Source of the DNA: Myxococcales bacterium
GTDB taxonomy: Bacteria; Myxococcota_A; UBA9042
Reading direction: 5' to 3'
Assembly (NCBI GenBank): GCA_037441385.1
Contig: JBBISH010000037.1
Location: 1 to 48,014, forward strand
Length of the DNA stretch: 48,014 nucleotides
In this document: positions 1 through 48,014 of the stretch, piece after piece
Layout: every line of letters begins with the position of its first letter
Numbering within the stretch: the first letter of the stretch is position 1
Translations under genes and position numbers: made by a program
Notes under the pieces: generated by a model
The model's database searches: none
What the model was told of the DNA's origin: nothing
What the model saw: only the letters and a program-made list of their open reading frames with translations

Positions 1-1532
1 GTGCAGGCGTTGCCGTCGTTGCACTTGGCGGTGTTGTTGGTGTGCTGGCAGGCGGCGGTGGCGTCGCACGAGTCATCCGTGCAGGGGTTGCCGTCGTCGC
101 AGTTGCGCGGACTGCCGGGCTTGCAGGCGCCAGCGGCGCACAGGTCGTTCTCGGTGCAGGCGTCGCCGTCGCTGCAGGTGCCGTCGACCGCGGCGTGCTG
201 GCAGCCGCCACTGGGGTCGCAACTATCGGCGGTGCAGGGATTTTTGTCTTCGCAGCTGGTGGCGCTGCCGGGGAGGCAGGTGCCGTCTTGGCAGTGGTCG
301 CCGCCAGTGCAGACGTTGTTGTCGGTGCAGGTGGCGCTGTTGGCGATGGGCACGCAACCCTTGGCCGAGTCACAGCTTTCGTCGGTGCACGGGTTGCCGT
401 CGTTGCAGACCACTACCTTGCTGCCTTTGCAGGCGCCGCCGCCGCACGTGTCGCCGGTGATGCAGGCGTCGCCGTCGTCGCAGGGGAGCTGGTTGTCGGT
501 GTGGGCGCAGCCGCTGATGGGCGAGCAAGTGTCCGTCGTGCAAGGGTTCTGGTCGTCGCAGACGGTGATGGTGCCGGGGAGGCACACGCCGTCTTTGCAG
601 GTGTCGTCGGCGCTGCAGCTGCTGCCGTCGTCGCAGGTGGCGGCGTTGGCCAGGCTCACGCAACCCTTGGCGGCGTCGCAGCTATCGTCGGTGCACGGGT
701 TGCCGTCGTTGCAGACGATGGCGGTGCCGGGGTTGCACTTGCCGTCGCCGCAGACGTCGCCCACGGTGCAGACGCTGCCATCGGTGCAGGGCAGGGTGTT
801 GGGGGTGCTGGCACAGCCGCCGACCGCGTCGCACGTCTCGGTAGTGCAAGGGTTCTGGTCGTCGCACGGGCTGGGCTTCTGCGGGACGCACGCGCCGCCT
901 TTGCAGGTGTCGTCGCTGGTGCAGGCGTTGTTGTCGTTGCACGGCGCGGTGTTGTTCGTAAAGACGCAGCCGGTGGCGGGGTCGCAGGCGTCGTCGGTGC
1001 ACGGGTTGCCGTCCGAGCACTGGATCGCGCCCTCGCCCACGCACGCGCCGCCTTTGCAGGTGTCCAGCGTGGTGCACTTGTTGTTGTCGGTGCACGGCAC
1101 GCTGTTGTTGGTGTGCACGCAGCCGCTCGCCGGTTCGCAGCCGTCCGAGGTGCACGGGTTGCCGTCGTCGCACGGCGTGACCGCGCCGGCCAGGCAGGCG
1201 CCGTCTTTGCAGGTGTCGCCGGTCGTGCAGGCGTTGTTGTCCTCGCAGGCGCCGCCATTGGCCGCAGGGGCGTAGCCGCAGGTGCTGCCCACGCACGTCG
1301 CGACCATGCAAGCCGCTTTGGCCGCTGGGCAATCGCTGGCCTGGGTGCACGGTGGGCTGGTCAACGTGTCGGTCTGCGGGGCGTCGCTGCTGGCGATGTC
1401 GCCGCTGCCGTCGCCGTTGCTGTCGGCGCTCTGGGTGGTATCCGTGCCCGAACCTGTGGTGCTGGTGGCGTTTTCGCAGGCTGCAAGGCTGGCGAGGATG
1501 AGGAAACAGCAAGCAAGGGATCGAATCTTCAT
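1..1532 (-). CDS. Cys-rich repeat lipoprotein (Dictyostelium-type CxDGNPCTxDxC repeats); 3' end runs off the window
   Basis: Translated by hand because the ORF track misses it (no stop in window): ATG at 1532 with GGAG upstream, MKIRSLACCFLILASLAAC lipobox, then many CDDGNPCTDDSCD / CxDxNACTxxDxC repeats. Confidence 0.9.
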   Translation of the reverse strand, partial: MKIRSLACCFLILASLAACENATSTTGSGTDTTQSADSNGDGSGDIASSDAPQTDTLTSPPCTQASDCPAAKAACMVATCVGSTCGYAPAANGGACEDNNACTTGDTCKDGACLAGAVTPCDDGNPCTSDGCEPASGCVHTNNSVPCTDNNKCTTLDTCKGGACVGEGAIQCSDGNPCTDDACDPATGCVFTNNTAPCNDNNACTSDDTCKGGACVPQKPSPCDDQNPCTTETCDAVGGCASTPNTLPCTDGSVCTVGDVCGDGKCNPGTAIVCNDGNPCTDDSCDAAKGCVSLANAATCDDGSSCSADDTCKDGVCLPGTITVCDDQNPCTTDTCSPISGCAHTDNQLPCDDGDACITGDTCGGGACKGSKVVVCNDGNPCTDESCDSAKGCVPIANSATCTDNNVCTGGDHCQDGTCLPGSATSCEDKNPCTADSCDPSGGCQHAAVDGTCSDGDACTENDLCAAGACKPGSPRNCDDGNPCTDDSCDATAACQHTNNTAKCNDGNAC

Positions 1533-1746
1533 GGCAACTCCGGCTGGACCGCGTTCACTGAGAGCGCCGCGCGCGTTCGATACCATAGCGGGTGCCGATC
1601 GGTAACTCAAGACGGTCGCGGGATTAGGCGACGTAGTGCGTTGGGTCTTCATGCAATCGCACAGATTGGCGTGGCGGGTGAGGTCGGGGCCCCGCTTGGC
1701 CGGGCTCGTTGGACCCAGGCGTCGCTTTGGCCACGCGGGGGCCCCT

Positions 1747-1845
1747 GGTTCGGGTTCGGGTTCGGGTACAGGAACGGGTACAGGAACGGGTACAGGAACA
1801 GGTACAGGAACAGGTACAGGAACGGGTACAGGAACAGGTACAGGT
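1747..1845. repeat. Intergenic tandem array (GGTTCG)x3 + (GGTACAGGAACR)x6
   Basis: Directly visible. The 18-mer GGGGCCCCTGGTTCGGGT occurs at 1738-1755 and again at 1893-1910. Confidence 0.9.
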
Positions 1846-2166
1846 CCCCACTTGGCCGAGTCCACCGGACTCGCCCATCCCTTCGGGCACGTGGGGCCCC
1901 TGGTTCGGGTGAGGACGTGCGTCCCGCGCGTCGGGTTCGGGCTCTGGATCGAGTACGGCAACCAGAACGGGTACGAGCAGGCCTGCGGCCTGCGACCGGG
2001 ATCGTTGCGGTGCGAGCAGGCCCAAGGCCGCGAACGGGTGAATGGATGCCCGAGCCTGATGCCGACCGATTCTGTCCAGGTAGTGCATGGCATGGTCTTG
2101 CTGCAGCCCTCATGTCGGCGTAGCATTGCCCTCATCACTGCAATGGTTTGTCCAAGGAGTTCAGCC

Positions 2167-4185
2167 ATGATTTTCGCCGTATCCAATCCAAGGTTGCCAA
2201 GCCCCTGGCCTGCGCTCTGCCTCGCCTGGAGCGCCTACCTGTTTGTGTCGTGCGCAGCGGCCGCGCCCGGAGGCGCCGGGGGCGCTTACTCCCCGCCCGT
2301 TGACGCAGGCAGCGACACTGCGACCACCGCGGCAGACACGAGCAGCGGGAGTAGCGGCGCCCGCACCGGCACCGGCAAATACCCTGCCAAAGGTGGCACC
2401 CCGAGCACCGGCGGCGGTAGCTGGACGGTCATGCTCTACTCGATGGCCGATACGAACCTGGAAGCCCCGATGATGCAGGACATCATGGAAATGGCCCAGG
2501 TTGGGTCATCGGCGACCCTGAACCTGGTGGTGCAGGTCGATCGCGCCGAAGGCTACTCGGACCGCGCCCTTGGGCCCATCGAGAACTTCACGACCACCAA
2601 ACGGTTTCGGGTCACCAAGGGCGGCCTGGAAGAGTTGGCCGACGTAGGCGAGCTGGACAGGACCAAGCCCGACGTCTTGGCCGACTTCGTCGGCTGGGCC
2701 ATCAAGCAGTATCCAGCGGATCACTATGCGCTCATCCTGTCCGACCATGGCGGCGGCTTCGTCGGCATGGGTCCCGACGACTCGACCGGCAAGTTCGACC
2801 TTTTGGACATGAGCGAGCTGCGCGACGGGCTGGCGGCTGGTCTGGGTGCAGGTGGGGTCGAGCGCCTTGACTTGATTGGCTTTGATGCCTGCCTGATGTC
2901 GACCCTGGAAGTGGGACTGGCCGTGCGGCCGTTTGCCCACCTCATGCTGGCGTCCGAAGAACTGGAACCCGGCCATGGCTGGAACTACGCCGCCCTGGAA
3001 GTACTCGCCAAGGATCCAGGCACCAGTGGCGCGGACTTGGGCAAGGCCCTGCTCGCCGGCTTTGTCGGTCAGGCGAACGAGAACAATACCGAGAGCGCGA
3101 TCACCCTGGCCCTCACCGACTTGAACAAGCTCCAGCCGATCGCCGACGCGGTCGACGCGCTGGCCGGGGCCGTCCAAGGCAACTTTGCCACCTCGGGTCT
3201 GGCGCTGGCCAAAGCCCGGGGTGCAGCACGGCAATTTGGCGCACAGCACAAGGATCAGGTCGGGCAGGTCGACTTGGGGCAGATTGCCGCTGGTGCCGCA
3301 AAGCAAGACCCGTCGCTCGCCACGGCCGGTGCTGCGCTGGTTCAGGCCATCAACAACGCGGTACTAGCCAAGCATGTGGGGCCCGCCTTGTCTGGGGCGA
3401 CGGGCCTGACCATCTACTTCCCCGGCAGCGCCAACCTCTACAAGGTCGAGTATGGCAACCTGGATTTCATGGCAGGCTGGCGCAGCATGCTCGGCGGCCT
3501 ATTTGGCTGGGCCAAGGGCAACCAGGCGACCACCAAGCCCGTCTTGACGCCGGCCGACCCGCCCATCATCGACAGCGGGGATAGCCTTGCCATCGTTGGC
3601 ACCTTGGCGCCGGGGACCGGCAAGTACATCGGCGAGGCGAACCTGTTGGTAGGCGAACTCGACAGCGCAAGCACTTCGGTCATGGCGTTCATGGTCCTGC
3701 CCGGCCAAGTCAAGGACGACAAAGTTGTCGCGGGTTGGCCCAAGTCCGTCGCGGTGTTGACCCAAGGCACGGAGCAGGTGCCTGGGTTCGTGCAGTTGCA
3801 GATCACGGATGGCTATGTGGTCGCCGACTTCCCGATTGTCTATACCGCGCCAGGGCTTGCGGCCACGGGCGGCTTGATGCGATTCGTCTACGACGCCAAC
3901 ACCTCGGCCCTGGTGGACCAGCCGATCTTGTTCGTCGAGAGTGATGGGGTAGTGGGCGCCATCACTGCCGCGGCCGGATCGACGGTCGAGCCGATGGTCC
4001 TGGTTCTCGACTCGGCCGGGGCGCAGACGTGGAAGCCCGTTGGCAAGGCGTTGGCCGGGGACTCGGCGATGGGCGCCAATCTGGTGCCCTACGGCAGCGG
4101 CAACGTGTACATGGCCCTGATTGTTTCGGATCTGGCGGGTCAGTCGGCGATGATCGGCGGGGCTTGGGCTTTGACGGCGCCGTAG
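2167..4185 (+). CDS. Clostripain-family (peptidase C11) lipoprotein
   Basis: AAGGAG RBS before ATG 2167; motifs WTVMLYSMADTNLE, LILSDHGGG (catalytic His), GFDACLM (catalytic Cys), ASEELEPGHGW. Confidence 0.9.
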   Translation: MIFAVSNPRLPSPWPALCLAWSAYLFVSCAAAAPGGAGGAYSPPVDAGSDTATTAADTSSGSSGARTGTGKYPAKGGTPSTGGGSWTVMLYSMADTNLEAPMMQDIMEMAQVGSSATLNLVVQVDRAEGYSDRALGPIENFTTTKRFRVTKGGLEELADVGELDRTKPDVLADFVGWAIKQYPADHYALILSDHGGGFVGMGPDDSTGKFDLLDMSELRDGLAAGLGAGGVERLDLIGFDACLMSTLEVGLAVRPFAHLMLASEELEPGHGWNYAALEVLAKDPGTSGADLGKALLAGFVGQANENNTESAITLALTDLNKLQPIADAVDALAGAVQGNFATSGLALAKARGAARQFGAQHKDQVGQVDLGQIAAGAAKQDPSLATAGAALVQAINNAVLAKHVGPALSGATGLTIYFPGSANLYKVEYGNLDFMAGWRSMLGGLFGWAKGNQATTKPVLTPADPPIIDSGDSLAIVGTLAPGTGKYIGEANLLVGELDSASTSVMAFMVLPGQVKDDKVVAGWPKSVAVLTQGTEQVPGFVQLQITDGYVVADFPIVYTAPGLAATGGLMRFVYDANTSALVDQPILFVESDGVVGAITAAAGSTVEPMVLVLDSAGAQTWKPVGKALAGDSAMGANLVPYGSGNVYMALIVSDLAGQSAMIGGAWALTAP

Positions 4186-4323
4186 CGGGCGCGGCTCGCA
4201 CTGTCAAGCTACCGCTCCCTCCGCCCCTCCGCGAGGCATTCAAACGGGGTCCCCTTGACAATTCGCCGCGGACGGACAAAAGAGAATCGCGCGGAAGCAC
4301 GAATCTCACGACTGAGAACCACC

Positions 4324-4863
4324 ATGAACCCCAACGCCACCATCGCCGACCTCCTAAACCAACTCCCCGACCCAGCCCCCGACCAAACCCCCGAATCCTA
4401 CCTCGCCGCCCTCTCGACCACCGCCCAGACCGCCCAAATCCACGCCAACGCCTACCGCATCAAGCTGGGCCAAACCCTCTTGGCCAGCAAACCCAAGGCC
4501 CGCAGCGGCGTCACCGCCTGGGAAGCCGCGCACGCCGAGCGAATGGGCATCGAGGTCCGCCAGGTGCGCAACTACTGCGCTATCGCCAAGGTGGTCACGC
4601 AATCCGCCGGCAAGATGCCCGCAGCGGCGCTGGACCGGCCGATGACCAAGGTGGTCGCCGAGGCCAAGCAACTGCAGAGCGGCGAGCCCAGCAACAAACC
4701 GCCGCGCAAGCCGCGCGACCCGCAGCAAGAGGCGATTGCGGCGGTGGTGCGGTTGGTCGAAAAGCAGGCGCCAGAGGACCAGATGGCCTGGCTCGACGCC
4801 TTTCGCATCGCGGTGGAGGTCGGCCTGGCCCAGAAGCAAGGCCTTGGCGCGGCGATGGATTAG
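4324..4863 (+). CDS. Hypothetical protein, DUF3102-like helical putative DNA-binding protein
   Basis: Coding-like codon usage; IKLGQTLLASK...WEAAHAERMGIEVRQVRNYCAIAK resembles the DUF3102 pattern (by eye). Confidence 0.55.
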   Translation: MNPNATIADLLNQLPDPAPDQTPESYLAALSTTAQTAQIHANAYRIKLGQTLLASKPKARSGVTAWEAAHAERMGIEVRQVRNYCAIAKVVTQSAGKMPAAALDRPMTKVVAEAKQLQSGEPSNKPPRKPRDPQQEAIAAVVRLVEKQAPEDQMAWLDAFRIAVEVGLAQKQGLGAAMD

Positions 4864-4891
4864 GTGCGCAAGGGCGCGCTGGGCGAAATCT

Positions 4892-5051
4892 ATTTTCCCG
4901 CTATTGGCAATCGAATTGCCAATACGGCAGGCCCCGCCGCTTCCCTGCCTTCGGTGGGGTCATTGAACTCGCCAGAACTTCAAGAGATTCTCGACCTGGC
5001 CCGCCGCAGGCCGGGCTTTGTGCCTGTAGCCGTGGCTTCAGCCGCCGGGCA
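4892..5051. repeat. 160-bp direct repeat copy 1 (palindrome plus REP-like element)
   Basis: Colinear without gaps with 5865-6024; contains TATTGGCAAT-CGA-ATTGCCAATA and GGCCGGGCTTTGTGCCTGTAGCCGTGGCTTCAGCCGCCGGGC. Confidence 0.9.
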
Positions 5052-5162
5052 CCCGTCTGGCGGCGCCCAGCCAGCCGCGTACAACCACAAACCCCGCGCA
5101 TCCCGCCGGTTCAGCGTCGCTTTGACTTGCCCGGCCAACCGGCGTCACCTAAACTGCAGGAC

Positions 5163-5405
5163 ATGGCCGAGCCGACTCCACAATCCCAACCGCCGTCCGA
5201 CCGCAGCCACTGGCACGCGCAGGTGATTCGGCCCGGCGACGACCGCGCTACCGTCGAGGCCGACTTTGACGCTCGCCAACCGCAAACTCCGGCAGAACGT
5301 TTGGCCTTGGCGTGGCAGCTGAGCGTCGAGTCTGGGCGTCTGGCCGGCTGGGGGGACGGCGAACCAGGACTTTCTCGACCTCATTGCATACCTGAACGCC
5401 GCTAA
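5163..5405 (+). CDS. Small (80 aa) partner protein of a nucleotidyltransferase pair (putative antitoxin-like)
   Basis: ATG 5163; TPAERLALAWQLS motif typical of short ORFs overlapping this NTase family. Confidence 0.65.
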   Translation: MAEPTPQSQPPSDRSHWHAQVIRPGDDRATVEADFDARQPQTPAERLALAWQLSVESGRLAGWGDGEPGLSRPHCIPERR

Positions 5406-5808
5406 CGCCAGGTACTTGCTGGTTGGCGGCTACGCAGTGGCGGCGCACGGGCACGCTCGCGCCACCAAGGACTTGGATGTCTGGGTCGAACCCACAGCGG
5501 ACAACGCGGCCCGGGTCATGGCCGCCCTGGCCAACTTTGGCGCGCCGCTGGCCGGGTTGGTCGAGCGCGATTTGGCGACCCCGCACTACGGATTCATGAT
5601 GGGCGCGCCGCCGCGGCGCGTCGACGTGCTGACCGCCGTGGACGGGCTGGACTTTGCCGAATCGTGGCAGCGGCGCGTGGTCTTTGCGGTCGCCGACGGC
5701 CAGACGGCGCCGTTCTTGTCGCTGGAGGACCTCATTGCCAACAAGCAAGCGGCCGGTAGGCGACAGGAACTGGCTGACGTAGCGGCCCTCCTTCGGCGCG
5801 ACCGCTGA
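5356..5808 (+). CDS. Nucleotidyltransferase (DUF6036/AbiEii-like); start uncertain (ACG 5356 or TTG 5416)
   Basis: NQDFLDLIAYLNAANARYLLVGGYAVAAHGHARATKDLD; C-terminal LIANKQAAGRRQELAD. Confidence 0.8.
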   Translation, partial: TANQDFLDLIAYLNAANARYLLVGGYAVAAHGHARATKDLDVWVEPTADNAARVMAALANFGAPLAGLVERDLATPHYGFMMGAPPRRVDVLTAVDGLDFAESWQRRVVFAVADGQTAPFLSLEDLIANKQAAGRRQELADVAALLRRDR

Positions 5809-5864
5809 AGGTTCTGGCAGCCGCGCGGCGACCTCCCGCCCGCCCGGCGACCCAAACGAAACAC

Positions 5865-6024
5865 ATTTTCCCGCTATTGGCAATCGAATTGCCAATACGG
5901 CTGGACCTGCCGCATCCCTGCCTTCGATGGCACCATCGAACTCAATAGAATCTCTCGAGACTCCCGACCGAGCCCGGCGAAGGCCGGGCTTTGTACCCCT
6001 AGCCGTGGCTTCAGCCGCCGGGCA
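5865..6024. repeat. 160-bp direct repeat copy 2
   Basis: Starts with the same ATTTTCCCGCTATTGGCAATCGAATTGCCAATACGGC and ends with the same TAGCCGTGGCTTCAGCCGCCGGGCA as copy 1. Confidence 0.9.
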
Positions 6025-6126
6025 TTTCCCACACCCAGCCGCGCCATCCGCGCGAGCGGCGAGGCGCCCCAAAACCCTTTGAAGTTACACACTAGAAAAC
6101 GCACGGCATCTGCCAGGCGCGGCCGC

Positions 6127-7620
6127 CTACTTGCACGCCGCCAAAGCCTTGACCGGCATTCCGGTCTTCAACGCCACACACGCGTTGGCGTAGTCCTTGC
6201 CATCGCACCCGCAGACGGGGGCAACGTCGGTTGGGCAGACGGCGGGCAGGGTCAAGCAAGTACCGTAGGCCAAGTCCGGACCGCAGCCTACCGACAGGCA
6301 TGTTTGGCCACTTGGGCAGGGCACATCCAAACTACCGCCACTGCCGTACGGGACCGCCATCGCGCAAGGGGTGGCCGTGGCAGTGCACGAGCCGGCATAG
6401 GCCACTGAACTTCCCGCTTGCATGGCCAAGCACGCGTTGTTGTAGGTCTTGCCGTCGCACGCACACACCGGCTGCACGACGGTGGGGCATCCGGCGGGAA
6501 CCGGGCTCGCTATGCACAATCCGCCGCCGCCGCATTGGCCCGGCGTCCGCACGCAAACTGCCCCAGGTCCGCACGGTGGCTGGCCAATGCTGCCGCACGT
6601 GCCGAACTCGCCCGGGCATTGTCCGGCCCAGGCGATCGCGCCGTTTTTTTGCTTCTCTTGCAGATACATACACACGTCAAGGAGATGTACCGGCGCCCCT
6701 TCGCACGAGCAGAAGTCCTCTCCGCCCGTCAAGCAGGGATTTGACCCGGACACCTTGCCGCTACCAGGGCACGGACCCCAGCAGGACGAATACTCGCTGG
6801 TGCACGAGCCGCACGCACCGTAGTTGGCGACTCCCACGCTCGCGCTCACCGCGGCGCATTCGCTGGGGTAGTCCTTTCCGTCGCAGCCGCATACCGGTTC
6901 CCCGGCTGGACAACTGATGGGCGCAAAGACACACAACGCCGGGCCATTGCAGCCAGCGTGGCGGCATACCATCCCTGCACCGCAGTCGGCGGCGACCTTG
7001 CAGGGCTGGCCAAGGCTGGCGTAGGCGATGGGGGCCGACGTGTCCGTTCCGCTCGCATCGCTCGCCGTGTCGGCAACGTCCTCCGCGGGCACATCCAGAG
7101 GCGCGTCGGCAGCGGCATCTGCGCTCGTGTCCGGGATGGCGTCCACGGCAGCGTCCAAACTCGCATCCGCGATTACGTCGGCGGTGGCCGCCACGTCGTC
7201 GCCGGCGACCAGGTCGGCATCGGCTGCAGCTGCTGCGTCGCTTTCAGCGTCCTGCTGAATCAAGTCCGGCGCCGGCAGTTCGGCGTCCAACAAGTCCGTG
7301 TCGGTGTCCGCACCGGCTGAGCCATCTCCAGACTCGACAGAATCCGCAAGATCAGCACCGATTTGCCCGATGTCTGCCTGGTCGCCACCTGTGCCATCCG
7401 GCGATGCCAGCGTTTCGGCGGCAGTCGCCTGGTCTTGATCGGTCGGGCTATCGGCCGTGCTGTCGCCCTGGCCAGCATCTGCCTCGCTCTGGTTGCCTTG
7501 GCCGGCAGCCGACGGGCCGATCGACGGACAGCCGGCAAGGGTGGTCAACGCCAGCCCCGCAGCAACCCAGCCGAGGGTCCAACTTGGAGCGCGTGAATTC
7601 TCTGGCTGTTTGCGGTGCAT
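6127..7620 (-). CDS. Kazal-type repeat lipoprotein with Asp/Ala-rich linker
   Basis: GGAG before ATG 7620; LTTLAGC lipobox; three PVC(G/A)CDGKxYxxxC Kazal-like motifs. Confidence 0.85.
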   Translation of the reverse strand: MHRKQPENSRAPSWTLGWVAAGLALTTLAGCPSIGPSAAGQGNQSEADAGQGDSTADSPTDQDQATAAETLASPDGTGGDQADIGQIGADLADSVESGDGSAGADTDTDLLDAELPAPDLIQQDAESDAAAAADADLVAGDDVAATADVIADASLDAAVDAIPDTSADAAADAPLDVPAEDVADTASDASGTDTSAPIAYASLGQPCKVAADCGAGMVCRHAGCNGPALCVFAPISCPAGEPVCGCDGKDYPSECAAVSASVGVANYGACGSCTSEYSSCWGPCPGSGKVSGSNPCLTGGEDFCSCEGAPVHLLDVCMYLQEKQKNGAIAWAGQCPGEFGTCGSIGQPPCGPGAVCVRTPGQCGGGGLCIASPVPAGCPTVVQPVCACDGKTYNNACLAMQAGSSVAYAGSCTATATPCAMAVPYGSGGSLDVPCPSGQTCLSVGCGPDLAYGTCLTLPAVCPTDVAPVCGCDGKDYANACVALKTGMPVKALAACK

Positions 7621-7781
7621 GTCGGACTCCATCCAGGGGGGCGCTGAGTTCACGTCTCGGGTCGTCAAGCGCGAACAGACTGCGCGCGCCGACAGCACTT
7701 TCGCGAGGATGGACTGAGTATGGCGTACTTGCCCCACGCCCACAAGGCGGGGACCCGAGCCCGAACCCGACCCCAAACTCC

Positions 7782-9062
7782 CTACCCCAACAGCGAAACC
7801 GGCGGCGGCTCCACCTCGACCAAGTGCTCGAAGTCCTGCTTGAACTGGTCCAGGGTCACGTGCGCCGTCGCCGCGAACTTGGCCAGCGCGTGCGGGTCCT
7901 CGAAGTCGTCGCGCCGCAGCCGAATCATGTAGCGCCGCGCGATCTTGTAGCGGTCCGAGGCGATGTCGACCATCCGCACCTTGGTCTTGCCGGTCTTGGG
8001 GTCCATCATGCTGGTCAGCGGCAACGCCTGGAACACGTCTTGCTGCATCGTGACCATGATGCCCGAGCCACCCTCGTCCAAGTACTTGGCCGCGCAATAG
8101 CCCAGGTCGCGGGTGTACTCCATGTCAAAGGGAATTGGGTCGGCGCAGCGCAGCTCGTAGCCGATGTTCTTGGCGACGATGGTGCTCTTGATCCCATACT
8201 TCTTCAGCCCCAACAGCACCTGGGCCTTGAGGATCTCGCCAAAGTCGATCTCGGCAATTCGCAGGTTGTCGTGGGCGTCGCGCTCGGCGTGGCCGGCGAT
8301 GGTCGCCAGGTCCTCGGGACTCATGCCCTCGACCAGGCCCTCGGCCAGCACCGCCACGCCGTCCGGCCGGCCGTCGGCCAGGCGCTTGACGATCGCCCCC
8401 ACCAAGGTGTCCACCACGCGCTTGAGGGTCACATGCCCGCCGAATTCCTCCGGAATCAGCGTCAATGTTGCGCCCGCCGACTTGCCGATGCCCAGCGCCA
8501 GGTGGCCGGCTTTGCGGCCCATCGCCACGCAAAAGTACCAGCGCGAGGTGGTCTTGGCGTCGACCATCAGGTTCTTGACGATCTCCACGCCGATGTGACG
8601 CGCGGTCTGGTAGCCAAAAGTGCACATGTTCTTGGGCAGATCCAGGTCGTTGTCGATGGTTTTGGGCACGTGGACCACCCGGATGCGGCCCTTGCTGTGC
8701 TCTTGCAGGCGGTGTGCGGAGTAGGCCGTGTCGTCGCCGCCGATGGTGATCAGCTTGTCGATGTTCAGGCGCAATAGGCTGATCACCGCGTTTTCCAGGT
8801 AGTGCTCGCTTTTGGTGGGGTTGGCGCGGGCGATGCCGATGAACGAGCCGCCGCGGAAGTGGATGCGGCTGACGGCGTCGATGGTCAGCGGCGTGACGTG
8901 GTCGATGTTGCCTTCCATGATCCACTTGAAGCCGTCGCGGATGCCGATGACTTCGCAGCCCGACAGGATGCCGCGGATGGTGGCGGCGCCAATGACGCTG
9001 TTGATGCCGGGGGCCGGGCCGCCGCCGACCAGGATGCCTAAGCGCTTGATACTCTGGGTCAT
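7782..9062 (-). CDS. pfp: Pyrophosphate-dependent phosphofructokinase
   Basis: GGGPAPGIN, GGDDT and PKTIDND (PPi-type Asp and Lys signatures), MGR, GYELR. Confidence 0.92.
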   Translation of the reverse strand: MTQSIKRLGILVGGGPAPGINSVIGAATIRGILSGCEVIGIRDGFKWIMEGNIDHVTPLTIDAVSRIHFRGGSFIGIARANPTKSEHYLENAVISLLRLNIDKLITIGGDDTAYSAHRLQEHSKGRIRVVHVPKTIDNDLDLPKNMCTFGYQTARHIGVEIVKNLMVDAKTTSRWYFCVAMGRKAGHLALGIGKSAGATLTLIPEEFGGHVTLKRVVDTLVGAIVKRLADGRPDGVAVLAEGLVEGMSPEDLATIAGHAERDAHDNLRIAEIDFGEILKAQVLLGLKKYGIKSTIVAKNIGYELRCADPIPFDMEYTRDLGYCAAKYLDEGGSGIMVTMQQDVFQALPLTSMMDPKTGKTKVRMVDIASDRYKIARRYMIRLRRDDFEDPHALAKFAATAHVTLDQFKQDFEHLVEVEPPPVSLLG

Positions 9063-9138
9063 GTTCGATTCCTTGCCGCCGCCGGGACTGGCGCGGACTG
9101 CGGCGCAACACTACTCCCCGCACCGGGCCGCGGCAAGG

Positions 9139-10113
9139 CTAGAACCCGCCGACGAGCGCCAGGCCGTTCGGCTGGGGGATTACCTGTACGTTTGGGCGAT
9201 ACTTGGGCGCCGGCAACAGCGTCGCCGCCAACACGCCACCCGTCGCCGCGCCCGCCGCCGCGCCCCAAAACAAAAAGGCTTCGCTGCTGGCCCCGCCGGA
9301 TCGGGCCGCGGCATCGCCGATGAAACCGCCCAACAGCAGGCCGCCCGCCGCGGTGACGTCGACCCAAACTACATCGCCCCGCAGCAGCGGGCAGCTGTCC
9401 CACAGGGCCAGGCCAGCCAAGAAGCCCACATCGGCCGCCACCAGGGTCAAGTGGCCATTGATCGTGCGCGTGGCCCCTTGCGAGGCCAGTGCGGTCACTA
9501 CGGCGGACCAGAGCGCCGCGGAATTCGCCAGCGCAATGCGACCGGTCTCGGGATGCCACACCTGCCCGGCCACCGCACCGGCCGCCGTGCCCAGCAGCTG
9601 TCCAGCCACCAAGGTCGAGGGACTCTCACCGAAATTCCCCGCGGTGGCCAGCGCCAGGCCGTTCATGAACCCCAGCGCGCTACCCGAGTTGATGAGGGCG
9701 GCCTGGTGGGGGCGCAGCGCCGAGCCCACCGTAGCACCGGCCATGCCTCCCAAGGCGCTGCCCGCCAGCCACGAAATTGCCTTGTCGCTGCAGTGGGCCA
9801 GTCCGCAGAGTTCCAACCCCAGCAAACCCCCGTGAAGCGCTTGAAAAGTGCCGAGCTCTACCGCGCCCGCGCCCTTCCAGTCGCTCTCGCCCAAGGCTTC
9901 ACTGCTCGGGGACGCCGGCGAGGCCGTTCGAGGCAGCGGCGCCGCGTCGACAGGTGCCGAAGTCCAAGCAAGGGTCGCAATGGCCCACACCAGCAGCAGC
10001 TTTGCGCCTGAAGCCAAGGCACTGCCTTGCCGCCCGCCACTCGCACAGCTTCGCCGCGGCCGCAGCCGTCTCGGCAGGTTGGCCCAATTAGGCTGGTCTT
10101 GGCCGCGCAGCAT
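9139..10113 (-). CDS. Gly-rich membrane/outer-membrane protein, paralog of the next gene
   Basis: Shares FQxxHGxLxGxELC, LRPHQAxLINSG and PQPNGLALxGxF with 10116-11009; start inferred. Confidence 0.7.
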   Translation of the reverse strand: MLRGQDQPNWANLPRRLRPRRSCASGGRQGSALASGAKLLLVWAIATLAWTSAPVDAAPLPRTASPASPSSEALGESDWKGAGAVELGTFQALHGGLLGLELCGLAHCSDKAISWLAGSALGGMAGATVGSALRPHQAALINSGSALGFMNGLALATAGNFGESPSTLVAGQLLGTAAGAVAGQVWHPETGRIALANSAALWSAVVTALASQGATRTINGHLTLVAADVGFLAGLALWDSCPLLRGDVVWVDVTAAGGLLLGGFIGDAAARSGGASSEAFLFWGAAAGAATGGVLAATLLPAPKYRPNVQVIPQPNGLALVGGF

Positions 10114-10115
10114 CG

Positions 10116-11009
10116 CTAGAACGCTCCGCCCAGCGCCAGCCCATTCGGTTGGGGCAAGAGTTGCACGCTCAATGGCTTGTCGGGCAGCGGCACCAGCGTC
10201 ACGGCCAGGATCGCACCCAACGCCGCCCCGGCTGCCGCACCTGCGTACAGGCCGCGATCGCCGCCCCAATTCGCCAGCTTGCCCACTACGGCGCCGCCCG
10301 CGCCACCCAGCCACAGTCCCAGGGCCCCCGCCAGGTCCACCACGGCCAGCCTGGCCCGCGCCTGCGGCTTGCTGTCCCAGGCCACCAGGCCAAAAAGATA
10401 GGCGGCGTCGGCCGTTGCCATCGCCCACGCGGCATTGCTGCTGCGCCCGGCGGCATTGCGGGCCAGCGTCACGGTGGTCGCCGTCCACAGCGCCGCCGAG
10501 TTGGCCATCGCCAGGCGGCCATTCTCGGGGTGCCACAGCTGCCCGGCCAGCGCGCCCACGGCGGTGCCGACCAGCTGTCCGGTGATCCAGATCCTGGCGT
10601 CGTCGCGGCTGTTGTCGTCCCAGCTCAGCGCCACACCGTGCAAAAGCCCCAGCGCCGTCCCCGAGTTGATGAGCATGGCCTGGTGGGGCCGCAGCTTCAG
10701 GCCCGCCGCGCCACCGGCCAGGGCGCCCAACCCCGCGCCCACATACAGGTACGGCGGAAGTTCCTTGGACCGGCACTGCGGCCTTTGGCACAGCTCGGCA
10801 CCGATGAGCGCGCCGTGGATCGACTGAAAAATGCCCAGCTCCAGTGCGGCGGCGCCGGCCCACGTGCTCTCGTCCTGGTTTGCGTCGTGGTCGTCCGTGG
10901 TGCTGGCGGCGGGCAAGGCGGCGGGAGCGGGTTCTTGGCTGATCGCGGGCGCCGTCACCAGCCCTGCAATCGCACACAAAATCAGCACCCGGCGGCCTAC
11001 CACAACCAC
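10116..11009 (-). CDS. Gly-rich membrane/outer-membrane protein
   Basis: Signal peptide, glycine-zipper-like helices, C-terminal Phe; tandem paralog. Confidence 0.75.
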   Translation of the reverse strand: MVVVGRRVLILCAIAGLVTAPAISQEPAPAALPAASTTDDHDANQDESTWAGAAALELGIFQSIHGALIGAELCQRPQCRSKELPPYLYVGAGLGALAGGAAGLKLRPHQAMLINSGTALGLLHGVALSWDDNSRDDARIWITGQLVGTAVGALAGQLWHPENGRLAMANSAALWTATTVTLARNAAGRSSNAAWAMATADAAYLFGLVAWDSKPQARARLAVVDLAGALGLWLGGAGGAVVGKLANWGGDRGLYAGAAAGAALGAILAVTLVPLPDKPLSVQLLPQPNGLALGGAF

Positions 11010-11566
11010 CCCACGTTCAGACCGGCCATTGGCGCCACGTCGCGCACGGTGGCGTCGTCGCGCAGCGTGCCGCAGCAGCTGGTCGTGGTCGAGATCCAGC
11101 GCGCGCGCGCCCCCAGCTGCCCCTCGGCAAACAGTCCGCCATACGCCGCCGTGAGCCGCCCTGCCAGGAACAGGCCCAACGCCGCCCCGTGGCTGGCCCC
11201 GGTGGTCAGCTCGAATTCACTGGTGGATTCACTGGTTTTGTGCTCGTAGCGCAGCTCGGCGCCCAGCAGGATGCCCCGGCGCGCGTCGCCCAGCAGCGCG
11301 TGCATCGCCTGCACGCCGCCGCCCAACGTCGCGTGGCTCTTGGCGAACGGCTTCGTGGTCGATTGACCGCCGCCCGCCGCCAGAATCGCCAGCACGTACT
11401 TGGGGTTCCGCCACTCGCCGCGCAGTTCCACCACGTCCACCAGCACCCGCAGCGGCGCCAGCGACATGCCCCACCCTGCCGGCGGGGTGCGCCCAAAGGC
11501 CCACGCCGGCGCGGCGAGCAAGGCCCCCAGCGCGACAAAGAGGAGTCCAGCCAGAAACTTACGCAC
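10997..11566 (-). CDS. Putative small outer-membrane beta-barrel protein
   Basis: GTG 11566 overlapping the upstream stop; signal peptide ending AWA; amphipathic strands; ends GLNVGWLW. Confidence 0.7.
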   Translation of the reverse strand: MRKFLAGLLFVALGALLAAPAWAFGRTPPAGWGMSLAPLRVLVDVVELRGEWRNPKYVLAILAAGGGQSTTKPFAKSHATLGGGVQAMHALLGDARRGILLGAELRYEHKTSESTSEFELTTGASHGAALGLFLAGRLTAAYGGLFAEGQLGARARWISTTTSCCGTLRDDATVRDVAPMAGLNVGWLW

Positions 11567-13514
11567 GCCGCCGCCGCAGGGCCACCACTCCGCCGGCCAA
11601 GCCGAGCAGGGCGAACCACGCGCCAAACCAGCGGTTGCGCCCGGTGCCACAGCCGCCGGGATCCGCCGCCGCTTCCGCCGCCGCCGACTTGAAGTGCACG
11701 GGCGGGTCGCTCGCCGGCAATTTCACCCGCGCTTCCGCGACCTTCAGGGTCATGCCATCCGGCAGCGACTTCTTGCCCGGCTGAGCACCCGCGATGGCCG
11801 TGTCGACCAGGCTGATCTGGTCGGGAGCCACCGGCTGCGGCGCGCTGCCTTCGTCGAGCAGCTCCACCACCCAGGCAGCCGGCATCGCCGCCAGGCGCGG
11901 ATCCGCAGGCGACACGAAGGTGCCGGTGCAGAATGAGCACGACGGCGGGAAGCCCTTGATCAGGTAGCTGCGATCGATGCCCGTCACGCGCAGCCGCGTG
12001 GTGTCGGCGGTCGAATCGCCCTGCGAGCAAACCCCCGTCACGGTGGCGGCGTAGCGGCGCTGCACGTCGGGCAGGCTGGCGTTGAAGGCGAACACCGGGT
12101 CGCGGTCCATCTCTTTGGGCGAGATGCGCAGCACCAGGCGCGTCAAGGTCTTTTGCTTTGCCAATAGCTCGAGTGCCTGCTTGGTGCCGTCGGCAAACGC
12201 CCCCAACTCGGCATAAAGCTTGGCTCCGTCCACCTTGGCGGCGGTACTGGAGATACCCGAATACCCTGCGCCGACAAAGCTTCCCGTCTCTTGAGTGGCC
12301 ACCCAGTCCACGCTCGTCGAGGTCACCGCCGCGTTGAGCATCGTCACCACCTCGTCGGCCAGCGGCAACTGCGAGGTCTTGAGCGCTTTGGCAACGTCGG
12401 CCACCGTCGCTACATCCTTGAAAGCACTGATATCCAAGCGCTTCGCGTCGACAAGCGCACCGGTGCCATAGGCCTTGCTGTTGGGCGCAGGTCCGCCCAT
12501 CGAGCCCGGCAGCGGCGTGCCGTCCAGCGGGTGAGCGTACTGCACCGCCGCCACCGTCGCTTTGGTGTCATTGCCCTCGACCTGCACGGCCGCCATCGGC
12601 TGGGAGTACTCGGTCACAAAGGCCCGGCCGGCCGCCTCGTCGATCGCCGCCGCCAGCAGCTGGTCGTAGTTCTGGCCGGCGTTCTGCCAGCTGAGCTTGA
12701 GCGGATTGACCTCGATATGCATGTGATTCTTGGGGATCGCTCGCCCCGGACCGGCCAGGTACACCACCACCTGCATGTCGTCGACCGCAGCCACCGACGT
12801 CAGCCGCAGCGGCACGCACGGATCGGCGTCGTCCATCTGGAAGCTGACCGGGCGGATGGCATCGATGCCGGCGTCGTTCTTCAGCTTCAGCGCGACGAAG
12901 ACGTCGCCCTTCTTTACGTGGCCGTCGATGATCGGCAGCGCGGCCGCCGGGGTGGCGTAGCCCTGGGCGTTGAGCCAATTCAGCAGGTCGTCGCTTTTGT
13001 CGCTGGCGATGATCTGGTAGTCATACGGGCCAACGCTAGCTGATTCCAGGACTTGCACGTGGGTCGTGCGGCCGTTGGTCGGCGCGCTGTTGCTAGTGGA
13101 AGACTCTTGGGCACTGCCCGCCGCGGCCAAGTCCTCGCCACAGCCAAAACCCCCGCCGGAGCTCGCGTACACCGGCACGGAGCAATTCTCGCGCGAGGCA
13201 TTGTAAGTCAGCGAGAACCTTGGTGCCGCCGCCTGATCGAGCCGGTCGAACAGGTACTGCGAGCCCACGCCCAGCTTGGGCTTTTTGGGCATCGGCACCA
13301 CCCAGCCAAAGTCCTGCGGCTGGCCCTGGTAGCGCACCTCGACCCAGGTAAGGGCTTGCTTTGTCACTGGATCACGGACGAACAGCACCCGCTCGGCCTT
13401 TTGCTCCACCGTGCTGGGACCGGGCGGGGCCACGCACGCACCGCACGCCCAAGCCGGGCTCGCGGAAAGCAGGTACAGGGCAAGTGTGGGCACCGCCAGC
13501 AGAAAACGCGTCAT
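11559..13514 (-). CDS. DUF2330 domain protein with MYXO-CTERM-like anchor
   Basis: GGAGG RBS; AWACG, FGWVVPMP, VGPYDY, FVALKL, VPLRLT motifs; C-terminus GGC...TM...RRRRA. Confidence 0.88.
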   Translation of the reverse strand: MTRFLLAVPTLALYLLSASPAWACGACVAPPGPSTVEQKAERVLFVRDPVTKQALTWVEVRYQGQPQDFGWVVPMPKKPKLGVGSQYLFDRLDQAAAPRFSLTYNASRENCSVPVYASSGGGFGCGEDLAAAGSAQESSTSNSAPTNGRTTHVQVLESASVGPYDYQIIASDKSDDLLNWLNAQGYATPAAALPIIDGHVKKGDVFVALKLKNDAGIDAIRPVSFQMDDADPCVPLRLTSVAAVDDMQVVVYLAGPGRAIPKNHMHIEVNPLKLSWQNAGQNYDQLLAAAIDEAAGRAFVTEYSQPMAAVQVEGNDTKATVAAVQYAHPLDGTPLPGSMGGPAPNSKAYGTGALVDAKRLDISAFKDVATVADVAKALKTSQLPLADEVVTMLNAAVTSTSVDWVATQETGSFVGAGYSGISSTAAKVDGAKLYAELGAFADGTKQALELLAKQKTLTRLVLRISPKEMDRDPVFAFNASLPDVQRRYAATVTGVCSQGDSTADTTRLRVTGIDRSYLIKGFPPSCSFCTGTFVSPADPRLAAMPAAWVVELLDEGSAPQPVAPDQISLVDTAIAGAQPGKKSLPDGMTLKVAEARVKLPASDPPVHFKSAAAEAAADPGGCGTGRNRWFGAWFALLGLAGGVVALRRRRA

Positions 13515-13639
13515 CGGAACCTCCGTGCGGTTACTGTGCCAAATCCCGCGGCTTTTGCGCAAGGGCTATCTGCTCTCCCTTGTCGGAGGGCCACGAGCGT
13601 CGAGCCTTTGCCAGAAACCTTTGCGATGATCAGCACTTG

Positions 13640-13765
13640 GCCCTCACCCCGCAGCCTACGGCGGCAGCCCCTCTCCCAACGCATTGGGCGAGGGGCAAGT
13701 CATTTTCCTTTACCCCTCGCCCACTTAAGTGGGAGAGGGGTCGGCCGCAGGCCGGGGGTGAGGGC
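13640..13765. repeat. Intergenic palindromic (REP/CIR-like) element
   Basis: GCCCTCACCCC...CCCCTCTCCCA / TGGGAGAGGGG...GGGGTGAGGGC nested inverted repeats. Confidence 0.85.
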
Positions 13766-13808
13766 TTTCGGCGCCGCGTCAGAGCAGGCAAGCGGTAAGG
13801 CAGTCAAT

Positions 13809-15362
13809 CTACTGCATCGGATAGGCGCAACGGAAGCCGACAAAGGGCACCGCCGGCTGGCCCGGCCCACGTTGCAGCCAGCGCAGCAGCGGATCGCGCG
13901 GCCGCGGCGGGTCCACGGCGCCGCCGTGGTACAAGTGCTCGCACTTGCTGGCGTCTTTGCAGTCGGGCAGTTGGTCGCCCGTGTAGCCAAAAAGCGCATT
14001 CGGGAAAGCGTCTTGCGCCCACTCGCCGGTCTTGGGCGACTGCTCGGGCGGCGTCGCGAGGCGCTGCGCGACTTCCCATTGCGCCACCGTGGGCAGTGCG
14101 CCGCCGTTCGCCTGGCAAAACGCGCTGGCCTCAGGCCAGTGGATGCGGTTCATCGGCAGGTCGCGGGCGCCGATCTTCAAGTTGCCGCCGCGCGCCACCT
14201 GCCTGGCCAGCAGGGCCGGGTCGTGGTTCTTCAGCCAATCGCCGTACTTGCCCGCCGTCACCGGCCGCTGGTCGATGCAGAACGCCGCCACTTTGGTTGC
14301 CGGCAGCTTGCCCTGCGGTTCGGGCCAGGTCGGCCGCGGGAACGGGCCGCGCCGCAAGTGCAGCGTCTTTTCAGCGACTTGTAGGGTGCCGGCTGGGCAG
14401 CCTCCTGCTGCGGCCACGGGCGCGGGCTCGGCCGGCACAGCTGCGGCTGGCTCGGGTTCGGGCGGTGCCGCAACCTCGCTTGCGGGCTGGGGAAGGGCTT
14501 CGGGGGTCGGCGGGGCCGCTGGTTCGGCGGGGGGGGGCGCGGCCGCAGCGACCGCGGTTGGCTCGGGGCCTGCTGCTGCTCCCGATCCTGAACCTGTTCC
14601 TGTGCCTGAGCCTGAACCTGAGCCTGAACCTGAACCTGAACCTGTTCCGGAACCGGAGCCGGATCCTGAACTGGTGCTCGAGCCGGAATCCCGAGCCGCC
14701 ACATGCTCTTGCGTGCTCGGCTTGACCACCCAGCCAATCGCCACGCCCGCACACAGCGCGGCCGCCAGGCCCACCAGGGTCCACGTCCGCCGCGCGCGCG
14801 CCGCGCCGACCGGGTCGGGCCCCAGCTGCTGCTTCAGGCGGGTGATCTCGTTGCGCGCCAGATGCAGGTTGGTGCGGTACTCGTCGTTTTCCTTGGCCAA
14901 CCGGTAGTCGTTGGGCACGCGCGGGGTCGGCGCTTCCAGGTCGGCCACTGCCCCCATCAGCGCGTCGGACATCGGCCGAGCGTGAGCCGAGTCGTGGAAC
15001 AGCCAACGCACCACCATCGGCACCGCGCGCACGCAAGCGTCCAGCGTGGTGCGGTCCGTGTCCAGCTCGGCGACCTGGCCGGGCAGGGTGCCGGCGGTGC
15101 GCAGCGTCTCGATGTAGGCGGCGACCGCGCCCGTCAACTTGCCGTTTTCTACCAGGTATTCGGCCAGGTGGTCCAGGTCGAGCGGCGTGTCTTCGTCGCC
15201 CAGCAGCCACAGCATGGCCTCGCCGATGCGGCGCGCGTGCCAGACCAGCACGTCGTGGCGGCCGGCGCGGTATTCGGCGCAGGTCAGGGTACTGGCCTCG
15301 ATCACCGCAAAGTACTTGCGGATTCGGTTCTCGTCCAGGCGTGGGGTGGGCGGGGTAAACAC
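13809..15362 (-). CDS. Membrane-anchored protein with C-terminal FGE-sulfatase (SUMF1)-like domain and DUF4145-like N-terminus
   Basis: [22 protein letters not shown]...[16 protein letters not shown] motifs; TM helix followed by GS/Pro linker; GTG start inferred. Confidence 0.75.
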
Positions 15363-15420
15363 GCGGCAAGGGTGCGCCCGCGGCGCAGTTTTGTCAAAAC
15401 TTTCAGACCGATCGCCGCTG

Positions 15421-16581
15421 CTACCGGGCCCGCCGCAGCTTGGGGTGCGGATCGGTGCAGGCGTCGCGCAACAGGTTGAGATAGTTGCTGATCGCTGTGT
15501 CCAGCTGGAACCGCCGCAGCGCTTGCGGCGGCGCCGGTAGCGGCCGTTGCCGCAGGACCTGCAGGATGGCCTGGGCCAGGGCCGGCGCGTCGCCACAGGG
15601 CACCAGCGCTCCCAGCGGGCCGAACTCCGAATTCTCAAGGATTTCCGCAGTGCCCGAGGCCGTCCGCGTCGCCACCACCGGCGTGCCGATGGCCAGCGAC
15701 TCGACCAGCACCGTGGGCAGCGCCTCGCGCACCGACGACTGCACGAACACTGCCGCCCTCTGCAACATCCCGTACGGATTGGCAAAGAACCCGGGAAACT
15801 GCACCGCCTCGTCCAGCCCCAGCTCGCGGGTCAGCGCCTGCAGCCGCGGCAGCTCCGGCCCCTCGCCCAGGATCAGCAGCCGCGCCGGCAACTCCTTGCA
15901 CACCAAAGCAAACGCCCGCAGCAGGGTGGGGTAGTCCTTGTCGGGCACCAGCCGGCCGCAGCCCAGCACCACCGGCGGCTGGCCCAGTGCCTGGCCCTGT
16001 TGCAGCCACGGGTGATCCACGCTCGCCGCCGCCTTCTGCAGCAATTCCGGCGTGATGATGGGGTTGTAGATGACGTCCAGGCTGGCGCGCTCCAGGTGCG
16101 CGTAGGCGGCCAAGCTGTCGGCCACGCCGCTGGCCACGGCCACGATGCGGTCGGCGCGGCCGTACAGGTGCGGTACCAGCGCCATGACCACCCGCTCGTT
16201 CCTGGGCATTTCCGCAGCGGTTTTGCCGATGGCACTGGAGTGGTGGCCCAGGACCAGCTTGGTCGCCACGCCCCAGCGGGTCCGCGCCAGCGCCCGCGCC
16301 GCCACCGCCACCACGTTGGCGTGATCCTGGGCGGTCAGCAAGACATCCGGCCTGGTTTCATGCAGGTAACGGGCCAGCGGCAGCACCGCCCGCAGCACCC
16401 GCCCCGCGCCCAGGTCGCGCAGCGTCACGGTGGCCGGCACCTCGGCCAAGTACACGCCCTGGCGACTGGCCAGCACCAGCTCCACCGTCTCGCCGCGCTC
16501 GGCCAGCCCGCGGGCCAGGTGCACGAACACCCGCTCGACGCCGCCGCCACCAAGGTTGGGAAGAAACAGGGCGATTTTCAT
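15421..16581 (-). CDS. Glycosyltransferase family 4
   Basis: MKIALFLPNLGGGGVERV, IYNPI, GRLVPDKD, SSVREALPTVLVES. Confidence 0.92.
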   Translation of the reverse strand: MKIALFLPNLGGGGVERVFVHLARGLAERGETVELVLASRQGVYLAEVPATVTLRDLGAGRVLRAVLPLARYLHETRPDVLLTAQDHANVVAVAARALARTRWGVATKLVLGHHSSAIGKTAAEMPRNERVVMALVPHLYGRADRIVAVASGVADSLAAYAHLERASLDVIYNPIITPELLQKAAASVDHPWLQQGQALGQPPVVLGCGRLVPDKDYPTLLRAFALVCKELPARLLILGEGPELPRLQALTRELGLDEAVQFPGFFANPYGMLQRAAVFVQSSVREALPTVLVESLAIGTPVVATRTASGTAEILENSEFGPLGALVPCGDAPALAQAILQVLRQRPLPAPPQALRRFQLDTAISNYLNLLRDACTDPHPKLRRAR

Positions 16582-16785
16582 CAGACGGCGGGCCAGGGCA
16601 AGGCGCAGTTGCGTTGCGCGACGGCGAGGATACGGGGTTTTGGCGAAGGTGTCGCGGGGCGGCCGGTGCTTGGTTCGATGGCAGCGCATTGACACGTGCA
16701 TCGTTCAAGTCCAGGCTGGCAAGGACTACGGCGACTCGCCAGCGCCAGCCACAGGTGCCGCAACGGTGCCATCGGAGGTCCGCAG

Positions 16786-18495
16786 ATGCGTAGTTGTTTT
16801 GGTCGCTTTTCAACCCATCTCCTGACATTGGCGACCTTCGCGGTGGCCAGCGCGGCGAACTCGGGCTGTGAAAGTGGCGCGGCTGCGGTGGCAAGTGGAC
16901 CGGACACCAACGCGGACGCTGCCGATGCTGTCGCCAGCAAGCCGCCGATCCAGATCGACTTCCTGTGGATGGTGGACCACTCGTCGTCGATGTGCCAGGA
17001 ACAGCAGCAACTGGCTGCGGCGTTTCAGGGCTTTGTGGCCAACCTGCAGAGTGCGGCGCTGGCGGCTGGGACCGGCGGCATCGACGCGCAGATGGCGGTG
17101 GTCACCGTGCAGCAGCTGGCGGACAGTTCCGAGATCAAGAAGGTCGGCCAGTTCGTGCACAAGCCTGCCACCGACTACCCGCCGGCCTGTATCGAGCGCT
17201 TCAAGTACCCTTGTTTAAAAGACGCTGACTGTACTAATCCTATTCCGTTCAAGCTATATAACTACGACCCCGATTCCAGCATGTGCGTCGAATCCGGCGA
17301 ACTGACGTCCGAGCCATTGCTCGCCGGCAACTATGCGTGCAAGGCCAACACGGAAAACCCGCAATTCAACAACAACGACAACTGCTCGGTGAACACTTCC
17401 TGCCAGCCGCGCTGCACCACCGACGCCGACTGCTACGCGCTGTATGAACCGGATGTGCCCGCAAGTGCGCACACCGTCAAGTGCAACAAGGCCACCACCA
17501 CGCCGGGCTGCATGTTCGCGCCGCCAACCAAGGATTGCCCAGCGCCCGCGGACCTGCCCGCCATCGTCCACCAGAGTGAGCCGCTGAAGGACGGCACTGG
17601 CAAGGTCATTGGCAGCCAACTCGACCTGTTCCATTGCCTGGCCTCGGTGGGCGCCATCCAGACCAAGGAGGCCAAGTTCGAGGGCGGGCTGCGCTCGCTG
17701 TGGCAAGCCCTGGACCCCAAAGGCATCAACTGTCCAAACGGCTCGGGTCCGGACTGCCAAAACTCCCAGCTGATCCGGCCGGGCGCGCTGCTGGTGCTGG
17801 TGACCATCTCGGACGACGACGACTGCTCGTACTCGTTTGATATTACGCTGGAGCCCCAGAAAGGGCAGCAATTCCCCGCCGAGTTTCAGACCTATTGTCA
17901 AGCGTATGGCGACGCCGTGGCAGCCAACACCGACTTGAACAACGGTGCTTGTAGGTACGCTCAACTCAAAGATAAGCAGGGCGGCGATCCGCCGCGCACT
18001 TGCCCAACCGACTGCCTGTCGCTGCCCGCCGGTTCAGCTGAACGGACCACCTGCGAAACGGCGGCCGCAACTTCGATCGCGAATCTTATCGCCGAAACGC
18101 CCGCGCTCAAGTCGCCGCTCATCGCCCCGGTCAGCGACTTCGTCCAGCGTTTCAAGTCCTTGAAGGACAAGCCCGAGCGGGTCTTGTTCGCCACCATCAC
18201 CGGCGACTCCCCCGCCACCAAGGCCAAGGCGGGCCTGACCCTGGCCGAGCAGAAGACCCTGGACCGCGCCAGCTACTACCTGTCGTTCATGAAGAACCAG
18301 GCGTCGATTCAGGCCCCGTACATCTGCAACGGCCCGACGGGCGAGTCGGGCTACGGCTCGCGCTACATCGCGGTGGCGAAGGCGATGGGGGCTTCTGGGT
18401 TTGCCTACAACATGTGCGATCCCAAGGGCTTGGCCGCGACGCTGCAGGGGATGGCGGGCGACATCGTGCAGCGGGCGGTGCAGCTGGGGCTGTAG
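16786..18495 (+). CDS. vWA-domain Cys-rich lipoprotein (myxobacterial type)
   Basis: GGAGG RBS; IDFLWMVDHSSSMCQEQ (MIDAS DxSxS), LIRPGALLVLVTISDDDDCS. Confidence 0.8.
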   Translation: MRSCFGRFSTHLLTLATFAVASAANSGCESGAAAVASGPDTNADAADAVASKPPIQIDFLWMVDHSSSMCQEQQQLAAAFQGFVANLQSAALAAGTGGIDAQMAVVTVQQLADSSEIKKVGQFVHKPATDYPPACIERFKYPCLKDADCTNPIPFKLYNYDPDSSMCVESGELTSEPLLAGNYACKANTENPQFNNNDNCSVNTSCQPRCTTDADCYALYEPDVPASAHTVKCNKATTTPGCMFAPPTKDCPAPADLPAIVHQSEPLKDGTGKVIGSQLDLFHCLASVGAIQTKEAKFEGGLRSLWQALDPKGINCPNGSGPDCQNSQLIRPGALLVLVTISDDDDCSYSFDITLEPQKGQQFPAEFQTYCQAYGDAVAANTDLNNGACRYAQLKDKQGGDPPRTCPTDCLSLPAGSAERTTCETAAATSIANLIAETPALKSPLIAPVSDFVQRFKSLKDKPERVLFATITGDSPATKAKAGLTLAEQKTLDRASYYLSFMKNQASIQAPYICNGPTGESGYGSRYIAVAKAMGASGFAYNMCDPKGLAATLQGMAGDIVQRAVQLGL

Positions 18496-18551
18496 GGGCG
18501 GCCAGGAAACCCGGAATTACTGCGGGTTGCGATGGGGACCACTAGCGCTAT

Positions 18552-18573
18552 GTGGCAAGTGGCAATACCTGAC
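18552..18573 (+). repeat. Solo degenerate copy of the RAYT-element terminal repeat
   Basis: GTGGCAAGTGGCAATACCTGAC vs GTGTCAAGTGTCAATACCTGAC (20/22 identical). Confidence 0.75.
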
Positions 18574-18590
18574 ACCTGGCTCCACGCTGC

Positions 18591-19166
18591 CTACTTGCCA
18601 GGCGCCGGATTTGGCTTGGGGTTCTGCGCGTGGCACTGAGCATCCAGCTTGCCCAGGGCGGCAAAGACCTTTGCCTGCACCGCGGCTGTCGCCACGGGCG
18701 GCAACAGAGCGTACGCGTTGATGTATTCTGTGTGGCCCGCGCTCGTGATTGCGACGCTTTGCACCGGCGAGTCGGGCACGGGTTTGGCGGCGTGCTCGAA
18801 GTCGACCTCGGTGAGCGCCAGCAGCAGAGCCCGCACGTCGGCCAAGTCCAGGTGCACGGCCCATTTTTCACTCTTCTGCCCACCGGCCGGGTAGGTGATA
18901 CGTTCGAACTCGCCCGCGCCCTTGGCGTCGACCTGCCAGCGCTGGACCGGGGGCGGCACCCCGCCGCCGGACATCAAGAAGGCCACGCCCAGGTCGCTGG
19001 GCCATTCTTTGACGAGGCGCGACAACTGCTTGGCGTAGGGCTGGACGGTGGGGGTTGGCATGGCGCGGCTCGGGGCGGGCGCGGCCTGGGCGGGCGCGGC
19101 GCAGATGGAGAGGGCGATCCACGCCGCGGTCACGAACCCGGCGATCGATGAGCGGCAGGCTAGCAT
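18591..19166 (-). CDS. Secreted hypothetical protein
   Basis: AAGGAG RBS, signal peptide ending AQA. Confidence 0.7.
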   Translation of the reverse strand: MLACRSSIAGFVTAAWIALSICAAPAQAAPAPSRAMPTPTVQPYAKQLSRLVKEWPSDLGVAFLMSGGGVPPPVQRWQVDAKGAGEFERITYPAGGQKSEKWAVHLDLADVRALLLALTEVDFEHAAKPVPDSPVQSVAITSAGHTEYINAYALLPPVATAAVQAKVFAALGKLDAQCHAQNPKPNPAPGK

Positions 19167-19397
19167 GGTGGCTCCTTGGCGGCTGGGCGGGTCGCAGACA
19201 CTCTGCAAGCTTACCGCGCTTGGGCCCGGCGGTCGAGCCAGAAAGCTGCCGCGGGGCGGCTCGACGCCCATCCCGCCGCAACCGTGGCGAAACTGTGGCC
19301 AATCGCTGGGGACGACCCAATGCACTGCGTTGACTGTCGGCCCGCAACCGCGTACACGGGTGCTGTACACCACCACGGGTGGGGCAAGAGGTTCGCG

Positions 19398-19904
19398 ATG
19401 CAGCGGTTCTGGATGGGAATGGTGGCCGCCGTGGCCGTATGCGGGCTCGTCGGCTGCGGCGAGGCCAAGAAGGTGACGGAGTGCAAGGCGCTGATCGGGG
19501 CGATCAACCCGCACAGCCAGCAAGTGCGCAAGCTGTCGGATGGTTTGGGGGGCGATGTCTCGCTGGACGCGGGCACCAAGATCCTGACGTCGATGGCGAA
19601 CGAGGTCGAGGCCGGTGCCAACGACGTCAAGAAGCTGACGATCGAGACGCCCGAGCTCAAGAAATTCGCCGACGACTACACCAAGATGTGCGGCGACTCG
19701 TCCAAGGCGTTCAAAGACATGATCACGGCGACGGGCCAAGTTGCCCAGGCCACCAAGCAGGCCGAAGCCAACGACCCGGCTGCTGCCGACACTGCCGCCA
19801 AGGCCAGCACCGCCGCCGCCGCCGCCGAAGCTGCGATGAAGAAGGCGATGGTGCCCGAAGACGCCATCATCGACGGCATCAACAAGTTCTGCGGCGCCGA
19901 GTAG
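19398..19904 (+). CDS. Helical lipoprotein
   Basis: GAGG RBS; GLVGC lipobox; Lys/Ala-rich helices with Cys near both termini. Confidence 0.8.
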   Translation: MQRFWMGMVAAVAVCGLVGCGEAKKVTECKALIGAINPHSQQVRKLSDGLGGDVSLDAGTKILTSMANEVEAGANDVKKLTIETPELKKFADDYTKMCGDSSKAFKDMITATGQVAQATKQAEANDPAAADTAAKASTAAAAAEAAMKKAMVPEDAIIDGINKFCGAE

Positions 19905-20116
19905 CGCTGCCGTCGCCTGGACAGACTAGACCTGAGTAGCGGCAACGACTTGGTCGCTTGCAGCTTGGCCCCAGGCCCGGCTGCGGGCACGGCCACGTCT
20001 CGCCCGTTGCCAAGCGCGCCAGGCAGGCCGATCATGGGCTACCGGGGAGCGGCGGTGTCGGCTGGGTGTCGACACGCGGCGCCGTGCCCCATCGCACAGC
20101 CAGCGCCGAGGTTCGC

Positions 20117-21310
20117 ATGGAGTTCCGCGTTCCGACTGACAGCGAGCGCGCCGCCTTTGGTGCCCTTGCCGCGCACAGTTTTCACTTCGGCGTGGACGAG
20201 ACGCTGCCCTGGTTCGAGCGCGCGGGCCACGACCAGATCCGTACGGTCTGCCTAGGCGGCCAGGTCGCGGCGGGCCTGATCCGCATCCCGATGGGGCAGT
20301 TCTTTGGCAGCCGCGCCGTGTCGATGGTGGGCATCGCCGGGGTGGCCGTAGCGCCCGAGCACCGCGGCCAAGGCGTCGCAACGGCGATGATGATCCGCTG
20401 CATTCAAGAGCTGGCCGCGGAAGGTGTGGCATTGTCTAGCCTTTTTCCGGCCAGTGTACGCTTGTACCGCCAATCGGGCTACGAGGTCGCGGGCCATGTC
20501 TTTGGCCAGACCCTGCCGCTCGCCACCCTGCAACTGCACCGGGCGCCGCCCACCAAGCTCGATCATTTGCGGCTGCGACCTCTACACGCCAGTGATCGGG
20601 CCATCACCGAGGCCCGCAGTCTAGAGCGGCATCGGCAGCGGCACGGCATGCTGCAGCGCGGGCCATACCTGTGGTCGCGCGCGTACTTCCACAAGATGTT
20701 CGGCCACTCGCATGGCGTCGGGGTTTTTGACGGCGACCGGTTGTGCGGCCACGCCTGGTACGGCCAAACGACCGACGCCGACCAACCCGGTCTGGCGCTG
20801 CGCGACGTCTCGGCCGATCACCCTGCCGCGGGAATGAAGCTCTGGCAGCATTTTGCCAGCTATTCCACGATCTTCACTAACTTGCTGCACTATCTACCCC
20901 CCGACGACCCGTGGCTGGGCCTGTTGCCCGAGGCGACCGCGACGGTGCAGCTCAAGACGCCGTGGATGTTGCGCATCGTCGACCTGCCAGCCGCGATGGC
21001 TCAGCGGGGGTGGCCGGCGCTGGCTGCCGCGCAGCTGGGGCTGCAGATCGCCGACGACCCGGCCGGACTGCTGACGGGGAGCTGGCAGCTGGCCGTGCAG
21101 GGCGGTCAAGGCACATGTGCCCGCGCCAGCAACCTGCAAGACGGGCCCACGCTGACCATGGATATCCGCGCGGTGGCTGCGCTTTACACGGGATACCGAT
21201 CCGCGAGTCAGTTGCGGCAGCTGGGCTGGCTGCAGGGCGACGACAATGCGGTGGCGGCGGCTGACGCGCTCTTTGCCGCGCAAGTGCCGGCGATGTCCGA
21301 GATGTTCTGA
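20117..21310 (+). CDS. Eis-family GNAT acetyltransferase with SCP2-like C-terminus
   Basis: GIAGVAVAPEHRGQGVA, LFPASVRLYRQSGYE, MLRIVDL, C-terminal EMF. Confidence 0.9.
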   Translation: MEFRVPTDSERAAFGALAAHSFHFGVDETLPWFERAGHDQIRTVCLGGQVAAGLIRIPMGQFFGSRAVSMVGIAGVAVAPEHRGQGVATAMMIRCIQELAAEGVALSSLFPASVRLYRQSGYEVAGHVFGQTLPLATLQLHRAPPTKLDHLRLRPLHASDRAITEARSLERHRQRHGMLQRGPYLWSRAYFHKMFGHSHGVGVFDGDRLCGHAWYGQTTDADQPGLALRDVSADHPAAGMKLWQHFASYSTIFTNLLHYLPPDDPWLGLLPEATATVQLKTPWMLRIVDLPAAMAQRGWPALAAAQLGLQIADDPAGLLTGSWQLAVQGGQGTCARASNLQDGPTLTMDIRAVAALYTGYRSASQLRQLGWLQGDDNAVAAADALFAAQVPAMSEMF

Positions 21311-21367
21311 TCCGCGCGCCGCGAAGGGAACCGCGCCCTAGAATCCGCTGGGGCGCCAAGGAGTACC

Positions 21368-22285
21368 ATGAGGTCCAGCCAAGTCTTTTGCCTCGTCCGC
21401 TGGCTGGTCGCGCTGGCGGGGATCGCCAGTTTGCAAGTTGCGTGCCGTTCGCCCCAACCCGTCGCAAGCTCGGCCCCGACTGCCGATGTCGCCCAGGTCA
21501 ACCCCGACGGCGTCGCCGATGCCGAAGCCGACCCACCCGGCGATGCCGCCGTGGCCGACCAAGGCGCGACCGCTGCCGCCACGGCGGACGCCGACACAGC
21601 CGCGACGGCCGCGGCCCCGCGCGTGCTTTTCGTGGGCAATTCCTACACCTATGTCAACGACTTGCCTGCGATGACCGCTGCCTTTGCCGCCCACGCTGTA
21701 CCGCCGCAAACTTGGGAGGTCGCGAGCTCGACACTGGGCGGCGCCTTCTTGGGCGATCACCTCACCAAGACCGACGCGGTCGCACAAATTGCCAAAGCCA
21801 CCTGGACTTGGGTGGTGCTGCAGGGGCAGTCGCTCGAGCCAGCCGGGACGCCCTCCACGTTCGAAAAGGGGGCGAGCCAGATGTCGGCTCTGGTCCACAA
21901 GACCGCCGCACAGCTCGCTTTCTATACCACGTGGCCGCGCAAGGCTGGCAACGAGGTCTACGCCCAAGCCTTCTCGGGCGGCACGCCCGCCGCCCTGTTC
22001 GCCAAGCTCAAGGCCGAGATGGAGCTAGTGGCGACGCAAAACCAGGGCGTGCGCGTGCCCGTCGGCGACGCGTGGATGGTCGCGCTGCAAGAACAGCCGG
22101 CCATCGAGCTGTACCAAGACGATGGCTCGCATCCCACGATCGCCGGGACCTATTTGGCCGCCTGCGTTCTTGCGGTGCGCCTGGCCGGGGTCGATGCTGC
22201 GACCGTGGACTGGCAGCCCGACGCTCTGCCGGCGGATCAGGCCAAGGCACTCCGCAAGATCTGCGCGGGCGTTGCGCTCCAGTAG
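21368..22285 (+). CDS. SGNH/GDSL-like hydrolase lipoprotein
   Basis: VLFVGNSYT, VVLQGQS, DGSHP motifs; AAGGAG RBS. Confidence 0.88.
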   Translation: MRSSQVFCLVRWLVALAGIASLQVACRSPQPVASSAPTADVAQVNPDGVADAEADPPGDAAVADQGATAAATADADTAATAAAPRVLFVGNSYTYVNDLPAMTAAFAAHAVPPQTWEVASSTLGGAFLGDHLTKTDAVAQIAKATWTWVVLQGQSLEPAGTPSTFEKGASQMSALVHKTAAQLAFYTTWPRKAGNEVYAQAFSGGTPAALFAKLKAEMELVATQNQGVRVPVGDAWMVALQEQPAIELYQDDGSHPTIAGTYLAACVLAVRLAGVDAATVDWQPDALPADQAKALRKICAGVALQ

Positions 22286-22309
22286 CGGCGATTTCTATAG
22301 GTTTGGCAG

Positions 22310-23218
22310 CTACTTCCCAGCCTTGCTGGCTTGCACGCCCAAGGGCGGAACGCCGTTGGTCAGCCAACCGCCCACGCAGCGCAGCTTTTGCGGCCAGAAG
22401 TACAGGCCTTCTTTCTTGGCGGTGATGGCGTAGGTGCCGGGCGTGGCGCCCGCGTAGATCACCCCGCCGTCGGTCGTGGTCGCGGTCAGCGTCTTGTCGG
22501 GTAGGGTGCTGGTATTGAAGTAGAAGGGACCGTGTTTGCTGGGCAACGGCGGGTCGATAGAGGCCACTGCGCCCGGCTCGCCCGGCGCCCACCAGGTGGC
22601 CTGGTCCGGGCCCATGGCCGTCACGGTGACCACCATGTGGCACTGGCTTGGGTCGTAGGCGTTGAATCCCACCACTGCGGCCAGATACGTGGCGATGACC
22701 TTGGTCACGACCTGGAAGTTCACGTCGGTGACGTCTTTGTCGCCCACCGCGATGACCGGCGACAGGCTGGGGTAGTAGTCCGGGTGGACTACGGCGATGG
22801 TGAATTCCGCACCCTCGGCCAGACCAGAAAACGTGAAGCTGCCGTCCGCGGCGATTGGCTGCTTGATATCTGGAAATTCAAGGAGATAGGCGGTCGCGCC
22901 AGTCACGTCCTTTTGCAGTTGGATGGCGCCGACCGCCTCGGCTTTGAAGAAGTAGGCGCCGCCGCTGATCTTTCGGTTACCGGGGACCCACACCGGCGCA
23001 GCGTCGGCGTCCAGGCCGCCCGCCTCGGCTGTCGCGGCGTCGACCGGCGTGGCCTCCGCGGCGTCGAGCACTGCCACGTCCACAGCGGCCGAATCCAACG
23101 GCGACGCGCCGTCTTGGCCGGCGTCCTTCAACAAGGGGGATTGGCTTGGGCCAACGGGCTCACCGCAACCGGCTGTCGCCAGAAGAAATGCTAGGAGGAT
23201 TGGGGCGCTGCGCAGCAT
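22310..23218 (-). CDS. Lipoprotein with carboxypeptidase-regulatory-like beta domains
   Basis: ATAGC lipobox; ADGSFTFSGL, TPGTYAITAKK. Confidence 0.75.
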   Translation of the reverse strand: MLRSAPILLAFLLATAGCGEPVGPSQSPLLKDAGQDGASPLDSAAVDVAVLDAAEATPVDAATAEAGGLDADAAPVWVPGNRKISGGAYFFKAEAVGAIQLQKDVTGATAYLLEFPDIKQPIAADGSFTFSGLAEGAEFTIAVVHPDYYPSLSPVIAVGDKDVTDVNFQVVTKVIATYLAAVVGFNAYDPSQCHMVVTVTAMGPDQATWWAPGEPGAVASIDPPLPSKHGPFYFNTSTLPDKTLTATTTDGGVIYAGATPGTYAITAKKEGLYFWPQKLRCVGGWLTNGVPPLGVQASKAGK

Positions 23219-23459
23219 GTCCAGCTCGCCAGTCGGGCGCCATCGTGGCGCTCGGCAGCAGCGTGACCGGTTGAGCCAAGCTTTTCAAGCGCGGCGCCGC
23301 AGCCAGTTGACGCCACTGGCCGGCGCAGTCTAGCTCGATCCGGGGTCGCCGAACCCTGGGGCTGCGGAGCGGATTCTTGGGCGCCGCGAGGCACTGGACA
23401 TCTTGGACCAGAAGAGGCAAATCGCTGGCATGCCGCGATCCATCCGGCTTGGTGCAACC

Positions 23460-23957
23460 ATGGACCCGCAGAACCGTCCGCGCAACCTCCCCATCAAGCC
23501 GGTGCGGGACACGTCGGCGCTGGTGCTCTTTGCCGCCATCGGTTTATTCGTCGCGGGGGTGCCGGCGGGCATCTTTGCGCTTTTCTACCTTGGCCAGTGG
23601 CCCTGGCGTGACCGAGCCACAACGGTTCTGGAGCAAATGCGCACCCAACAGCCCATGCCGCGGTCGCCGCTGGTGCGCTGGGACGGCAAGTACCAACCGC
23701 CCGACCGCGACCCCGAGTGGGACGAGGCCGTGGCAGCCGTGCGCGCGGCGCGCGACTACAAGATCGACTCGTTCAACCAAAACGGCCGCGGCATCGCTTG
23801 CATGGGGGCAGACTTGCACGGTCCCGCCGGCACGCAGCACATCGAGTTCGTGGTCGCCATCGGCGATCCGCCCGGGGTCAGCGAGGCCAGCATCCGCCGC
23901 GGCTGCACCTGCGAAGGCCGCAACAAGAAGACCCGCTGCTACCTCAAGGGCGGTTGA
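23460..23957 (+). CDS. Hypothetical single-pass membrane protein
   Basis: One TM segment, Cys-containing C-terminus, coding-like codon usage. Confidence 0.6.
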   Translation: MDPQNRPRNLPIKPVRDTSALVLFAAIGLFVAGVPAGIFALFYLGQWPWRDRATTVLEQMRTQQPMPRSPLVRWDGKYQPPDRDPEWDEAVAAVRAARDYKIDSFNQNGRGIACMGADLHGPAGTQHIEFVVAIGDPPGVSEASIRRGCTCEGRNKKTRCYLKGG

Positions 23958-24028
23958 AACAGGCGGTTGTACAACCCCGGACGCCCGCGTAGGCTTGCAG
24001 CAGCGGACGACCCGCCCGGCAGGACCGC

Positions 24029-26119
24029 ATGGCCAATCGCACCACCACGTGGATTACGGCGGTTGCCATCGGCGCGGTGGTGGGCCTGACGGCCTGGGCC
24101 GCCAGCACGACGCGCCTGGGGCGCGACTTGGAAGCCCGCAGTTGGGACTGGCGCGTGCGGCTGTTGACGCCCGAGCGCGCGACGGCCGACACGGTGGTGG
24201 TCGCCCTGGACGAAGCGAGCCTGCGCTGGCTCAACCGGGACCAGCATATTCCGTGGCCGCTGCCCCGGGATGCGTGGTGTCCGCTGCTGGCTGAACTGCA
24301 GGCTTGTGGCGCGCGGGCGGTGGTCTTCGACTTCCAGTTCGTAGAAGAAACCGAGTACGACGACGGTTTTGCGCAGTGTCTGCGCGACACCGGCAAGACC
24401 GCGGTGGGCTGGCACTGCATGGGCGACGCGCCCGGCGAACTGCCGCCGTGGGGAGTGCCCAGCGCGAGGCAGGGCAAGCCGCGAACTTGTCTACCCATTA
24501 CTCCGGTGGCCAGCGTGGCCGGCGCGGTGCGGTGGGGCGGGCTGGTCGACATGGAGCCGGACCCCGACGGCGTGGTGCGCAAGTCGACTCCGCTGCGGCC
24601 CCTGACTGACAAGCAGGCGTATCCGTCGTTGGGTCTGGTGGCCGCGATGTTGGCGACCGGGGCGACGCCGACCTTGAGCGAAGGCGCGATCCACTTGGCG
24701 GATCGGCAGTTGCCGCTGGACGGCGACGGCCGGGTGCTGCTGCCTTGGCGGCGGCCGGGCAACGAGGTCCCGGTCATCCCGGTCAAAGCTGTGTATGCCG
24801 GGGGGCTGGCGCGGCAACAGGGCCTGACGGACCCGTTTGACGCGGCACGCGTGCGCGACAAAGTGGTGTTCGTGGCCGGAACCGCGGCCGGCACGTACGA
24901 ATTCCGGGTGACACCCGTGGCCGAAGGCGTGCCCGGCGTGTTCGTTCACACCGCCCTGTACGAAGCGCTGCGCAGCGGCCCCGCTCAACGCGAACTGCCT
25001 GCGCCGCTGGCGTTTTTGGCGACCCTTTTGCTGGCCGTGGCCATCGCCGCCTCGGTGGTGGCGCTGGACGGCGCCCGCACCCAACTGCTGGTGGCGCTGG
25101 CGTGGCTGGCGCTGTACCTGTTGGCCATCGGGCTGGGTTATCGCCAGGCTGGCCTGTGGCTGCCCTTGTTGGCGCCGTTGCTGGCAGGTTTGCTAGCGTT
25201 TGCCGCCGGTTCTGTGACCCAGTACCGCTGGGTCGGCCGCGAGCGCCGCACCATTCGGACCGCCTTTGCCCAGTACCTGGCGCCGGCGGTCATCGAGGAA
25301 CTGGTCCGCAATCCAGAGGCCTTGCGCTTGGGCGGGACACGCCGCGAGATCACGGCGTTCTTCTCGGATATTCGCGGCTTTACTACCATCAGCGAGAAAT
25401 TGGACCCGGCCGAGCTGGTGGCGCTCTTGAACGAGTGCCTGGGCGCCATGACCGACCTGCTGCTGGACGAGGGCGGCACCATCGACAAGTACATTGGCGA
25501 CGCCATCGTGGCGATGTTTGGCGCGCCACTTCCATTGGAGAATCACGCACTACACGCTGCGCGGTCGGCCATCCGTTGCCAAGAGATGTTGGCCAAGCAA
25601 CGGCCGATTTGGCAGGCGCGCGGGCTGCCCGAGCTGCACGTGCGCATCGGCCTGAACACCGGCATGGCGCTGGTGGGCAACATGGGATCGCAGAAACGCT
25701 TTGACTACACCATGATCGGTGACACAGTGAACCTGGCGGCCCGCTTGGAAGGCACGGCGGGCCACTACGGCGTGCCCATTCTGATCTCAGAGGCCGTGGC
25801 CGAGCGGGTGCGCGACGTGCTGCTGGTCCGCGAGCTGGATGCCGTGCAGGTCAAGGGCAAGAAGGTGGCTGTGCGGGTTTTTGAGCTGATGGGCGAACTT
25901 GCGACCGCCACGCCCGAGCAGAAACAGCGAGTCGCCACGTGGTTGGCTGGGCTGGCGGCTTACCGCGAGCAGCGCTGGGACGACGCCGAGGCCCACTGGC
26001 AGCCCTTGGCCGCCGCGAACGACGGTCCTGCCACCACCCTGTTGGCGCGCATCCCACATTTGCGCCGCCAGCCGCCGGCCGCGGATTGGGGTGGCGTGTT
26101 CGAGATGACCAGCAAATAG
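24029..26119 (+). CDS. CHASE2-domain class III adenylate cyclase
   Basis: CHASE2 motifs (VVALDE, DPDGVVR, PGVFVH), 3 TM, FFSDIRGFT, IDKYIGDA, YTMIGDTVNLAARLE. Confidence 0.93.
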   Translation: MANRTTTWITAVAIGAVVGLTAWAASTTRLGRDLEARSWDWRVRLLTPERATADTVVVALDEASLRWLNRDQHIPWPLPRDAWCPLLAELQACGARAVVFDFQFVEETEYDDGFAQCLRDTGKTAVGWHCMGDAPGELPPWGVPSARQGKPRTCLPITPVASVAGAVRWGGLVDMEPDPDGVVRKSTPLRPLTDKQAYPSLGLVAAMLATGATPTLSEGAIHLADRQLPLDGDGRVLLPWRRPGNEVPVIPVKAVYAGGLARQQGLTDPFDAARVRDKVVFVAGTAAGTYEFRVTPVAEGVPGVFVHTALYEALRSGPAQRELPAPLAFLATLLLAVAIAASVVALDGARTQLLVALAWLALYLLAIGLGYRQAGLWLPLLAPLLAGLLAFAAGSVTQYRWVGRERRTIRTAFAQYLAPAVIEELVRNPEALRLGGTRREITAFFSDIRGFTTISEKLDPAELVALLNECLGAMTDLLLDEGGTIDKYIGDAIVAMFGAPLPLENHALHAARSAIRCQEMLAKQRPIWQARGLPELHVRIGLNTGMALVGNMGSQKRFDYTMIGDTVNLAARLEGTAGHYGVPILISEAVAERVRDVLLVRELDAVQVKGKKVAVRVFELMGELATATPEQKQRVATWLAGLAAYREQRWDDAEAHWQPLAAANDGPATTLLARIPHLRRQPPAADWGGVFEMTSK

Positions 26120-26186
26120 ACGCAGTTGTGTGTGCTTGCCGTCAGCCGTCGGCGAGCCTAGCATTTGCTGCAAAGGGGGAAGTGGC

Positions 26187-26807
26187 ATGGCCGATCTCAA
26201 TCCAAACCTGTCCGCAGCGCGGCGAGGCCTGTGGGGCTTGGCCCTGGCCAGCTTCCTGGTCGCGGCGCCGGCCTGGGCTGACAAAACCGTTTACGTAAAC
26301 ACGCGTTACGCTAAACTGCGCGATGGCAAGACCTCGGCCAGCAAAGAGCTGGTCAAGCTGGCCTACGGCGAGGCCGTGACCGTGCAGGCCGACGAGGGCG
26401 CTTTTCTCCGCGTTTCCACCGCCGCCAAAATCACAGGCTACCTGGGCAAGCAGTGGGTCGCCGACAGCCTGCCGTCGCGCAACCAAACGGCCGAGGGCTT
26501 GGGCGAGGCGGCCCGCGCCGGGACCGGCGGAGTGTCCTACACCGCGGGGGCGCGCGGATTGTCCAGCGAAGCCGAAGAGTACGCCTCGTCCAAGGCCGAC
26601 GCCGCCACCGCCATCGCTGCCGTCAAGCAAATGGAGGCCTTTGCCATCAGCGACGACGAGCTGGATACCTTCTTGAAGACCGGGCACTTGGGCGAGTACC
26701 GCTACTTGGTGCGCGCCTGCCCGCGTCCCGAGCAGTTGGTCTCGTCCGCGCAGGCCGTGAATCTTCAGGCCCTGAACGCCAAGGTGCGCAGCAGGGGGCT
26801 CCGATGA
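26187..26807 (+). CDS. Secreted SH3-domain protein
   Basis: Signal peptide AWA; AKLRDG...LAYGEAVTV...FLRV...GYL; TAGARGL motif. Confidence 0.75.
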   Translation: MADLNPNLSAARRGLWGLALASFLVAAPAWADKTVYVNTRYAKLRDGKTSASKELVKLAYGEAVTVQADEGAFLRVSTAAKITGYLGKQWVADSLPSRNQTAEGLGEAARAGTGGVSYTAGARGLSSEAEEYASSKADAATAIAAVKQMEAFAISDDELDTFLKTGHLGEYRYLVRACPRPEQLVSSAQAVNLQALNAKVRSRGLR

Positions 26808-27616
26808 TAAGGATTGTCAAGGCCTTGTGGGTCGCAGCCCTGCTCGCCACAGCGGGCTGTAGCATCCTGCCGTTCTCTGTCGACACCATGTCCCTGGTGC
26901 GGGCTGGCGGTGCGCAACTGCCCGTCAGTCCAGAGGAAGAAGTGTCGTTTGGCGGCGCCATCGCCGTAATGATCGTCCAGAAGTACGGCGGCATCGACCC
27001 CAACCCGGCGTGGAACCAATACGTCAACTTGGTCGGTCAAAGCGTGGCGATGCACAGCGCGCGCCCTGGGCTCGCCTACCACTTTGCGGTGCTGGCCAGC
27101 GACGACGTCAACGCGATGTCGGCGCCAGGTGGCTACGTCTTTGTGACGCGCGGTGCGCTGAAAGCCTGCAAGAACGAAGCGGAACTTGCCGGCATTCTGG
27201 CGCATGAAGTGGGCCATGTTGCCGCCGGTCATGGCCGGCGCATCCTGCAGAACCTGAAAAGCGCGGCCGCCGCGTCGGAAAGTGTGCAGGTCGCGGGTGC
27301 CAGCGGCGCGGTGTTCAAGGCCAGTCTAGACAAGTTCTTGACGGACTACCTGAGCCGCGGTTTGCCCCACGACGACGAATTCGAAGCCGACCGGATGGGC
27401 ACCGAAGTGGCGGCGCGAGTGGGCTGGCGCAGCGGCGGCCTGCAGGACTTCTTGCAGCGCATGGGCGAAAAGCCGACCAAGTCCGACCAGTTCTTTGCCA
27501 CGCATCCGGACACGGCCGAGCGCGTCAAGCGCCTGGGCGAAGTGCTGGCGCCGCTGGGCCGCGACAAGGGCGAGACCCTGGAAGCCCGCTTCACTGCTGC
27601 GGTCGCCGGTCCGTAG
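26804..27616 (+). CDS. M48-family zinc metallopeptidase lipoprotein
   Basis: ATGA overlap with the SH3 gene; NAMSAPGG, LAHEVGH, EFEAD, FFATHP. Confidence 0.9.
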   Translation: MIRIVKALWVAALLATAGCSILPFSVDTMSLVRAGGAQLPVSPEEEVSFGGAIAVMIVQKYGGIDPNPAWNQYVNLVGQSVAMHSARPGLAYHFAVLASDDVNAMSAPGGYVFVTRGALKACKNEAELAGILAHEVGHVAAGHGRRILQNLKSAAAASESVQVAGASGAVFKASLDKFLTDYLSRGLPHDDEFEADRMGTEVAARVGWRSGGLQDFLQRMGEKPTKSDQFFATHPDTAERVKRLGEVLAPLGRDKGETLEARFTAAVAGP

Positions 27617-27634
27617 CGCCGTGGGGGGACTCGC

Positions 27635-28084
27635 ATGACGCCGCGCCGCACGCTCGAACTGGTTCTGGCTGTCTATACCTTTCTTTACGTGGTCTTTGGC
27701 CTCGTCGTCCTGTTTGGCGAGACGCACGTGTACGCGCTGTTGGACGCCCAGCAGGCCCTGCTGGGCCTGGGGCATCCCAGTGGGGGCGCACCGCCGGTGG
27801 CGCTGTGGAAGTATGTGGCTTTGGGGCTGATCTTGGTGCTGGCCTTGTTCAGCCTGTGGTCGTGGCGCGATGTCGAGCGCGGTCGGCCGCTGTTGCACCT
27901 GATGATCTACGCCAAGTTCTTTTCGGGCGCGCTGATGGTCGGGCACTTTGTCTTGGCGGGCGGCCAGACGGCGTTTTTGTTGGGTGGGCTGTCCGACCTC
28001 GCCATGGGCGCTGGGGTGTGGCTGCCCCTTGTGCGGGTGTTCCCCAGCACGAATCGTGACTTGCTCAGTCTGCGCATGCCCTGA
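27635..28084 (+). CDS. Four-TM membrane protein
   Basis: Four hydrophobic segments; follows the M48 gene closely. Confidence 0.7.
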   Translation: MTPRRTLELVLAVYTFLYVVFGLVVLFGETHVYALLDAQQALLGLGHPSGGAPPVALWKYVALGLILVLALFSLWSWRDVERGRPLLHLMIYAKFFSGALMVGHFVLAGGQTAFLLGGLSDLAMGAGVWLPLVRVFPSTNRDLLSLRMP

Positions 28085-28130
28085 GTGCTCGGACGCGGCG
28101 CGGTTCCAACCTGCACAGCCCACACGCCCG

Positions 28131-28742
28131 CTACGGTCCCTGGCAGTAGCCGGCGGCGTTGCACGAGCTGGGCGGCGTGCCCATGCCCGGCTTGGGGCAG
28201 TCCATTTGCGTGCTGCACGCGGGCCGGCACACCTTGCTGCCATCGCCCAGGGTCGCGCAGGTGCAGCCTTTGCTGGCCACGGCGGTGCACGCCAGGTCGG
28301 CTTTGCAGTCGGCCGTGGACTCGCATTTACCTGTAGTTGCAGCGACTTCCGCGGTGGATCGGCAAGTGCCGTTGGTCTGGCAAGTGCGCTTGTTGCCGCA
28401 GGCGAAGCCCGCGTTGCAGTCGGGTAGGCACGCCCCCACCGCCGTGTCGCACACGTAGCCGCTGCGGCAGTCGCTGCTGGCGGTGCACGTCGCCAGGCAG
28501 TAGCTCGCGCTGTCCAGGGCGACGCACGTGCCGCCGTCGCAGGTGCTGCCGCTGCAGGTCGCGCTGCAGGTGCCGCCCGTCCAGCCCGTTGCGCTGCCGT
28601 ACATGGTCGCGAGCAGGCACAGGTTGCTGGCGCAGTCGCTGCGGTCGCTGCATGCCGAGCCGACGGCGCCGCTGCCGGTGCTGGCGCACGCTGCCGCCGC
28701 GAACGCCAGGACGGTCAGTGCGAACGTGGTCGGCGCCCTCAC
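28131..28742 (-). CDS. Cys-rich lipoprotein
   Basis: GTGA overlap with the TPR gene; AAAAC lipobox; CxxxxDC repeats. Confidence 0.8.
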   Translation of the reverse strand: MRAPTTFALTVLAFAAAACASTGSGAVGSACSDRSDCASNLCLLATMYGSATGWTGGTCSATCSGSTCDGGTCVALDSASYCLATCTASSDCRSGYVCDTAVGACLPDCNAGFACGNKRTCQTNGTCRSTAEVAATTGKCESTADCKADLACTAVASKGCTCATLGDGSKVCRPACSTQMDCPKPGMGTPPSSCNAAGYCQGP

Positions 28743-29395
28743 TTCAGGGCCTCCAAGCCCGCCTTGGCGCTGGCATTTTGCCGACTGACGCTCAGGACTT
28801 CGGCAAAAGTCGCGCGGGCGTCGTCGCGGCGGCCCAGGCGCAGCAGCGTCCAGCCCAGGCCCAACTGCATCTCCAGATCGCCCGGGTAGTCTTCGAGCAC
28901 CTGCCGATACAGCGCTTCGGCCTCTTTGAACTTGCCTTGCGAGAAGGCGATGTAGGCCAGGCGACTACTTGCCAAGTAGTTGCGCGGCGCCACGGTCAGG
29001 ACCGCCCGCCCCACCCGCTCGGCCGACGCCCACTTCTTGGCGGCCATGAGCGGCAGCATCATGCCCAGCTGCGGCTCCAGCGCCCGCGGCGCCAGCTCGG
29101 CGGCCTTGGTATAGGCGGCGATGGACTCGTCGTAGCGCTGTTTTTGGTAGCTGAGCCACCCCAGGCGCAAGTTCGCCACGTAGTGCTGCGGCGCCAACTG
29201 CAGGATCTGCTGCACATCGGCCAGGGCCTTGGGATAGTTGTTGGTTGCCTCGTGCGAGAACGAACTCTCGAACAACTCGGCAATTCGCGCCCGTTGCGCG
29301 GCGGCGCCGGCATCCTCGGCGTGGCTGCGCGGCGACAGCCCCGCCACGGCCGCCAGCGCCAGCACCACTACGATGACCATCGTCCCTCGCTTCAT
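28739..29395 (-). CDS. Periplasmic tetratricopeptide repeat protein
   Basis: GGAGG RBS, signal peptide, TPR units (ANLRLGWLSY...AYTKAAELAP). Confidence 0.88.
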   Translation of the reverse strand: MKRGTMVIVVVLALAAVAGLSPRSHAEDAGAAAQRARIAELFESSFSHEATNNYPKALADVQQILQLAPQHYVANLRLGWLSYQKQRYDESIAAYTKAAELAPRALEPQLGMMLPLMAAKKWASAERVGRAVLTVAPRNYLASSRLAYIAFSQGKFKEAEALYRQVLEDYPGDLEMQLGLGWTLLRLGRRDDARATFAEVLSVSRQNASAKAGLEALK

Positions 29396-29461
29396 TAGAA
29401 CCTCCTTGTCTCTCAACGAGTTGCGGCCTCGGGCTTTGCTCCGGGCCGGCTGGGTGTCTCT

Positions 29462-30472
29462 TCAGAATTGCCAGCGCAAGCCCACCGTGCCGCCCAACAG
29501 TTCAAAACTGTGTGCCTTTCCGTCTTGGCGCATCCCAAAGTCCTGGCTCCACACCGCGTCCAGGGCCAGCCCGCCGCCCAGGCCGTAGCTCGCGCCCAGG
29601 CGATAGCCGCCGCGGTACACTTCGCTGCCGGTCCAGACCGACAACCCTGCGGACTCCAAAGCGTACTGACCGCGGCCATACCAGCCCAAGGCGGTCAGCT
29701 CCAAGTCGGCCAGTGGCCGCCAAGTGGCCCCCAAGCGCGCCGAAGGCCGCAGCACCGACCCCACTTCGCTCAAGCGCAGCCCCAAAGCGACGTCCAGGTT
29801 GGGGGTCAGGCGGCCAAACAGGCGCGGCTCCACCTGCACGACGGTCGTGTTCGGCAGCCACAGCGCGCTTGCCGACAAGTCGGCACCCCAGCTCTGGCCG
29901 CGGTACTGACCGGACAGGCTCGCGAGTGGACTGCCGTTTATGTCCGACGAGGTCGCCGTCACCAGCCCGGCGCTCCCGGTTAGCCGCAGCGCACCCCACT
30001 CGGCCCAGCCGCCCGCCACGGTCACCGACTGCCAAAAATTGTCACTTTGGTAGTTCAGCACGGTCCGCGAGGTCGTCTGCCCAAGCCACCAGCCGCCGCG
30101 GGCCCGATCGGCGCCAGCGAGGAGCGAAACGCCCGATACCGAATCGGAATTCCAAGCGCTGGTATAGCCCAAGTAGCTGCCCCAAACGGCCGCGCGCGGT
30201 CGCCACGGATCGCTCGCCGCAGCCGGTGGCAGAGTCGGGGCAGCGCAGACTTTGGCCTCGCAGTCTTGCAGTCGCAGCTGCAGCATGTGCAGGGCCGCCG
30301 CCTCGGCACTGGGGACATCGCTGGTAGGCGTTTCGGCACGGGCCGCGTCGACGGGCGCGGTCTCTTCGGCGGCCGGCGGCACCGGCAAGGGGGCTTCGTC
30401 CGCGACCACCGGCGGGGTCCCGCCGAGCAGGACCACCACAGTACTCAAGCTGGCAAGAACAAGTCTTTTCAT
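29462..30472 (-). CDS. Putative outer-membrane beta-barrel
   Basis: ATGA overlap with the upstream gene; signal peptide; alternating strands; ends VGLRWQF. Confidence 0.78.
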   Translation of the reverse strand: MKRLVLASLSTVVVLLGGTPPVVADEAPLPVPPAAEETAPVDAARAETPTSDVPSAEAAALHMLQLRLQDCEAKVCAAPTLPPAAASDPWRPRAAVWGSYLGYTSAWNSDSVSGVSLLAGADRARGGWWLGQTTSRTVLNYQSDNFWQSVTVAGGWAEWGALRLTGSAGLVTATSSDINGSPLASLSGQYRGQSWGADLSASALWLPNTTVVQVEPRLFGRLTPNLDVALGLRLSEVGSVLRPSARLGATWRPLADLELTALGWYGRGQYALESAGLSVWTGSEVYRGGYRLGASYGLGGGLALDAVWSQDFGMRQDGKAHSFELLGGTVGLRWQF

Positions 30473-32640
30473 GGTGCAACCTCGGCATCGACCACGGCCT
30501 CGCCGCCGCGCCAGCCGCGCAGACCCACCAGGCCGCGTTGCCGGTCGATGTGCAGCTCCAGGCGTTCGGGCAGCCCTGGCGCAGCGGCGATTTCGGTAGT
30601 GACCACCCAGCCTTGCGGTGTGACCCGCGTCCGGCTGCGGGTCTGCAGCCCGCCGCCATCGCCCAGCGGCAGCAGCAACTCGGCACCCAGCCGGCGCAGC
30701 GGCGACAAGAAGGGCAGCGCGCTGGGGCTGTCGTGCCATTGCACGGTTGCATCGGCCGCAAAGGGCACCCGCGCCGCCGCCACGGCAAACAGCGCGAGCA
30801 GGCTCCGCGGCGATCCGCGGAAATCCAGCACCGTCGCATACGAATCGTCCACGTAGATGCCCGCCGAGGCGTCGTCGCTGACCAACCGTCGCTGGCCCAG
30901 CGCGTCGATCGTGCTCGTCCAGGTCTGCGGGGTGGCATGGCCCTTGAACTGCCAGTTCCACGTGTTGCCCGGCGCGAGCGCCAGGGCCGTGCGCAGCTCG
31001 GCGTCGGGTTGCAGGGCCTCGATCAGGTCGCCCTCGGCCGGGCTGGCGTGGGTCAGATAGCGGCGCTCACCCTGGCTGGTGCGAATGAACTGCAGAAATT
31101 CGGCGGGGATCGTCGGCGCGCCCACCTCGGGGCTCGCCTGGACTTGCAGGTGCAAGTGCGGCACCGGCGAGCGGCCCGAATTGCCGACCCGCGCCAGCAG
31201 CTGACCGCGGACCACTGTGGCCCCTTCGCGGACTTGCAGGCTGCCTTGCTGCAGGTGGCACAGGGCCGAGTACACCCCGCCGCGATGGGCAATCACCAGC
31301 GCATTTCCCCAGTTGCGGGCCGTGTCGACATGGCCGATCGGGTTGTCCGGCAGGTGGCCGATGGCCCGCACCACCGTGCCGTCGGCCGGCGCCACTACCG
31401 GCGCGCCAAAGGCGTAGAAGTGATGCGGCTCGGTGCCCGCGTCGCGCCAGCGCTGCCCGTCGTCGTCCTGCACCTCGAAGTCCCACGCGTGGGCATACAG
31501 GCCCTGGTGCGTCAGCGCCCCGCCCGGCCCCTGGCTCACCAGCCAGCGGCCCATCACCGGCAGGTGCAGCAGCGGCACCCCCGGAGGCGGGTAGCGGCGC
31601 GCCTGCTGCAGCACCTGGTCCAGCGCTTCTTCGGGGCGCCCGGCCGATCCGCGCACCAGCTGCAGCGGGCCGGCGCCCAGACGTTGCACCAGCGCCAGCA
31701 GCGTCCCCGCCACCACCAGCACGAACGGCGCGGCCAGCACAGGCAATTCCAGGACTTGTAGCCCCTGCAGCAGCGCCGCGCCCAGCAGGGTCGCCGTCGC
31801 GGCCGTCAACGCCGCCAGCACCAGCGAAGCTTTGGAGAGCACAACGAAAACACCGCCCAGCGCCACCGCCGTCAAGATGGCGTTGAAGCCGAGGAGGTGC
31901 AGCTCCAGGTCGCCATCGGGCCCGCCCAACGCTGCGTAGGTCAGCCGCGCCGCCGCGTAACCCAGCAGCGCCAAAAGGGCGGCCCAGCGCGACCACGCCA
32001 GCAGCGCCAACAGCACCAGCGCCCCCGCCGCCGTCGTCGGCACCATCAGCACCGCGCCCAACGAGCGCAGCAGCGGCACCGCCGCGGTCGGGAGCCAATC
32101 GTGCGGACTGGCCGCCAGAGGCACGCCCGGAGCCACGTGGGCAAAGCGGTGCGCGGCCAGCAGCGCCAGCCAGCCGGCCAGCACAAAGGGCAACGACAGC
32201 AACGGCGCCCCTACGTACCGCTCGAACCAGGGCTTGAGAGCCAGGCCCAGGCCCAGCGCGACCGCCGCCGCCAGCACCACCAGGCCCGCCAGCGCCACGC
32301 TCGGCTTCAGCAGCAGCGCCAAGATCAAGCCCACCAGCAGACCGTTGCAACCCAGCCACTGCACGTCGAATTCCGGCAGCGCCGGCGCAAAGGTCCGCGC
32401 CAGCCCGCGGGTTACGGCCAAGCCCAGCAGGCCCAGGCCGCCCCGCAGCGGGTCCAAGAAGGTCGCCGCCACCAGCAGCAGCGCTGGCAGCCCGCGCATC
32501 CCGAACAAGACCAGCCCGTAGCTGGCCAGCCACTGCTCCGCAACCCGGCGCAGCGGCTGCACTTGCCGCAGCCACGGCTTGGCCGCCGCGGGCATCGGCT
32601 CAACCGCGCTCGCCGCGGGGATGCTGCTGGCAGACTCCAT
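30469..32640 (-). CDS. Urea-transporter-family membrane domain fused to an M23 peptidase domain
   Basis: Duplicated UT-like halves (GCNGLLVG/LSLPFV; GFNAILTA/LAAPFV); M23 motifs HAWD, PVVAPADG, WGN, HL, GNSGRSPVPHLH. Confidence 0.85.
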   Translation of the reverse strand: MESASSIPAASAVEPMPAAAKPWLRQVQPLRRVAEQWLASYGLVLFGMRGLPALLLVAATFLDPLRGGLGLLGLAVTRGLARTFAPALPEFDVQWLGCNGLLVGLILALLLKPSVALAGLVVLAAAVALGLGLALKPWFERYVGAPLLSLPFVLAGWLALLAAHRFAHVAPGVPLAASPHDWLPTAAVPLLRSLGAVLMVPTTAAGALVLLALLAWSRWAALLALLGYAAARLTYAALGGPDGDLELHLLGFNAILTAVALGGVFVVLSKASLVLAALTAATATLLGAALLQGLQVLELPVLAAPFVLVVAGTLLALVQRLGAGPLQLVRGSAGRPEEALDQVLQQARRYPPPGVPLLHLPVMGRWLVSQGPGGALTHQGLYAHAWDFEVQDDDGQRWRDAGTEPHHFYAFGAPVVAPADGTVVRAIGHLPDNPIGHVDTARNWGNALVIAHRGGVYSALCHLQQGSLQVREGATVVRGQLLARVGNSGRSPVPHLHLQVQASPEVGAPTIPAEFLQFIRTSQGERRYLTHASPAEGDLIEALQPDAELRTALALAPGNTWNWQFKGHATPQTWTSTIDALGQRRLVSDDASAGIYVDDSYATVLDFRGSPRSLLALFAVAAARVPFAADATVQWHDSPSALPFLSPLRRLGAELLLPLGDGGGLQTRSRTRVTPQGWVVTTEIAAAPGLPERLELHIDRQRGLVGLRGWRGGEAVVDAEVAP

Positions 32641-32643
32641 CGG

Positions 32644-33993
32644 TTACTCCGCCAGCCGGGCCGGCACCTGCTCCGGGCCCTTCAGGTCGTCCAACACCTC
32701 GGCGCGGCGGATCACGTCGACCTCGCCGTCCTCGCCCAGCAGCACGGCCGCCGGGCGCAGGCGGATGAACTGCATGGACTGCGTCACGTTGTACGCCCCC
32801 ACCGGCCGAATCACCAGCACGTCGCCCGCATCCAGAGGCGGCAGCAGCACGCTGGGGCGCACCACGTCGATGTTCATGCAGAGCGGCCCGTAGACCACCG
32901 TGTCCTCTTGCATGCCGCCGCGGTCCTCGGCCGGCAGCACGTCGTGGCGGTACCAGTAGCTGGTAAAGAGCACGTTGACGCCCGCGTCGACGATGATGGC
33001 GCGGGTGCCGTCGGCCAGGCGCTTTTGCCCCACCACGCTGGTGAGCATGAAGCCAGCCTCGTCGATCAGGGCGCGGCCGGTCTCCAGCAGCAGGGTCGGC
33101 AGCTCGTCCGGGCGGAAACCGGCGCCCAGCAGGGCCCGCGCCACCGCCTCGGCGTAGTCGTCGACCGGCGGGGTGGCGTCGGTGCCCGGCGCGTACTGCG
33201 CGTGCAGCGTGGCCCGCGAGGCAAAACCGCCGCCGATATCCAAGGTTTTCACCACCATCCCGGTCTCGCGGCGCACCTCCAGGGCCAGCTCGGCCAGGCG
33301 CCCGGCCATGCGCCCGTAGGCCGTGGGGTCGGTGACGTAAGTGCCGATGTGGCAGTGCAGGCCGTCGAGCTGCAGGTGGCCGCCGCTGGCGATGCGCCGC
33401 ACCGCGTCCATGGCCTCGCCGCTGTCCAGGTTGAAGCCAAAGCGGTCCCAGCGCGGGTGGATGCCCACGTCCATGTTGACCCGCAGCGTCACGCCCAGGC
33501 GCCGCCCGGCCTTTTTGGCAATCCGCTCGCAGGCATACAGCTCCTCGAAGTGGTCGACGTGGACGTGCGCGCCCTGCAGCAGCGCCTCTTCCAGCGCCGG
33601 CAGCGGCTTGTAGGGCCCGTTGAACAGGATGTGCGCGTCCGGGATGCCCAGGCGGCGGGCCATCTGGTACTCGTACTCGCTGACCACCTCGGCCCAGGCG
33701 CCCTCTTGGTGGAAGATGCGGCAGACCGCGTCCAGGTAGTTGGTCTTGTAACTCCAGGCGAATTGCACCTTGGGGTAGCGCTGCGAGAACGCCCGCCAGG
33801 CCTCGCGGTAGGCGCGGCGGATGCGGTGCTCGCTGTAGACGAACAGCGGGCTGCCGAATTGCTTGGCCAGATCCGTGACTTTGTGGCCATCGATGCGCTC
33901 CAGCGCCCGCCCGCCCGGCGCCCGGCCGAACTTGTTGGCCAGCGCGGCCTGGTGGCGAAGAATCGTTGGCTTCTCGTAGGGTTGACGGTCCAT
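32644..33993 (-). CDS. PLP-dependent decarboxylase, Orn/DAP/Arg (LysA-like) family
   Basis: SYKTNY (PLP Lys), HCHIG, DIGGGF, ETGR, GPLCMNID, GAY; AGGAGG RBS. Confidence 0.9.
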   Translation of the reverse strand: MDRQPYEKPTILRHQAALANKFGRAPGGRALERIDGHKVTDLAKQFGSPLFVYSEHRIRRAYREAWRAFSQRYPKVQFAWSYKTNYLDAVCRIFHQEGAWAEVVSEYEYQMARRLGIPDAHILFNGPYKPLPALEEALLQGAHVHVDHFEELYACERIAKKAGRRLGVTLRVNMDVGIHPRWDRFGFNLDSGEAMDAVRRIASGGHLQLDGLHCHIGTYVTDPTAYGRMAGRLAELALEVRRETGMVVKTLDIGGGFASRATLHAQYAPGTDATPPVDDYAEAVARALLGAGFRPDELPTLLLETGRALIDEAGFMLTSVVGQKRLADGTRAIIVDAGVNVLFTSYWYRHDVLPAEDRGGMQEDTVVYGPLCMNIDVVRPSVLLPPLDAGDVLVIRPVGAYNVTQSMQFIRLRPAAVLLGEDGEVDVIRRAEVLDDLKGPEQVPARLAE

Positions 33994-34017
33994 CGGGTCC
34001 TCCTGTTCGTTCGTCGT

Positions 34018-35061
34018 TTAGCGATGCAGTTCGCCCACCGTGGTCAGGGCCTGGTAATCGGCCAGCGCGCACACCTGGTCCAGGCTGTGGCGCAGGAACA
34101 GCACGCCGGGCGCAGGCGGCGGCATGGGCTCGACCTTGCGGCCCAGCGCCAGCTCCACCGTGGCCCACGGCAGGTTGCGCTCGGCACCCGCGCACAGGTA
34201 CACCCACGCCGGGAAACGCGGATTGATTTCAATCAGATGACACGAGCCCCCCTCGTGCGCACGCATCACCTCGAGCTCGCACGGCCCGCGCCACTTCAAC
34301 GCGGCGATGGTGGTGCGGACAAACGCGTCCAGCTCCGGGTCGGCCACGGTAATCCCGCCCCACGCCTTGCCTTTGTCGGTCAGCTGCATCTTGCGCATCG
34401 GCACGGCGCCGATGACACCGCCCTCGCCGTCGCCCAGGACGGTGATGTCGAACTCCACGCCGGCCACGTACTCCTGCACCACCACCGGCACACCCCACTT
34501 GGCGCGCAACCGCTGGAAATGGCTGTAGACCTCCATGGGCGTGTGGGCGATGGCTGCCTCGTAGAACTGGCCCTTGACCATCACCGGGAACTGGATCTGC
34601 TGGTCCAGCTTGGCGATCGCCGACTCCTCCATCAGGTTCACCCCGCGCGGCACCCGCACGCCGCGGTCGTTCAGGGCCGCCAGTTGGTCCTTGGCGCGCA
34701 GCTTCAGGCTGTCTTGGCTGGGCAGCAGGGTAGCGATGCCCATGGCGCGCAGCTGCGGCTCCAGCTTCAGCAGCCCGGCCAGCTCGGAATCCAGCGTGGG
34801 AATCAGCACATCGATGGGTGTGTGGGCGTGGATGGCGCTCAGCCGCTCCAGCGTGACCGCGGTGCCCTGCGACGGGTACGGCATCAGGTACACGTGGTCG
34901 GCGATGCCATCCATGTAGGCGCCCGGGTCCAGGGCGTCGTAGCCCAGGCCGATGATGCACACGTCCGGATTCGCCTTGCGGATCGAGCGGATCACCGGCA
35001 CGCCCGGCCCCGGGTTGTCGGTGGCGTTCAGGCCGCTGACGGCTACCGTGAGCTTGGCCAT
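34018..35061 (-). CDS. ATP-grasp ligase
   Basis: LIPTLDSE, FPVMVKG, VVQEYVAG.E, LIEINPRF. Confidence 0.88.
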   Translation of the reverse strand: MAKLTVAVSGLNATDNPGPGVPVIRSIRKANPDVCIIGLGYDALDPGAYMDGIADHVYLMPYPSQGTAVTLERLSAIHAHTPIDVLIPTLDSELAGLLKLEPQLRAMGIATLLPSQDSLKLRAKDQLAALNDRGVRVPRGVNLMEESAIAKLDQQIQFPVMVKGQFYEAAIAHTPMEVYSHFQRLRAKWGVPVVVQEYVAGVEFDITVLGDGEGGVIGAVPMRKMQLTDKGKAWGGITVADPELDAFVRTTIAALKWRGPCELEVMRAHEGGSCHLIEINPRFPAWVYLCAGAERNLPWATVELALGRKVEPMPPPAPGVLFLRHSLDQVCALADYQALTTVGELHR

Positions 35062-35336
35062 CACATCCCCCCGCTGGCGGCCTGGCCGTTCTCTTGCGGC
35101 GCGTCTGCCCGCAAGTGCAGGTCGCGCAAACGGAACAGGAATTGCTCGGCGTCGCGCTGGGCGGTGGCCTCTTCCACCTCGAAGTGCTCAGCCATGCCCA
35201 TGGCCAGCTCGGCCTCGGCGGTGCCGGCCATCAGGGCCTTGAGCATCCAAGTCGCGGTTTTGTTCAGGGTATAGGTGTTGCCCGTCCGGGTGTCGAACAG
35301 GAAGCCGCTGTCGCTCAGGGCCAGGTGCTGGTACAC
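35061..35336 (-). CDS. PqqD-family / RiPP recognition element protein
   Basis: GFLFDTRTGNTYTLNKTA...HFEVEEATAQRDAEQFL; GGAGG RBS before GTG. Confidence 0.88.
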   Translation of the reverse strand: MYQHLALSDSGFLFDTRTGNTYTLNKTATWMLKALMAGTAEAELAMGMAEHFEVEEATAQRDAEQFLFRLRDLHLRADAPQENGQAASGGM

Positions 35337-35397
35337 GGTTTGCCTCCGTCGCTTGGGGCCGGCGGGTTTGTGGTGCGCCGGCGTGGTTCAATCCATA

Positions 35398-35414
35398 AGC
35401 AAGGGGTGTGCCAA
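35398..35414 (-). promoter_or_regulatory. Sigma54 (-24/-12) promoter
   Basis: TTGGCAC-ACCCC-TTGCT, exact GG-N10-GC spacing, about 60 bp upstream of the PqqD gene. Confidence 0.85.
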
Positions 35415-35529
35415 CTTGGTCGGCACGGCGCAGGCTTGGCAATTTACCATGAATCTTTGTGAGCTTACACGCTGCCCCGCGCGCCCGTCGGCGGGGGCTG
35501 GGGCCCTGTTCCGGCTGGGAATGGCCCAA

Positions 35530-35597
35530 GAAGTGCAAATTTTGCACTTCGGTCGCGCAAGAACTGCATCTTGGCGGCTGGGGTGCAGATTTTGCAC
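35530..35597. promoter_or_regulatory. Putative enhancer (bEBP-binding) palindromes
   Basis: GAAGTGCAAA-T-TTTGCACTTC (35530-35550), CGCA-N5-TGCA (35556-35568), GTGCAGATTTTGCAC (35583-35597). Confidence 0.7.
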
Positions 35598-35660
35598 TCG
35601 TGGTGCAGGTGGCATCGGGTAGTGGTGGAAATCGTGATGCAGGACAGGGAATTAGCCTGT

Positions 35661-37052
35661 TCACGCGGTCTCCCCACGCCGCCAGCCCGCCACCGCCAGC
35701 CCACTGAGGCCAAACCGCACCGCGTTCCCTTCGTGCAGCGCGGCCAGCTCGCCAAGCGCCACCTGCACGAACCGCGGACGATCGGCCGCGGCCACCGAGT
35801 CCGGCGTGTACTCCACGACTTGCGCCTCGCTGGCCGGCTGTCCGCTGGCCACCACCGCGCGCACCACCTCGCCCAGTTGCCGGCGGTACTTCAGGCGCAC
35901 CGGCTCGGGCGGCACCAACTGCTGCTCCACGGCGGCGTAGTGCTGGCAACTGCGCTCGTACGCCCACACGAACACATCTCGCATCAGGTCGACCTTGCCC
36001 AGCTCGTAAATGCCCAAGATCGCATCGGTATACGCGGCTTCGGGCAGATCCAGGAACGCCAGCGGCACCAAATTGTGACGAATCAGCGGCACATTGGCGG
36101 CCAGGCGCGACACCCGCTTGTTGACGTCTTCAAACGGCTGCAGGTACGGCAGGTGAACCAGGACGAACAGCGCCTGCTCAAACGGGTCGGCGATGGCGTT
36201 CGCGGTCGCACACAGCAAGGCAAACACCTGCTCCAGGCGCTGCGGCAACGCCAGGGGCAAGTAGACGCTGCCGCCGATGCCCACCGCCCGTCGCCGCAGA
36301 CGCCCACAGGCGGCCGGATCGGCCAACAGGCCGTCGGACAGAAGTGCATGAAGATCCAACAGGGTAGCCGGGCCCAGGTCCAGCCCGGCGGCTCGGTCCA
36401 CCAGGTACTCGATGGCCGCCTTGTGGTTCAAGATCATCTGCGCTTCCACGGCGTCGTGGCCGGCGGCAGTCTCGCCAAAGGCAATCAGGCGCTCGGTGTC
36501 CAGGCGCGTGTAGGTGTTGCCCTCCAGCCGGCTCGACGCCCACGCCAAGTCGATTAGCAATCGGCTCAGGATCTCTTTGGCAAACGTGCCGGCGACATCG
36601 GCCGCGTGACCGGCGCGCCCCAGCGAGGCCAGCGATTGCCGAAGCGACTCAGGCAGATACCAAGTGTGTCCCGGCCGATACGCCTCGAGTAGCTCCAGGC
36701 GATAGCTGACCGGCTCGCGCAACGCCTGCGGACGGCGGACAGCGGCGACGATGGCCACGGACTCGGGCGAGAGCGGAACGATTCCCGCATACTCGGGGAC
36801 TTGCTCGGCACTGCGGCTGGCAGGAACGGGGGCCGGCGGCAACTGGCCAAGCCCATAGCGGACCGCGCGCCCCGAACCGCCCGCCAGCACCTGCCCGGAC
36901 TGTGCCATGGCCGCCAAGTGCCGCTGCAAAGTCCGCTTCGGCACAGGGGAAGGCAGGTGGGACAGCAGCTCGGACACGCCAAGCCCGGCTGGGTGATTCG
37001 CAAGCGCGGTCAAAATGCTCGCGTCGATCGACTCGGAGTGGAAGGTGGCCAT
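35661..37052 (-). CDS. Fic-family protein with N-terminal winged HTH
   Basis: SSRLEGN, MILNHK, variant Fic motif YLQPFEDVNKRVSR; N-terminal PKRTLQRHL...RAVRY. Confidence 0.9.
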   Translation of the reverse strand: MATFHSESIDASILTALANHPAGLGVSELLSHLPSPVPKRTLQRHLAAMAQSGQVLAGGSGRAVRYGLGQLPPAPVPASRSAEQVPEYAGIVPLSPESVAIVAAVRRPQALREPVSYRLELLEAYRPGHTWYLPESLRQSLASLGRAGHAADVAGTFAKEILSRLLIDLAWASSRLEGNTYTRLDTERLIAFGETAAGHDAVEAQMILNHKAAIEYLVDRAAGLDLGPATLLDLHALLSDGLLADPAACGRLRRRAVGIGGSVYLPLALPQRLEQVFALLCATANAIADPFEQALFVLVHLPYLQPFEDVNKRVSRLAANVPLIRHNLVPLAFLDLPEAAYTDAILGIYELGKVDLMRDVFVWAYERSCQHYAAVEQQLVPPEPVRLKYRRQLGEVVRAVVASGQPASEAQVVEYTPDSVAAADRPRFVQVALGELAALHEGNAVRFGLSGLAVAGWRRGETA

Positions 37053-37069
37053 CGGCAGACCGCCGCGTT

Positions 37070-37157
37070 TCGCGCCAAGCTGGTGGCGCGCAAATCGAGT
37101 ATCGCGCCAGTTGGAGTGGCGCGCAAGCGACGAATCGCGCCAAGGAAGTGGCGCGCA
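37070..37157. promoter_or_regulatory. Three tandem palindromes upstream of fic (putative operators)
   Basis: TCGCGCCA-N5/6-GTGGCGCGCA at 37070, 37102 and 37135. Confidence 0.65.
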
Positions 37158-37293
37158 TTGGGCGCTGGTGGTGCGGAAGGGTCTGGGGTGGGCGGATGGG
37201 GCGCCGGGAATTCAGGAGCCCGGGAATGATCAGGAAGTCTTGGTGTTACTTGCGTCCCGGGGCCGTTTTGGGATCCTACTCGTGGTCGCGTAG

Positions 37294-37401
37294 GACTTCT
37301 TGCACCGCCAGCTCACCCAGCGGCGGTACCTGCACGGTCACACGCCGCCCATCATTCACCGCGACATCAACCCGTTCAACCTGAGGCGGCGCCGCCGTTG
37401 A
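37294..37401 (+). pseudogene. Ser/Thr protein kinase catalytic-loop remnant
   Basis: Reads YLHGHTPPIIHRDINPFNL between stop codons, with no other kinase subdomains. Confidence 0.55.
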
Positions 37402-37668
37402 CGGGGACGTGACTACTTCTTTGTCAAGCTCCCCGTCGTCGAATGACGACATCTCGGCCGGCCGGACACGCTGGTTGCCGGCTGCGCGGGTCGGCTGCCG
37501 ACACGTCAGCCCACCCGCGCTTCCGCGACCTGAGTCTCCGTCGGTCTCTTCCGCGTCAAGTGGCTTCCCCGTGTAGATCCATGAATTCGCACACTTCGTG
37601 CCGAATTCACGTCTCTCCACGTGGGTCCACTTGACCCGTTGGCACGCTTCCCTGCGCCCAGGCCCGGA

Positions 37669-38928
37669 CTACGCCGCCTCGTCGAGTTCGTTTGCCTCCT
37701 CGACCGTGCTCAGCACGCCTTGCGCCCACACCACACCTTTGCTCTGCAACGCCTTGATATACCGGGTCTCGTCGTACGCCTCGCCAGTGCGCAGCAAGGC
37801 CGCCAGTAGGCGCAGCAGCGACCGCGCGATGATCCTCAGTGCTGTTCCATGGTTCTTGCCGTGTTGCCTCAGGTATGCGTACTGCGCTTTGGCCCATTTC
37901 AGGCGCATCATCGCCTGCATCGCCAGCAGATAGCTCGTGCGGCGGCCGCGCACTGGTGCCGACTTGCGCATCCGGACCACGTTGAGGCTCTTGCCGCTCT
38001 GGCGCTTGACGGGACTGGCGCCGCACCACACGGCCAGGTCGTCGCGGTCGCCTTGCGCCAAGTTCACCGCGCCCAGTGCCAGCAGGCTGATCGCCAGGGT
38101 AACGCCAATCCCGGGCGTGCTGCGCAACGTCGTGCTTTCGGTATACCGCTCGGCCAGCTTGTCCATGGCGCTGTCGATATCAGCTTGCTGCTTGCGCAAT
38201 TGCCGTAACTCGCCCACCAGCCGGCGTACACGAGCGGCGTGTGCCGCGCGAACTTCGCTCGCCATCGCCACCCACGGCTCGGCCAACGCCGACACAATCG
38301 CCGCCCGACGCTTGCTGTGGAACCGGCAGCGCCCGAGCAGCTCCTCGCGGTCGTGCTCGCTGAGCGCGGCTCCGTCCTGCCAGGTCGGCACCGCCTCCAC
38401 CACCGCCAGAGCCGCCTGCGTCCACATCTGCGATAGCGACCGCTCCAGCGCTGGATGCACCTTGACCAACTCCTCGCGCAACTGATTGGTCGCACGCTGA
38501 ATCTTGCTCAGCACGTCGTCGTGATCGTCCAGAAGAACGCCCGCTGTCTCGCGCAGCGCCTCGGGCGGCTCCCAGGCCTCGATGCGGTGGTGGCTGCTGT
38601 CCAGCATCCGCAATAGCGTCTCGGCGTCGCGCTCGTCGTCCTTGGCGCCACTCGATGTCAGCGATTCGGCAAACCTTCGGGCTTGCTTGGCGTCCTGCAC
38701 GTAGACCACGGCCTCACGCGCATGCAGGGCGGCCGCCAGGCCCGCATCGCCGGCCTCGATGCTCACCTCTACCCCGACGTCATTGCCACCGAGCTGCTGA
38801 GCTGCAGCCATCAACTCGTCGACACCCTCAAGGCTACGTACAACCTTGAGCTTCCTGTGCTTTTCGCCACACCGTAACCGCGCGACCGACTCCCGCCGCG
38901 CCCAATCAATACCCATCTGGACAAGCAT
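37669..38928 (-). CDS. IS110-family DEDD recombinase/transposase
   Basis: GIDWA, SIEAG, KDDERDA (DEDD), STPGIG, SPVKRQSGK (catalytic Ser); GGAGG RBS. Confidence 0.93.
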   Translation of the reverse strand: MLVQMGIDWARRESVARLRCGEKHRKLKVVRSLEGVDELMAAAQQLGGNDVGVEVSIEAGDAGLAAALHAREAVVYVQDAKQARRFAESLTSSGAKDDERDAETLLRMLDSSHHRIEAWEPPEALRETAGVLLDDHDDVLSKIQRATNQLREELVKVHPALERSLSQMWTQAALAVVEAVPTWQDGAALSEHDREELLGRCRFHSKRRAAIVSALAEPWVAMASEVRAAHAARVRRLVGELRQLRKQQADIDSAMDKLAERYTESTTLRSTPGIGVTLAISLLALGAVNLAQGDRDDLAVWCGASPVKRQSGKSLNVVRMRKSAPVRGRRTSYLLAMQAMMRLKWAKAQYAYLRQHGKNHGTALRIIARSLLRLLAALLRTGEAYDETRYIKALQSKGVVWAQGVLSTVEEANELDEAA

Positions 38929-38946
38929 GACCACCTCCGGCAAAGT

Positions 38947-39180
38947 GGCCGTGCGTCGCTGCGGGCGCGCGGGGCTTCCCTATGATACCAGTGCGTTACA
39001 CCTGCCGCTTACAGGGAGTGCTGGTACGTGACTACGGCCCTCGGCCCGCAGCGGCGCGTCGGCCCGCATGTCCCCCCCTGGCACTCGAAGTGCTGGGGCA
39101 AATACGGCGTGACCGACGCGTCGCACGGCCGACCCAAGACCTACCGCAAACTACCCATTTGCGCACGCCTCGAGCCTGAA
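38947..39180 (-). ncRNA. Putative IS110 bridge RNA
   Basis: Outer stem 38947-38955/39122-39130 encloses two stem-internal-loop-stem domains. Confidence 0.65.
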
Positions 39181-39325
39181 GCAGTCATAGGGGGGCGCTG
39201 CGCGGCGGACCTTTGGCCGTGTGGGCATTTTGCTGGAAATTCAGTGAGAAATTGGCGTTGACGGGGGTCAATCGCGGGCGTAGGCTCAGGGCTCCGAGGC
39301 CGGAAGGCCCGGTTTGGCGGGGGCA

Positions 39326-39670
39326 ATGGCGACGTTGCGGCGGTCGGTGGCGCGGGTGGACAGGCTTGCGGATCCTTCGCGAACTCTTTTACGAGGGCTG
39401 GCGGCTACGACAGCAACGCTCGTGATTGCTGTCTGCGGCTGCACACGTGAGTGCGGCGACTCTGATCACGAGCACCGGAGTTGCACGGTGGTTAACGGGC
39501 AGGCTGGCATCAAGTTCTGCAACGATGAATGGGGTTGGATAGTAAGGATGTGTGAGTCCGGTGAAACTTGTAGTGCTGTAACCATAAACGACATTGAGAC
39601 TTTTGAGTGCAAGGTCGGCGGCCCCGACGCGGTGGGAGGTGATGCAGACGCTACGGACACCGGCAAGTGA
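39326..39670 (+). CDS. Small Cys-rich putative lipoprotein (lower GC)
   Basis: Hydrophobic segment ending AVCGC, six further Cys, Asp-rich tail; start uncertain. Confidence 0.5.
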   Translation: MATLRRSVARVDRLADPSRTLLRGLAATTATLVIAVCGCTRECGDSDHEHRSCTVVNGQAGIKFCNDEWGWIVRMCESGETCSAVTINDIETFECKVGGPDAVGGDADATDTGK

Positions 39671-39981
39671 CGAAATGGGCATCCGTCTGGCACACCACCT
39701 GCGGCACCAAGACCGGCAATTCCGCCGACCGACTTGGCAATCCCCGTCGAAACGCAGCGAGCGAGGACCAACCATCGATTTATCTTCAGGCGCTCTTGGG
39801 CGCGGTCGCGGTGCTCGCGTTGGCGCGGGCGGTCGCGGCGGCTGCAGCGAGGCCAAATCGACACTTCAAACAGCACTAACCAAGAATGTCAGTGTCTTGC
39901 CAGCGCGTGCCTGGACCGGGCGCTTGAGAGCCCGCTACCCTGAGCGCCGCGCACCCGCTAGCGTGCCCCTTGGAGCCCCGC

Positions 39982-40572
39982 ATGTCGCCGCGAAATCTGA
40001 GTATTGCCGCGAGCTTTGTCGCCGGACCGTGTCTTGCCGCCGTGCTGGGCCTTGCCGCTGCCTGTTCGAGCGGGACCACTGCCAGCCCTGCCGGCGCCGA
40101 CACCACCGCGAGCACCGACACGGCTGGTACCGACACCACCGCGAGCACCGACACCACTGGCAGCGACGCTGCGAGCACCGACGCTGCGCCTGGCGACGGC
40201 ACTGCATCGCAAGACAGCGCCGACACTACAAAAACCCCGGCCTTCGCAGAGGTGACGGCGATCTTCGAGCAACGCTGCGTCACTTGCCACCGCGCCGATG
40301 CCTTGGGCCTGCCCGGCTACGCCAAGCTGCCGCTGACGGCCGACGTCGCCCACGCCAAGCTTGTGGGCCAGCCCGCCAACGAGACCTGCGGCGGCACGCT
40401 GGTCGTGCCCGGAAAGTCGGCACAGAGCTACCTGTACCTCAAAGTTTCGCAGCAAACGCCCTGCGAAGGTGGCCATATGCCGGCAAAGTTTGAGATGTTG
40501 CCGGCCCCGCCGCTCACCGCCGAGCAGCTGGCGACGATTGCGGCGTGGATCGACGACGGCGCCAAGCCGTAG
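39982..40572 (+). CDS. Monoheme c-type cytochrome lipoprotein
   Basis: LAAAC lipobox, DTTAST linker repeats, CVTCH, VVPG...SYLYLKV, HMP, WIDDGA. Confidence 0.85.
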   Translation: MSPRNLSIAASFVAGPCLAAVLGLAAACSSGTTASPAGADTTASTDTAGTDTTASTDTTGSDAASTDAAPGDGTASQDSADTTKTPAFAEVTAIFEQRCVTCHRADALGLPGYAKLPLTADVAHAKLVGQPANETCGGTLVVPGKSAQSYLYLKVSQQTPCEGGHMPAKFEMLPAPPLTAEQLATIAAWIDDGAKP

Positions 40573-40671
40573 GGCAAGGGCGCCGGTCGCAGGTCGGAGG
40601 CCTGCTCGTACCCGAACCAGTCGGCAGCGGTCCCGCTTGGCCAAGGCGCGCCCGCCCGCTCTCAGCCTTCC

Positions 40672-42761
40672 CTACCCCTTCGTCGCATTCACCGCCGTAG
40701 ATTGCCGCCGCCCACCCAGCTTCAGGCGCGCCGTCGTCGCCACCCCCACCGTCTCGGGCTCTTCGCCGGGCGCATAGCGGACCCGCCGCGCCGCCGGGTG
40801 CGCCGGGGGCAGCGCTTGCACAAGCGCCTGATAAGGCTCGCGTCCTACCCGCCGGTCCCGATAGACCAACTGCTCCCAAATCGCCGCCTCGCGGGCGTCG
40901 CTAACCTCGGCCAGCGCCGCCACGTCGTAGCGCGCAGTGGCCACCCGCGCCTGGGCCCCTGGAATGGCCGCGTCCTCGGTCCGCACCCCGCTGCGAAAAA
41001 CATCTTTGCCGTGGCGGGCATACCACAGCATCGTGTGGGCGGTCGACAGCGCGCCGGCCCATGGGTAGCGGTGCAGCCGCCAATGCGACGCCAGCTGGCC
41101 CACCGCCCGGTCCAGCTTGACCTGCTGCGCGTCGGTCTTGGGCGGGCGCCGCTCGGCAAAGAACAGGCCGGTGCCCAGGCGGTCGCCCTCCACCTGCCAC
41201 ACCTCGTCGATGCCGAATTCACCGGGCTTTTGCGCCACCAGCGAGCCGTGGGTCAGGTCAAAGCGGCCCAGGATGAACAGCGCCAGGTCCTCGCGCAAGT
41301 CCTGGACAAAGGCCACGCTCTCCATGGCCTCGCGGTAGGTCTCGGTGGGGAAGTCCGTGAAGCACATGGCCTCGACCGCCACCCCCGCGGCCGACAGGTT
41401 TTTGACCGCCTGCGCTACGTCGTCCGGCGGGATGCCCTTGTCGATGAGCTTCAAGACCCGCGGGTTGGCGGACTCGACTCCCAGCGCCGCGCTCAGCTGC
41501 CCGCCTGCGGCCAATTCGGCGCACTTCTCTGGGGTCAGCGTCTTCTCCGGCCGCATGTCCGTGCCCCAGCGCAGGTCCAGGCCGCGCTCGCGGATGCCCC
41601 GGGCGATGCGCAGGGCAATCTTGGGCGAGAACACGTCTTGCGACAGGTAGAAAACCCGTGTGCCATACTTGGCTTGCAGGGCCTGCAGGTGGTCCAGCAC
41701 CGTCTCGGGTGGGCGCTCGCGGTAGGCGGCCGTGCCCACTTCCGCCAAACCGTAGTGGCAGAAGGTACATACGCCCCAGTAGCAGCCGCGGGTGGGGTCG
41801 TAGGGCAGCACCAGCTCGGGCGCCAGGTAGCGGTCCAGCGGCAGGCCGTCAAAGTCGGGCGCCGGCAGCACCGCCAGATTGCCCACGCTGGTGCCGCGAA
41901 TGATGCGGCCCTTGGCCGCCGGATCCTCGCCGCGCGCCACCGCTTGCGCCATGCTGAGCAGCGCCACCTCGCCCTCGAACAGCACCGCCGAGTGGAACGG
42001 CCCCAGCACCTCGTCAAGGTCGGCGCGCGCCGCACCCGGCGCCCCGTGCTTGATCGCGGCACCGGGCTCCAGCCGCAGCAGCATCTGCGTCAGCGCCGGC
42101 CCGCCCACCGTGATGTGCACGCCGGGCAGGTGCTCGCGCAGCGCGTGGGCGAGCGCGTAAGCCGGCTGAATCTGACCAGGAAACGCCACCGACACGCCCA
42201 CCAGGTTCACCTGGGCCGCGCGCAGCCGCCCCGCCAGCGCCACGTAGTGATCGTAGAACGGGTTGCGCGCCGGGCTGGAATCCAGCGCGATCTCCGCGCC
42301 ATCCAGCAGCGAGAACGGCGTGCGGTAGGCCACGAAGTCCACATTCAGGGGCGCGTGGGCCGCGCTGACCACCCGCTGGGCCGCTTCCACCGTGGCCACG
42401 GCCTGTTCGTAGGCCTGCTCGTCGTAGAAGCGGGTGCCGCTGCGGTCGCGCAGGATCGCCAGCGCGTCCTCGATCGCCGCCGGCACGCAGGCCGCCTCGG
42501 CGCGGGCCCGCCACAGCGCCACGTAGTCCAACTGCTCGGTGTGGCTCAGGCTGGGTTTGGCGTCCAGCTCGGCCAGGCGCTCTTCCAGCTTTTCGGACAG
42601 CTCGGTCAAGGACTTGCGCGTCAGCAGCGCCTCCCAGCACTCCAGGTTGGCGTCGATCGGCAGCACCGCGACACCATGCTTGCGCAGCCACGCGGTCAGC
42701 GTGGGCACGGCCAGATAAGGCGCCGTAGGGTCGGCGCTGGGGGGATAGATCAGCGCGACCG

Positions 42762-42765
<4 letters not shown>
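40672..42765 (-). CDS. Cobalamin-binding radical SAM protein
   Basis: LIYPP...PYL N-terminal B12-binding-type domain; RGCYWGVCTFC; GVES. Confidence 0.88.
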
Positions 42766-44101
<1,336 letters not shown>

Positions 44102-44105
<4 letters not shown>

Positions 44106-45403
44106 GGAGTCCTCGCGATGGGGAGCGAGAGGGCCACGCGTGCGCCGCCGCCCTCGCGATTGCGAATGCTGACTTGGCCGCCATGGGCCTCGGCGATGCG
44201 CCGCGTCACCGCCAGGCCGATGCCGGTGCCGGTGGCCTTGGTGGTGTAGTACGGCTCAAAGACCGTCTGTTGCAGCTCGCTGGCGATGCCGGGCCCGCGA
44301 TCGTCCACGCACACCTCGACGGCCTTCGCCGCCACCCGCAGGCCAAATTGCACGGGCGTGTCCGGTGGCGAGGCCTGCTGCGCGTTGCGGACCAAGTTCA
44401 GCAGCGCCTGGCACAGCTGGTCGCGATCCGCTTCGACCATCACCGGCGCGCCCTCTTGCAGGTGCACGGGCGCTTCGCCGCCTTCGGCCAGCCGTGTCAC
44501 TTGCTGCAGCACCTCACGCAAGTCAATGGTCTGCTTATGCAACTCCAGCGGGCGAGCGTAGGTCAGCAACGTCTCGACCAGCCGCTCGAGCCGGGCGGCC
44601 TCGCTCACCACCACCTGCATGTCGTCGTACGCCGGGTCCGTTGCGGCAAAACGCCGCGCCGTCAGTTGGGCAAAACCCTTGATTGCGCCAAGCGGGTTGC
44701 GAATCTCGTGGGCCAGCACGCCCGACAGGCGGCCCAGCTCCAACAAGCGCAACTCACTCGCGCGCGCCTCCGCCCGCTGGCGTTCCGCTTGCTCGGCCCG
44801 GATCTGCCGGCGGGTCAGGGCCAACAGCACCATCAAAAGCGCCGTAATCAGCACCGCGTGGCTCAGCGCGGGCCGCAGCGAGTCGCGCTGCGCTTGAGTG
44901 TCCAGCACCAGCAGCAGCACCCTCCGGCCGGTGTCGGGCGGCCCGGGGCGCAGCAACTGGGGCTCGCGCGCTTGCGGACGCAGCTCGACGGGGTACCAGA
45001 GCTCCAGCCGCGTGGCGCCCAAGACGCCTTCTTCGCTGTAGGTCTGCCAATTCGCTGTGCCAAGCGCCTTGGCCGCCCATTGCCGGGCGTGCTCGCGCGG
45101 TACGTCGCGCAACTCGGCGCCATCCAGCGAGTTTCCATCGCCGTCGACCAGCGCGGCCTGGAGCACCGCCGCCCCGGCCAGCTCGCCGGCCAACCTCGCT
45201 GCGACGCCGTCGTCCAAAGGCATCGACCGCGCCGCCAGCGCCAACGCCGCCGCTTTGTCCAGCGCCCGACCCACCAGCGCGTCCGCCGCCGCCTGCCGCA
45301 GCCGCACGTACAGCACGGCCGTGCTGGCCACCACTAGCAGCAGCACCACCAACGACGCCGGGACCAGGCGCGACCGCGGTGCCGGAGGGTCAGGTATTGA
45401 CAC
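44102..45403 (-). CDS. Membrane sensor histidine kinase
   Basis: 2 TM; AHEIRNPL, NLVRNA, DRGPG, GTGIGL; probable GTG start lies inside the RAYT inverted repeat. Confidence 0.9.
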
Positions 45404-46366
45404 TTGACACCTTTTCCAGACGGTTGACCCACGCTTGCCACTGGGGCTCTGCCGGCAACCGCGCGGCAAACCGGCGAATGGAACGGCTCACGGCGTCGTG
45501 GCCCATGCCAAACGCCGCGCCAATCTGGCCGTGTGGTATGCCGCAACGCCGGCTCAGCCACCACGCCGCCAGCCAGCGCTCGGGGCGCCGCAGGCCCTTG
45601 CCCAGCGCGCCCACCAGATCGGTGAGCGCCACGCCGGTCACGCCGGCCACCGCATCCAGACTGGCCGCCAGGGTGCCCCGCTGGGCTGGCCGCGGCGCAG
45701 GTTCAGCCACACCTGTCGCCTGTGGACGCCACAAGTCCTTCGCGGCAAGGCCCGGCGGCTCAGTCTGACCTGACGCCACCAGCGCCTGCCAAGCGGCCAG
45801 ATACCCCGCAGTATCGCCAAAGGTTGCGCACAGTTCATGGGTGTCCAGCCAGGCCGGCGCCGGTGCGGTGCCCGCGTAGGCGGCATGGCTCGTCACCGCC
45901 ATCGCAGGCGAGAGGCCTGCCCGCAGCGGGTTCGCGTGCACGTACAGCAGGACATTGCGCCAATAGTCGCCGGTCTCGACGACCCGGTTGCGGTACCGCC
46001 CGCTGAACAAGGGCCCATCCCACTTGTGCAACAGGTTAACGCGCCGCGAAAATTCGCCGCCCAGGTGCCGCATGGCCCGCGGCAGATCGCCCCAGTCCGA
46101 TGTCACCAGCAGGTGGTAGTGGTTCGGCATCAGCGCGAAGGCGTGGACGCGCACGCCAAACCGCTCTGGCAGCTCGGCTAGAATCTGCATGAAAAGATTT
46201 CGGATCTGATCATCAACAAACACGGGCGCCCGGCGCGCGCCGCGGTTCATGACGTGGTGGCGGGCTCCTGGGTAGTCAAGGCGGGGATAGCGCATGGGTC
46301 GCTCGCACGCGGAGGGTGGGCGCCGTCATGCCGCAAAAAGGTGTCAAGTGTCAATACCTGACCCTC
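45385..46366 (-). mobile_element. HUH (Y1/RAYT) transposase element with perfect 31-bp terminal inverted repeats
   Basis: GAGGGTCAGGTATTGACACTTGACACCTTTT at 45385-45415 and its exact reverse complement at 46336-46366. Confidence 0.85.
45390..46295 (-). CDS. REP-associated tyrosine transposase (Y1_Tnp) with C-terminal DnaA-C-like HTH
   Basis: HHVMNRG, ALMPNHYHLL (HUH), GPLFSGRY, YVHANP; C-terminal IGAAFGMGHDAVS. Confidence 0.9.
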   Translation of the reverse strand: MRYPRLDYPGARHHVMNRGARRAPVFVDDQIRNLFMQILAELPERFGVRVHAFALMPNHYHLLVTSDWGDLPRAMRHLGGEFSRRVNLLHKWDGPLFSGRYRNRVVETGDYWRNVLLYVHANPLRAGLSPAMAVTSHAAYAGTAPAPAWLDTHELCATFGDTAGYLAAWQALVASGQTEPPGLAAKDLWRPQATGVAEPAPRPAQRGTLAASLDAVAGVTGVALTDLVGALGKGLRRPERWLAAWWLSRRCGIPHGQIGAAFGMGHDAVSRSIRRFAARLPAEPQWQAWVNRLEKVSSVNT

Positions 46367-46373
46367 GTCTTGG

Positions 46374-48014
46374 CTACGGCGGGCACGACACGGAACCGTT
46401 GCTGTGGGCACGGCCGGCCCAGCCCAGCGTTTGCGCGCCCAAGGTGCCGGACACCGCCCAGCCATCGTCGCTGAACGCGCCGCTGCCTACGCCGCGCAAG
46501 AACGTGCCGGGGCTGCCGCCGCTACCGTAGGTCTTGTCGTAGACCACGGTGGGTGCGCCGCCCGCATCGGTGAAGCGGTAGGCCCAGCCCTGCGAGACGG
46601 TGGCGGCCGCCGAGTACTTGGCCCCCACGGCCATCAAGTCGCCGCTCGACAAGAAGAAGATGTCGCGCAGGCTGTCGGCGCCGGTCGTGCCGATCTGCTT
46701 CTTCTCCCACAGCAACGTGCCGGTCGCGCTGTGCTTTTGGATCCAGCCGTCGGTGCCGCCCAGGTTGGGTGCCGAGGCGCTGTCGCCCGTCACGTAGGTC
46801 GTGCCGTCGGCCGCCCCAACGGCGCCCCAGAAGCGGTCCGCAGCCGTGCCGCCGTAGGTGGTGGGGGCGGCGGCGGCGACGCCCGCGGTGGTGACGCTCA
46901 GGCGAATGCCGTCCAAGTTGCCGGCGCCCACGCTGCTGCTGTAGCCGTAGAAGGCCAGGGTGGTGGCGCTGGTTTGGACCACGTCGGTAAACGCGTCGTT
47001 GCCGGCGCCGCCCCACGCCACGGTCCACGCCAGCGTGCCGCTCAGGTCGTAGCGGGCTCCGCGCGTCGTATAGTTGTTGCCGTTGACCCGCGTCTGGCCG
47101 GCCACGATGACGCCCGAACCGTCGGCGAGCATCCGCACCGCGTTCCACTGGTCGGCCTGGTTGTTGCCGCCGCTCAGGATCTGCTGCCACTGCACCTGGC
47201 CGCTGCTGTTCAGCTTGACCAGCCACGAGTTGTAGCCCTGGTTCTGCACGGTGCTGGCGCCAACCGCGTAGTAGAAGCCGTCGCTGCCCAAGATGACGTC
47301 GTTCAAGTAGTCATTCTGCGTGGCGTTGCCAATGGTGAGGTCGACCATGGCGGTGCCATACTCGTCGGTCGCGTAGATCCAGCCGTCCAGGTTGCCGCCC
47401 GCGCCGGTGCGCCGCCCCACGAACAACAGGCCCGTGCCGCGCTTGGCCACGCCGCTGAGCCACGAGTTGGTGACGGCGGTCCCCGTCTTGAGCCAGTACT
47501 TGCACGCCAGGCACGCCCCGGTCTGGCACCACAGGTTGGTGCCGCATGTGGTGAAGTCTGCGACATTGCTGGTCAAGCACGAGCCGCTGCCGGTGTCGCA
47601 GCTGTCGTTCGTGCACACGTTGCCGTCGTTGCAGTTCTTGGCGCTGCCCGACGCGCAGGCCCCGGTCGCGCAGGCGTCGTTCAGCGTGCAGGCGTTGCCG
47701 TCGCTGCAGCTGGCCGAGTTGTTCGTGAACACGCAGTTGCCCGTGCCGATGTTGCAGGTGTCGTCTGTGCAGCCGTTGTTGTCGTTGCAGACCTTGGGCG
47801 CGCCCGCCACGCAGCTGCCGGCGGCGCAGGCGTCCGCAGTGCAAGCGTTGCTGTCCGCGTTGCAGGCGGCGGTGTTGTTGGCGTTGACGCAGCCGCTCAA
47901 CGGGTTGCACGAGTCGTCCGTGCACACGTTGGCGTCGTTGCAGTTCTTCGCGGCGCCCGGCACGCACGAGCCACCAGAGCAGGCGTCGTTCAGGGTGCAC
48001 GCGTTGCCGTCGTC
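46374..48014 (-). CDS. Large Cys-rich repeat protein with C-terminal beta-propeller-like domain; 5' end outside the window
   Basis: Open to the window edge (DDGNACTLNDAC...); CNDxNxCTDDxC repeats, then DGW/WxxxxGGxxxD repeats. Confidence 0.88.
   Translation of the reverse strand, partial: DDGNACTLNDACSGGSCVPGAAKNCNDANVCTDDSCNPLSGCVNANNTAACNADSNACTADACAAGSCVAGAPKVCNDNNGCTDDTCNIGTGNCVFTNNSASCSDGNACTLNDACATGACASGSAKNCNDGNVCTNDSCDTGSGSCLTSNVADFTTCGTNLWCQTGACLACKYWLKTGTAVTNSWLSGVAKRGTGLLFVGRRTGAGGNLDGWIYATDEYGTAMVDLTIGNATQNDYLNDVILGSDGFYYAVGASTVQNQGYNSWLVKLNSSGQVQWQQILSGGNNQADQWNAVRMLADGSGVIVAGQTRVNGNNYTTRGARYDLSGTLAWTVAWGGAGNDAFTDVVQTSATTLAFYGYSSSVGAGNLDGIRLSVTTAGVAAAAPTTYGGTAADRFWGAVGAADGTTYVTGDSASAPNLGGTDGWIQKHSATGTLLWEKKQIGTTGADSLRDIFFLSSGDLMAVGAKYSAAATVSQGWAYRFTDAGGAPTVVYDKTYGSGGSPGTFLRGVGSGAFSDDGWAVSGTLGAQTLGWAGRAHSNGSVSCPP

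Follow-up and report, generated by a model that had tools for sequence, protein, structure and literature searches.

In Francisella rhizoferrin biosynthesis (FslA/FslC, also FigA/FigC), an acid is ligated to ornithine by an NIS synthetase (FslA), and the conjugate is then decarboxylated (FslC). In butirosin biosynthesis, the ligase BtrJ, which belongs to the ATP-grasp fold class, works with the LysA-fold decarboxylase BtrK, whose substrate is a gamma-linked, tethered glutamate; BtrI is the acyl carrier protein. The B1 receptors (RREs) of lasso and LPP systems (TbiB1, TfuB1/FusB1, PbaB1, and LppB) bind a leader motif of the form [Y/W]xxPx[L/V/I/F/A] on a precursor peptide (PMC10368454, PMC13381572), and the roles of the D, F, M, and L residues of LppB in leader binding have been described (PMC13381572). 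Urea transporters (dvUT, SLC14 UT-A/UT-B, and Yut) have both termini in the cytoplasm, and their pore is a narrow slot shaped to take planar amides (PMC11589576). In polymer exporters (PgaA, AlgK/AlgE, BcsC, and PelB/C), a periplasmic TPR unit is combined with an outer-membrane barrel.

Likenesses to all of these systems were found in one operon of a Myxococcales bacterium, in a window (the whole stretch of DNA that was analyzed) of 48,014 nt. Seven co-directional genes occupy positions 28131-35336 of the minus strand (Table 1), and their junctions in the ORF listing, from PqqD to the lipoprotein, are -4, +24, +3, -4, +45 to +66, and -4 nt. The first-pass annotation of a seven-gene operon behind a sigma54 promoter was borne out, as were all of its domain calls (by Pfam, and for the barrel by an AlphaFold2 model). 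Full-text literature searches returned no description of the cassette, which matches no described pathway, in line with the earlier statement that no characterized pathway has this gene set. The region is the Myxococcota form of a widespread six-gene, envelope-spanning cassette with one clade-specific lipoprotein; the working that we propose for it below is, taken as a whole, adopted tentatively, short of being held probable.

Table 1. Features of the operon, its promoter region, and the candidate regulators (window positions)
Feature	Position	Strand	Basis or remark
Sigma54 -24/-12 element	35399..35413	-	TGGCACACCCCTTGC; no other exact TGGCAC-N5-TTGC site in the 48 kb window
Palindrome pair	35533..35597	-	Read from the sequence; candidate enhancer-binding-protein sites
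PqqD-fold protein, 91 aa	35061..35336	-	PF05402 5.7e-13
ATP-grasp ligase, 348 aa	34018..35064	-	PF15632 (ATPgrasp_Ter) 2e-8, PRK12767-like; start overlaps PqqD stop by 4 nt
Fold-III PLP decarboxylase, 449 aa	32644..33993	-	Orn_Arg_deC_N 2.6e-32
Leader-like motif Y-E-K-P-T-I, decarboxylase residues 6-11	33961..33978	-	Inside the 31-residue N-terminal extension
UT+M23 membrane fusion, 723 aa	30469..32640	-	Pfam UT 6.4e-43 and Peptidase_M23 2.6e-15
14-stranded outer-membrane beta-barrel, signal peptide	29462..30472 (ATG)	-	AlphaFold2 model; start overlaps UT-M23 stop by 4 nt
Periplasmic TPR protein, signal peptide	28739..29416 (likely ATG 29395)	-	TPR_2 1.7e-22
Cys-rich lipoprotein, 203 aa	28131..28742	-	Clade-specific accessory gene; no Pfam or NCBIfam match
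Histidine kinase	44102..45469	-	HisKA and HATPase_c
NtrC-type sigma54 activator	42762..44105	-	Sigma54_activat 2.5e-71, Response_reg, and HTH_8

The first six genes are a conserved cassette, and their co-occurrence is far beyond chance. Eighty loci from Myxococcota, Bacteroidota, Ignavibacteria, and Cloacimonadota were collected with the UT-M23 protein as the seed; 57 had enough upstream flank and 68 enough downstream flank. The ATP-grasp ligase and the decarboxylase were each found upstream in 57/57 testable loci and the PqqD protein in 56/57, and downstream the TPR protein was found in 67/68 and the barrel in 61/68. The six-gene set was complete in 46 of 52 seeded loci, and the expectation that the genes co-occur in other genomes thus held across several phyla. 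Gene order was kept in all six loci of relatives (one ends at a contig edge) and in all four additional Myxococcota loci, and natural fusions include one PqqD-ATP-grasp protein and a UT-M23-TPR protein. The core set occurs in hundreds of bacterial species; its distribution is patchy (8/40 relatives and 33/301 genomes of the phylum), and the cassette is therefore accessory and not part of core wall synthesis.

The -24/-12 element lies 63 nt 5' of the PqqD start, and a GG-N10-GC element was present 54-100 nt before this start in 9 of 17 inspected Myxococcota loci, the window included. The genome contains rpoN. Two 15-nt palindromes, GTGCAAAAT(C/T)TGCAC, are located at 35583-35597 and 35533-35547, approximately 120-185 nt 5' of the -24 element, and eight of the nine promoter-bearing loci have a TGCA-N5-TGCA palindrome 60-100 nt 5' of that element; these are candidate sites at which an enhancer-binding protein would bind. 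Orthologues of the histidine kinase and NtrC-type activator are encoded directly upstream of PqqD in four loci (L015, L021, L025, and L016). In the window, the pair is parted from the operon by a 7.4 kb block that includes an IS110 transposase; relatives lack this block, and their DNA colinearity with the window skips from 42771 to 35339. The kinase and activator are probable cognate regulators, and it is likely that they switch the operon on through the sigma54 promoter and the upstream palindromes.

The analysis showed the order and conservation of the genes together with the folds, motifs, and topology of their products; we infer all of the chemical and transport steps that follow. The ATP-grasp protein matched the large chain of CPSase (4e-17) and 2pn1 (4.6e-13) in profile searches and was distantly Ddl-like; the solved structures nearest to it are those of carbamoyl-phosphate synthetase and biotin carboxylases rather than those of peptide or amino-acid ligases. 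K164, E204, E279, N281, and R283 were invariant in 24 sequences. The decarboxylase is not the organism's ordinary LysA, a possibility entertained in the first-pass annotation: a separate true LysA (518 bits) is encoded elsewhere in the genome, and the cassette enzyme scored 229.8 bits against the NCBIfam lysA model, under its cut-off of 297.9. Its nearest solved chain is the N-citrylornithine decarboxylase 7kh2 (2.1e-59, vs 1e-44 for LysA), whose substrate is an amide-linked ornithine; BtrK was also matched (2.7e-32). It reads C-M-N-I-D where LysA has C-E-S-G-D, the same replacement (C-M for C-E-S) as in 7kh2, and it lacks a 4-residue LysA loop. The sequence thus assigns it to the fold-III PLP decarboxylases that act on amide conjugates.

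The likeness to rhizoferrin biosynthesis (ligation followed by decarboxylation of the amide conjugate) and to butirosin biosynthesis (an ATP-grasp ligase alongside a LysA-fold decarboxylase) has limits. The cassette enzyme scored 215 bits with the NCBIfam FslC model, far under the cut-off of 500, and its partner ligase is of the ATP-grasp type, whereas FslA is an NIS synthetase. By Pfam, the operon encodes no partner like FslA or BtrI; siderophore uptake genes are missing, and the rhizoferrin pathway has no counterpart to the RRE, UT-M23, TPR, and barrel proteins. BtrK is more distant than FslC or LysA, and the small protein of the cassette, in contrast to that of the butirosin system, has a PqqD fold without a conserved C-terminal attachment site. 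An amide-linked, decarboxylated product class can reasonably be inferred by analogy. The ligase would couple a carboxylate to an amine in the cytoplasm to yield an amide-linked conjugate of an alpha-amino acid (N-acyl-ornithine or gamma-glutamyl type), and the PLP enzyme would then strip the alpha-carboxylate to leave an amide-linked amine, a scheme to which we give a little under an even chance.

The PqqD protein is predicted to be a discrete leader receptor (RRE) of the lasso-B1 type. Its family profile matched TbiB1 (1.4e-12) and TfuB1 (8.9e-11) far better than PqqD itself (0.012-0.015), although it scored 48.8 against the NCBIfam lasso_PqqD cut-off of 70. The LppB pattern D-x3-F-x3-M-x4-L, which was equated by spacing with D70/F74/M78/L83 of PMC13381572, is matched in alignment by D62/F66/L70/L75. 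The Tyr-binding Asp, the pocket-dividing aromatic, and the Leu positions are thus kept, and in the cassette family Asp62 was found in 62/73 sequences, an aromatic at position 66 in 73/73, and Leu70 in 69/73. The ligand motif is also present; however, it is carried by the N-terminus of a 449-residue enzyme and not by a precursor peptide, and the B2 protease, C cyclase, and kinase of lasso and LPP systems are missing. The decarboxylase extension, absent from the genome's own LysA, contained [YF]xxPx[ILV] in 24/24 aligned cassette enzymes and [YFW]xxPx[ILVFA] in all 75 with the N-terminus covered. RREs had been expected here to present peptides, yet there is no room for a precursor gene between the promoter and PqqD or at any operon junction. 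The decarboxylase's own tail is the best candidate ligand, on the strength of these motifs. The receptor would rather probably clamp this leader-like tail, with no separate precursor, and keep the enzyme next to the ligase, the membrane protein, or both.

The same receptor could instead serve a true RiPP pathway, binding the YxxPxL leader of a precursor encoded elsewhere; the ATP-grasp enzyme would form an isopeptide or C-terminal amide, the decarboxylase would modify an appended residue, M23 would be the leader peptidase, and the UT-like, TPR, and barrel proteins would export the peptide. The retained leader-binding residues suit this pathway, and an RRE, a protease, and an ATP-dependent amide former parallel lasso B1/B2/C. 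We consider it unlikely, as no conserved precursor-sized gene was found in the operon across the loci read, the recognition motif lies on the decarboxylase throughout, and that enzyme resembles those acting on small conjugates. On general knowledge of UT structures, a folded peptide would also be too wide for a UT-sized slot.

Lys21 of the decarboxylase tail is invariant among the aligned cassette enzymes, which would accord with tethered or iterative chemistry in the style of BtrI/BtrJ/BtrK or LysW/LysX. Lys21 or a growing chain would carry the substrate while ligase and decarboxylase alternate (adding Glu/Asp and losing CO2), and the resulting omega-aminoacyl oligomer or polyamide would be cut off by M23 and threaded through the UT pore and the barrel. 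BtrK can be recognized as a relative, the UT slot is suited to planar amides, and a dedicated TPR-plus-barrel route makes more sense for a polymer than for a small solute. This scheme is nonetheless quite improbable, given that Pfam detected no carrier protein or phosphopantetheine domain in the operon, the C-terminus of the PqqD protein is not conserved, the free-conjugate enzyme FslC is closer than BtrK, and no polymerase-like processivity element was identified.

The UT-M23 protein (AlphaFold2 model, pLDDT 88.2, pTM 0.82) comprises a UT fold (residues ~6-349), an M23 domain (~355-518), and a beta-rich C-terminal domain (~547-723). The UT part matched dvUT and human UTs over ~320 residues (Z 38.0-38.6, rmsd 2.3-3.0, TMt 0.85; Pfam UT, 147 bits), although the protein scored 104 against the Yut cut-off of 274.6 and, unlike the urea transporters, has M23 and one more domain fused to the UT part. 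The M23 domain matched LytM domains (Z 12-14), and the C-terminal domain matched 4fvs, lipovitellin, and LolA weakly (Z 7.8-8.7). In place of the polar ladder Q-T-T-Q, which urea needs in order to pass, the window protein has Leu43, Ser149, Ala303, and Ala207; among 15 family members, QPb and T5b were kept in none and QPa in five. Judged from sequence, this loss argues against urea passage and does not of itself imply the passage of other solutes; the UT-like domain might be a membrane anchor only.

M23 had been proposed as a peptidoglycan-acting step of export. The model shows no signal peptide or extra helix ahead of M23, the UT C-terminus is cytoplasmic, and the UT-M23-TPR fusion has a signal-like hydrophobic segment between its M23-bearing part and the periplasmic TPR. 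Both M23 and the C-terminal domain are therefore modeled as cytoplasmic, where M23 could not cut the mature cell wall. Its first zinc motif is spaced non-canonically (H384-x2-D387 or H378-x8-D387), and it may thus be a non-catalytic binding module. Editing of a wall precursor would be compatible with this location: working at the inner leaflet, the ligase, decarboxylase, and M23 would target the stem peptide of lipid II or UDP-MurNAc-peptide (converting or trimming DAP, for instance), and the envelope proteins would handle the altered wall. M23 enzymes normally cut stem-peptide bonds, and the domain matched Pgp3, MepM, DipM, and ShyA in NCBIfam, all under cut-off; the distantly Ddl-like ligase and a LysA-related enzyme, with distal-end recognition changed as would be expected if the substrate were linked at its distal end, also fit. 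However, the accessory distribution, the lack of linked Mur or Fem genes (Pfam of the neighborhood), and the presence of a UT-like channel and an outer-membrane barrel, which such a role does not need, make it very improbable. For the amide-conjugate pathway that we prefer, the enzymes would sit at the inner face of the UT-fold protein (presumably a trimer, as solved UTs are), M23 would trim or release the product, and the ladder-less pore would pass the product and not urea; this arrangement is doubtful.

The barrel, without a Pfam match, was modeled with 14 strands over residues 93-338 (pLDDT ~80-92 save one loop) and ends in an aromatic residue. It matched 14-stranded outer-membrane barrels at Z 18.5-19.5 (VIA Z: FadL homologue 19.5, CymA 19.2, TodX 19.1, and OmpG 18.8; Foldseek TMt for OmpG 0.69) and PgaA, PelB, and BcsC at 13.7, 13.3, and 12.4, so that the suggested PgaA/AlgE-type pore was not upheld. 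The NCBIfam PgaA model gave 34.8 (cut-off 366), and neither a glycosyltransferase nor a c-di-GMP receptor is encoded in the operon. Iterated HMM searches recovered the barrel family in other phyla, and in Bacteroidota members the TPR and 14-stranded barrel form one protein, a likeness to the polymer exporters. The periplasmic TPR protein and the barrel may possibly carry the product across the outer membrane. Against this, it is not obvious that a small, soluble amide requires a route of its own built from a TPR protein and a barrel.

A TPR unit and a 14-stranded barrel in one protein is the architecture of Slam. In a Slam-like display system, the TPR protein, barrel, and lipoprotein would present a surface protein or lipoprotein, and the enzymes would make a cofactor or modification for it. 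Each lineage has a secreted protein of its own, here the Cys-rich lipoprotein and in L039 and L081 a 284-300 aa protein encoded upstream of the cassette. We regard this as highly improbable: TPR_Slam (31.6 bits, cut-off 35.2) was one of 20 unspecific TPR matches, the others being TPR_2 and further TPR/ARM-type families, and, with E values up to 1 allowed, a Slam barrel family was matched by 0/18 barrel-family members. The lipoprotein, counted earlier as part of the set, was present in just 4 of 68 loci and missing from 64, which likewise speaks against a display role. By tblastn it was found at 35-53% identity in L015, L016, L021, L022, L024, and L025, and its search against the atlas led just to myxobacterial Cys-rich modules (scores <0.9). 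In L019, the lipoprotein gene lies upstream of PqqD.

The reading frames of the window agreed with the seven co-directional minus-strand genes described in the first-pass annotation, and all of its domain assignments were recovered by Pfam and NCBIfam. The junctions from the PqqD-like gene to the lipoprotein gene were -4, +24, +3, -4, +45 to +66, and -4 nt. The gene 3' of the operon lies on the opposite strand and is convergent with it; this small plus-strand gene (27635-28084) is preceded at 24029-27616 (+) by genes for a CHASE2-adenylate/guanylate cyclase, a protein of 225 aa that matched no family, and an M48 peptidase.

Features of the operon, its promoter region, and the upstream block (forward-strand positions)
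Feature	Position	Strand	Basis or remark
PqqD-like protein	35061-35336	-	ORF + Pfam/NCBIfam
ATP-grasp protein	34018-35064	-	ORF + Pfam/NCBIfam
PLP decarboxylase	32644-33993	-	ORF + Pfam/NCBIfam
UT-M23 fusion protein	30469-32640	-	ORF + Pfam/NCBIfam
Barrel (secreted protein, no family match)	29462-30472	-	ORF
TPR protein	28739-29416 (likely ATG 29395)	-	ORF + Pfam/NCBIfam
Cys-rich lipoprotein	28131-28742	-	ORF
Sigma54 promoter element TGGCACACCCCTTGC	35399-35413	-	sole exact TGGCAC-N5-TTGC in window; 63 nt 5' of PqqD start
Two 15-nt palindromes GTGCAAAAT(C/T)TGCAC	~120-185 nt upstream of promoter element		
HTH/Fic-domain gene	35661-37052		in 7.4 kb block
IS110-family transposase	37669-38943		in 7.4 kb block
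ORFs without family matches	about 39594-40644		in 7.4 kb block
B12-binding radical-SAM gene	40672-42765	-	in 7.4 kb block
NtrC-type sigma54 activator	42762-44105		7.4 kb upstream of operon
Histidine kinase	44102-45469		7.4 kb upstream of operon

The pathway proposed in the first pass depended on these genes occurring together in other genomes, and this was found in a neighborhood survey. A strong ATP-grasp orthologue (E of 1e-94 or better) was present in 8 of 40 genomes of relatives. All six of the relatives' loci that were fetched, one of which ends at a contig end, carried the PqqD, ATP-grasp, decarboxylase, and UT-M23 genes in identical order, with a TPR gene further downstream in all five that reached far enough. 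A wider survey used the UT-M23 alignment as the seed for 185,579 species genomes, and 80 loci were kept, comprising, as judged from record titles, 11 from Myxococcota/'Deltaproteobacteria', 5 from Cloacimonadota, 10 from Ignavibacteria/Melioribacteraceae, one from 'Alphaproteobacteria', two unclassified, and the remainder from Bacteroidota. The ATP-grasp and decarboxylase genes were present in all 57 loci with an upstream flank of at least 3.7 kb and PqqD in 56 of them, and for the 68 loci with a downstream flank of at least 2.6 kb, TPR was found in 67 and the Cys-rich lipoprotein in four. The barrel was counted in 61 of the 68, an approximate figure because the barrel-domain profile also took in the N-terminal TPR of Bacteroidota fusions; four of the seven absences (loci L022, L024, L026, and L027) were artefacts in which the longest-ORF start broke the position rule, and the barrel was found there by the barrel-domain profile (iterated HMM). 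All six core genes, PqqD to TPR, were complete in 46 of the 52 loci with both flanks, and four of four further Myxococcota loci had the same core.

The UT-M23 protein was encoded in 33 of 301 genomes of the phylum (completeness of at least 85%) and in 32 of 209 genera; the conserved cassette is thus accessory and patchy within the phylum. Culturable carriers among the surveyed taxa included Mucilaginibacter, Pedobacter, and Chitinophaga. Among the matches listed, 587 of the 599 pattern matches encoded a UT-M23 relative (at least 587 in species genomes). The core gene order has therefore been kept across hundreds of species-representative genomes, yet no description of the cassette was found in the main texts of openly available full-text articles, and the source databases named its membrane protein 'urea transporter' and nothing more.

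The decarboxylase (449 aa) was distinct from the ordinary LysA of the organism, the identity that would have weakened the original proposal. It scored 229.8 bits against TIGR01048 (LysA), under the curated cut-off of 297.9, and a second gene copy on another contig encoded the true LysA (518.3 bits, above this cut-off). The fold-III PLP motifs common to LysA were kept (K83, H215/G217, G254-256, and E304/G306/R307 invariant or nearly so; Pfam Orn_Arg_deC_N, 112.6 bits). The active-site motif was G-P-L-C-M-N-I-D, versus G-P-V-C-E-S-G-D in the LysA of the same genome; the C-E-S-x-D of LysA corresponds to C-M-N-I-D in the cassette enzymes and C-M-Q-H-D in 7kh2, and the 4-residue LysA loop just upstream of the motif was missing from all 24 cassette enzymes. 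As the C-E-S-x-D motif and the longer preceding loop of LysA hold DAP by its free distal end, their loss would fit a substrate whose distal end is held in an amide bond, as in a conjugate-type decarboxylase.

The nearest solved chains were the N-citrylornithine decarboxylase 7kh2 (2.1e-59), an archaeal LysA (1e-44), and BtrK (2.7e-32). Although the first of these links it to FslC/FigC, the cassette enzyme scored 215.4 bits, under the NCBIfam NF041039 cut-off of 500, and the NIS synthetase (IucA/IucC-type) expected beside FslC/FigC was absent among the seven operon genes. The butirosin system BtrJ/BtrK/BtrI uses a substrate-bearing acyl carrier protein, whereas no operon protein had a PP-binding domain. 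An alternative scheme of tethered or iterative polyamide synthesis would draw on the likeness to BtrK, and the missing carrier domain counts against a tether of the butirosin kind. Open frames of ~1200 aa resembling a decarboxylase-UT-M23 fusion were rejected as a high-GC artefact, the two genes lying in different frames in locus L018.

The PqqD protein is by sequence a lasso-type discrete RRE (PqqD/wHTH fold) with leader-binding residues. Built from 23 cassette sequences, a PqqD profile matched the discrete lasso RREs TbiB1 (1.4e-12), TfuB1 (8.9e-11), and PbaB1 (3.7e-6) much more strongly than PqqD itself (0.012-0.015). PMC13381572 describes B1-type RREs as holding a [Y/W]xxPx[L/V/I/F/A] leader, with an Asp (D70 of LppB) hydrogen-bonding the leader Tyr and a Phe (F74 of LppB, F83 of PbaB1) separating two hydrophobic pockets lined by Met/Leu residues. 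Cassette residues D62, F66, L70, and L75 aligned with D-x3-F-x3-M-x4-L of LppB (HMMER alignment), a pattern tied by spacing to the residue numbers of that paper. Across 73 cassette RREs, the four positions were Asp in 62, aromatic in 73, Leu in 69, and aliphatic in 73. The NCBIfam lasso_PqqD score was 48.8 bits, under the cut-off of 70, and the companion B2 protease, C cyclase, and precursor gene of lasso systems were all lacking among the seven operon genes.

A candidate ligand was found on the decarboxylase. Every cassette decarboxylase carried an N-terminal extension of ~31 residues that LysA lacks, starting with [YF]xxPx[ILV] (Y-E-K-P-T-I, residues 6-11, in the window). This pattern was present in 24 of 24 aligned decarboxylases, and the looser [YFW]xxPx[ILVFA], for which a rough estimate gives a chance occurrence of about 1 in 20, in all 75 with the N-terminus covered. 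In leader peptides, the YxxPxL motif occupies positions -17 to -12 (PMC10368454). We infer that the RRE docks onto the decarboxylase tail. A RiPP with an unlinked precursor is an alternative that would also use the leader-binding residues; no place for a precursor-peptide gene was found anywhere within the operon, and the tail motif would offer the RRE a partner inside it. A single PqqD-ATP-grasp fusion, P0122 (435 aa), came from a search for longer proteins and lies in a Bacteroidota-like cassette on a single contig; the start Met of its ATP-grasp part remains visible at the joint, and it may have arisen by loss of a stop codon or be a genuine fusion. A carrier role for PqqD through a reactive C-terminus was rejected, since the C-termini were unconserved across 73 sequences.

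The AlphaFold2 model of the UT-M23 protein (pLDDT 88.2, pTM 0.82) had three parts, namely UT, M23, and a beta-rich C-terminal domain. The UT part shares the fold of urea transporters (10 transmembrane and 2 half helices), with Z of 38.0-38.6 to four UT structures (dvUT and human UTs), TMt of 0.85, and 147.4 bits for Pfam UT (cut-off 25), but it scored 104 against the cut-off of 274.6 for the Yut equivalog TIGR03441. Urea conduction depends on a QPb-T5b-T5a-QPa polar ladder (PMC11589576). From the dvUT alignment and a 15-member alignment, these positions are A207, A303, S149, and L43 in the window protein; among the 15 members, QPb and T5b were kept in none, T5a was Ser in all, and QPa was kept in five. 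If the UT-like part is a pore, it is not a canonical one for urea.

The M23 domain resembled LytM domains (Z 12-14; Pfam 56.8 bits, cut-off 28.7). H462, H495, and H497, forming the H-x-H and its upstream His, were invariant in the 15 members and aligned with M23 chains such as zoocin A. The first zinc motif was T-H378...H384-x2-D387-F388 in the family, a spacing unlike the canonical H-x3-D. Both UT termini are cytoplasmic (PMC11589576) and the model had no helix after the UT part; thus, the M23 and C-terminal domains are predicted to be cytoplasmic, where mature peptidoglycan would be beyond their reach. In P0091, a database fusion of UT-M23 with the TPR protein, a signal-like hydrophobic segment joins the two and separates M23 from TPR. 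The peptidoglycan-acting M23 domain of the first-pass annotation was therefore abandoned. Editing of wall precursors is an alternative role that a cytoplasmic M23 domain would allow and that the kinship of the decarboxylase with LysA would suit. The C-terminal domain gave marginal Z scores of 7.8-8.7, at the noise level of the search tool, to 4fvs (a Parabacteroides lipoprotein), lipovitellin, and LolA, and its protein-atlas scores (< 0.9) are leads only.

The barrel model had 14 strands and tied structure matches to a FadL homologue (Z 19.5), CymA (19.2), TodX (19.1), and OmpG (18.8), versus 13.7 for PgaA, 13.3 for PelB, and 12.4 for BcsC. The score for the PGA_TPR_OMP model of PgaA was 34.8 bits (cut-off 366), and PgaA/AlgE/BcsC-type systems have a linked synthase, whereas no glycosyltransferase was present among the seven operon genes. 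The earlier comparison with a PgaA/AlgE-type export pore therefore did not hold. Across 18 barrel-family members, Pfam at E <=1 gave nothing but TPR repeats and, in two members, a weak match to a generic outer-membrane barrel; Bacteroidota have the barrel in one protein with a TPR at its N-terminal end, and it is free-standing in Ignavibacteria and the window. Slam-like display was considered as an alternative since TPR_Slam reached 31.6 bits, under its cut-off of 35.2; the Slam barrel family had no match among the 18 members at E <=1, and no Slam chain appeared in structure searches with the barrel model.

Protein-atlas scores for the Cys-rich lipoprotein (< 0.9) are likewise leads only. In L019, a locus of genome G038 from the same class, the Cys-rich gene (~14057-15082) lies upstream of PqqD rather than at the operon end, and its three overlapping tblastn matches suggest internal repeats in the protein. 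Two Ignavibacteria-type loci (L039, 6469-7323; L081, 6464-7366) encode a homologous 284-300 aa secreted protein immediately 5' of PqqD, a lineage-specific extracytoplasmic add-on comparable to the window lipoprotein. Two more Cys-rich, secreted-looking proteins are encoded in the window at 46374-47963 (-) and 6127-8097 (-), one with Dictyostelium-type CTDC repeats and the other with Kazal-type inhibitor domains.

From these proteins, we infer a ligate-then-decarboxylate chemistry, a role for the M23 domain, and the nature of the product, as well as its export by way of the UT-like pore and barrel. The boldest scheme, in which the cassette proteins span the envelope as one machine for linear amide chains without branches, is in our judgment very improbable as a whole. 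The lasso-type leader receptor on the decarboxylase's own tail would keep ligase and decarboxylase together; the ligase would join an acidic amino acid via its side-chain carboxylate, the decarboxylase would strip the alpha-carboxylate, and their alternation would give a polyamide or omega-aminoacyl oligomer. Cutting of the chain would fall to the M23 domain in the cytoplasm; the slot-shaped UT-like pore without the urea ladder would thread it through the inner membrane, from where the TPR protein, together with the 14-strand barrel, would take it across the outer membrane. If this scheme is true, its product would be a bacterial surface polymer of a new class, and both the UT and the RRE fold would have been put to a new use. 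The broader ligate-then-decarboxylate reading, if right, would imply an unrecognised route to make and export an amide-linked amine compound or polymer, a RiPP leader-recognition fold recruited to hold an enzyme through a built-in 'leader', and a urea-transporter fold that now serves a different solute and bears a protease on the side facing the cytoplasm. All three consequences can be tested directly in the culturable carriers.

The operon is predicted to be sigma54-dependent and under two-component control. The sigma54 promoter recognised in the first pass was confirmed as an exact GG-N10-GC-type consensus; rpoN was present in the genome (280.8 bits), and an NtrC-type activator lay beside the operon in relatives. 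The element was located at -54 to -100 in nine of the 17 Myxococcota loci inspected, and eight of these nine also had a TGCA-N5-TGCA palindrome. With one mismatch allowed, TGGCAC-N5-TTGC matched 11 times in the window against 7.4 expected, and weight is thus placed only on the exact site and its conservation. The loci L015 (same genus), L021, L025, and L016 carry orthologues of the kinase and activator immediately 5' of the PqqD gene and co-directional with it. Regulators differed in other phyla, for example, response regulators upstream of the cassette in Mucilaginibacter. Sigma54 two-component control points to a conditional, signal-dependent function.

In the window, the kinase/NtrC pair is divided from the operon by a 7.4 kb block (35337-42770). 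Colinearity with the DNA of L015 and L021 extends over both regulator genes as far as 42771 and resumes from 35339, and the block looks like an insertion or an IS-mediated rearrangement. A 4-nt overlap with the NtrC stop makes it probable that the radical-SAM/B12 gene is transcribed together with the two-component genes. The best NCBIfam match of this gene was a RiPP-maturation radical-SAM C-methyltransferase subfamily (88 bits, cut-off 282). It was rejected as a cassette member, as no match at E <=1e-10 in the related loci spanned half or more of it. Elsewhere in the window, a 17-nt perfect palindrome, TGGCAATCGAATTGCCA, occurs twice, at 4905-4921 and 5878-5894 (973 nt apart), both copies having surfaced as one-mismatch sigma54-pattern matches on both strands.

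Follow-up and report, generated by a model that had tools for sequence, protein, structure and literature searches.

The operon described here encodes a stand-alone PqqD-family RRE which probably docks onto the N-terminal tail of a PLP-dependent decarboxylase encoded in the same operon. It lies in a stretch of DNA of 48,014 nucleotides from a Myxococcales bacterium (GenBank assembly GCA_037441385.1, contig JBBISH010000037.1), referred to below as the window. The docking is proposed from sequence comparisons, because the RRE resembles those of lasso-peptide B1 systems, the residues known to contact the leader are kept, and residue 6 of the tail covaries specifically with residue 62 of the RRE; the core idea of the first-pass annotation, that the RRE binds a leader motif borne by an enzyme, is supported on these three counts. 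The use of RREs as class-independent markers of RiPP clusters presupposes a free precursor as their ligand, whereas in this case the leader recognized by a lasso-type RRE appears to be carried by an enzyme, which seems to replace the usual free precursor peptide. If this is true, RRE-leader pairs are usable as general protein-protein docking modules.

The decarboxylase and its N-terminal tail

The features of the decarboxylase gene are as follows:
32644..33993, minus strand: PLP-dependent decarboxylase of fold type III (Orn/DAP/Arg decarboxylase family; PF02784 and PF00278)
33895..33993, minus strand: decarboxylase tail, residues 1-33, missing from the LysA, FslC, and BtrK relatives (profile and PDB alignments)
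33961..33978, minus strand: block 1 of the tail, Y6-E-K-P9-T-I11, a leader-like candidate motif for RRE recognition, with the pattern [Y/F/W]xxPx[I/L/V] (conservation)
33925..33945, minus strand: block 2 of the tail, A17-L-A-N-K21-F-G23, with the invariant Lys21 (codon 33931-33933; conservation)

The decarboxylase ORF (33993..32644, minus strand) encodes 449 amino acids, of which the N-terminal ones read MDRQPYEKPTILRHQAALANKFGRAPGGRALERIDG, and a GGAGG Shine-Dalgarno sequence is located 5 nt upstream of its ATG. The protein matches PF02784 (112.6 bits) and PF00278 (50.2 bits) above the cut-offs, and the residues W80-S-Y-K83-T-N85 are invariant in the 97 sequences compared, K83 being presumably the Schiff-base lysine in view of what is known about the family. 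The scores obtained with the LysA equivalog TIGR01048 (229.8 bits, cut-off 297.9) and the FslC model NF041039 (215.4 bits, cut-off 500) are both below the cut-offs, and the nearest solved structure is that of the N-citrylornithine decarboxylase FslC (7kh2, 2.1e-59, residues 32-429). Since these alignments begin only at residue 34 in the case of TIGR01048, 33 in that of the FslC profile and 32 in that of 7kh2, about 30 N-terminal residues are additional to the fold. The first-pass annotation had flagged positions 33890-33993, which encode residues 1-34, as a leader-like extension ahead of the LysA-like start: this extension is real, and its motif is conserved. In the AlphaFold2 model, the tail is unpacked and devoid of secondary structure, and the block-mean pLDDT values of residues 1-30 amount to 61, 48, and 56, as compared with 91.8 for the whole protein.

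The tail motif was found in 79 of 80 related genome loci and in 117 of 120 database homologs, the three others being N-terminally shorter records, and is therefore not a chance match in a single protein. The one exception among the loci (L022) also carries the motif, but no start codon was found there. The tail was then compared with the PqqD of the same locus in 221 paired loci belonging to several phyla (179 in a first sample and 42 in a second one), 110 of which come from one order of Bacteroidota, so that the sample is heavy in that order. P9 and K21 are both invariant in all these loci (179/179 and 42/42), whereas position 6 is occupied by Tyr (164), Phe (53), or Trp (4) and position 11 by Ile, Leu, Val, or Phe. 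The distance from P9 to K21 is 12 residues in 227 out of 228 tails, and in 214 of them the fold's G(S/T)P comes 26 residues after K21. Among the 117 database homologs with a tail, 116 have kept K21, the remaining one (P0103) having Arg instead. F22 and G23 vary even within the phylum of the window, where NKHG, NKLA, and NKMS occur, for example, and the 10 linker residues between block 2 and the fold each show an entropy of about 3 bits. The conservation of the tail is that of a linear motif, and not that of a part of the decarboxylase fold. The invariance of K21 and its fixed spacing are compatible with a residue that is presented to another protein, without proving that it is one. Docking alone does not explain the role of block 2 and K21.

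The RRE and its covariation with the tail

The RRE gene and the codons of its putative contact residues are located as follows:
35061..35336, minus strand: stand-alone PqqD-family RRE, 91 amino acids (PF05402, 49.4 bits, cut-off 23.4)
35262-35264, 35151-35153, and 35139-35141, minus strand: codons of RRE residues N25, D62, and F66, respectively (gapless alignment to LppB)

When the profile of this RRE family was compared with the solved structures, the best matches were TbiB1 (1.5e-13) and TfuB1 (1.6e-10), followed by PbaB1 and LppB: in terms of its sequence, the PqqD of the operon is most like the solved lasso-peptide (B1) RREs. With the NCBIfam model lasso_PqqD_Strm, the RRE of the window scores 48.8 bits, which is below the cut-off (70), and with TIGR04353, the model of the PqqD chaperone of the HPr-rel-A system, it scores 39.5 bits, the cut-off being 35. 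The HPr-rel-A system has HprK-related kinases in its neighborhood, and no kinase was found among the operon genes scanned by profile. The gapless alignment places N25, D62, F66, and L70 of the RRE opposite N33, D70, F74, and M78 of LppB; in the first sample of 179 loci, 174 have retained N25 and 170 have retained F66. In the crystal structures, a hydrogen bond links D70 of LppB to the leader Tyr, the Pro kink is held in place by N33, and the two pockets are separated by F74 (PMC13381572). Tail residues 6-11, YEKPTI, fit the published leader motif [Y/W]xxPx[L/V/I/F/A] (PMC13381572).

The strongest evidence that the RRE would dock onto the tail is the covariation of tail residue 6 with RRE residue 62, that is, with the position which hydrogen-bonds the leader Tyr in the solved complexes. 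In the 164 loci with Tyr6, residue 62 is Asp (143), Asn (15), His (4), or Glu (1), with one alignment gap, which means that D, N, or H is present in 162 of them. In the 53 loci with Phe6, this residue is Tyr (31), Ser (13), Ala (4), Glu (2), Thr (1), Leu (1), or Asn (1), and never Asp. The exceptions to this pattern are the single Phe6 locus with Asn62 and the single Tyr6 locus with Glu62. The four Trp6 loci are inconsistent, with two Glu and two Asp: a pairing of Trp6 with Glu62 held in the first two of these loci and was rejected when the second sample yielded two loci with Trp and Asp.

Mutual information was compared over 554 columns taken from PqqD, the ATP-grasp ligase, and decarboxylase residues 1-130. 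The normalized value of the tail-6/RRE-62 pair amounts to 0.965, the runner-up being at 0.448, and after APC correction this pair ranks first among the 84,107 inter-unit pairs (0.772 vs. 0.357 at the 99.99th percentile). On the best ATP-grasp trees, all the path-disjoint F/Y pairs change in the expected direction (7/7 with IQ-TREE quick, 8/8 with FastTree), although these counts depend on unsupported branches of the best tree; when only the well-supported branches are used, two to three independent pairs remain, all in the expected direction, which are too few for significance (p 0.25-0.5). In two genomes where the operon is split and the decarboxylase is on a separate contig, both the tail and its Y6/D62 pairing persist.

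Co-folding, which the first-pass annotation had proposed, lends weak support to the docking: PqqD with tail residues 1-45 reached the mark with a score of 0.46, as compared with 0.14 for the best of three controls, with at least 90% of the contacts shared between runs and a partner pLDDT of at least 51. Among 157 solved complexes, 116 attain this mark, as against 2 among 215 mismatched pairs; those attaining it with a score of 0.60 or less comprise only 18 of the solved complexes, along with both of the mismatched pairs. RRE-leader complexes have already been solved, so that the result may reflect memorization.

It had also been proposed to test whether conservation of the motif is limited to loci with an adjacent PqqD gene. 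The motif is conserved, whereas such a limitation could not be discriminated, since all the family members with sufficient flanking sequence have a PqqD gene. PqqD is encoded upstream in 178 of the 178 loci of the first set with a decarboxylase N-terminus and enough flank (six others end less than 1.4 kb upstream) and in 42 of the 43 loci of the second set, or 41 out of 41 with enough flank, the missing case (L214) being a contig end; the PqqD alignment of L213 is partial. No PqqD-less members of the decarboxylase family were found among the loci with enough flank.

No precursor ORF was found near PqqD in the window, where the sigma-54-like promoter and the Shine-Dalgarno sequence and GTG of this gene leave no room for one. 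When 3691 small ORFs found in 80 loci were all compared with one another, an approach in which very short or fast-evolving peptides would escape detection, the only conserved families were PqqD itself and antisense frames. The earlier statement that there is no separate precursor ORF in the vicinity of the PqqD gene holds both in the window and in these 80 loci. If the proposed docking is real, "orphan" RREs without any precursors need not reflect a failure of annotation.

These data also bear on the idea that the tail might be intrinsic to the decarboxylase, as a lid on the active site, an arm swapped within the dimer, or an autoinhibitory pseudo-substrate, while PqqD serves an unrelated and unlinked peptide. 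The tail is indeed kept wherever the enzyme occurs, the active sites of fold-type III decarboxylases form at the dimer interface, and the monomeric AlphaFold2 model is blind to any packing on the second subunit. However, the covariation is specific to the Tyr-binding residue of the RRE, whereas the best value linking the tail to the core of the decarboxylase (residues 36-130), 0.233, is the lowest of all the unit pairs; the linker sequence is variable, and no conserved peptide ORF was found in the 80 loci. This explanation is unlikely.

Organization and distribution of the operon

The other features of the operon are as follows:
34018..35064, minus strand: ATP-grasp ligase (PF15632 ATPgrasp_Ter, 34.5 bits; PRK12767-type models all below their cut-offs)
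30469..32640, minus strand: urea-transporter-like membrane domain (PF03253, 147.4 bits, residues 38-316) fused to an M23 metallopeptidase domain (PF01551, 56.8 bits, residues 411-502), abbreviated below to UT/M23
30475..29462, minus strand: signal-peptide protein of 337 amino acids without any Pfam family (Pfam scan)
29416..28739, minus strand: TPR protein (Pfam TPR families)
35399..35413, minus strand: sigma-54-type promoter-like site TGGCAC-N5-TTGC upstream of PqqD (pattern match)

The ATP-grasp gene is located immediately upstream of the decarboxylase gene in all of the 80 loci, the UT/M23 gene comes next after the decarboxylase gene in most of the loci with enough flank, and most of the 80 loci also encode a TPR relative located downstream of UT/M23. 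The genes at 28739..30475 are downstream envelope genes of the operon. The promoter-like site is the sole match to its pattern in the window, where 0.24 matches are expected by chance and 23 of 100 shuffled sequences contain at least one, so that it is no more than suggestive. As regards gene fusions, a 759-residue protein (P0043) was considered as an ATP-grasp::decarboxylase fusion and rejected as an artefact, since its junction reads like a frameshift. A weak search for fusions of PqqD with the ATP-grasp ligase or the decarboxylase yielded no longer PqqD-containing protein at E <= 1e-8.

The operon spans hundreds of species and many phyla. The decarboxylase family matched at least 599 stretches in a collection with one genome per species. 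The ATP-grasp gene is present in 161 of 401 genomes sampled from one Bacteroidota order and in 47 of 401 genomes sampled from the phylum of the window. In a 401-genome sample, it occurs together with the decarboxylase gene in 159 genomes. Upon comparing the two lists by eye, three genomes were found to be discordant, G144 and G253 having only the ATP-grasp gene and G388 only the decarboxylase gene. The matches in G253 and G388 are located at contig ends. The operon was not found in any paper in a search of the literature, of which the supplements of one RRE survey (PMC12710340) could list the RRE family: it is widespread and, within that literature, undescribed. If the docking holds true, the whole of this large uncharacterized pathway (PqqD, ATP-grasp ligase, decarboxylase, UT/M23 fusion, and envelope proteins) could be tested directly by introducing point mutations into the tail and the RRE, and cultured organisms carrying the operon exist, such as Mucilaginibacter rubeus (L031).

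Proposed mechanism and comparison with known systems

Based on homology and covariation, residues 1 to about 15 of the decarboxylase would constitute a built-in leader peptide bound by the stand-alone PqqD/RRE in the canonical lasso-type mode: Tyr6 would occupy the first pocket with its hydroxyl group bonded to Asp62, Pro9 would be kinked against Asn25, the second pocket would take up Ile11 behind Phe66 and Leu70, and an extra strand would be added to the RRE sheet by residues 10-15. Since the peptides bound by discrete RREs are normally passed on to partner enzymes, the decarboxylase and the ATP-grasp ligase are probably tethered to each other by the complex. Lys21, which stands 12 residues past Pro9 and 26 ahead of the fold, would thereby have a fixed place in the ligase-decarboxylase assembly. 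Amide formation by the latter would be followed by decarboxylation of the amino acid in its conjugated form, as in the case of FslA/FslC and BtrJ/BtrK, and the product would leave at the UT/M23 membrane protein. The purpose of the docking could be either the scaffolding of the ATP-grasp ligase or the loading of K21.

The lasso B1 pairs TbiB1/TbiA (5v1u-5v1v), TfuB1/FusA (6jx3), LppB/LppA (9x8z), and PbaB1/PbaA (9x90) and the operon have in common a discrete PqqD-family RRE of about 90 amino acids, a ligand motif [Y/W]xxPx[L/V/I] with the same spacing, and the Asn facing the Pro kink, the Asp facing the Tyr hydroxyl, and the Phe between the pockets. They differ in that the putative ligand in the operon belongs to a PLP enzyme of 449 residues, as its N-terminus, instead of being a free precursor of 30-50 residues, that the partner enzymes are an ATP-grasp ligase and a decarboxylase, and that Phe is tolerated at the motif's first position when Asp62 is replaced. 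None of the other parts of a lasso cluster (free precursor, B2 leader protease, Asn-synthetase-like cyclase) were detected among the 10 window proteins scanned with Pfam.

As regards the enzymes, FslC of the rhizoferrin system FslA/FslC (FigA/FigC) shares the CMxxD active-site stretch with the decarboxylase (7kh2 alignment), and the order in which an amino acid is first ligated and then decarboxylated in conjugated form is that proposed here. In contrast, the ligase of the operon is an ATP-grasp enzyme and not an NIS synthetase, and the alignment with FslC stops short of the tail. FslC is not known to have an RRE partner. In the butirosin system BtrI/BtrJ/BtrK, an ATP-grasp ligase is likewise paired with a LysA-like PLP decarboxylase, and this pair acts on a tethered amino acid; BtrK (7ru7), which the depositors named L-glutamyl-[BtrI acyl-carrier protein] decarboxylase, matches the decarboxylase at 2.7e-32. 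The ATP-grasp and decarboxylase pairing is all that the operon has in common with the Btr system, since no acyl-carrier protein family was found among the operon proteins scanned. If there is a tether here, it would, unlike BtrI, consist of a Lys side chain in the tail of the enzyme itself, with the RRE holding it.

A stronger form of the docking, which we regard as possible but doubtful, is that the tail may serve as a carrier arm: the RRE would hold block 1, the ATP-grasp ligase would attach the side-chain carboxylate of an amino acid to the epsilon-amine of Lys21, the decarboxylase would process its own tethered residue, as BtrK does on BtrI, and M23 would free the product beside the UT pore. 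Pure docking would require neither a Lys21 conserved in 221 of 221 paired loci nor its fixed spacing to P9 and to the fold; the solved relatives FslC (2.1e-59) and BtrK act on conjugated or tethered amino acids, and both an ATP-grasp ligase and a peptidase domain are encoded in the operon. The inter-protein covariation scores that come next in rank involve tail position 19 and ATP-grasp columns 122, 284 (beside the EINPRF motif), and 226, but this signal was discounted as evidence because a single clade dominates it, P19 occurring with E122 in 121 loci. The carrier arm is also hard to reconcile with the variability of F22 and G23 in the phylum of the window (NKHG, NKLA, NKMS) and the Arg found at position 21 in one homolog, and with one arm per enzyme it would be workable only if it were reloaded catalytically.

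It is very unlikely that the tail is a true fused RiPP precursor, which M23 would cut off, the product being either the peptide in its modified form or a small molecule made from N-K-F-G, akin to PQQ and mycofactocin, which are made from conserved precursors. The leader-like block followed by a conserved core-like block, the peptidase domain of the operon, and the wide distribution and strict conservation of the system, like those of cofactor pathways, would fit this idea. However, one 449-residue enzyme would be spent per molecule of product, no evidence of a cleavage site was found, F22 and G23 are not invariant, and the pores of urea transporters are narrow.

Under the docking reading, the pathway recognizes a peptide segment that belongs to the polypeptide of an enzyme, as is also the case in the borosins. 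In the latter (OphMA, for example), the precursor is fused to the modifying enzyme, and the core is C-terminal, self-methylated, and then cleaved, without any RRE being involved. Routes from scaffold peptides to small molecules via RiPP machinery have been published, as in a preprint on fosfazinomycin (PMC13622209): in the PEARL pathways and that of FzmZ, RiPP-type recognition machinery serves to assemble a small molecule on a peptide of ribosomal origin which is not itself the product. The scaffolds of these pathways are free peptides extended at the C-terminus, whereas the leader-like segment of the operon is fused to an enzyme and has no free C-terminus. If the tail were a carrier arm, which we consider only tentatively, the operon would perform a scaffold-peptide (RiPP/PEARL/LysW-like) biosynthesis in which the scaffold is fused to one of the enzymes of the pathway.

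The decarboxylase tail and its operon

The segment at 33890-33993 comprises the codons for residues 1-34 of the decarboxylase (MDRQPYEKPTILRHQAALANKFGRAPGGRALERI), and the sequence GGAGG is located 5 nt 5' of the ATG. The tail (residues 1-33) includes two blocks, Y6-E-K-P9-T-I11 and A17-L-A-N-K21-F-G23. Since the alignments to LysA, to the N-citrylornithine decarboxylase FslC and to PDB 7kh2 all start only at residues 32-34, the tail is an extension preceding the normal fold, as the first-pass annotation had claimed. The gene belongs to a set of four closely packed genes, all on the minus strand:

35336..35061, minus strand, PqqD-family protein, 91 aa (the RRE, candidate binder of the tail)
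35064..34018, minus strand, ATP-grasp ligase
33993..32644, minus strand, fold-type III PLP decarboxylase, 449 aa
32640..30469, minus strand, urea-transporter-like domain and M23 peptidase domain in one fusion protein (UT/M23)

The UT/M23 gene is followed in the window by genes encoding a signal-peptide protein and then a TPR protein. The order PqqD, ATP-grasp, decarboxylase, UT/M23, TPR was found in essentially all the loci with enough flank. The operon is tight apart from some Bacteroidota loci, where insertions of about 0.9-4.5 kb occur between PqqD and ATP-grasp (L030, L035), between ATP-grasp and decarboxylase (L060, L076) or between decarboxylase and UT/M23 (L023, L028, L067, L068). The decarboxylase falls below the cut-offs of both the LysA and the FslC models, and the literature search yielded no published description of the operon.

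A lone [YFW]xxPx[ILV] match in one protein has little meaning, but here the conservation, as judged from the sequences, spans a very large family: at least 599 matching stretches were obtained in a scan with one genome per species, and the best 80 loci among them were used for the motif and context counts. These best 80 belong to Myxococcota, Bacteroidota (including cultured Mucilaginibacter), Ignavibacteriota, Calditrichia, Aquificota, Verrucomicrobia and Desulfobacterota-type MAGs. The tail motif is N-terminal in 79 of them, and in the sole exception (L022) it is present without a start codon detected by the script. Of 120 database homologues, 117 also carry it, and the remaining three are N-terminally shorter records. 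P9 and K21 are invariant in the 221 loci where a tail and a PqqD could be paired; Arg replaces K21 in a single database record (P0103). The distance from P9 to K21 is 12 residues in 227 of 228 tails, and that from K21 to the fold's G(S/T)P is 26 residues in 214 of 228. The linker between block 2 and the fold (about 3 bits per residue) is among the most variable parts of the protein. The 759 aa record P0043, which keeps a YVKPTI tail internally, was rejected as an ATP-grasp::decarboxylase fusion, its junction (...LYLILRSRRLRVPHH...) looking like a frameshifted ATP-grasp C-terminus.

In the AlphaFold2 model of the decarboxylase (97-sequence alignment; mean pLDDT 91.8, pTM 0.88), residues 1-30 lack secondary structure (block-mean pLDDT 61, 48 and 56), which fits a partner-binding linear motif; the tail may also pack on a second subunit, which a monomer model does not show.

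Proposed pairing of the tail with a lasso-type RRE

The best solved relatives of a profile built from 60 operon PqqDs are the RREs TbiB1 (1.5e-13) and TfuB1 (1.6e-10), followed by PbaB1 and LppB. According to PMC13381572, leaders bear [Y/W]xxPx[L/V/I/F/A], and in the LppB complex D70 forms a hydrogen bond with the leader Tyr, F74 keeps the two pockets apart and the kink at Pro is held by N33; the Trp-reading PbaB1 has Q79 in place of D70. The HMMER alignments are gapless, their offsets match the numbering of PMC13381572 at every residue checked, and they equate N25, D62, F66 and L70 of the window PqqD with N33, D70, F74 and M78 of LppB. Of the 179 loci in the first sample, 174 conserve N25 and 170 conserve F66. 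The operon RRE is assigned to the lasso type.

Tail residue 6 was compared with RRE residue 62 in pairs from three sources: the 80 loci (best of at least 599 stretches); one Bacteroidota order, sampled with 401 genomes, which supplied 30 loci and 80 retrieved regions; and the phylum of the window itself, also sampled with 401 genomes, which supplied 44 loci.

Table. Residue at RRE position 62 according to tail residue 6
Tail Tyr (164 loci): D 143, N 15, H 4, E 1, gap 1
Tail Phe (53 loci): Y 31, S 13, A 4, E 2, T 1, L 1, N 1; D none
Tail Trp (4 loci): E 2, D 2

The counts are such that the Asp, putatively bonded to the Tyr hydroxyl, vanishes exactly when the hydroxyl does. The normalised mutual information of the pair is 0.965, the next of 554 columns reaching 0.448, and the pair has the highest score among 84,107 inter-unit pairs (APC-corrected 0.772; 99.99th percentile 0.357). 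The signal is thus specific and is no general clade effect. The weak point of the covariation case is phylogenetic independence. Residue 6 changed 8-9 times on the ATP-grasp trees; path-disjoint pairs on the best trees went in the expected direction in 7/7 (p = 0.016) and 8/8 (p = 0.008) cases, and with treekit, restricted to well-supported branches, all 2-3 independent pairs did so, a number too small for significance. In two Bacteroidota genomes where the operon is split (G065, L117 + L193; G284, L149 + L194), the tailed decarboxylase lies on a separate contig, and both the tail and its Y6/D62 pairing persist; the genes that come after PqqD and ATP-grasp there are unrelated (FolB and T9SS cargo in one case, TPR and LRR proteins in the second).

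Ranks 2-5 of the inter-protein covariation involve tail residue 19 and ATP-grasp columns 122, 226 and 284, one of which adjoins the EINPRF motif. This signal was discarded as evidence, coming mostly from one clade (P19/E122 in 121 loci).

When PqqD was co-folded with residues 1-45 of the tail, the score was 0.46, versus 0.14 for the best of three controls, a pass in the range (≤0.60) where only 18 of the 157 solved complexes and both of the passing mismatched pairs are found; overall, 116 of the 157 solved complexes and 2 of the 215 mismatched pairs passed the mark. Runs agreed in at least 90% of the contacts, and the partner pLDDT was at least 51. The prediction lends weak support to a PqqD-tail complex, and since solved RRE-leader complexes exist, the pass may reflect structures that the predictor has memorised.

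Comparison with lasso systems and possible role

The tail-RRE pair behaved as a lasso-type RRE-leader pair in every sequence-level test. The operon is nevertheless not a lasso cluster, since a free precursor is lacking and the proteins scanned included neither a B2 protease nor a cyclase. A set of 3691 small ORFs taken from the 80 loci contained no conserved one besides PqqD, and upstream of PqqD in the window there is no space for a precursor gene between the sigma-54-like site, the SD and the GTG; the earlier statement that no separate precursor ORF lies near PqqD therefore holds. What is new would be the variation on a known kind of recognition, an RRE reading a leader that is part of an enzyme, within an undescribed pathway.

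Homology and covariation support a model in which the RRE would bind tail residues ~4-15 in the canonical leader mode. The bound RRE would presumably link the decarboxylase to the ATP-grasp. The nearest solved relatives of the decarboxylase, FslC and BtrK, take amino acids in conjugated or tethered form, namely N-citrylornithine and Glu on the carrier BtrI, respectively, and the partner of BtrK is the ATP-grasp BtrJ. By analogy with these substrates, the operon probably makes an amide first and then decarboxylates the conjugated amino acid. Docking alone does not account for the invariance of K21 or for its fixed spacing; this residue may make a contact in the ligase or serve as an attachment site for a tethered substrate.

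Surroundings and distribution

The following features lie upstream of the operon:

35399-35413, minus strand, sigma-54-type site TGGCAC-N5-TTGC, about 60 nt 5' of the PqqD start
35583-35597 and 35533-35547, minus strand, two near-identical palindromes GTGCAAAAT(C/T)TGCAC, 120-185 nt further upstream than the sigma-54-type site
35661-37052, minus strand, Fic/DOC-domain protein, 463 aa, immediately upstream of the operon
37669-38943, minus strand, IS110-family transposase (PF01548 + PF02371), adjoining the Fic gene

The TGGCAC-N5-TTGC pattern has a single match in the window, and at least one match occurred in 23 of 100 shuffles. The palindromes could be enhancer-binding-protein sites. The Fic/DOC protein matches the XopAC/AvrAC subfamily model very weakly (18.2 bits, cut-off 450).

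A second PqqD-family match (31.9 bits) is present on another contig of the window's genome (G000:C5:35426-35578, L002), and a Thermovibrio MAG carries an extra PqqD and the first half of an ATP-grasp (L045:200-893 and 2595-3843) about 2 kb upstream of a complete operon. The operon is patchily distributed in the window's phylum: the ATP-grasp occurs in 47 of 401 sampled genomes. Among the relatives of the window's genome in this sample, only 2 of 7 from the same genus and 5 of 28 from the same family have it.

Follow-up and report, generated by a model that had tools for sequence, protein, structure and literature searches.

IS621, an element of Escherichia coli, is described as carrying a bridge RNA (Durrant et al. 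2024, PMC11208160; Hiraizumi et al. 2024, PMC11208158), and in the same descriptions S241 is the serine nucleophile of its recombinase (PMC11208160 / PMC11208158). The IS1111 group of the IS110 family is presented with a short left end and a long right end (PMC11208160, Extended Data Fig. 10 legend). Two 2026 preprints report that IS110 elements grow naturally through progressive additions and half-match recombination.

The element considered here lies on the minus strand of the window, by which we mean the whole stretch of DNA that was analysed (48,014 nucleotides). Sequence comparison makes it very probable that positions 37407-39191 are an IS110-group insertion sequence with a bridge-RNA leader and a DEDD/Ser recombinase (Table 1). 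It is a divergent but ordinary IS110-type element, and the kind of system is already known. Every group of letters cited in a preliminary description of this DNA was found on the minus strand where that description had put it.

Table 1. Features of the IS110-type element and its surroundings, in positions of the window.
Feature	Position	Strand	Remarks
Right CC core copy	37405..37406	(-)	CC after GAYRT in 5 of 6 elements; TC in L063
Whole IS110-type element (predicted extent)	37407..39191	(-)	1785 bp, including one CC core copy
Right end, 262 nt	37407..37668	(-)	Long hairpin 37638-37552 and palindrome 37540-37463 (self-match)
Left-donor sequence GTAGTCACGT	37407..37416	(-)	Last 10 nt of the element; equal to the donor 5' strand at 10/10
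TTGACA, presumed -35	37422..37427	(-)	-35-like hexamer 5-7 nt before the donor-guide match in 6/6 elements
CGTAGTC at the stop codon (right end of the preliminary description)	37667..37673	(-)	Probably a chance match
Transposase/recombinase gene, 419 aa	37669..38928	(-)	ATG 38928, TAG 37671-37669; Pfam
Bridge-RNA core	38947..39130	(-)	Outer stem and two hairpins; folds, covariance-model matches in 8, covariation
Donor-binding hairpin	38957..39053	(-)	5' strand GTAGTCACGT 39035-39026
Target-binding hairpin	39055..39120	(-)	5' strand ATTTGCC 39103-39097 and CC 39096-39095
5' stem-loop region of the leader	39131..39183	(-)	Predicted hairpin in the minimum-energy fold
Left-end start TATGAC, right-donor sequence	39184..39189	(-)	TATGAC or TATGAG in 6/6 elements
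Left CC core copy	39190..39191	(-)	Directly 5' of TATGA in 6/6 elements
Host repeat	39193..39380	(+)	Element inserted in its distal part; 15 further matches in own genome

The protein bears out the assignment to the IS110 family made in the preliminary description. It matches PF01548, the N-terminal DEDD RuvC-like domain (E 5.3e-14, 52.7 bits against a Pfam cut-off of 29), and PF02371, the C-terminal Transposase_20 domain (E 1.7e-10, 41.6 bits against 21.3), and its start codon is consistent with seven homologues. The solved IS621 transposase is found by phmmer with an E of 5.6e-13, only residues 231-390 aligning well, and the ISCro4 transposase (PDB 9t56) with an E of 3.7e-12 over residues 231-398. 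Residues D8, E58, D98, D101 and S311 align with the catalytic positions of IS621 (chain 8wt6_A). The four acids are invariant in all eight clade members, and position 311 is Ser in six of them and Thr in two (P0005 and P0006). In the native numbering of IS621, the acids are presumably D11/E60/D102/D105. The NCBIfam profile NF033542 (IS110 family RNA-guided transposase) is matched by residues 6-383 over profile positions 3-342 of 343 (E 9.5e-38), and the score of 130.2 bits does not reach the curated cut-off of 140. A score below that cut-off, which is a naming threshold and not a mechanistic feature, marks a divergent member.

The only close relative is L039, with 70% identity, the contig of which stops before its own right end; it was the sole close match among 22 loci in a metagenome scan. 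Intermediate relatives (P0003-P0008) are 41-59% identical, and P0005 among them occurs on 11 contigs. No close relatives were returned by a single-protein scan of genome contigs, while an alignment-based scan gave seven loci at 24-26% identity; 80 plasmid-borne records matched, all below 60%, the best of those listed being 24.5-28.6% identical. An ORF at 37276-37620 (114 aa), which straddles the right end, matches nothing in Pfam, nor do its last 42 residues match any NCBIfam profile; it was taken as spurious. The element has no second copy in its own genome by blastn and tblastn, and no DNA copy of it occurs among 36 other genomes of the family, where the matches are the flanking host repeat or short segments. 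For this reason its ends rest on relatives of 33-70% protein identity and not on a second copy, the left limit being given by the start of homology with L039 and the right limit by the junction rule in relatives. Because C-runs are present at both junctions, the exact crossover in the window copy is ambiguous by a few bases.

Upstream of the gene, the minimum-energy fold of 39200-38929 (-140.2 kcal/mol, z -3.1; 2 of 200 shuffles fold as well) consists of an outer stem, in which GGCCGTGCG (39130-39122) pairs with CGCACGGCC (38955-38947) on the minus strand, and of two hairpins with internal loops. The leaders of the window and L039, folded separately, give the same architecture, and a covariance model made from these two sequences matches six further elements directly upstream of the transposase (E <1e-8). 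Covariance analysis of homologous leaders had been set as a check in the preliminary description: over the eight sequences, 31 of 44 pairs are changed on both sides, the observed score being reached by none of 500 shuffles, and 95% of the paired cells do pair (32-44% in slid controls), in an alignment that was fitted to the structure of the model and so favours that structure. The claimed outer stem of 9 bp and the two internal-loop hairpins are present in the fold, and by the model the architecture recurs in eight elements. The target loop is not fully open in the minimum-energy fold, where its two strands are partly paired to one another. A two-sequence RNAalifold consensus had CCCUGU and AUAGGG as partners within the donor hairpin, and was set aside for the individual folds and the eight-sequence model. 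Anatomy and covariation are observed, as are the matches between guides and ends.

The second hairpin corresponds to the ends of the element. Its 3' strand runs TCATA (38985-38981), GG (38980-38979) and the handshake bases GA (38978-38977), with TCATAGGG at 38985-38978 being the reverse complement of CCCTATGA at 39192-39185 (8/8). In all six elements with upstream sequence, this strand is complementary to CC-TATGA and to the adjoining flank base, which is G in four, C in one and T in one, the RNA changing along with it. Because the flank base varies among the six and the RNA follows, this comparison puts the left-end match beyond chance. DNA homology with L039 begins at 39191, the flanks beyond being unrelated, and together with the motif in all six elements it upholds the left end at CC-TATGA as first proposed. 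The CC core stands as well: CC adjoins TATGA in 6/6, and the core predicted by the guide is the observed right core in 6/6, including the odd TC of L063. The donor 5' strand covers the CC core only partly, and reads AC in the window.

For the first hairpin, the register of the target guide was taken from five relatives. It places GGGGG (39078-39074), the core guide GG (39073-39072) and the handshake AC (39071-39070) on the 3' strand, instead of the right target guide GCCAGG that had been read there earlier. The right target guide matches the element's own flank at 5/5 positions in five of five relatives (0-3 in cross-comparisons), and the left target guide matches at 5-6 of 7 positions in three of the five relatives with a known left flank. 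These matches of loops to ends and flanks across relatives support the view of the preliminary description that the leader is bridge-RNA-like, with loop 1 for the target and loop 2 for the donor.

In the window copy, loop 1 had been reported to match its surroundings only in part, and this is indeed the case, at about chance level (2/7 left and 3/5 right). Since the predicted target, ATTTGCC-CC-CCCCC, differs from the actual site, GCGCCCC-CC-CCGTC, the window copy most probably represents an insertion of the near-cognate or half-match kind, in a C-run that is probably not its cognate site. The own genome holds the predicted cognate site zero times exactly, three times with one mismatch and at 33 sites with up to two mismatches, and no clear target family emerged from it. 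Copies of the host repeat in which the element sits also occur in three genomes of the same genus, and the repeat looks like a promoter module for a gene on the plus strand that starts near 39314.

The right end was placed with the help of the relatives. All five that have downstream sequence carry a 7-10-nt copy of their own donor 5' strand at +8 to +225 from the stop codon, with a -35-like box before it and CC or TC after it. The window shows the same layout at +253, where TTGACA stands 5 nt before GTAGTCACGT. Among the six elements the -35-like hexamer is TTGACA in four, TTGACT in one and TGGACG in one, and the cores pair as CC/CC in three of the four relatives with both junctions known (CC/TC in L063). 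The 10-nt identity is the match that counts: some 10-mer of the loop strand recurs downstream in only 8 of 2000 mononucleotide shuffles; when the whole 48-kb window is searched with up to one mismatch, the 10-nt match gives two matches against 1.24 expected, and is alone not significant. By the junction layout of the relatives, the true right end is GTAGTCACGT (37416-37407) followed by CC, about 260 bases beyond the stop codon. The idea that the right end holds a -35 box was sound in principle and misplaced in position, the box being TTGACA (37427-37422) and not TTGACG (37559-37554). Removing 37407-39191 places GCGCCGCCT 16 nt after GCGCAGCGCC, and the host-repeat copies C68, C102 and C20 carry GCGCCGCCT at 15-16 nt, the frequency of this motif in the genome being 4.8e-5 per position. 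In the empty-site scoring, nothing but the exact GCGCCGCCT motif, taken at a fixed spacing, carried information. Global alignment of three empty-site joins to repeat copies was not discriminating (45, 71 and 69; null 65 +/- 18), and an early hint from the first repeat alignment, in which the stop-codon end restored GGGCC, was weak and was dropped.

The right end folds with a z of -5.96. L039 preserves its hairpin, and in 5 of the 40 predicted pairs both partners differ between the two elements. A long right end is found in the window/L039 lineage and also in L040, where its sequence is unrelated and it likewise forms long hairpins. No two-loop architecture was found in the right-end hairpins, which are not matched by model R1. 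There is some chance, though a small one, that they are an accessory module, whether a transcription insulator against read-through to the junction -35, a second RNA with a regulatory role, or a former target that the element captured. If the last of these applied, natural IS110 growth would be documented here, and GTAGTC...CC at the stop codon would be the relic of an older end.

The preliminary description had instead let the element finish with the stop codon (37666/37667), which gave it a length of 1527 bp, a donor junction GCGTAGT-CC-CTATGA and a target AGCGCCC-CC-GGGCC. CGTAGTC does occur at 39036-39030 and again at 37673-37667 on the minus strand, giving 7 nt of the donor 5' strand; set in the relatives' register, GTAGTCCGGG agrees with the guide at 7 of 10 positions and is followed by CC at 37662-37661, and the right ends of most relatives are short (stop +8 to +49). 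However, L039, which has an unrelated left flank, remains homologous beyond the stop at least as far as 37508, where its contig ends, and despite an identical donor loop it has GTAGTC only inside its RNA and not at the stop. When the 1.73 kb downstream were shuffled by mononucleotides, 549 of 2000 sequences contained some 7-mer of the 11-nt loop strand, and the stop-codon match is at chance level. Moreover, no TTGACA is suitably spaced (with TCGACG the spacer would be 19 nt), and the joined flanks fail to restore the downstream motif of the host repeat. We consider an end at this place distinctly unlikely, and since it is unsupported, so are the 1527-bp size and the target that went with it. 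One may also ask whether the site at the stop codon represents a relic, or else a secondary end, with a hairpin module of about 250 nt added later and both ends maybe usable. A partial donor-like site followed by CC at the stop would suit such a history, as would the long, unrelated, hairpin-forming right ends of window/L039 and L040 and the natural growth of IS110 elements as presented in the two 2026 preprints. Yet L039 has the extension without a trace of the stop-codon site, the motif lies inside coding sequence and the match is at chance level, so that this history, too, is unlikely. The other right end that had been put forward, a CT core at 37534-37533 downstream of TTGACG (37559-37554), does have that -35-like hexamer; it falls within the stretch shared with L039, shows no donor-guide match, and its CT agrees neither with the core guides nor with the CC on the left side of the element. 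It is almost certainly not an end of the element.

A different question is whether the leader is solely a structured 5' untranslated region, such as a translational regulator, without guide function. When 36500-40500 was compared with Rfam, the sole hit at E up to 1 was the unrelated mir-275 (E 0.92), a result that such a regulator would allow. Against it, the loop letters track the element's own ends and flanks (right target 5/5 in 5/5 relatives, core-adjoining base 6/6), and architecture and strand polarity are as described for IS621 (PMC11208160, PMC11208158). Because a purely cis-regulatory structure does not predict loop-to-flank tracking, the absence of guide function is disfavoured and appears very unlikely.

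With a bridge RNA in the leader and the right end at GTAGTCACGT, the following mechanism can be proposed, in which synthesis of the RNA, formation of a circle, use of the promoter and the activity of the element are all predictions from the sequence. The bridge RNA would be encoded in the 262-nt left end, and the recombinase (DEDD/Ser) by the element's gene. The donor loop would read the joined ends of the element, its 5' strand carrying the last 10 nt of the right end and its 3' strand pairing with the CC core and the TATGA of the left end. The 5' strand of the target loop would carry the left target and core, and its 3' strand would pair with the core and 5 nt of the right target, followed by two handshake bases that match the last two donor bases (GT). 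Recombination would occur at the CC core, which would then flank the element on both sides. Excision as a circle would bring the right-end TTGACA to 17 nt from the left-end TATGAC, and a junction promoter for bridge RNA and transposase would exist only in the excised form. TTGACA is presumed to be the -35 and TATGAC the -10 of this circle-junction promoter, the latter being without the final T of the consensus. In 6/6 elements the predicted junction leaves 17-18 nt between a -35-like box and TATGAC/G, and no consensus promoter was found in the integrated state.

This locus illustrates that the anatomy of a bridge RNA is readable from raw sequence. It also illustrates that a 7-nt match between loop and end is insufficient to fix the end of an element, the right end having shifted by 260 bp once relatives were compared. 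The small clade reconstructed here is characterised by a CC core, TATGAC and GAYRT ends, a right guide of 5 nt and an outer stem that closes the structure. For a divergent bridge recombinase, this specifies the guide code in full, and the programmability of that code could be tested. Lying in a C-run that its target loop matches poorly, the window copy is a candidate for a natural near-cognate or half-match insertion.

Compared with IS621, as that element is described (PMC11208160, PMC11208158), the present one has much in common. Its RNA is encoded in the left end, ahead of the gene for a DEDD/Ser recombinase. Of the two internal loops, the first is assigned to the target and the second to the donor, and in both the 5' strand runs in the same sense as the top strand over the left half. 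The core dinucleotide stands on both sides of the element, and a presumed right-end -35 could join a presumed left-end -10. Relative to the same account of IS621, the core here is CC (YC) instead of CT, the ends are TATGAC (left) and GAYRT (right), both hairpins lie within an outer stem of 8-9 bp, the right guide has 5 nt, the donor 5' strand spans 9-10 nt at the right end and takes in the core only partly, and the right end is 262 nt long and not short. ISCro4 (PDB 9t56), the other solved IS110-family recombinase to which we turned, is a distant relative and was compared by protein alone. In the IS1111 group the guide RNA resides in the long right end, whereas in the present element it resides in the long left end. 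The long right end itself is a likeness to that group as depicted in the legend mentioned above.

The element occurs once in its own genome (221 contigs), and a search of 36 further genomes of the family recovered no DNA copy of it. Our protein search, in which 26 of 8000 candidates scored reached E ≤1e-10, placed its transposase in a small clade containing P0002 (70% identity) and P0003 to P0008 (59-41%), all other proteins being at or below 32%; 16 of 401 genomes of the phylum, its own included, match at E ≤1e-30. DNA of a close relative came from L039 only, a metagenome contig (70% protein identity), while the more distant loci with DNA were L040 and L041 (33-35%) and L062, L063 and L064 (about 33%), these three taken from the search of the 401 genomes.

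The left end at CC-TATGA and the CC core of the preliminary description both hold. Aligned by blastn, the window and L039 share 72% identity across 1650 columns, the match beginning exactly at 39191 (CCTATGAC) with unrelated sequence to its left. In all six elements with sufficient upstream sequence CCTATGA lies 170-230 nt upstream of the TCATAGG of the donor loop (the internal loop of the second leader hairpin), and the elements resemble one another after CCTATGA but not before it. The complementarity of TCATAGGG (38985-38978) to 39192-39185 was borne out as well. The 3' strand of the donor loop, read as its reverse complement, gives two bases followed by CC-TATGA; the base adjoining CC in this reading equals the last flank base in 6/6 elements (G in four, C in the window and T in L039, the RNA base varying accordingly), and both bases before CC agree with the flank in three of the six.

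The right end had been placed at the transposase stop codon (37666/37667), where CGTAGTC, present in the leader at 39036-39030, does recur at 37673-37667. This position is not supported, since L039 homology continues past the stop codon through 37560 (the query end) and onward to 37508, the end of the L039 contig, whose final 13 nt match window 37520-37508 exactly; the donor loop is the same in L039, yet GTAGTC occurs in L039 solely within the RNA. Shuffling the 1.73 kb downstream, moreover, reproduces some 7-mer of the 11-nt loop strand by chance in 549 of 2000 trials, against 8 of 2000 for a 10-mer. A CT core at 37534-37533, offered as an alternative right end, is rejected because it falls inside L039-shared DNA and has no guide match. 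In all five relatives with downstream sequence, the element's own donor-loop 5' strand is copied again past the stop codon, with TTGACA, TTGACT or TGGACG 5-7 nt before the copy and CC (TC in L063) after it. Because L039 homology extends beyond the stop codon and the right-end layout of the relatives is repeated at +253 in the window, comparison of these sequences places the element at 37407-39191, or 1785 bp with one core counted, in place of the size first proposed.

Features of the element, its insertion site and related loci (+ distances are in nt past the transposase stop codon)
Feature	Position	Strand	Remark
Transposase ORF	ATG 38928 to TAG 37671-37669	-	419 aa
Window left target guide	ATTTGCC 39103-39097, plus CC	-	register from relatives
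Window right target guide	GGGGG 39078-39074, plus GG, plus AC	-	register from relatives
Window right-end layout, +253	TTGACA 37427-37422, 5 bases, GTAGTCACGT 37416-37407, CC 37406-37405	-	10/10 donor-loop match
Donor-loop copy, L064	+8		10 nt
Donor-loop copy, L062	+21		8 nt
Donor-loop copy, L063	+36		9 nt
Donor-loop copy, L041	+49		7 nt
Donor-loop copy, L040	+225		8 nt
Long hairpin	37638-37552	-	retained in L039; within the shared stretch, 5/40 predicted pairs have both bases altered
Second palindrome	37540-37463	-	inside right end
Promoter-like boxes of window repeat	TTGACG 39258-39263, 17 nt, TAGGCT 39281-39286	+	sequence reading

The 262 nt from the stop codon to the donor match are highly structured (-135.6 kcal/mol, z -5.96, 0/200 shuffles as stable). 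The right end of L040, of comparable length and unrelated sequence, likewise forms a single long hairpin (z -3.72), and those of the remaining relatives measure 17-58 nt.

In the predicted fold of the 272-nt leader, a 5' hairpin precedes an outer stem around two internal-loop hairpins (-140.2 kcal/mol, z -3.1, with 2/200 shuffles equally stable), in agreement with the 9-bp outer stem (39130-39122 with 38955-38947) and the two enclosed hairpins read earlier; no Rfam family matched it. Folded separately, the L039 and window leaders give one common architecture, their stems being identical and most differences falling in the first-hairpin loops. A covariance model built on these two sequences matches immediately 5' of the transposase start in L063, L040, L041, L064, L062 and a further locus, L071 (E 2.6e-17 to 2.7e-9), and more weakly in L070. 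Covariance analysis of homologous leaders, suggested in the preliminary description, found the structure kept across eight elements: in an alignment fitted to the structure of the model, standard pairs occupy 95% of cells and 31/44 pairs changed on both sides. None of 500 column shuffles reached any of five covariation measures, and sliding the partners by 1-3 columns lowered pairing to 32-44%. These comparisons indicate that the leader RNA structure is real and conserved, and the original recognition of the RNA and of its target and donor loops stands.

Among the relatives, the 3' strand of the target loop (the internal loop of the first hairpin), read as its reverse complement, spells the last two donor bases, the core and 5 nt of right flank. 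This 5-nt right guide fits its own flank at 5/5 positions in 5/5 relatives, against 0-2 matches in 20 cross-comparisons among them and a maximum of 3 once the window and L039 guides and the window junction are included. In 6/6 cases, TC of L063 included, the core predicted by the guide is identical to that seen on the right, and the handshake pair is GT, as at the donor end, in 4/6 and half right in 2/6. The target-loop 5' strand agrees with the last 7 flank bases at 6 positions in L063 and L064, 5 in L041, 3 in L062, 2 in the window, and 3 in L039 (6 after a one-base shift); left-guide cross-comparisons give 0-4. In the left flank of L039 (1-152), a 68-nt unit is repeated in tandem two and a fraction times; the element lies in a third, diverged unit, and 10 nt of that flank (TGTCCGGCTC) also match the 3' strand of the L039 target loop, read as its reverse complement.

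For the window, the guide register predicts ATTTGCC-CC-CCCCC and the actual site is GCGCCCC-CC-CCGTC; the central CC-CC-CC fits and the outer positions misfit. The target proposed in the preliminary description is not upheld. Predicted and actual sites are alike in having G followed by 8-9 C, and the window copy may reflect a slipped register within the C run or a later change in run length. It may also be a case of half-match insertion, by analogy with the half-matched substrates reported in two 2026 preprints to explain many IS621 off-target insertions and the growth of natural elements. The exact predicted target was found nowhere in the element's own genome, where three sites differ by one mismatch. 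Near-matches to the predicted target, for example at C113 (-) 6275, C18 (+) 38170 and C22 (+) 40701, have a wider motif in common, approximately GA-ATTTGCCCCCCACC, which might be the repeated target that the element naturally uses.

On the left of the element, 188 bp (39193-39380) form part of a repeat family, about 150-190 bp long, with 15 further matches in the same genome (for example C50:3004-3156, C108:20107-20264 and C215:38-211), several at contig ends, and copies in three genomes of the genus. The family has a conserved GTTGAC, 17 nt and TAGGCT, with a near-palindrome CTGGAAATTCAG upstream, and ORFs begin shortly after its copies, several of them starting with lipoprotein-like signal peptides; the family is read here as a putative shared promoter or regulatory module, and a promoter scan of the window repeat called no promoter. 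Homology of the repeat copies to the window stops 1-4 nt short of the element. When 37407-39191 is taken out, GCGCCGCCT (genome frequency 4.8e-5 per position) comes 16 nt past GCGCAGCGCC, and the spacing is likewise 15-16 nt in copies C68, C102 and C20; C108 has GTGCCGCCC. These observations favour a simple insertion into a single copy of the module, some 67 nt upstream of the -35 box of that copy. Short stretches to the immediate right of the element (37284-37412) have weak matches elsewhere in the genome (C17, 85% over 46 nt; C215, 85% over 41 nt) and may represent another dispersed repeat or small gene family. Downstream, the 463-aa product of an ORF (35661-37052, minus strand) has a Fic/DOC domain (PF02661, E 1.6e-8), and a segment of about 75 nt immediately upstream of that ORF (~37066-37142) is 78-84% identical in G029 and G023, two genomes of the genus.

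The 419-aa protein has both Pfam IS110-family transposase domains, PF01548 (E 5.3e-14) and PF02371 (E 1.7e-10), and matches the solved transposases IS621 (E 5.6e-13) and ISCro4 (E 3.7e-12). Its D8, E58, D98, D101 and S311 align to the catalytic positions of IS621, of which S241 is named in the IS621 papers (PMC11208160, PMC11208158). Its match to NCBIfam NF033542, 'IS110 family RNA-guided transposase', falls slightly short (130.2 bits vs a cut-off of 140), and the nearest plasmid-borne relatives among the matches listed are 24.5-28.6% identical. Judged from its sequence, the protein is a divergent IS110-family member. P0005, present on 11 contigs, and P0006 have Thr at the S311 column, in place of the Ser aligned to the IS621 nucleophile (QQTGKG vs RQSGKS, alignment A1), and the transposase matches of L063, L066 and L069 each contain one in-frame TGA, which may mark broken copies or sequencing errors.

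By analogy with IS621 (PMC11208160, PMC11208158), excision would release the element as a circle, whose junction would put TTGACA 17 nt from TATGAC. The distance from the TTGACA-type to the TATGAC-type box across the predicted junction is 17-18 nt in 6/6 elements, and the promoter scan found no consensus promoter in the integrated state. Sequencing runs containing this DNA exist as contigs alone and gave no joints. The transcript would comprise bridge RNA and transposase; the donor loop would bind to the circle junction and the target loop to a CC-centred site, with strand exchange at CC. The element, itself new, is a divergent member of the already known bridge-RNA IS110 group, and its donor loop has the same order as that given for IS621 in PMC11208160 and PMC11208158: right donor guide, core guide and target-matching handshake bases.
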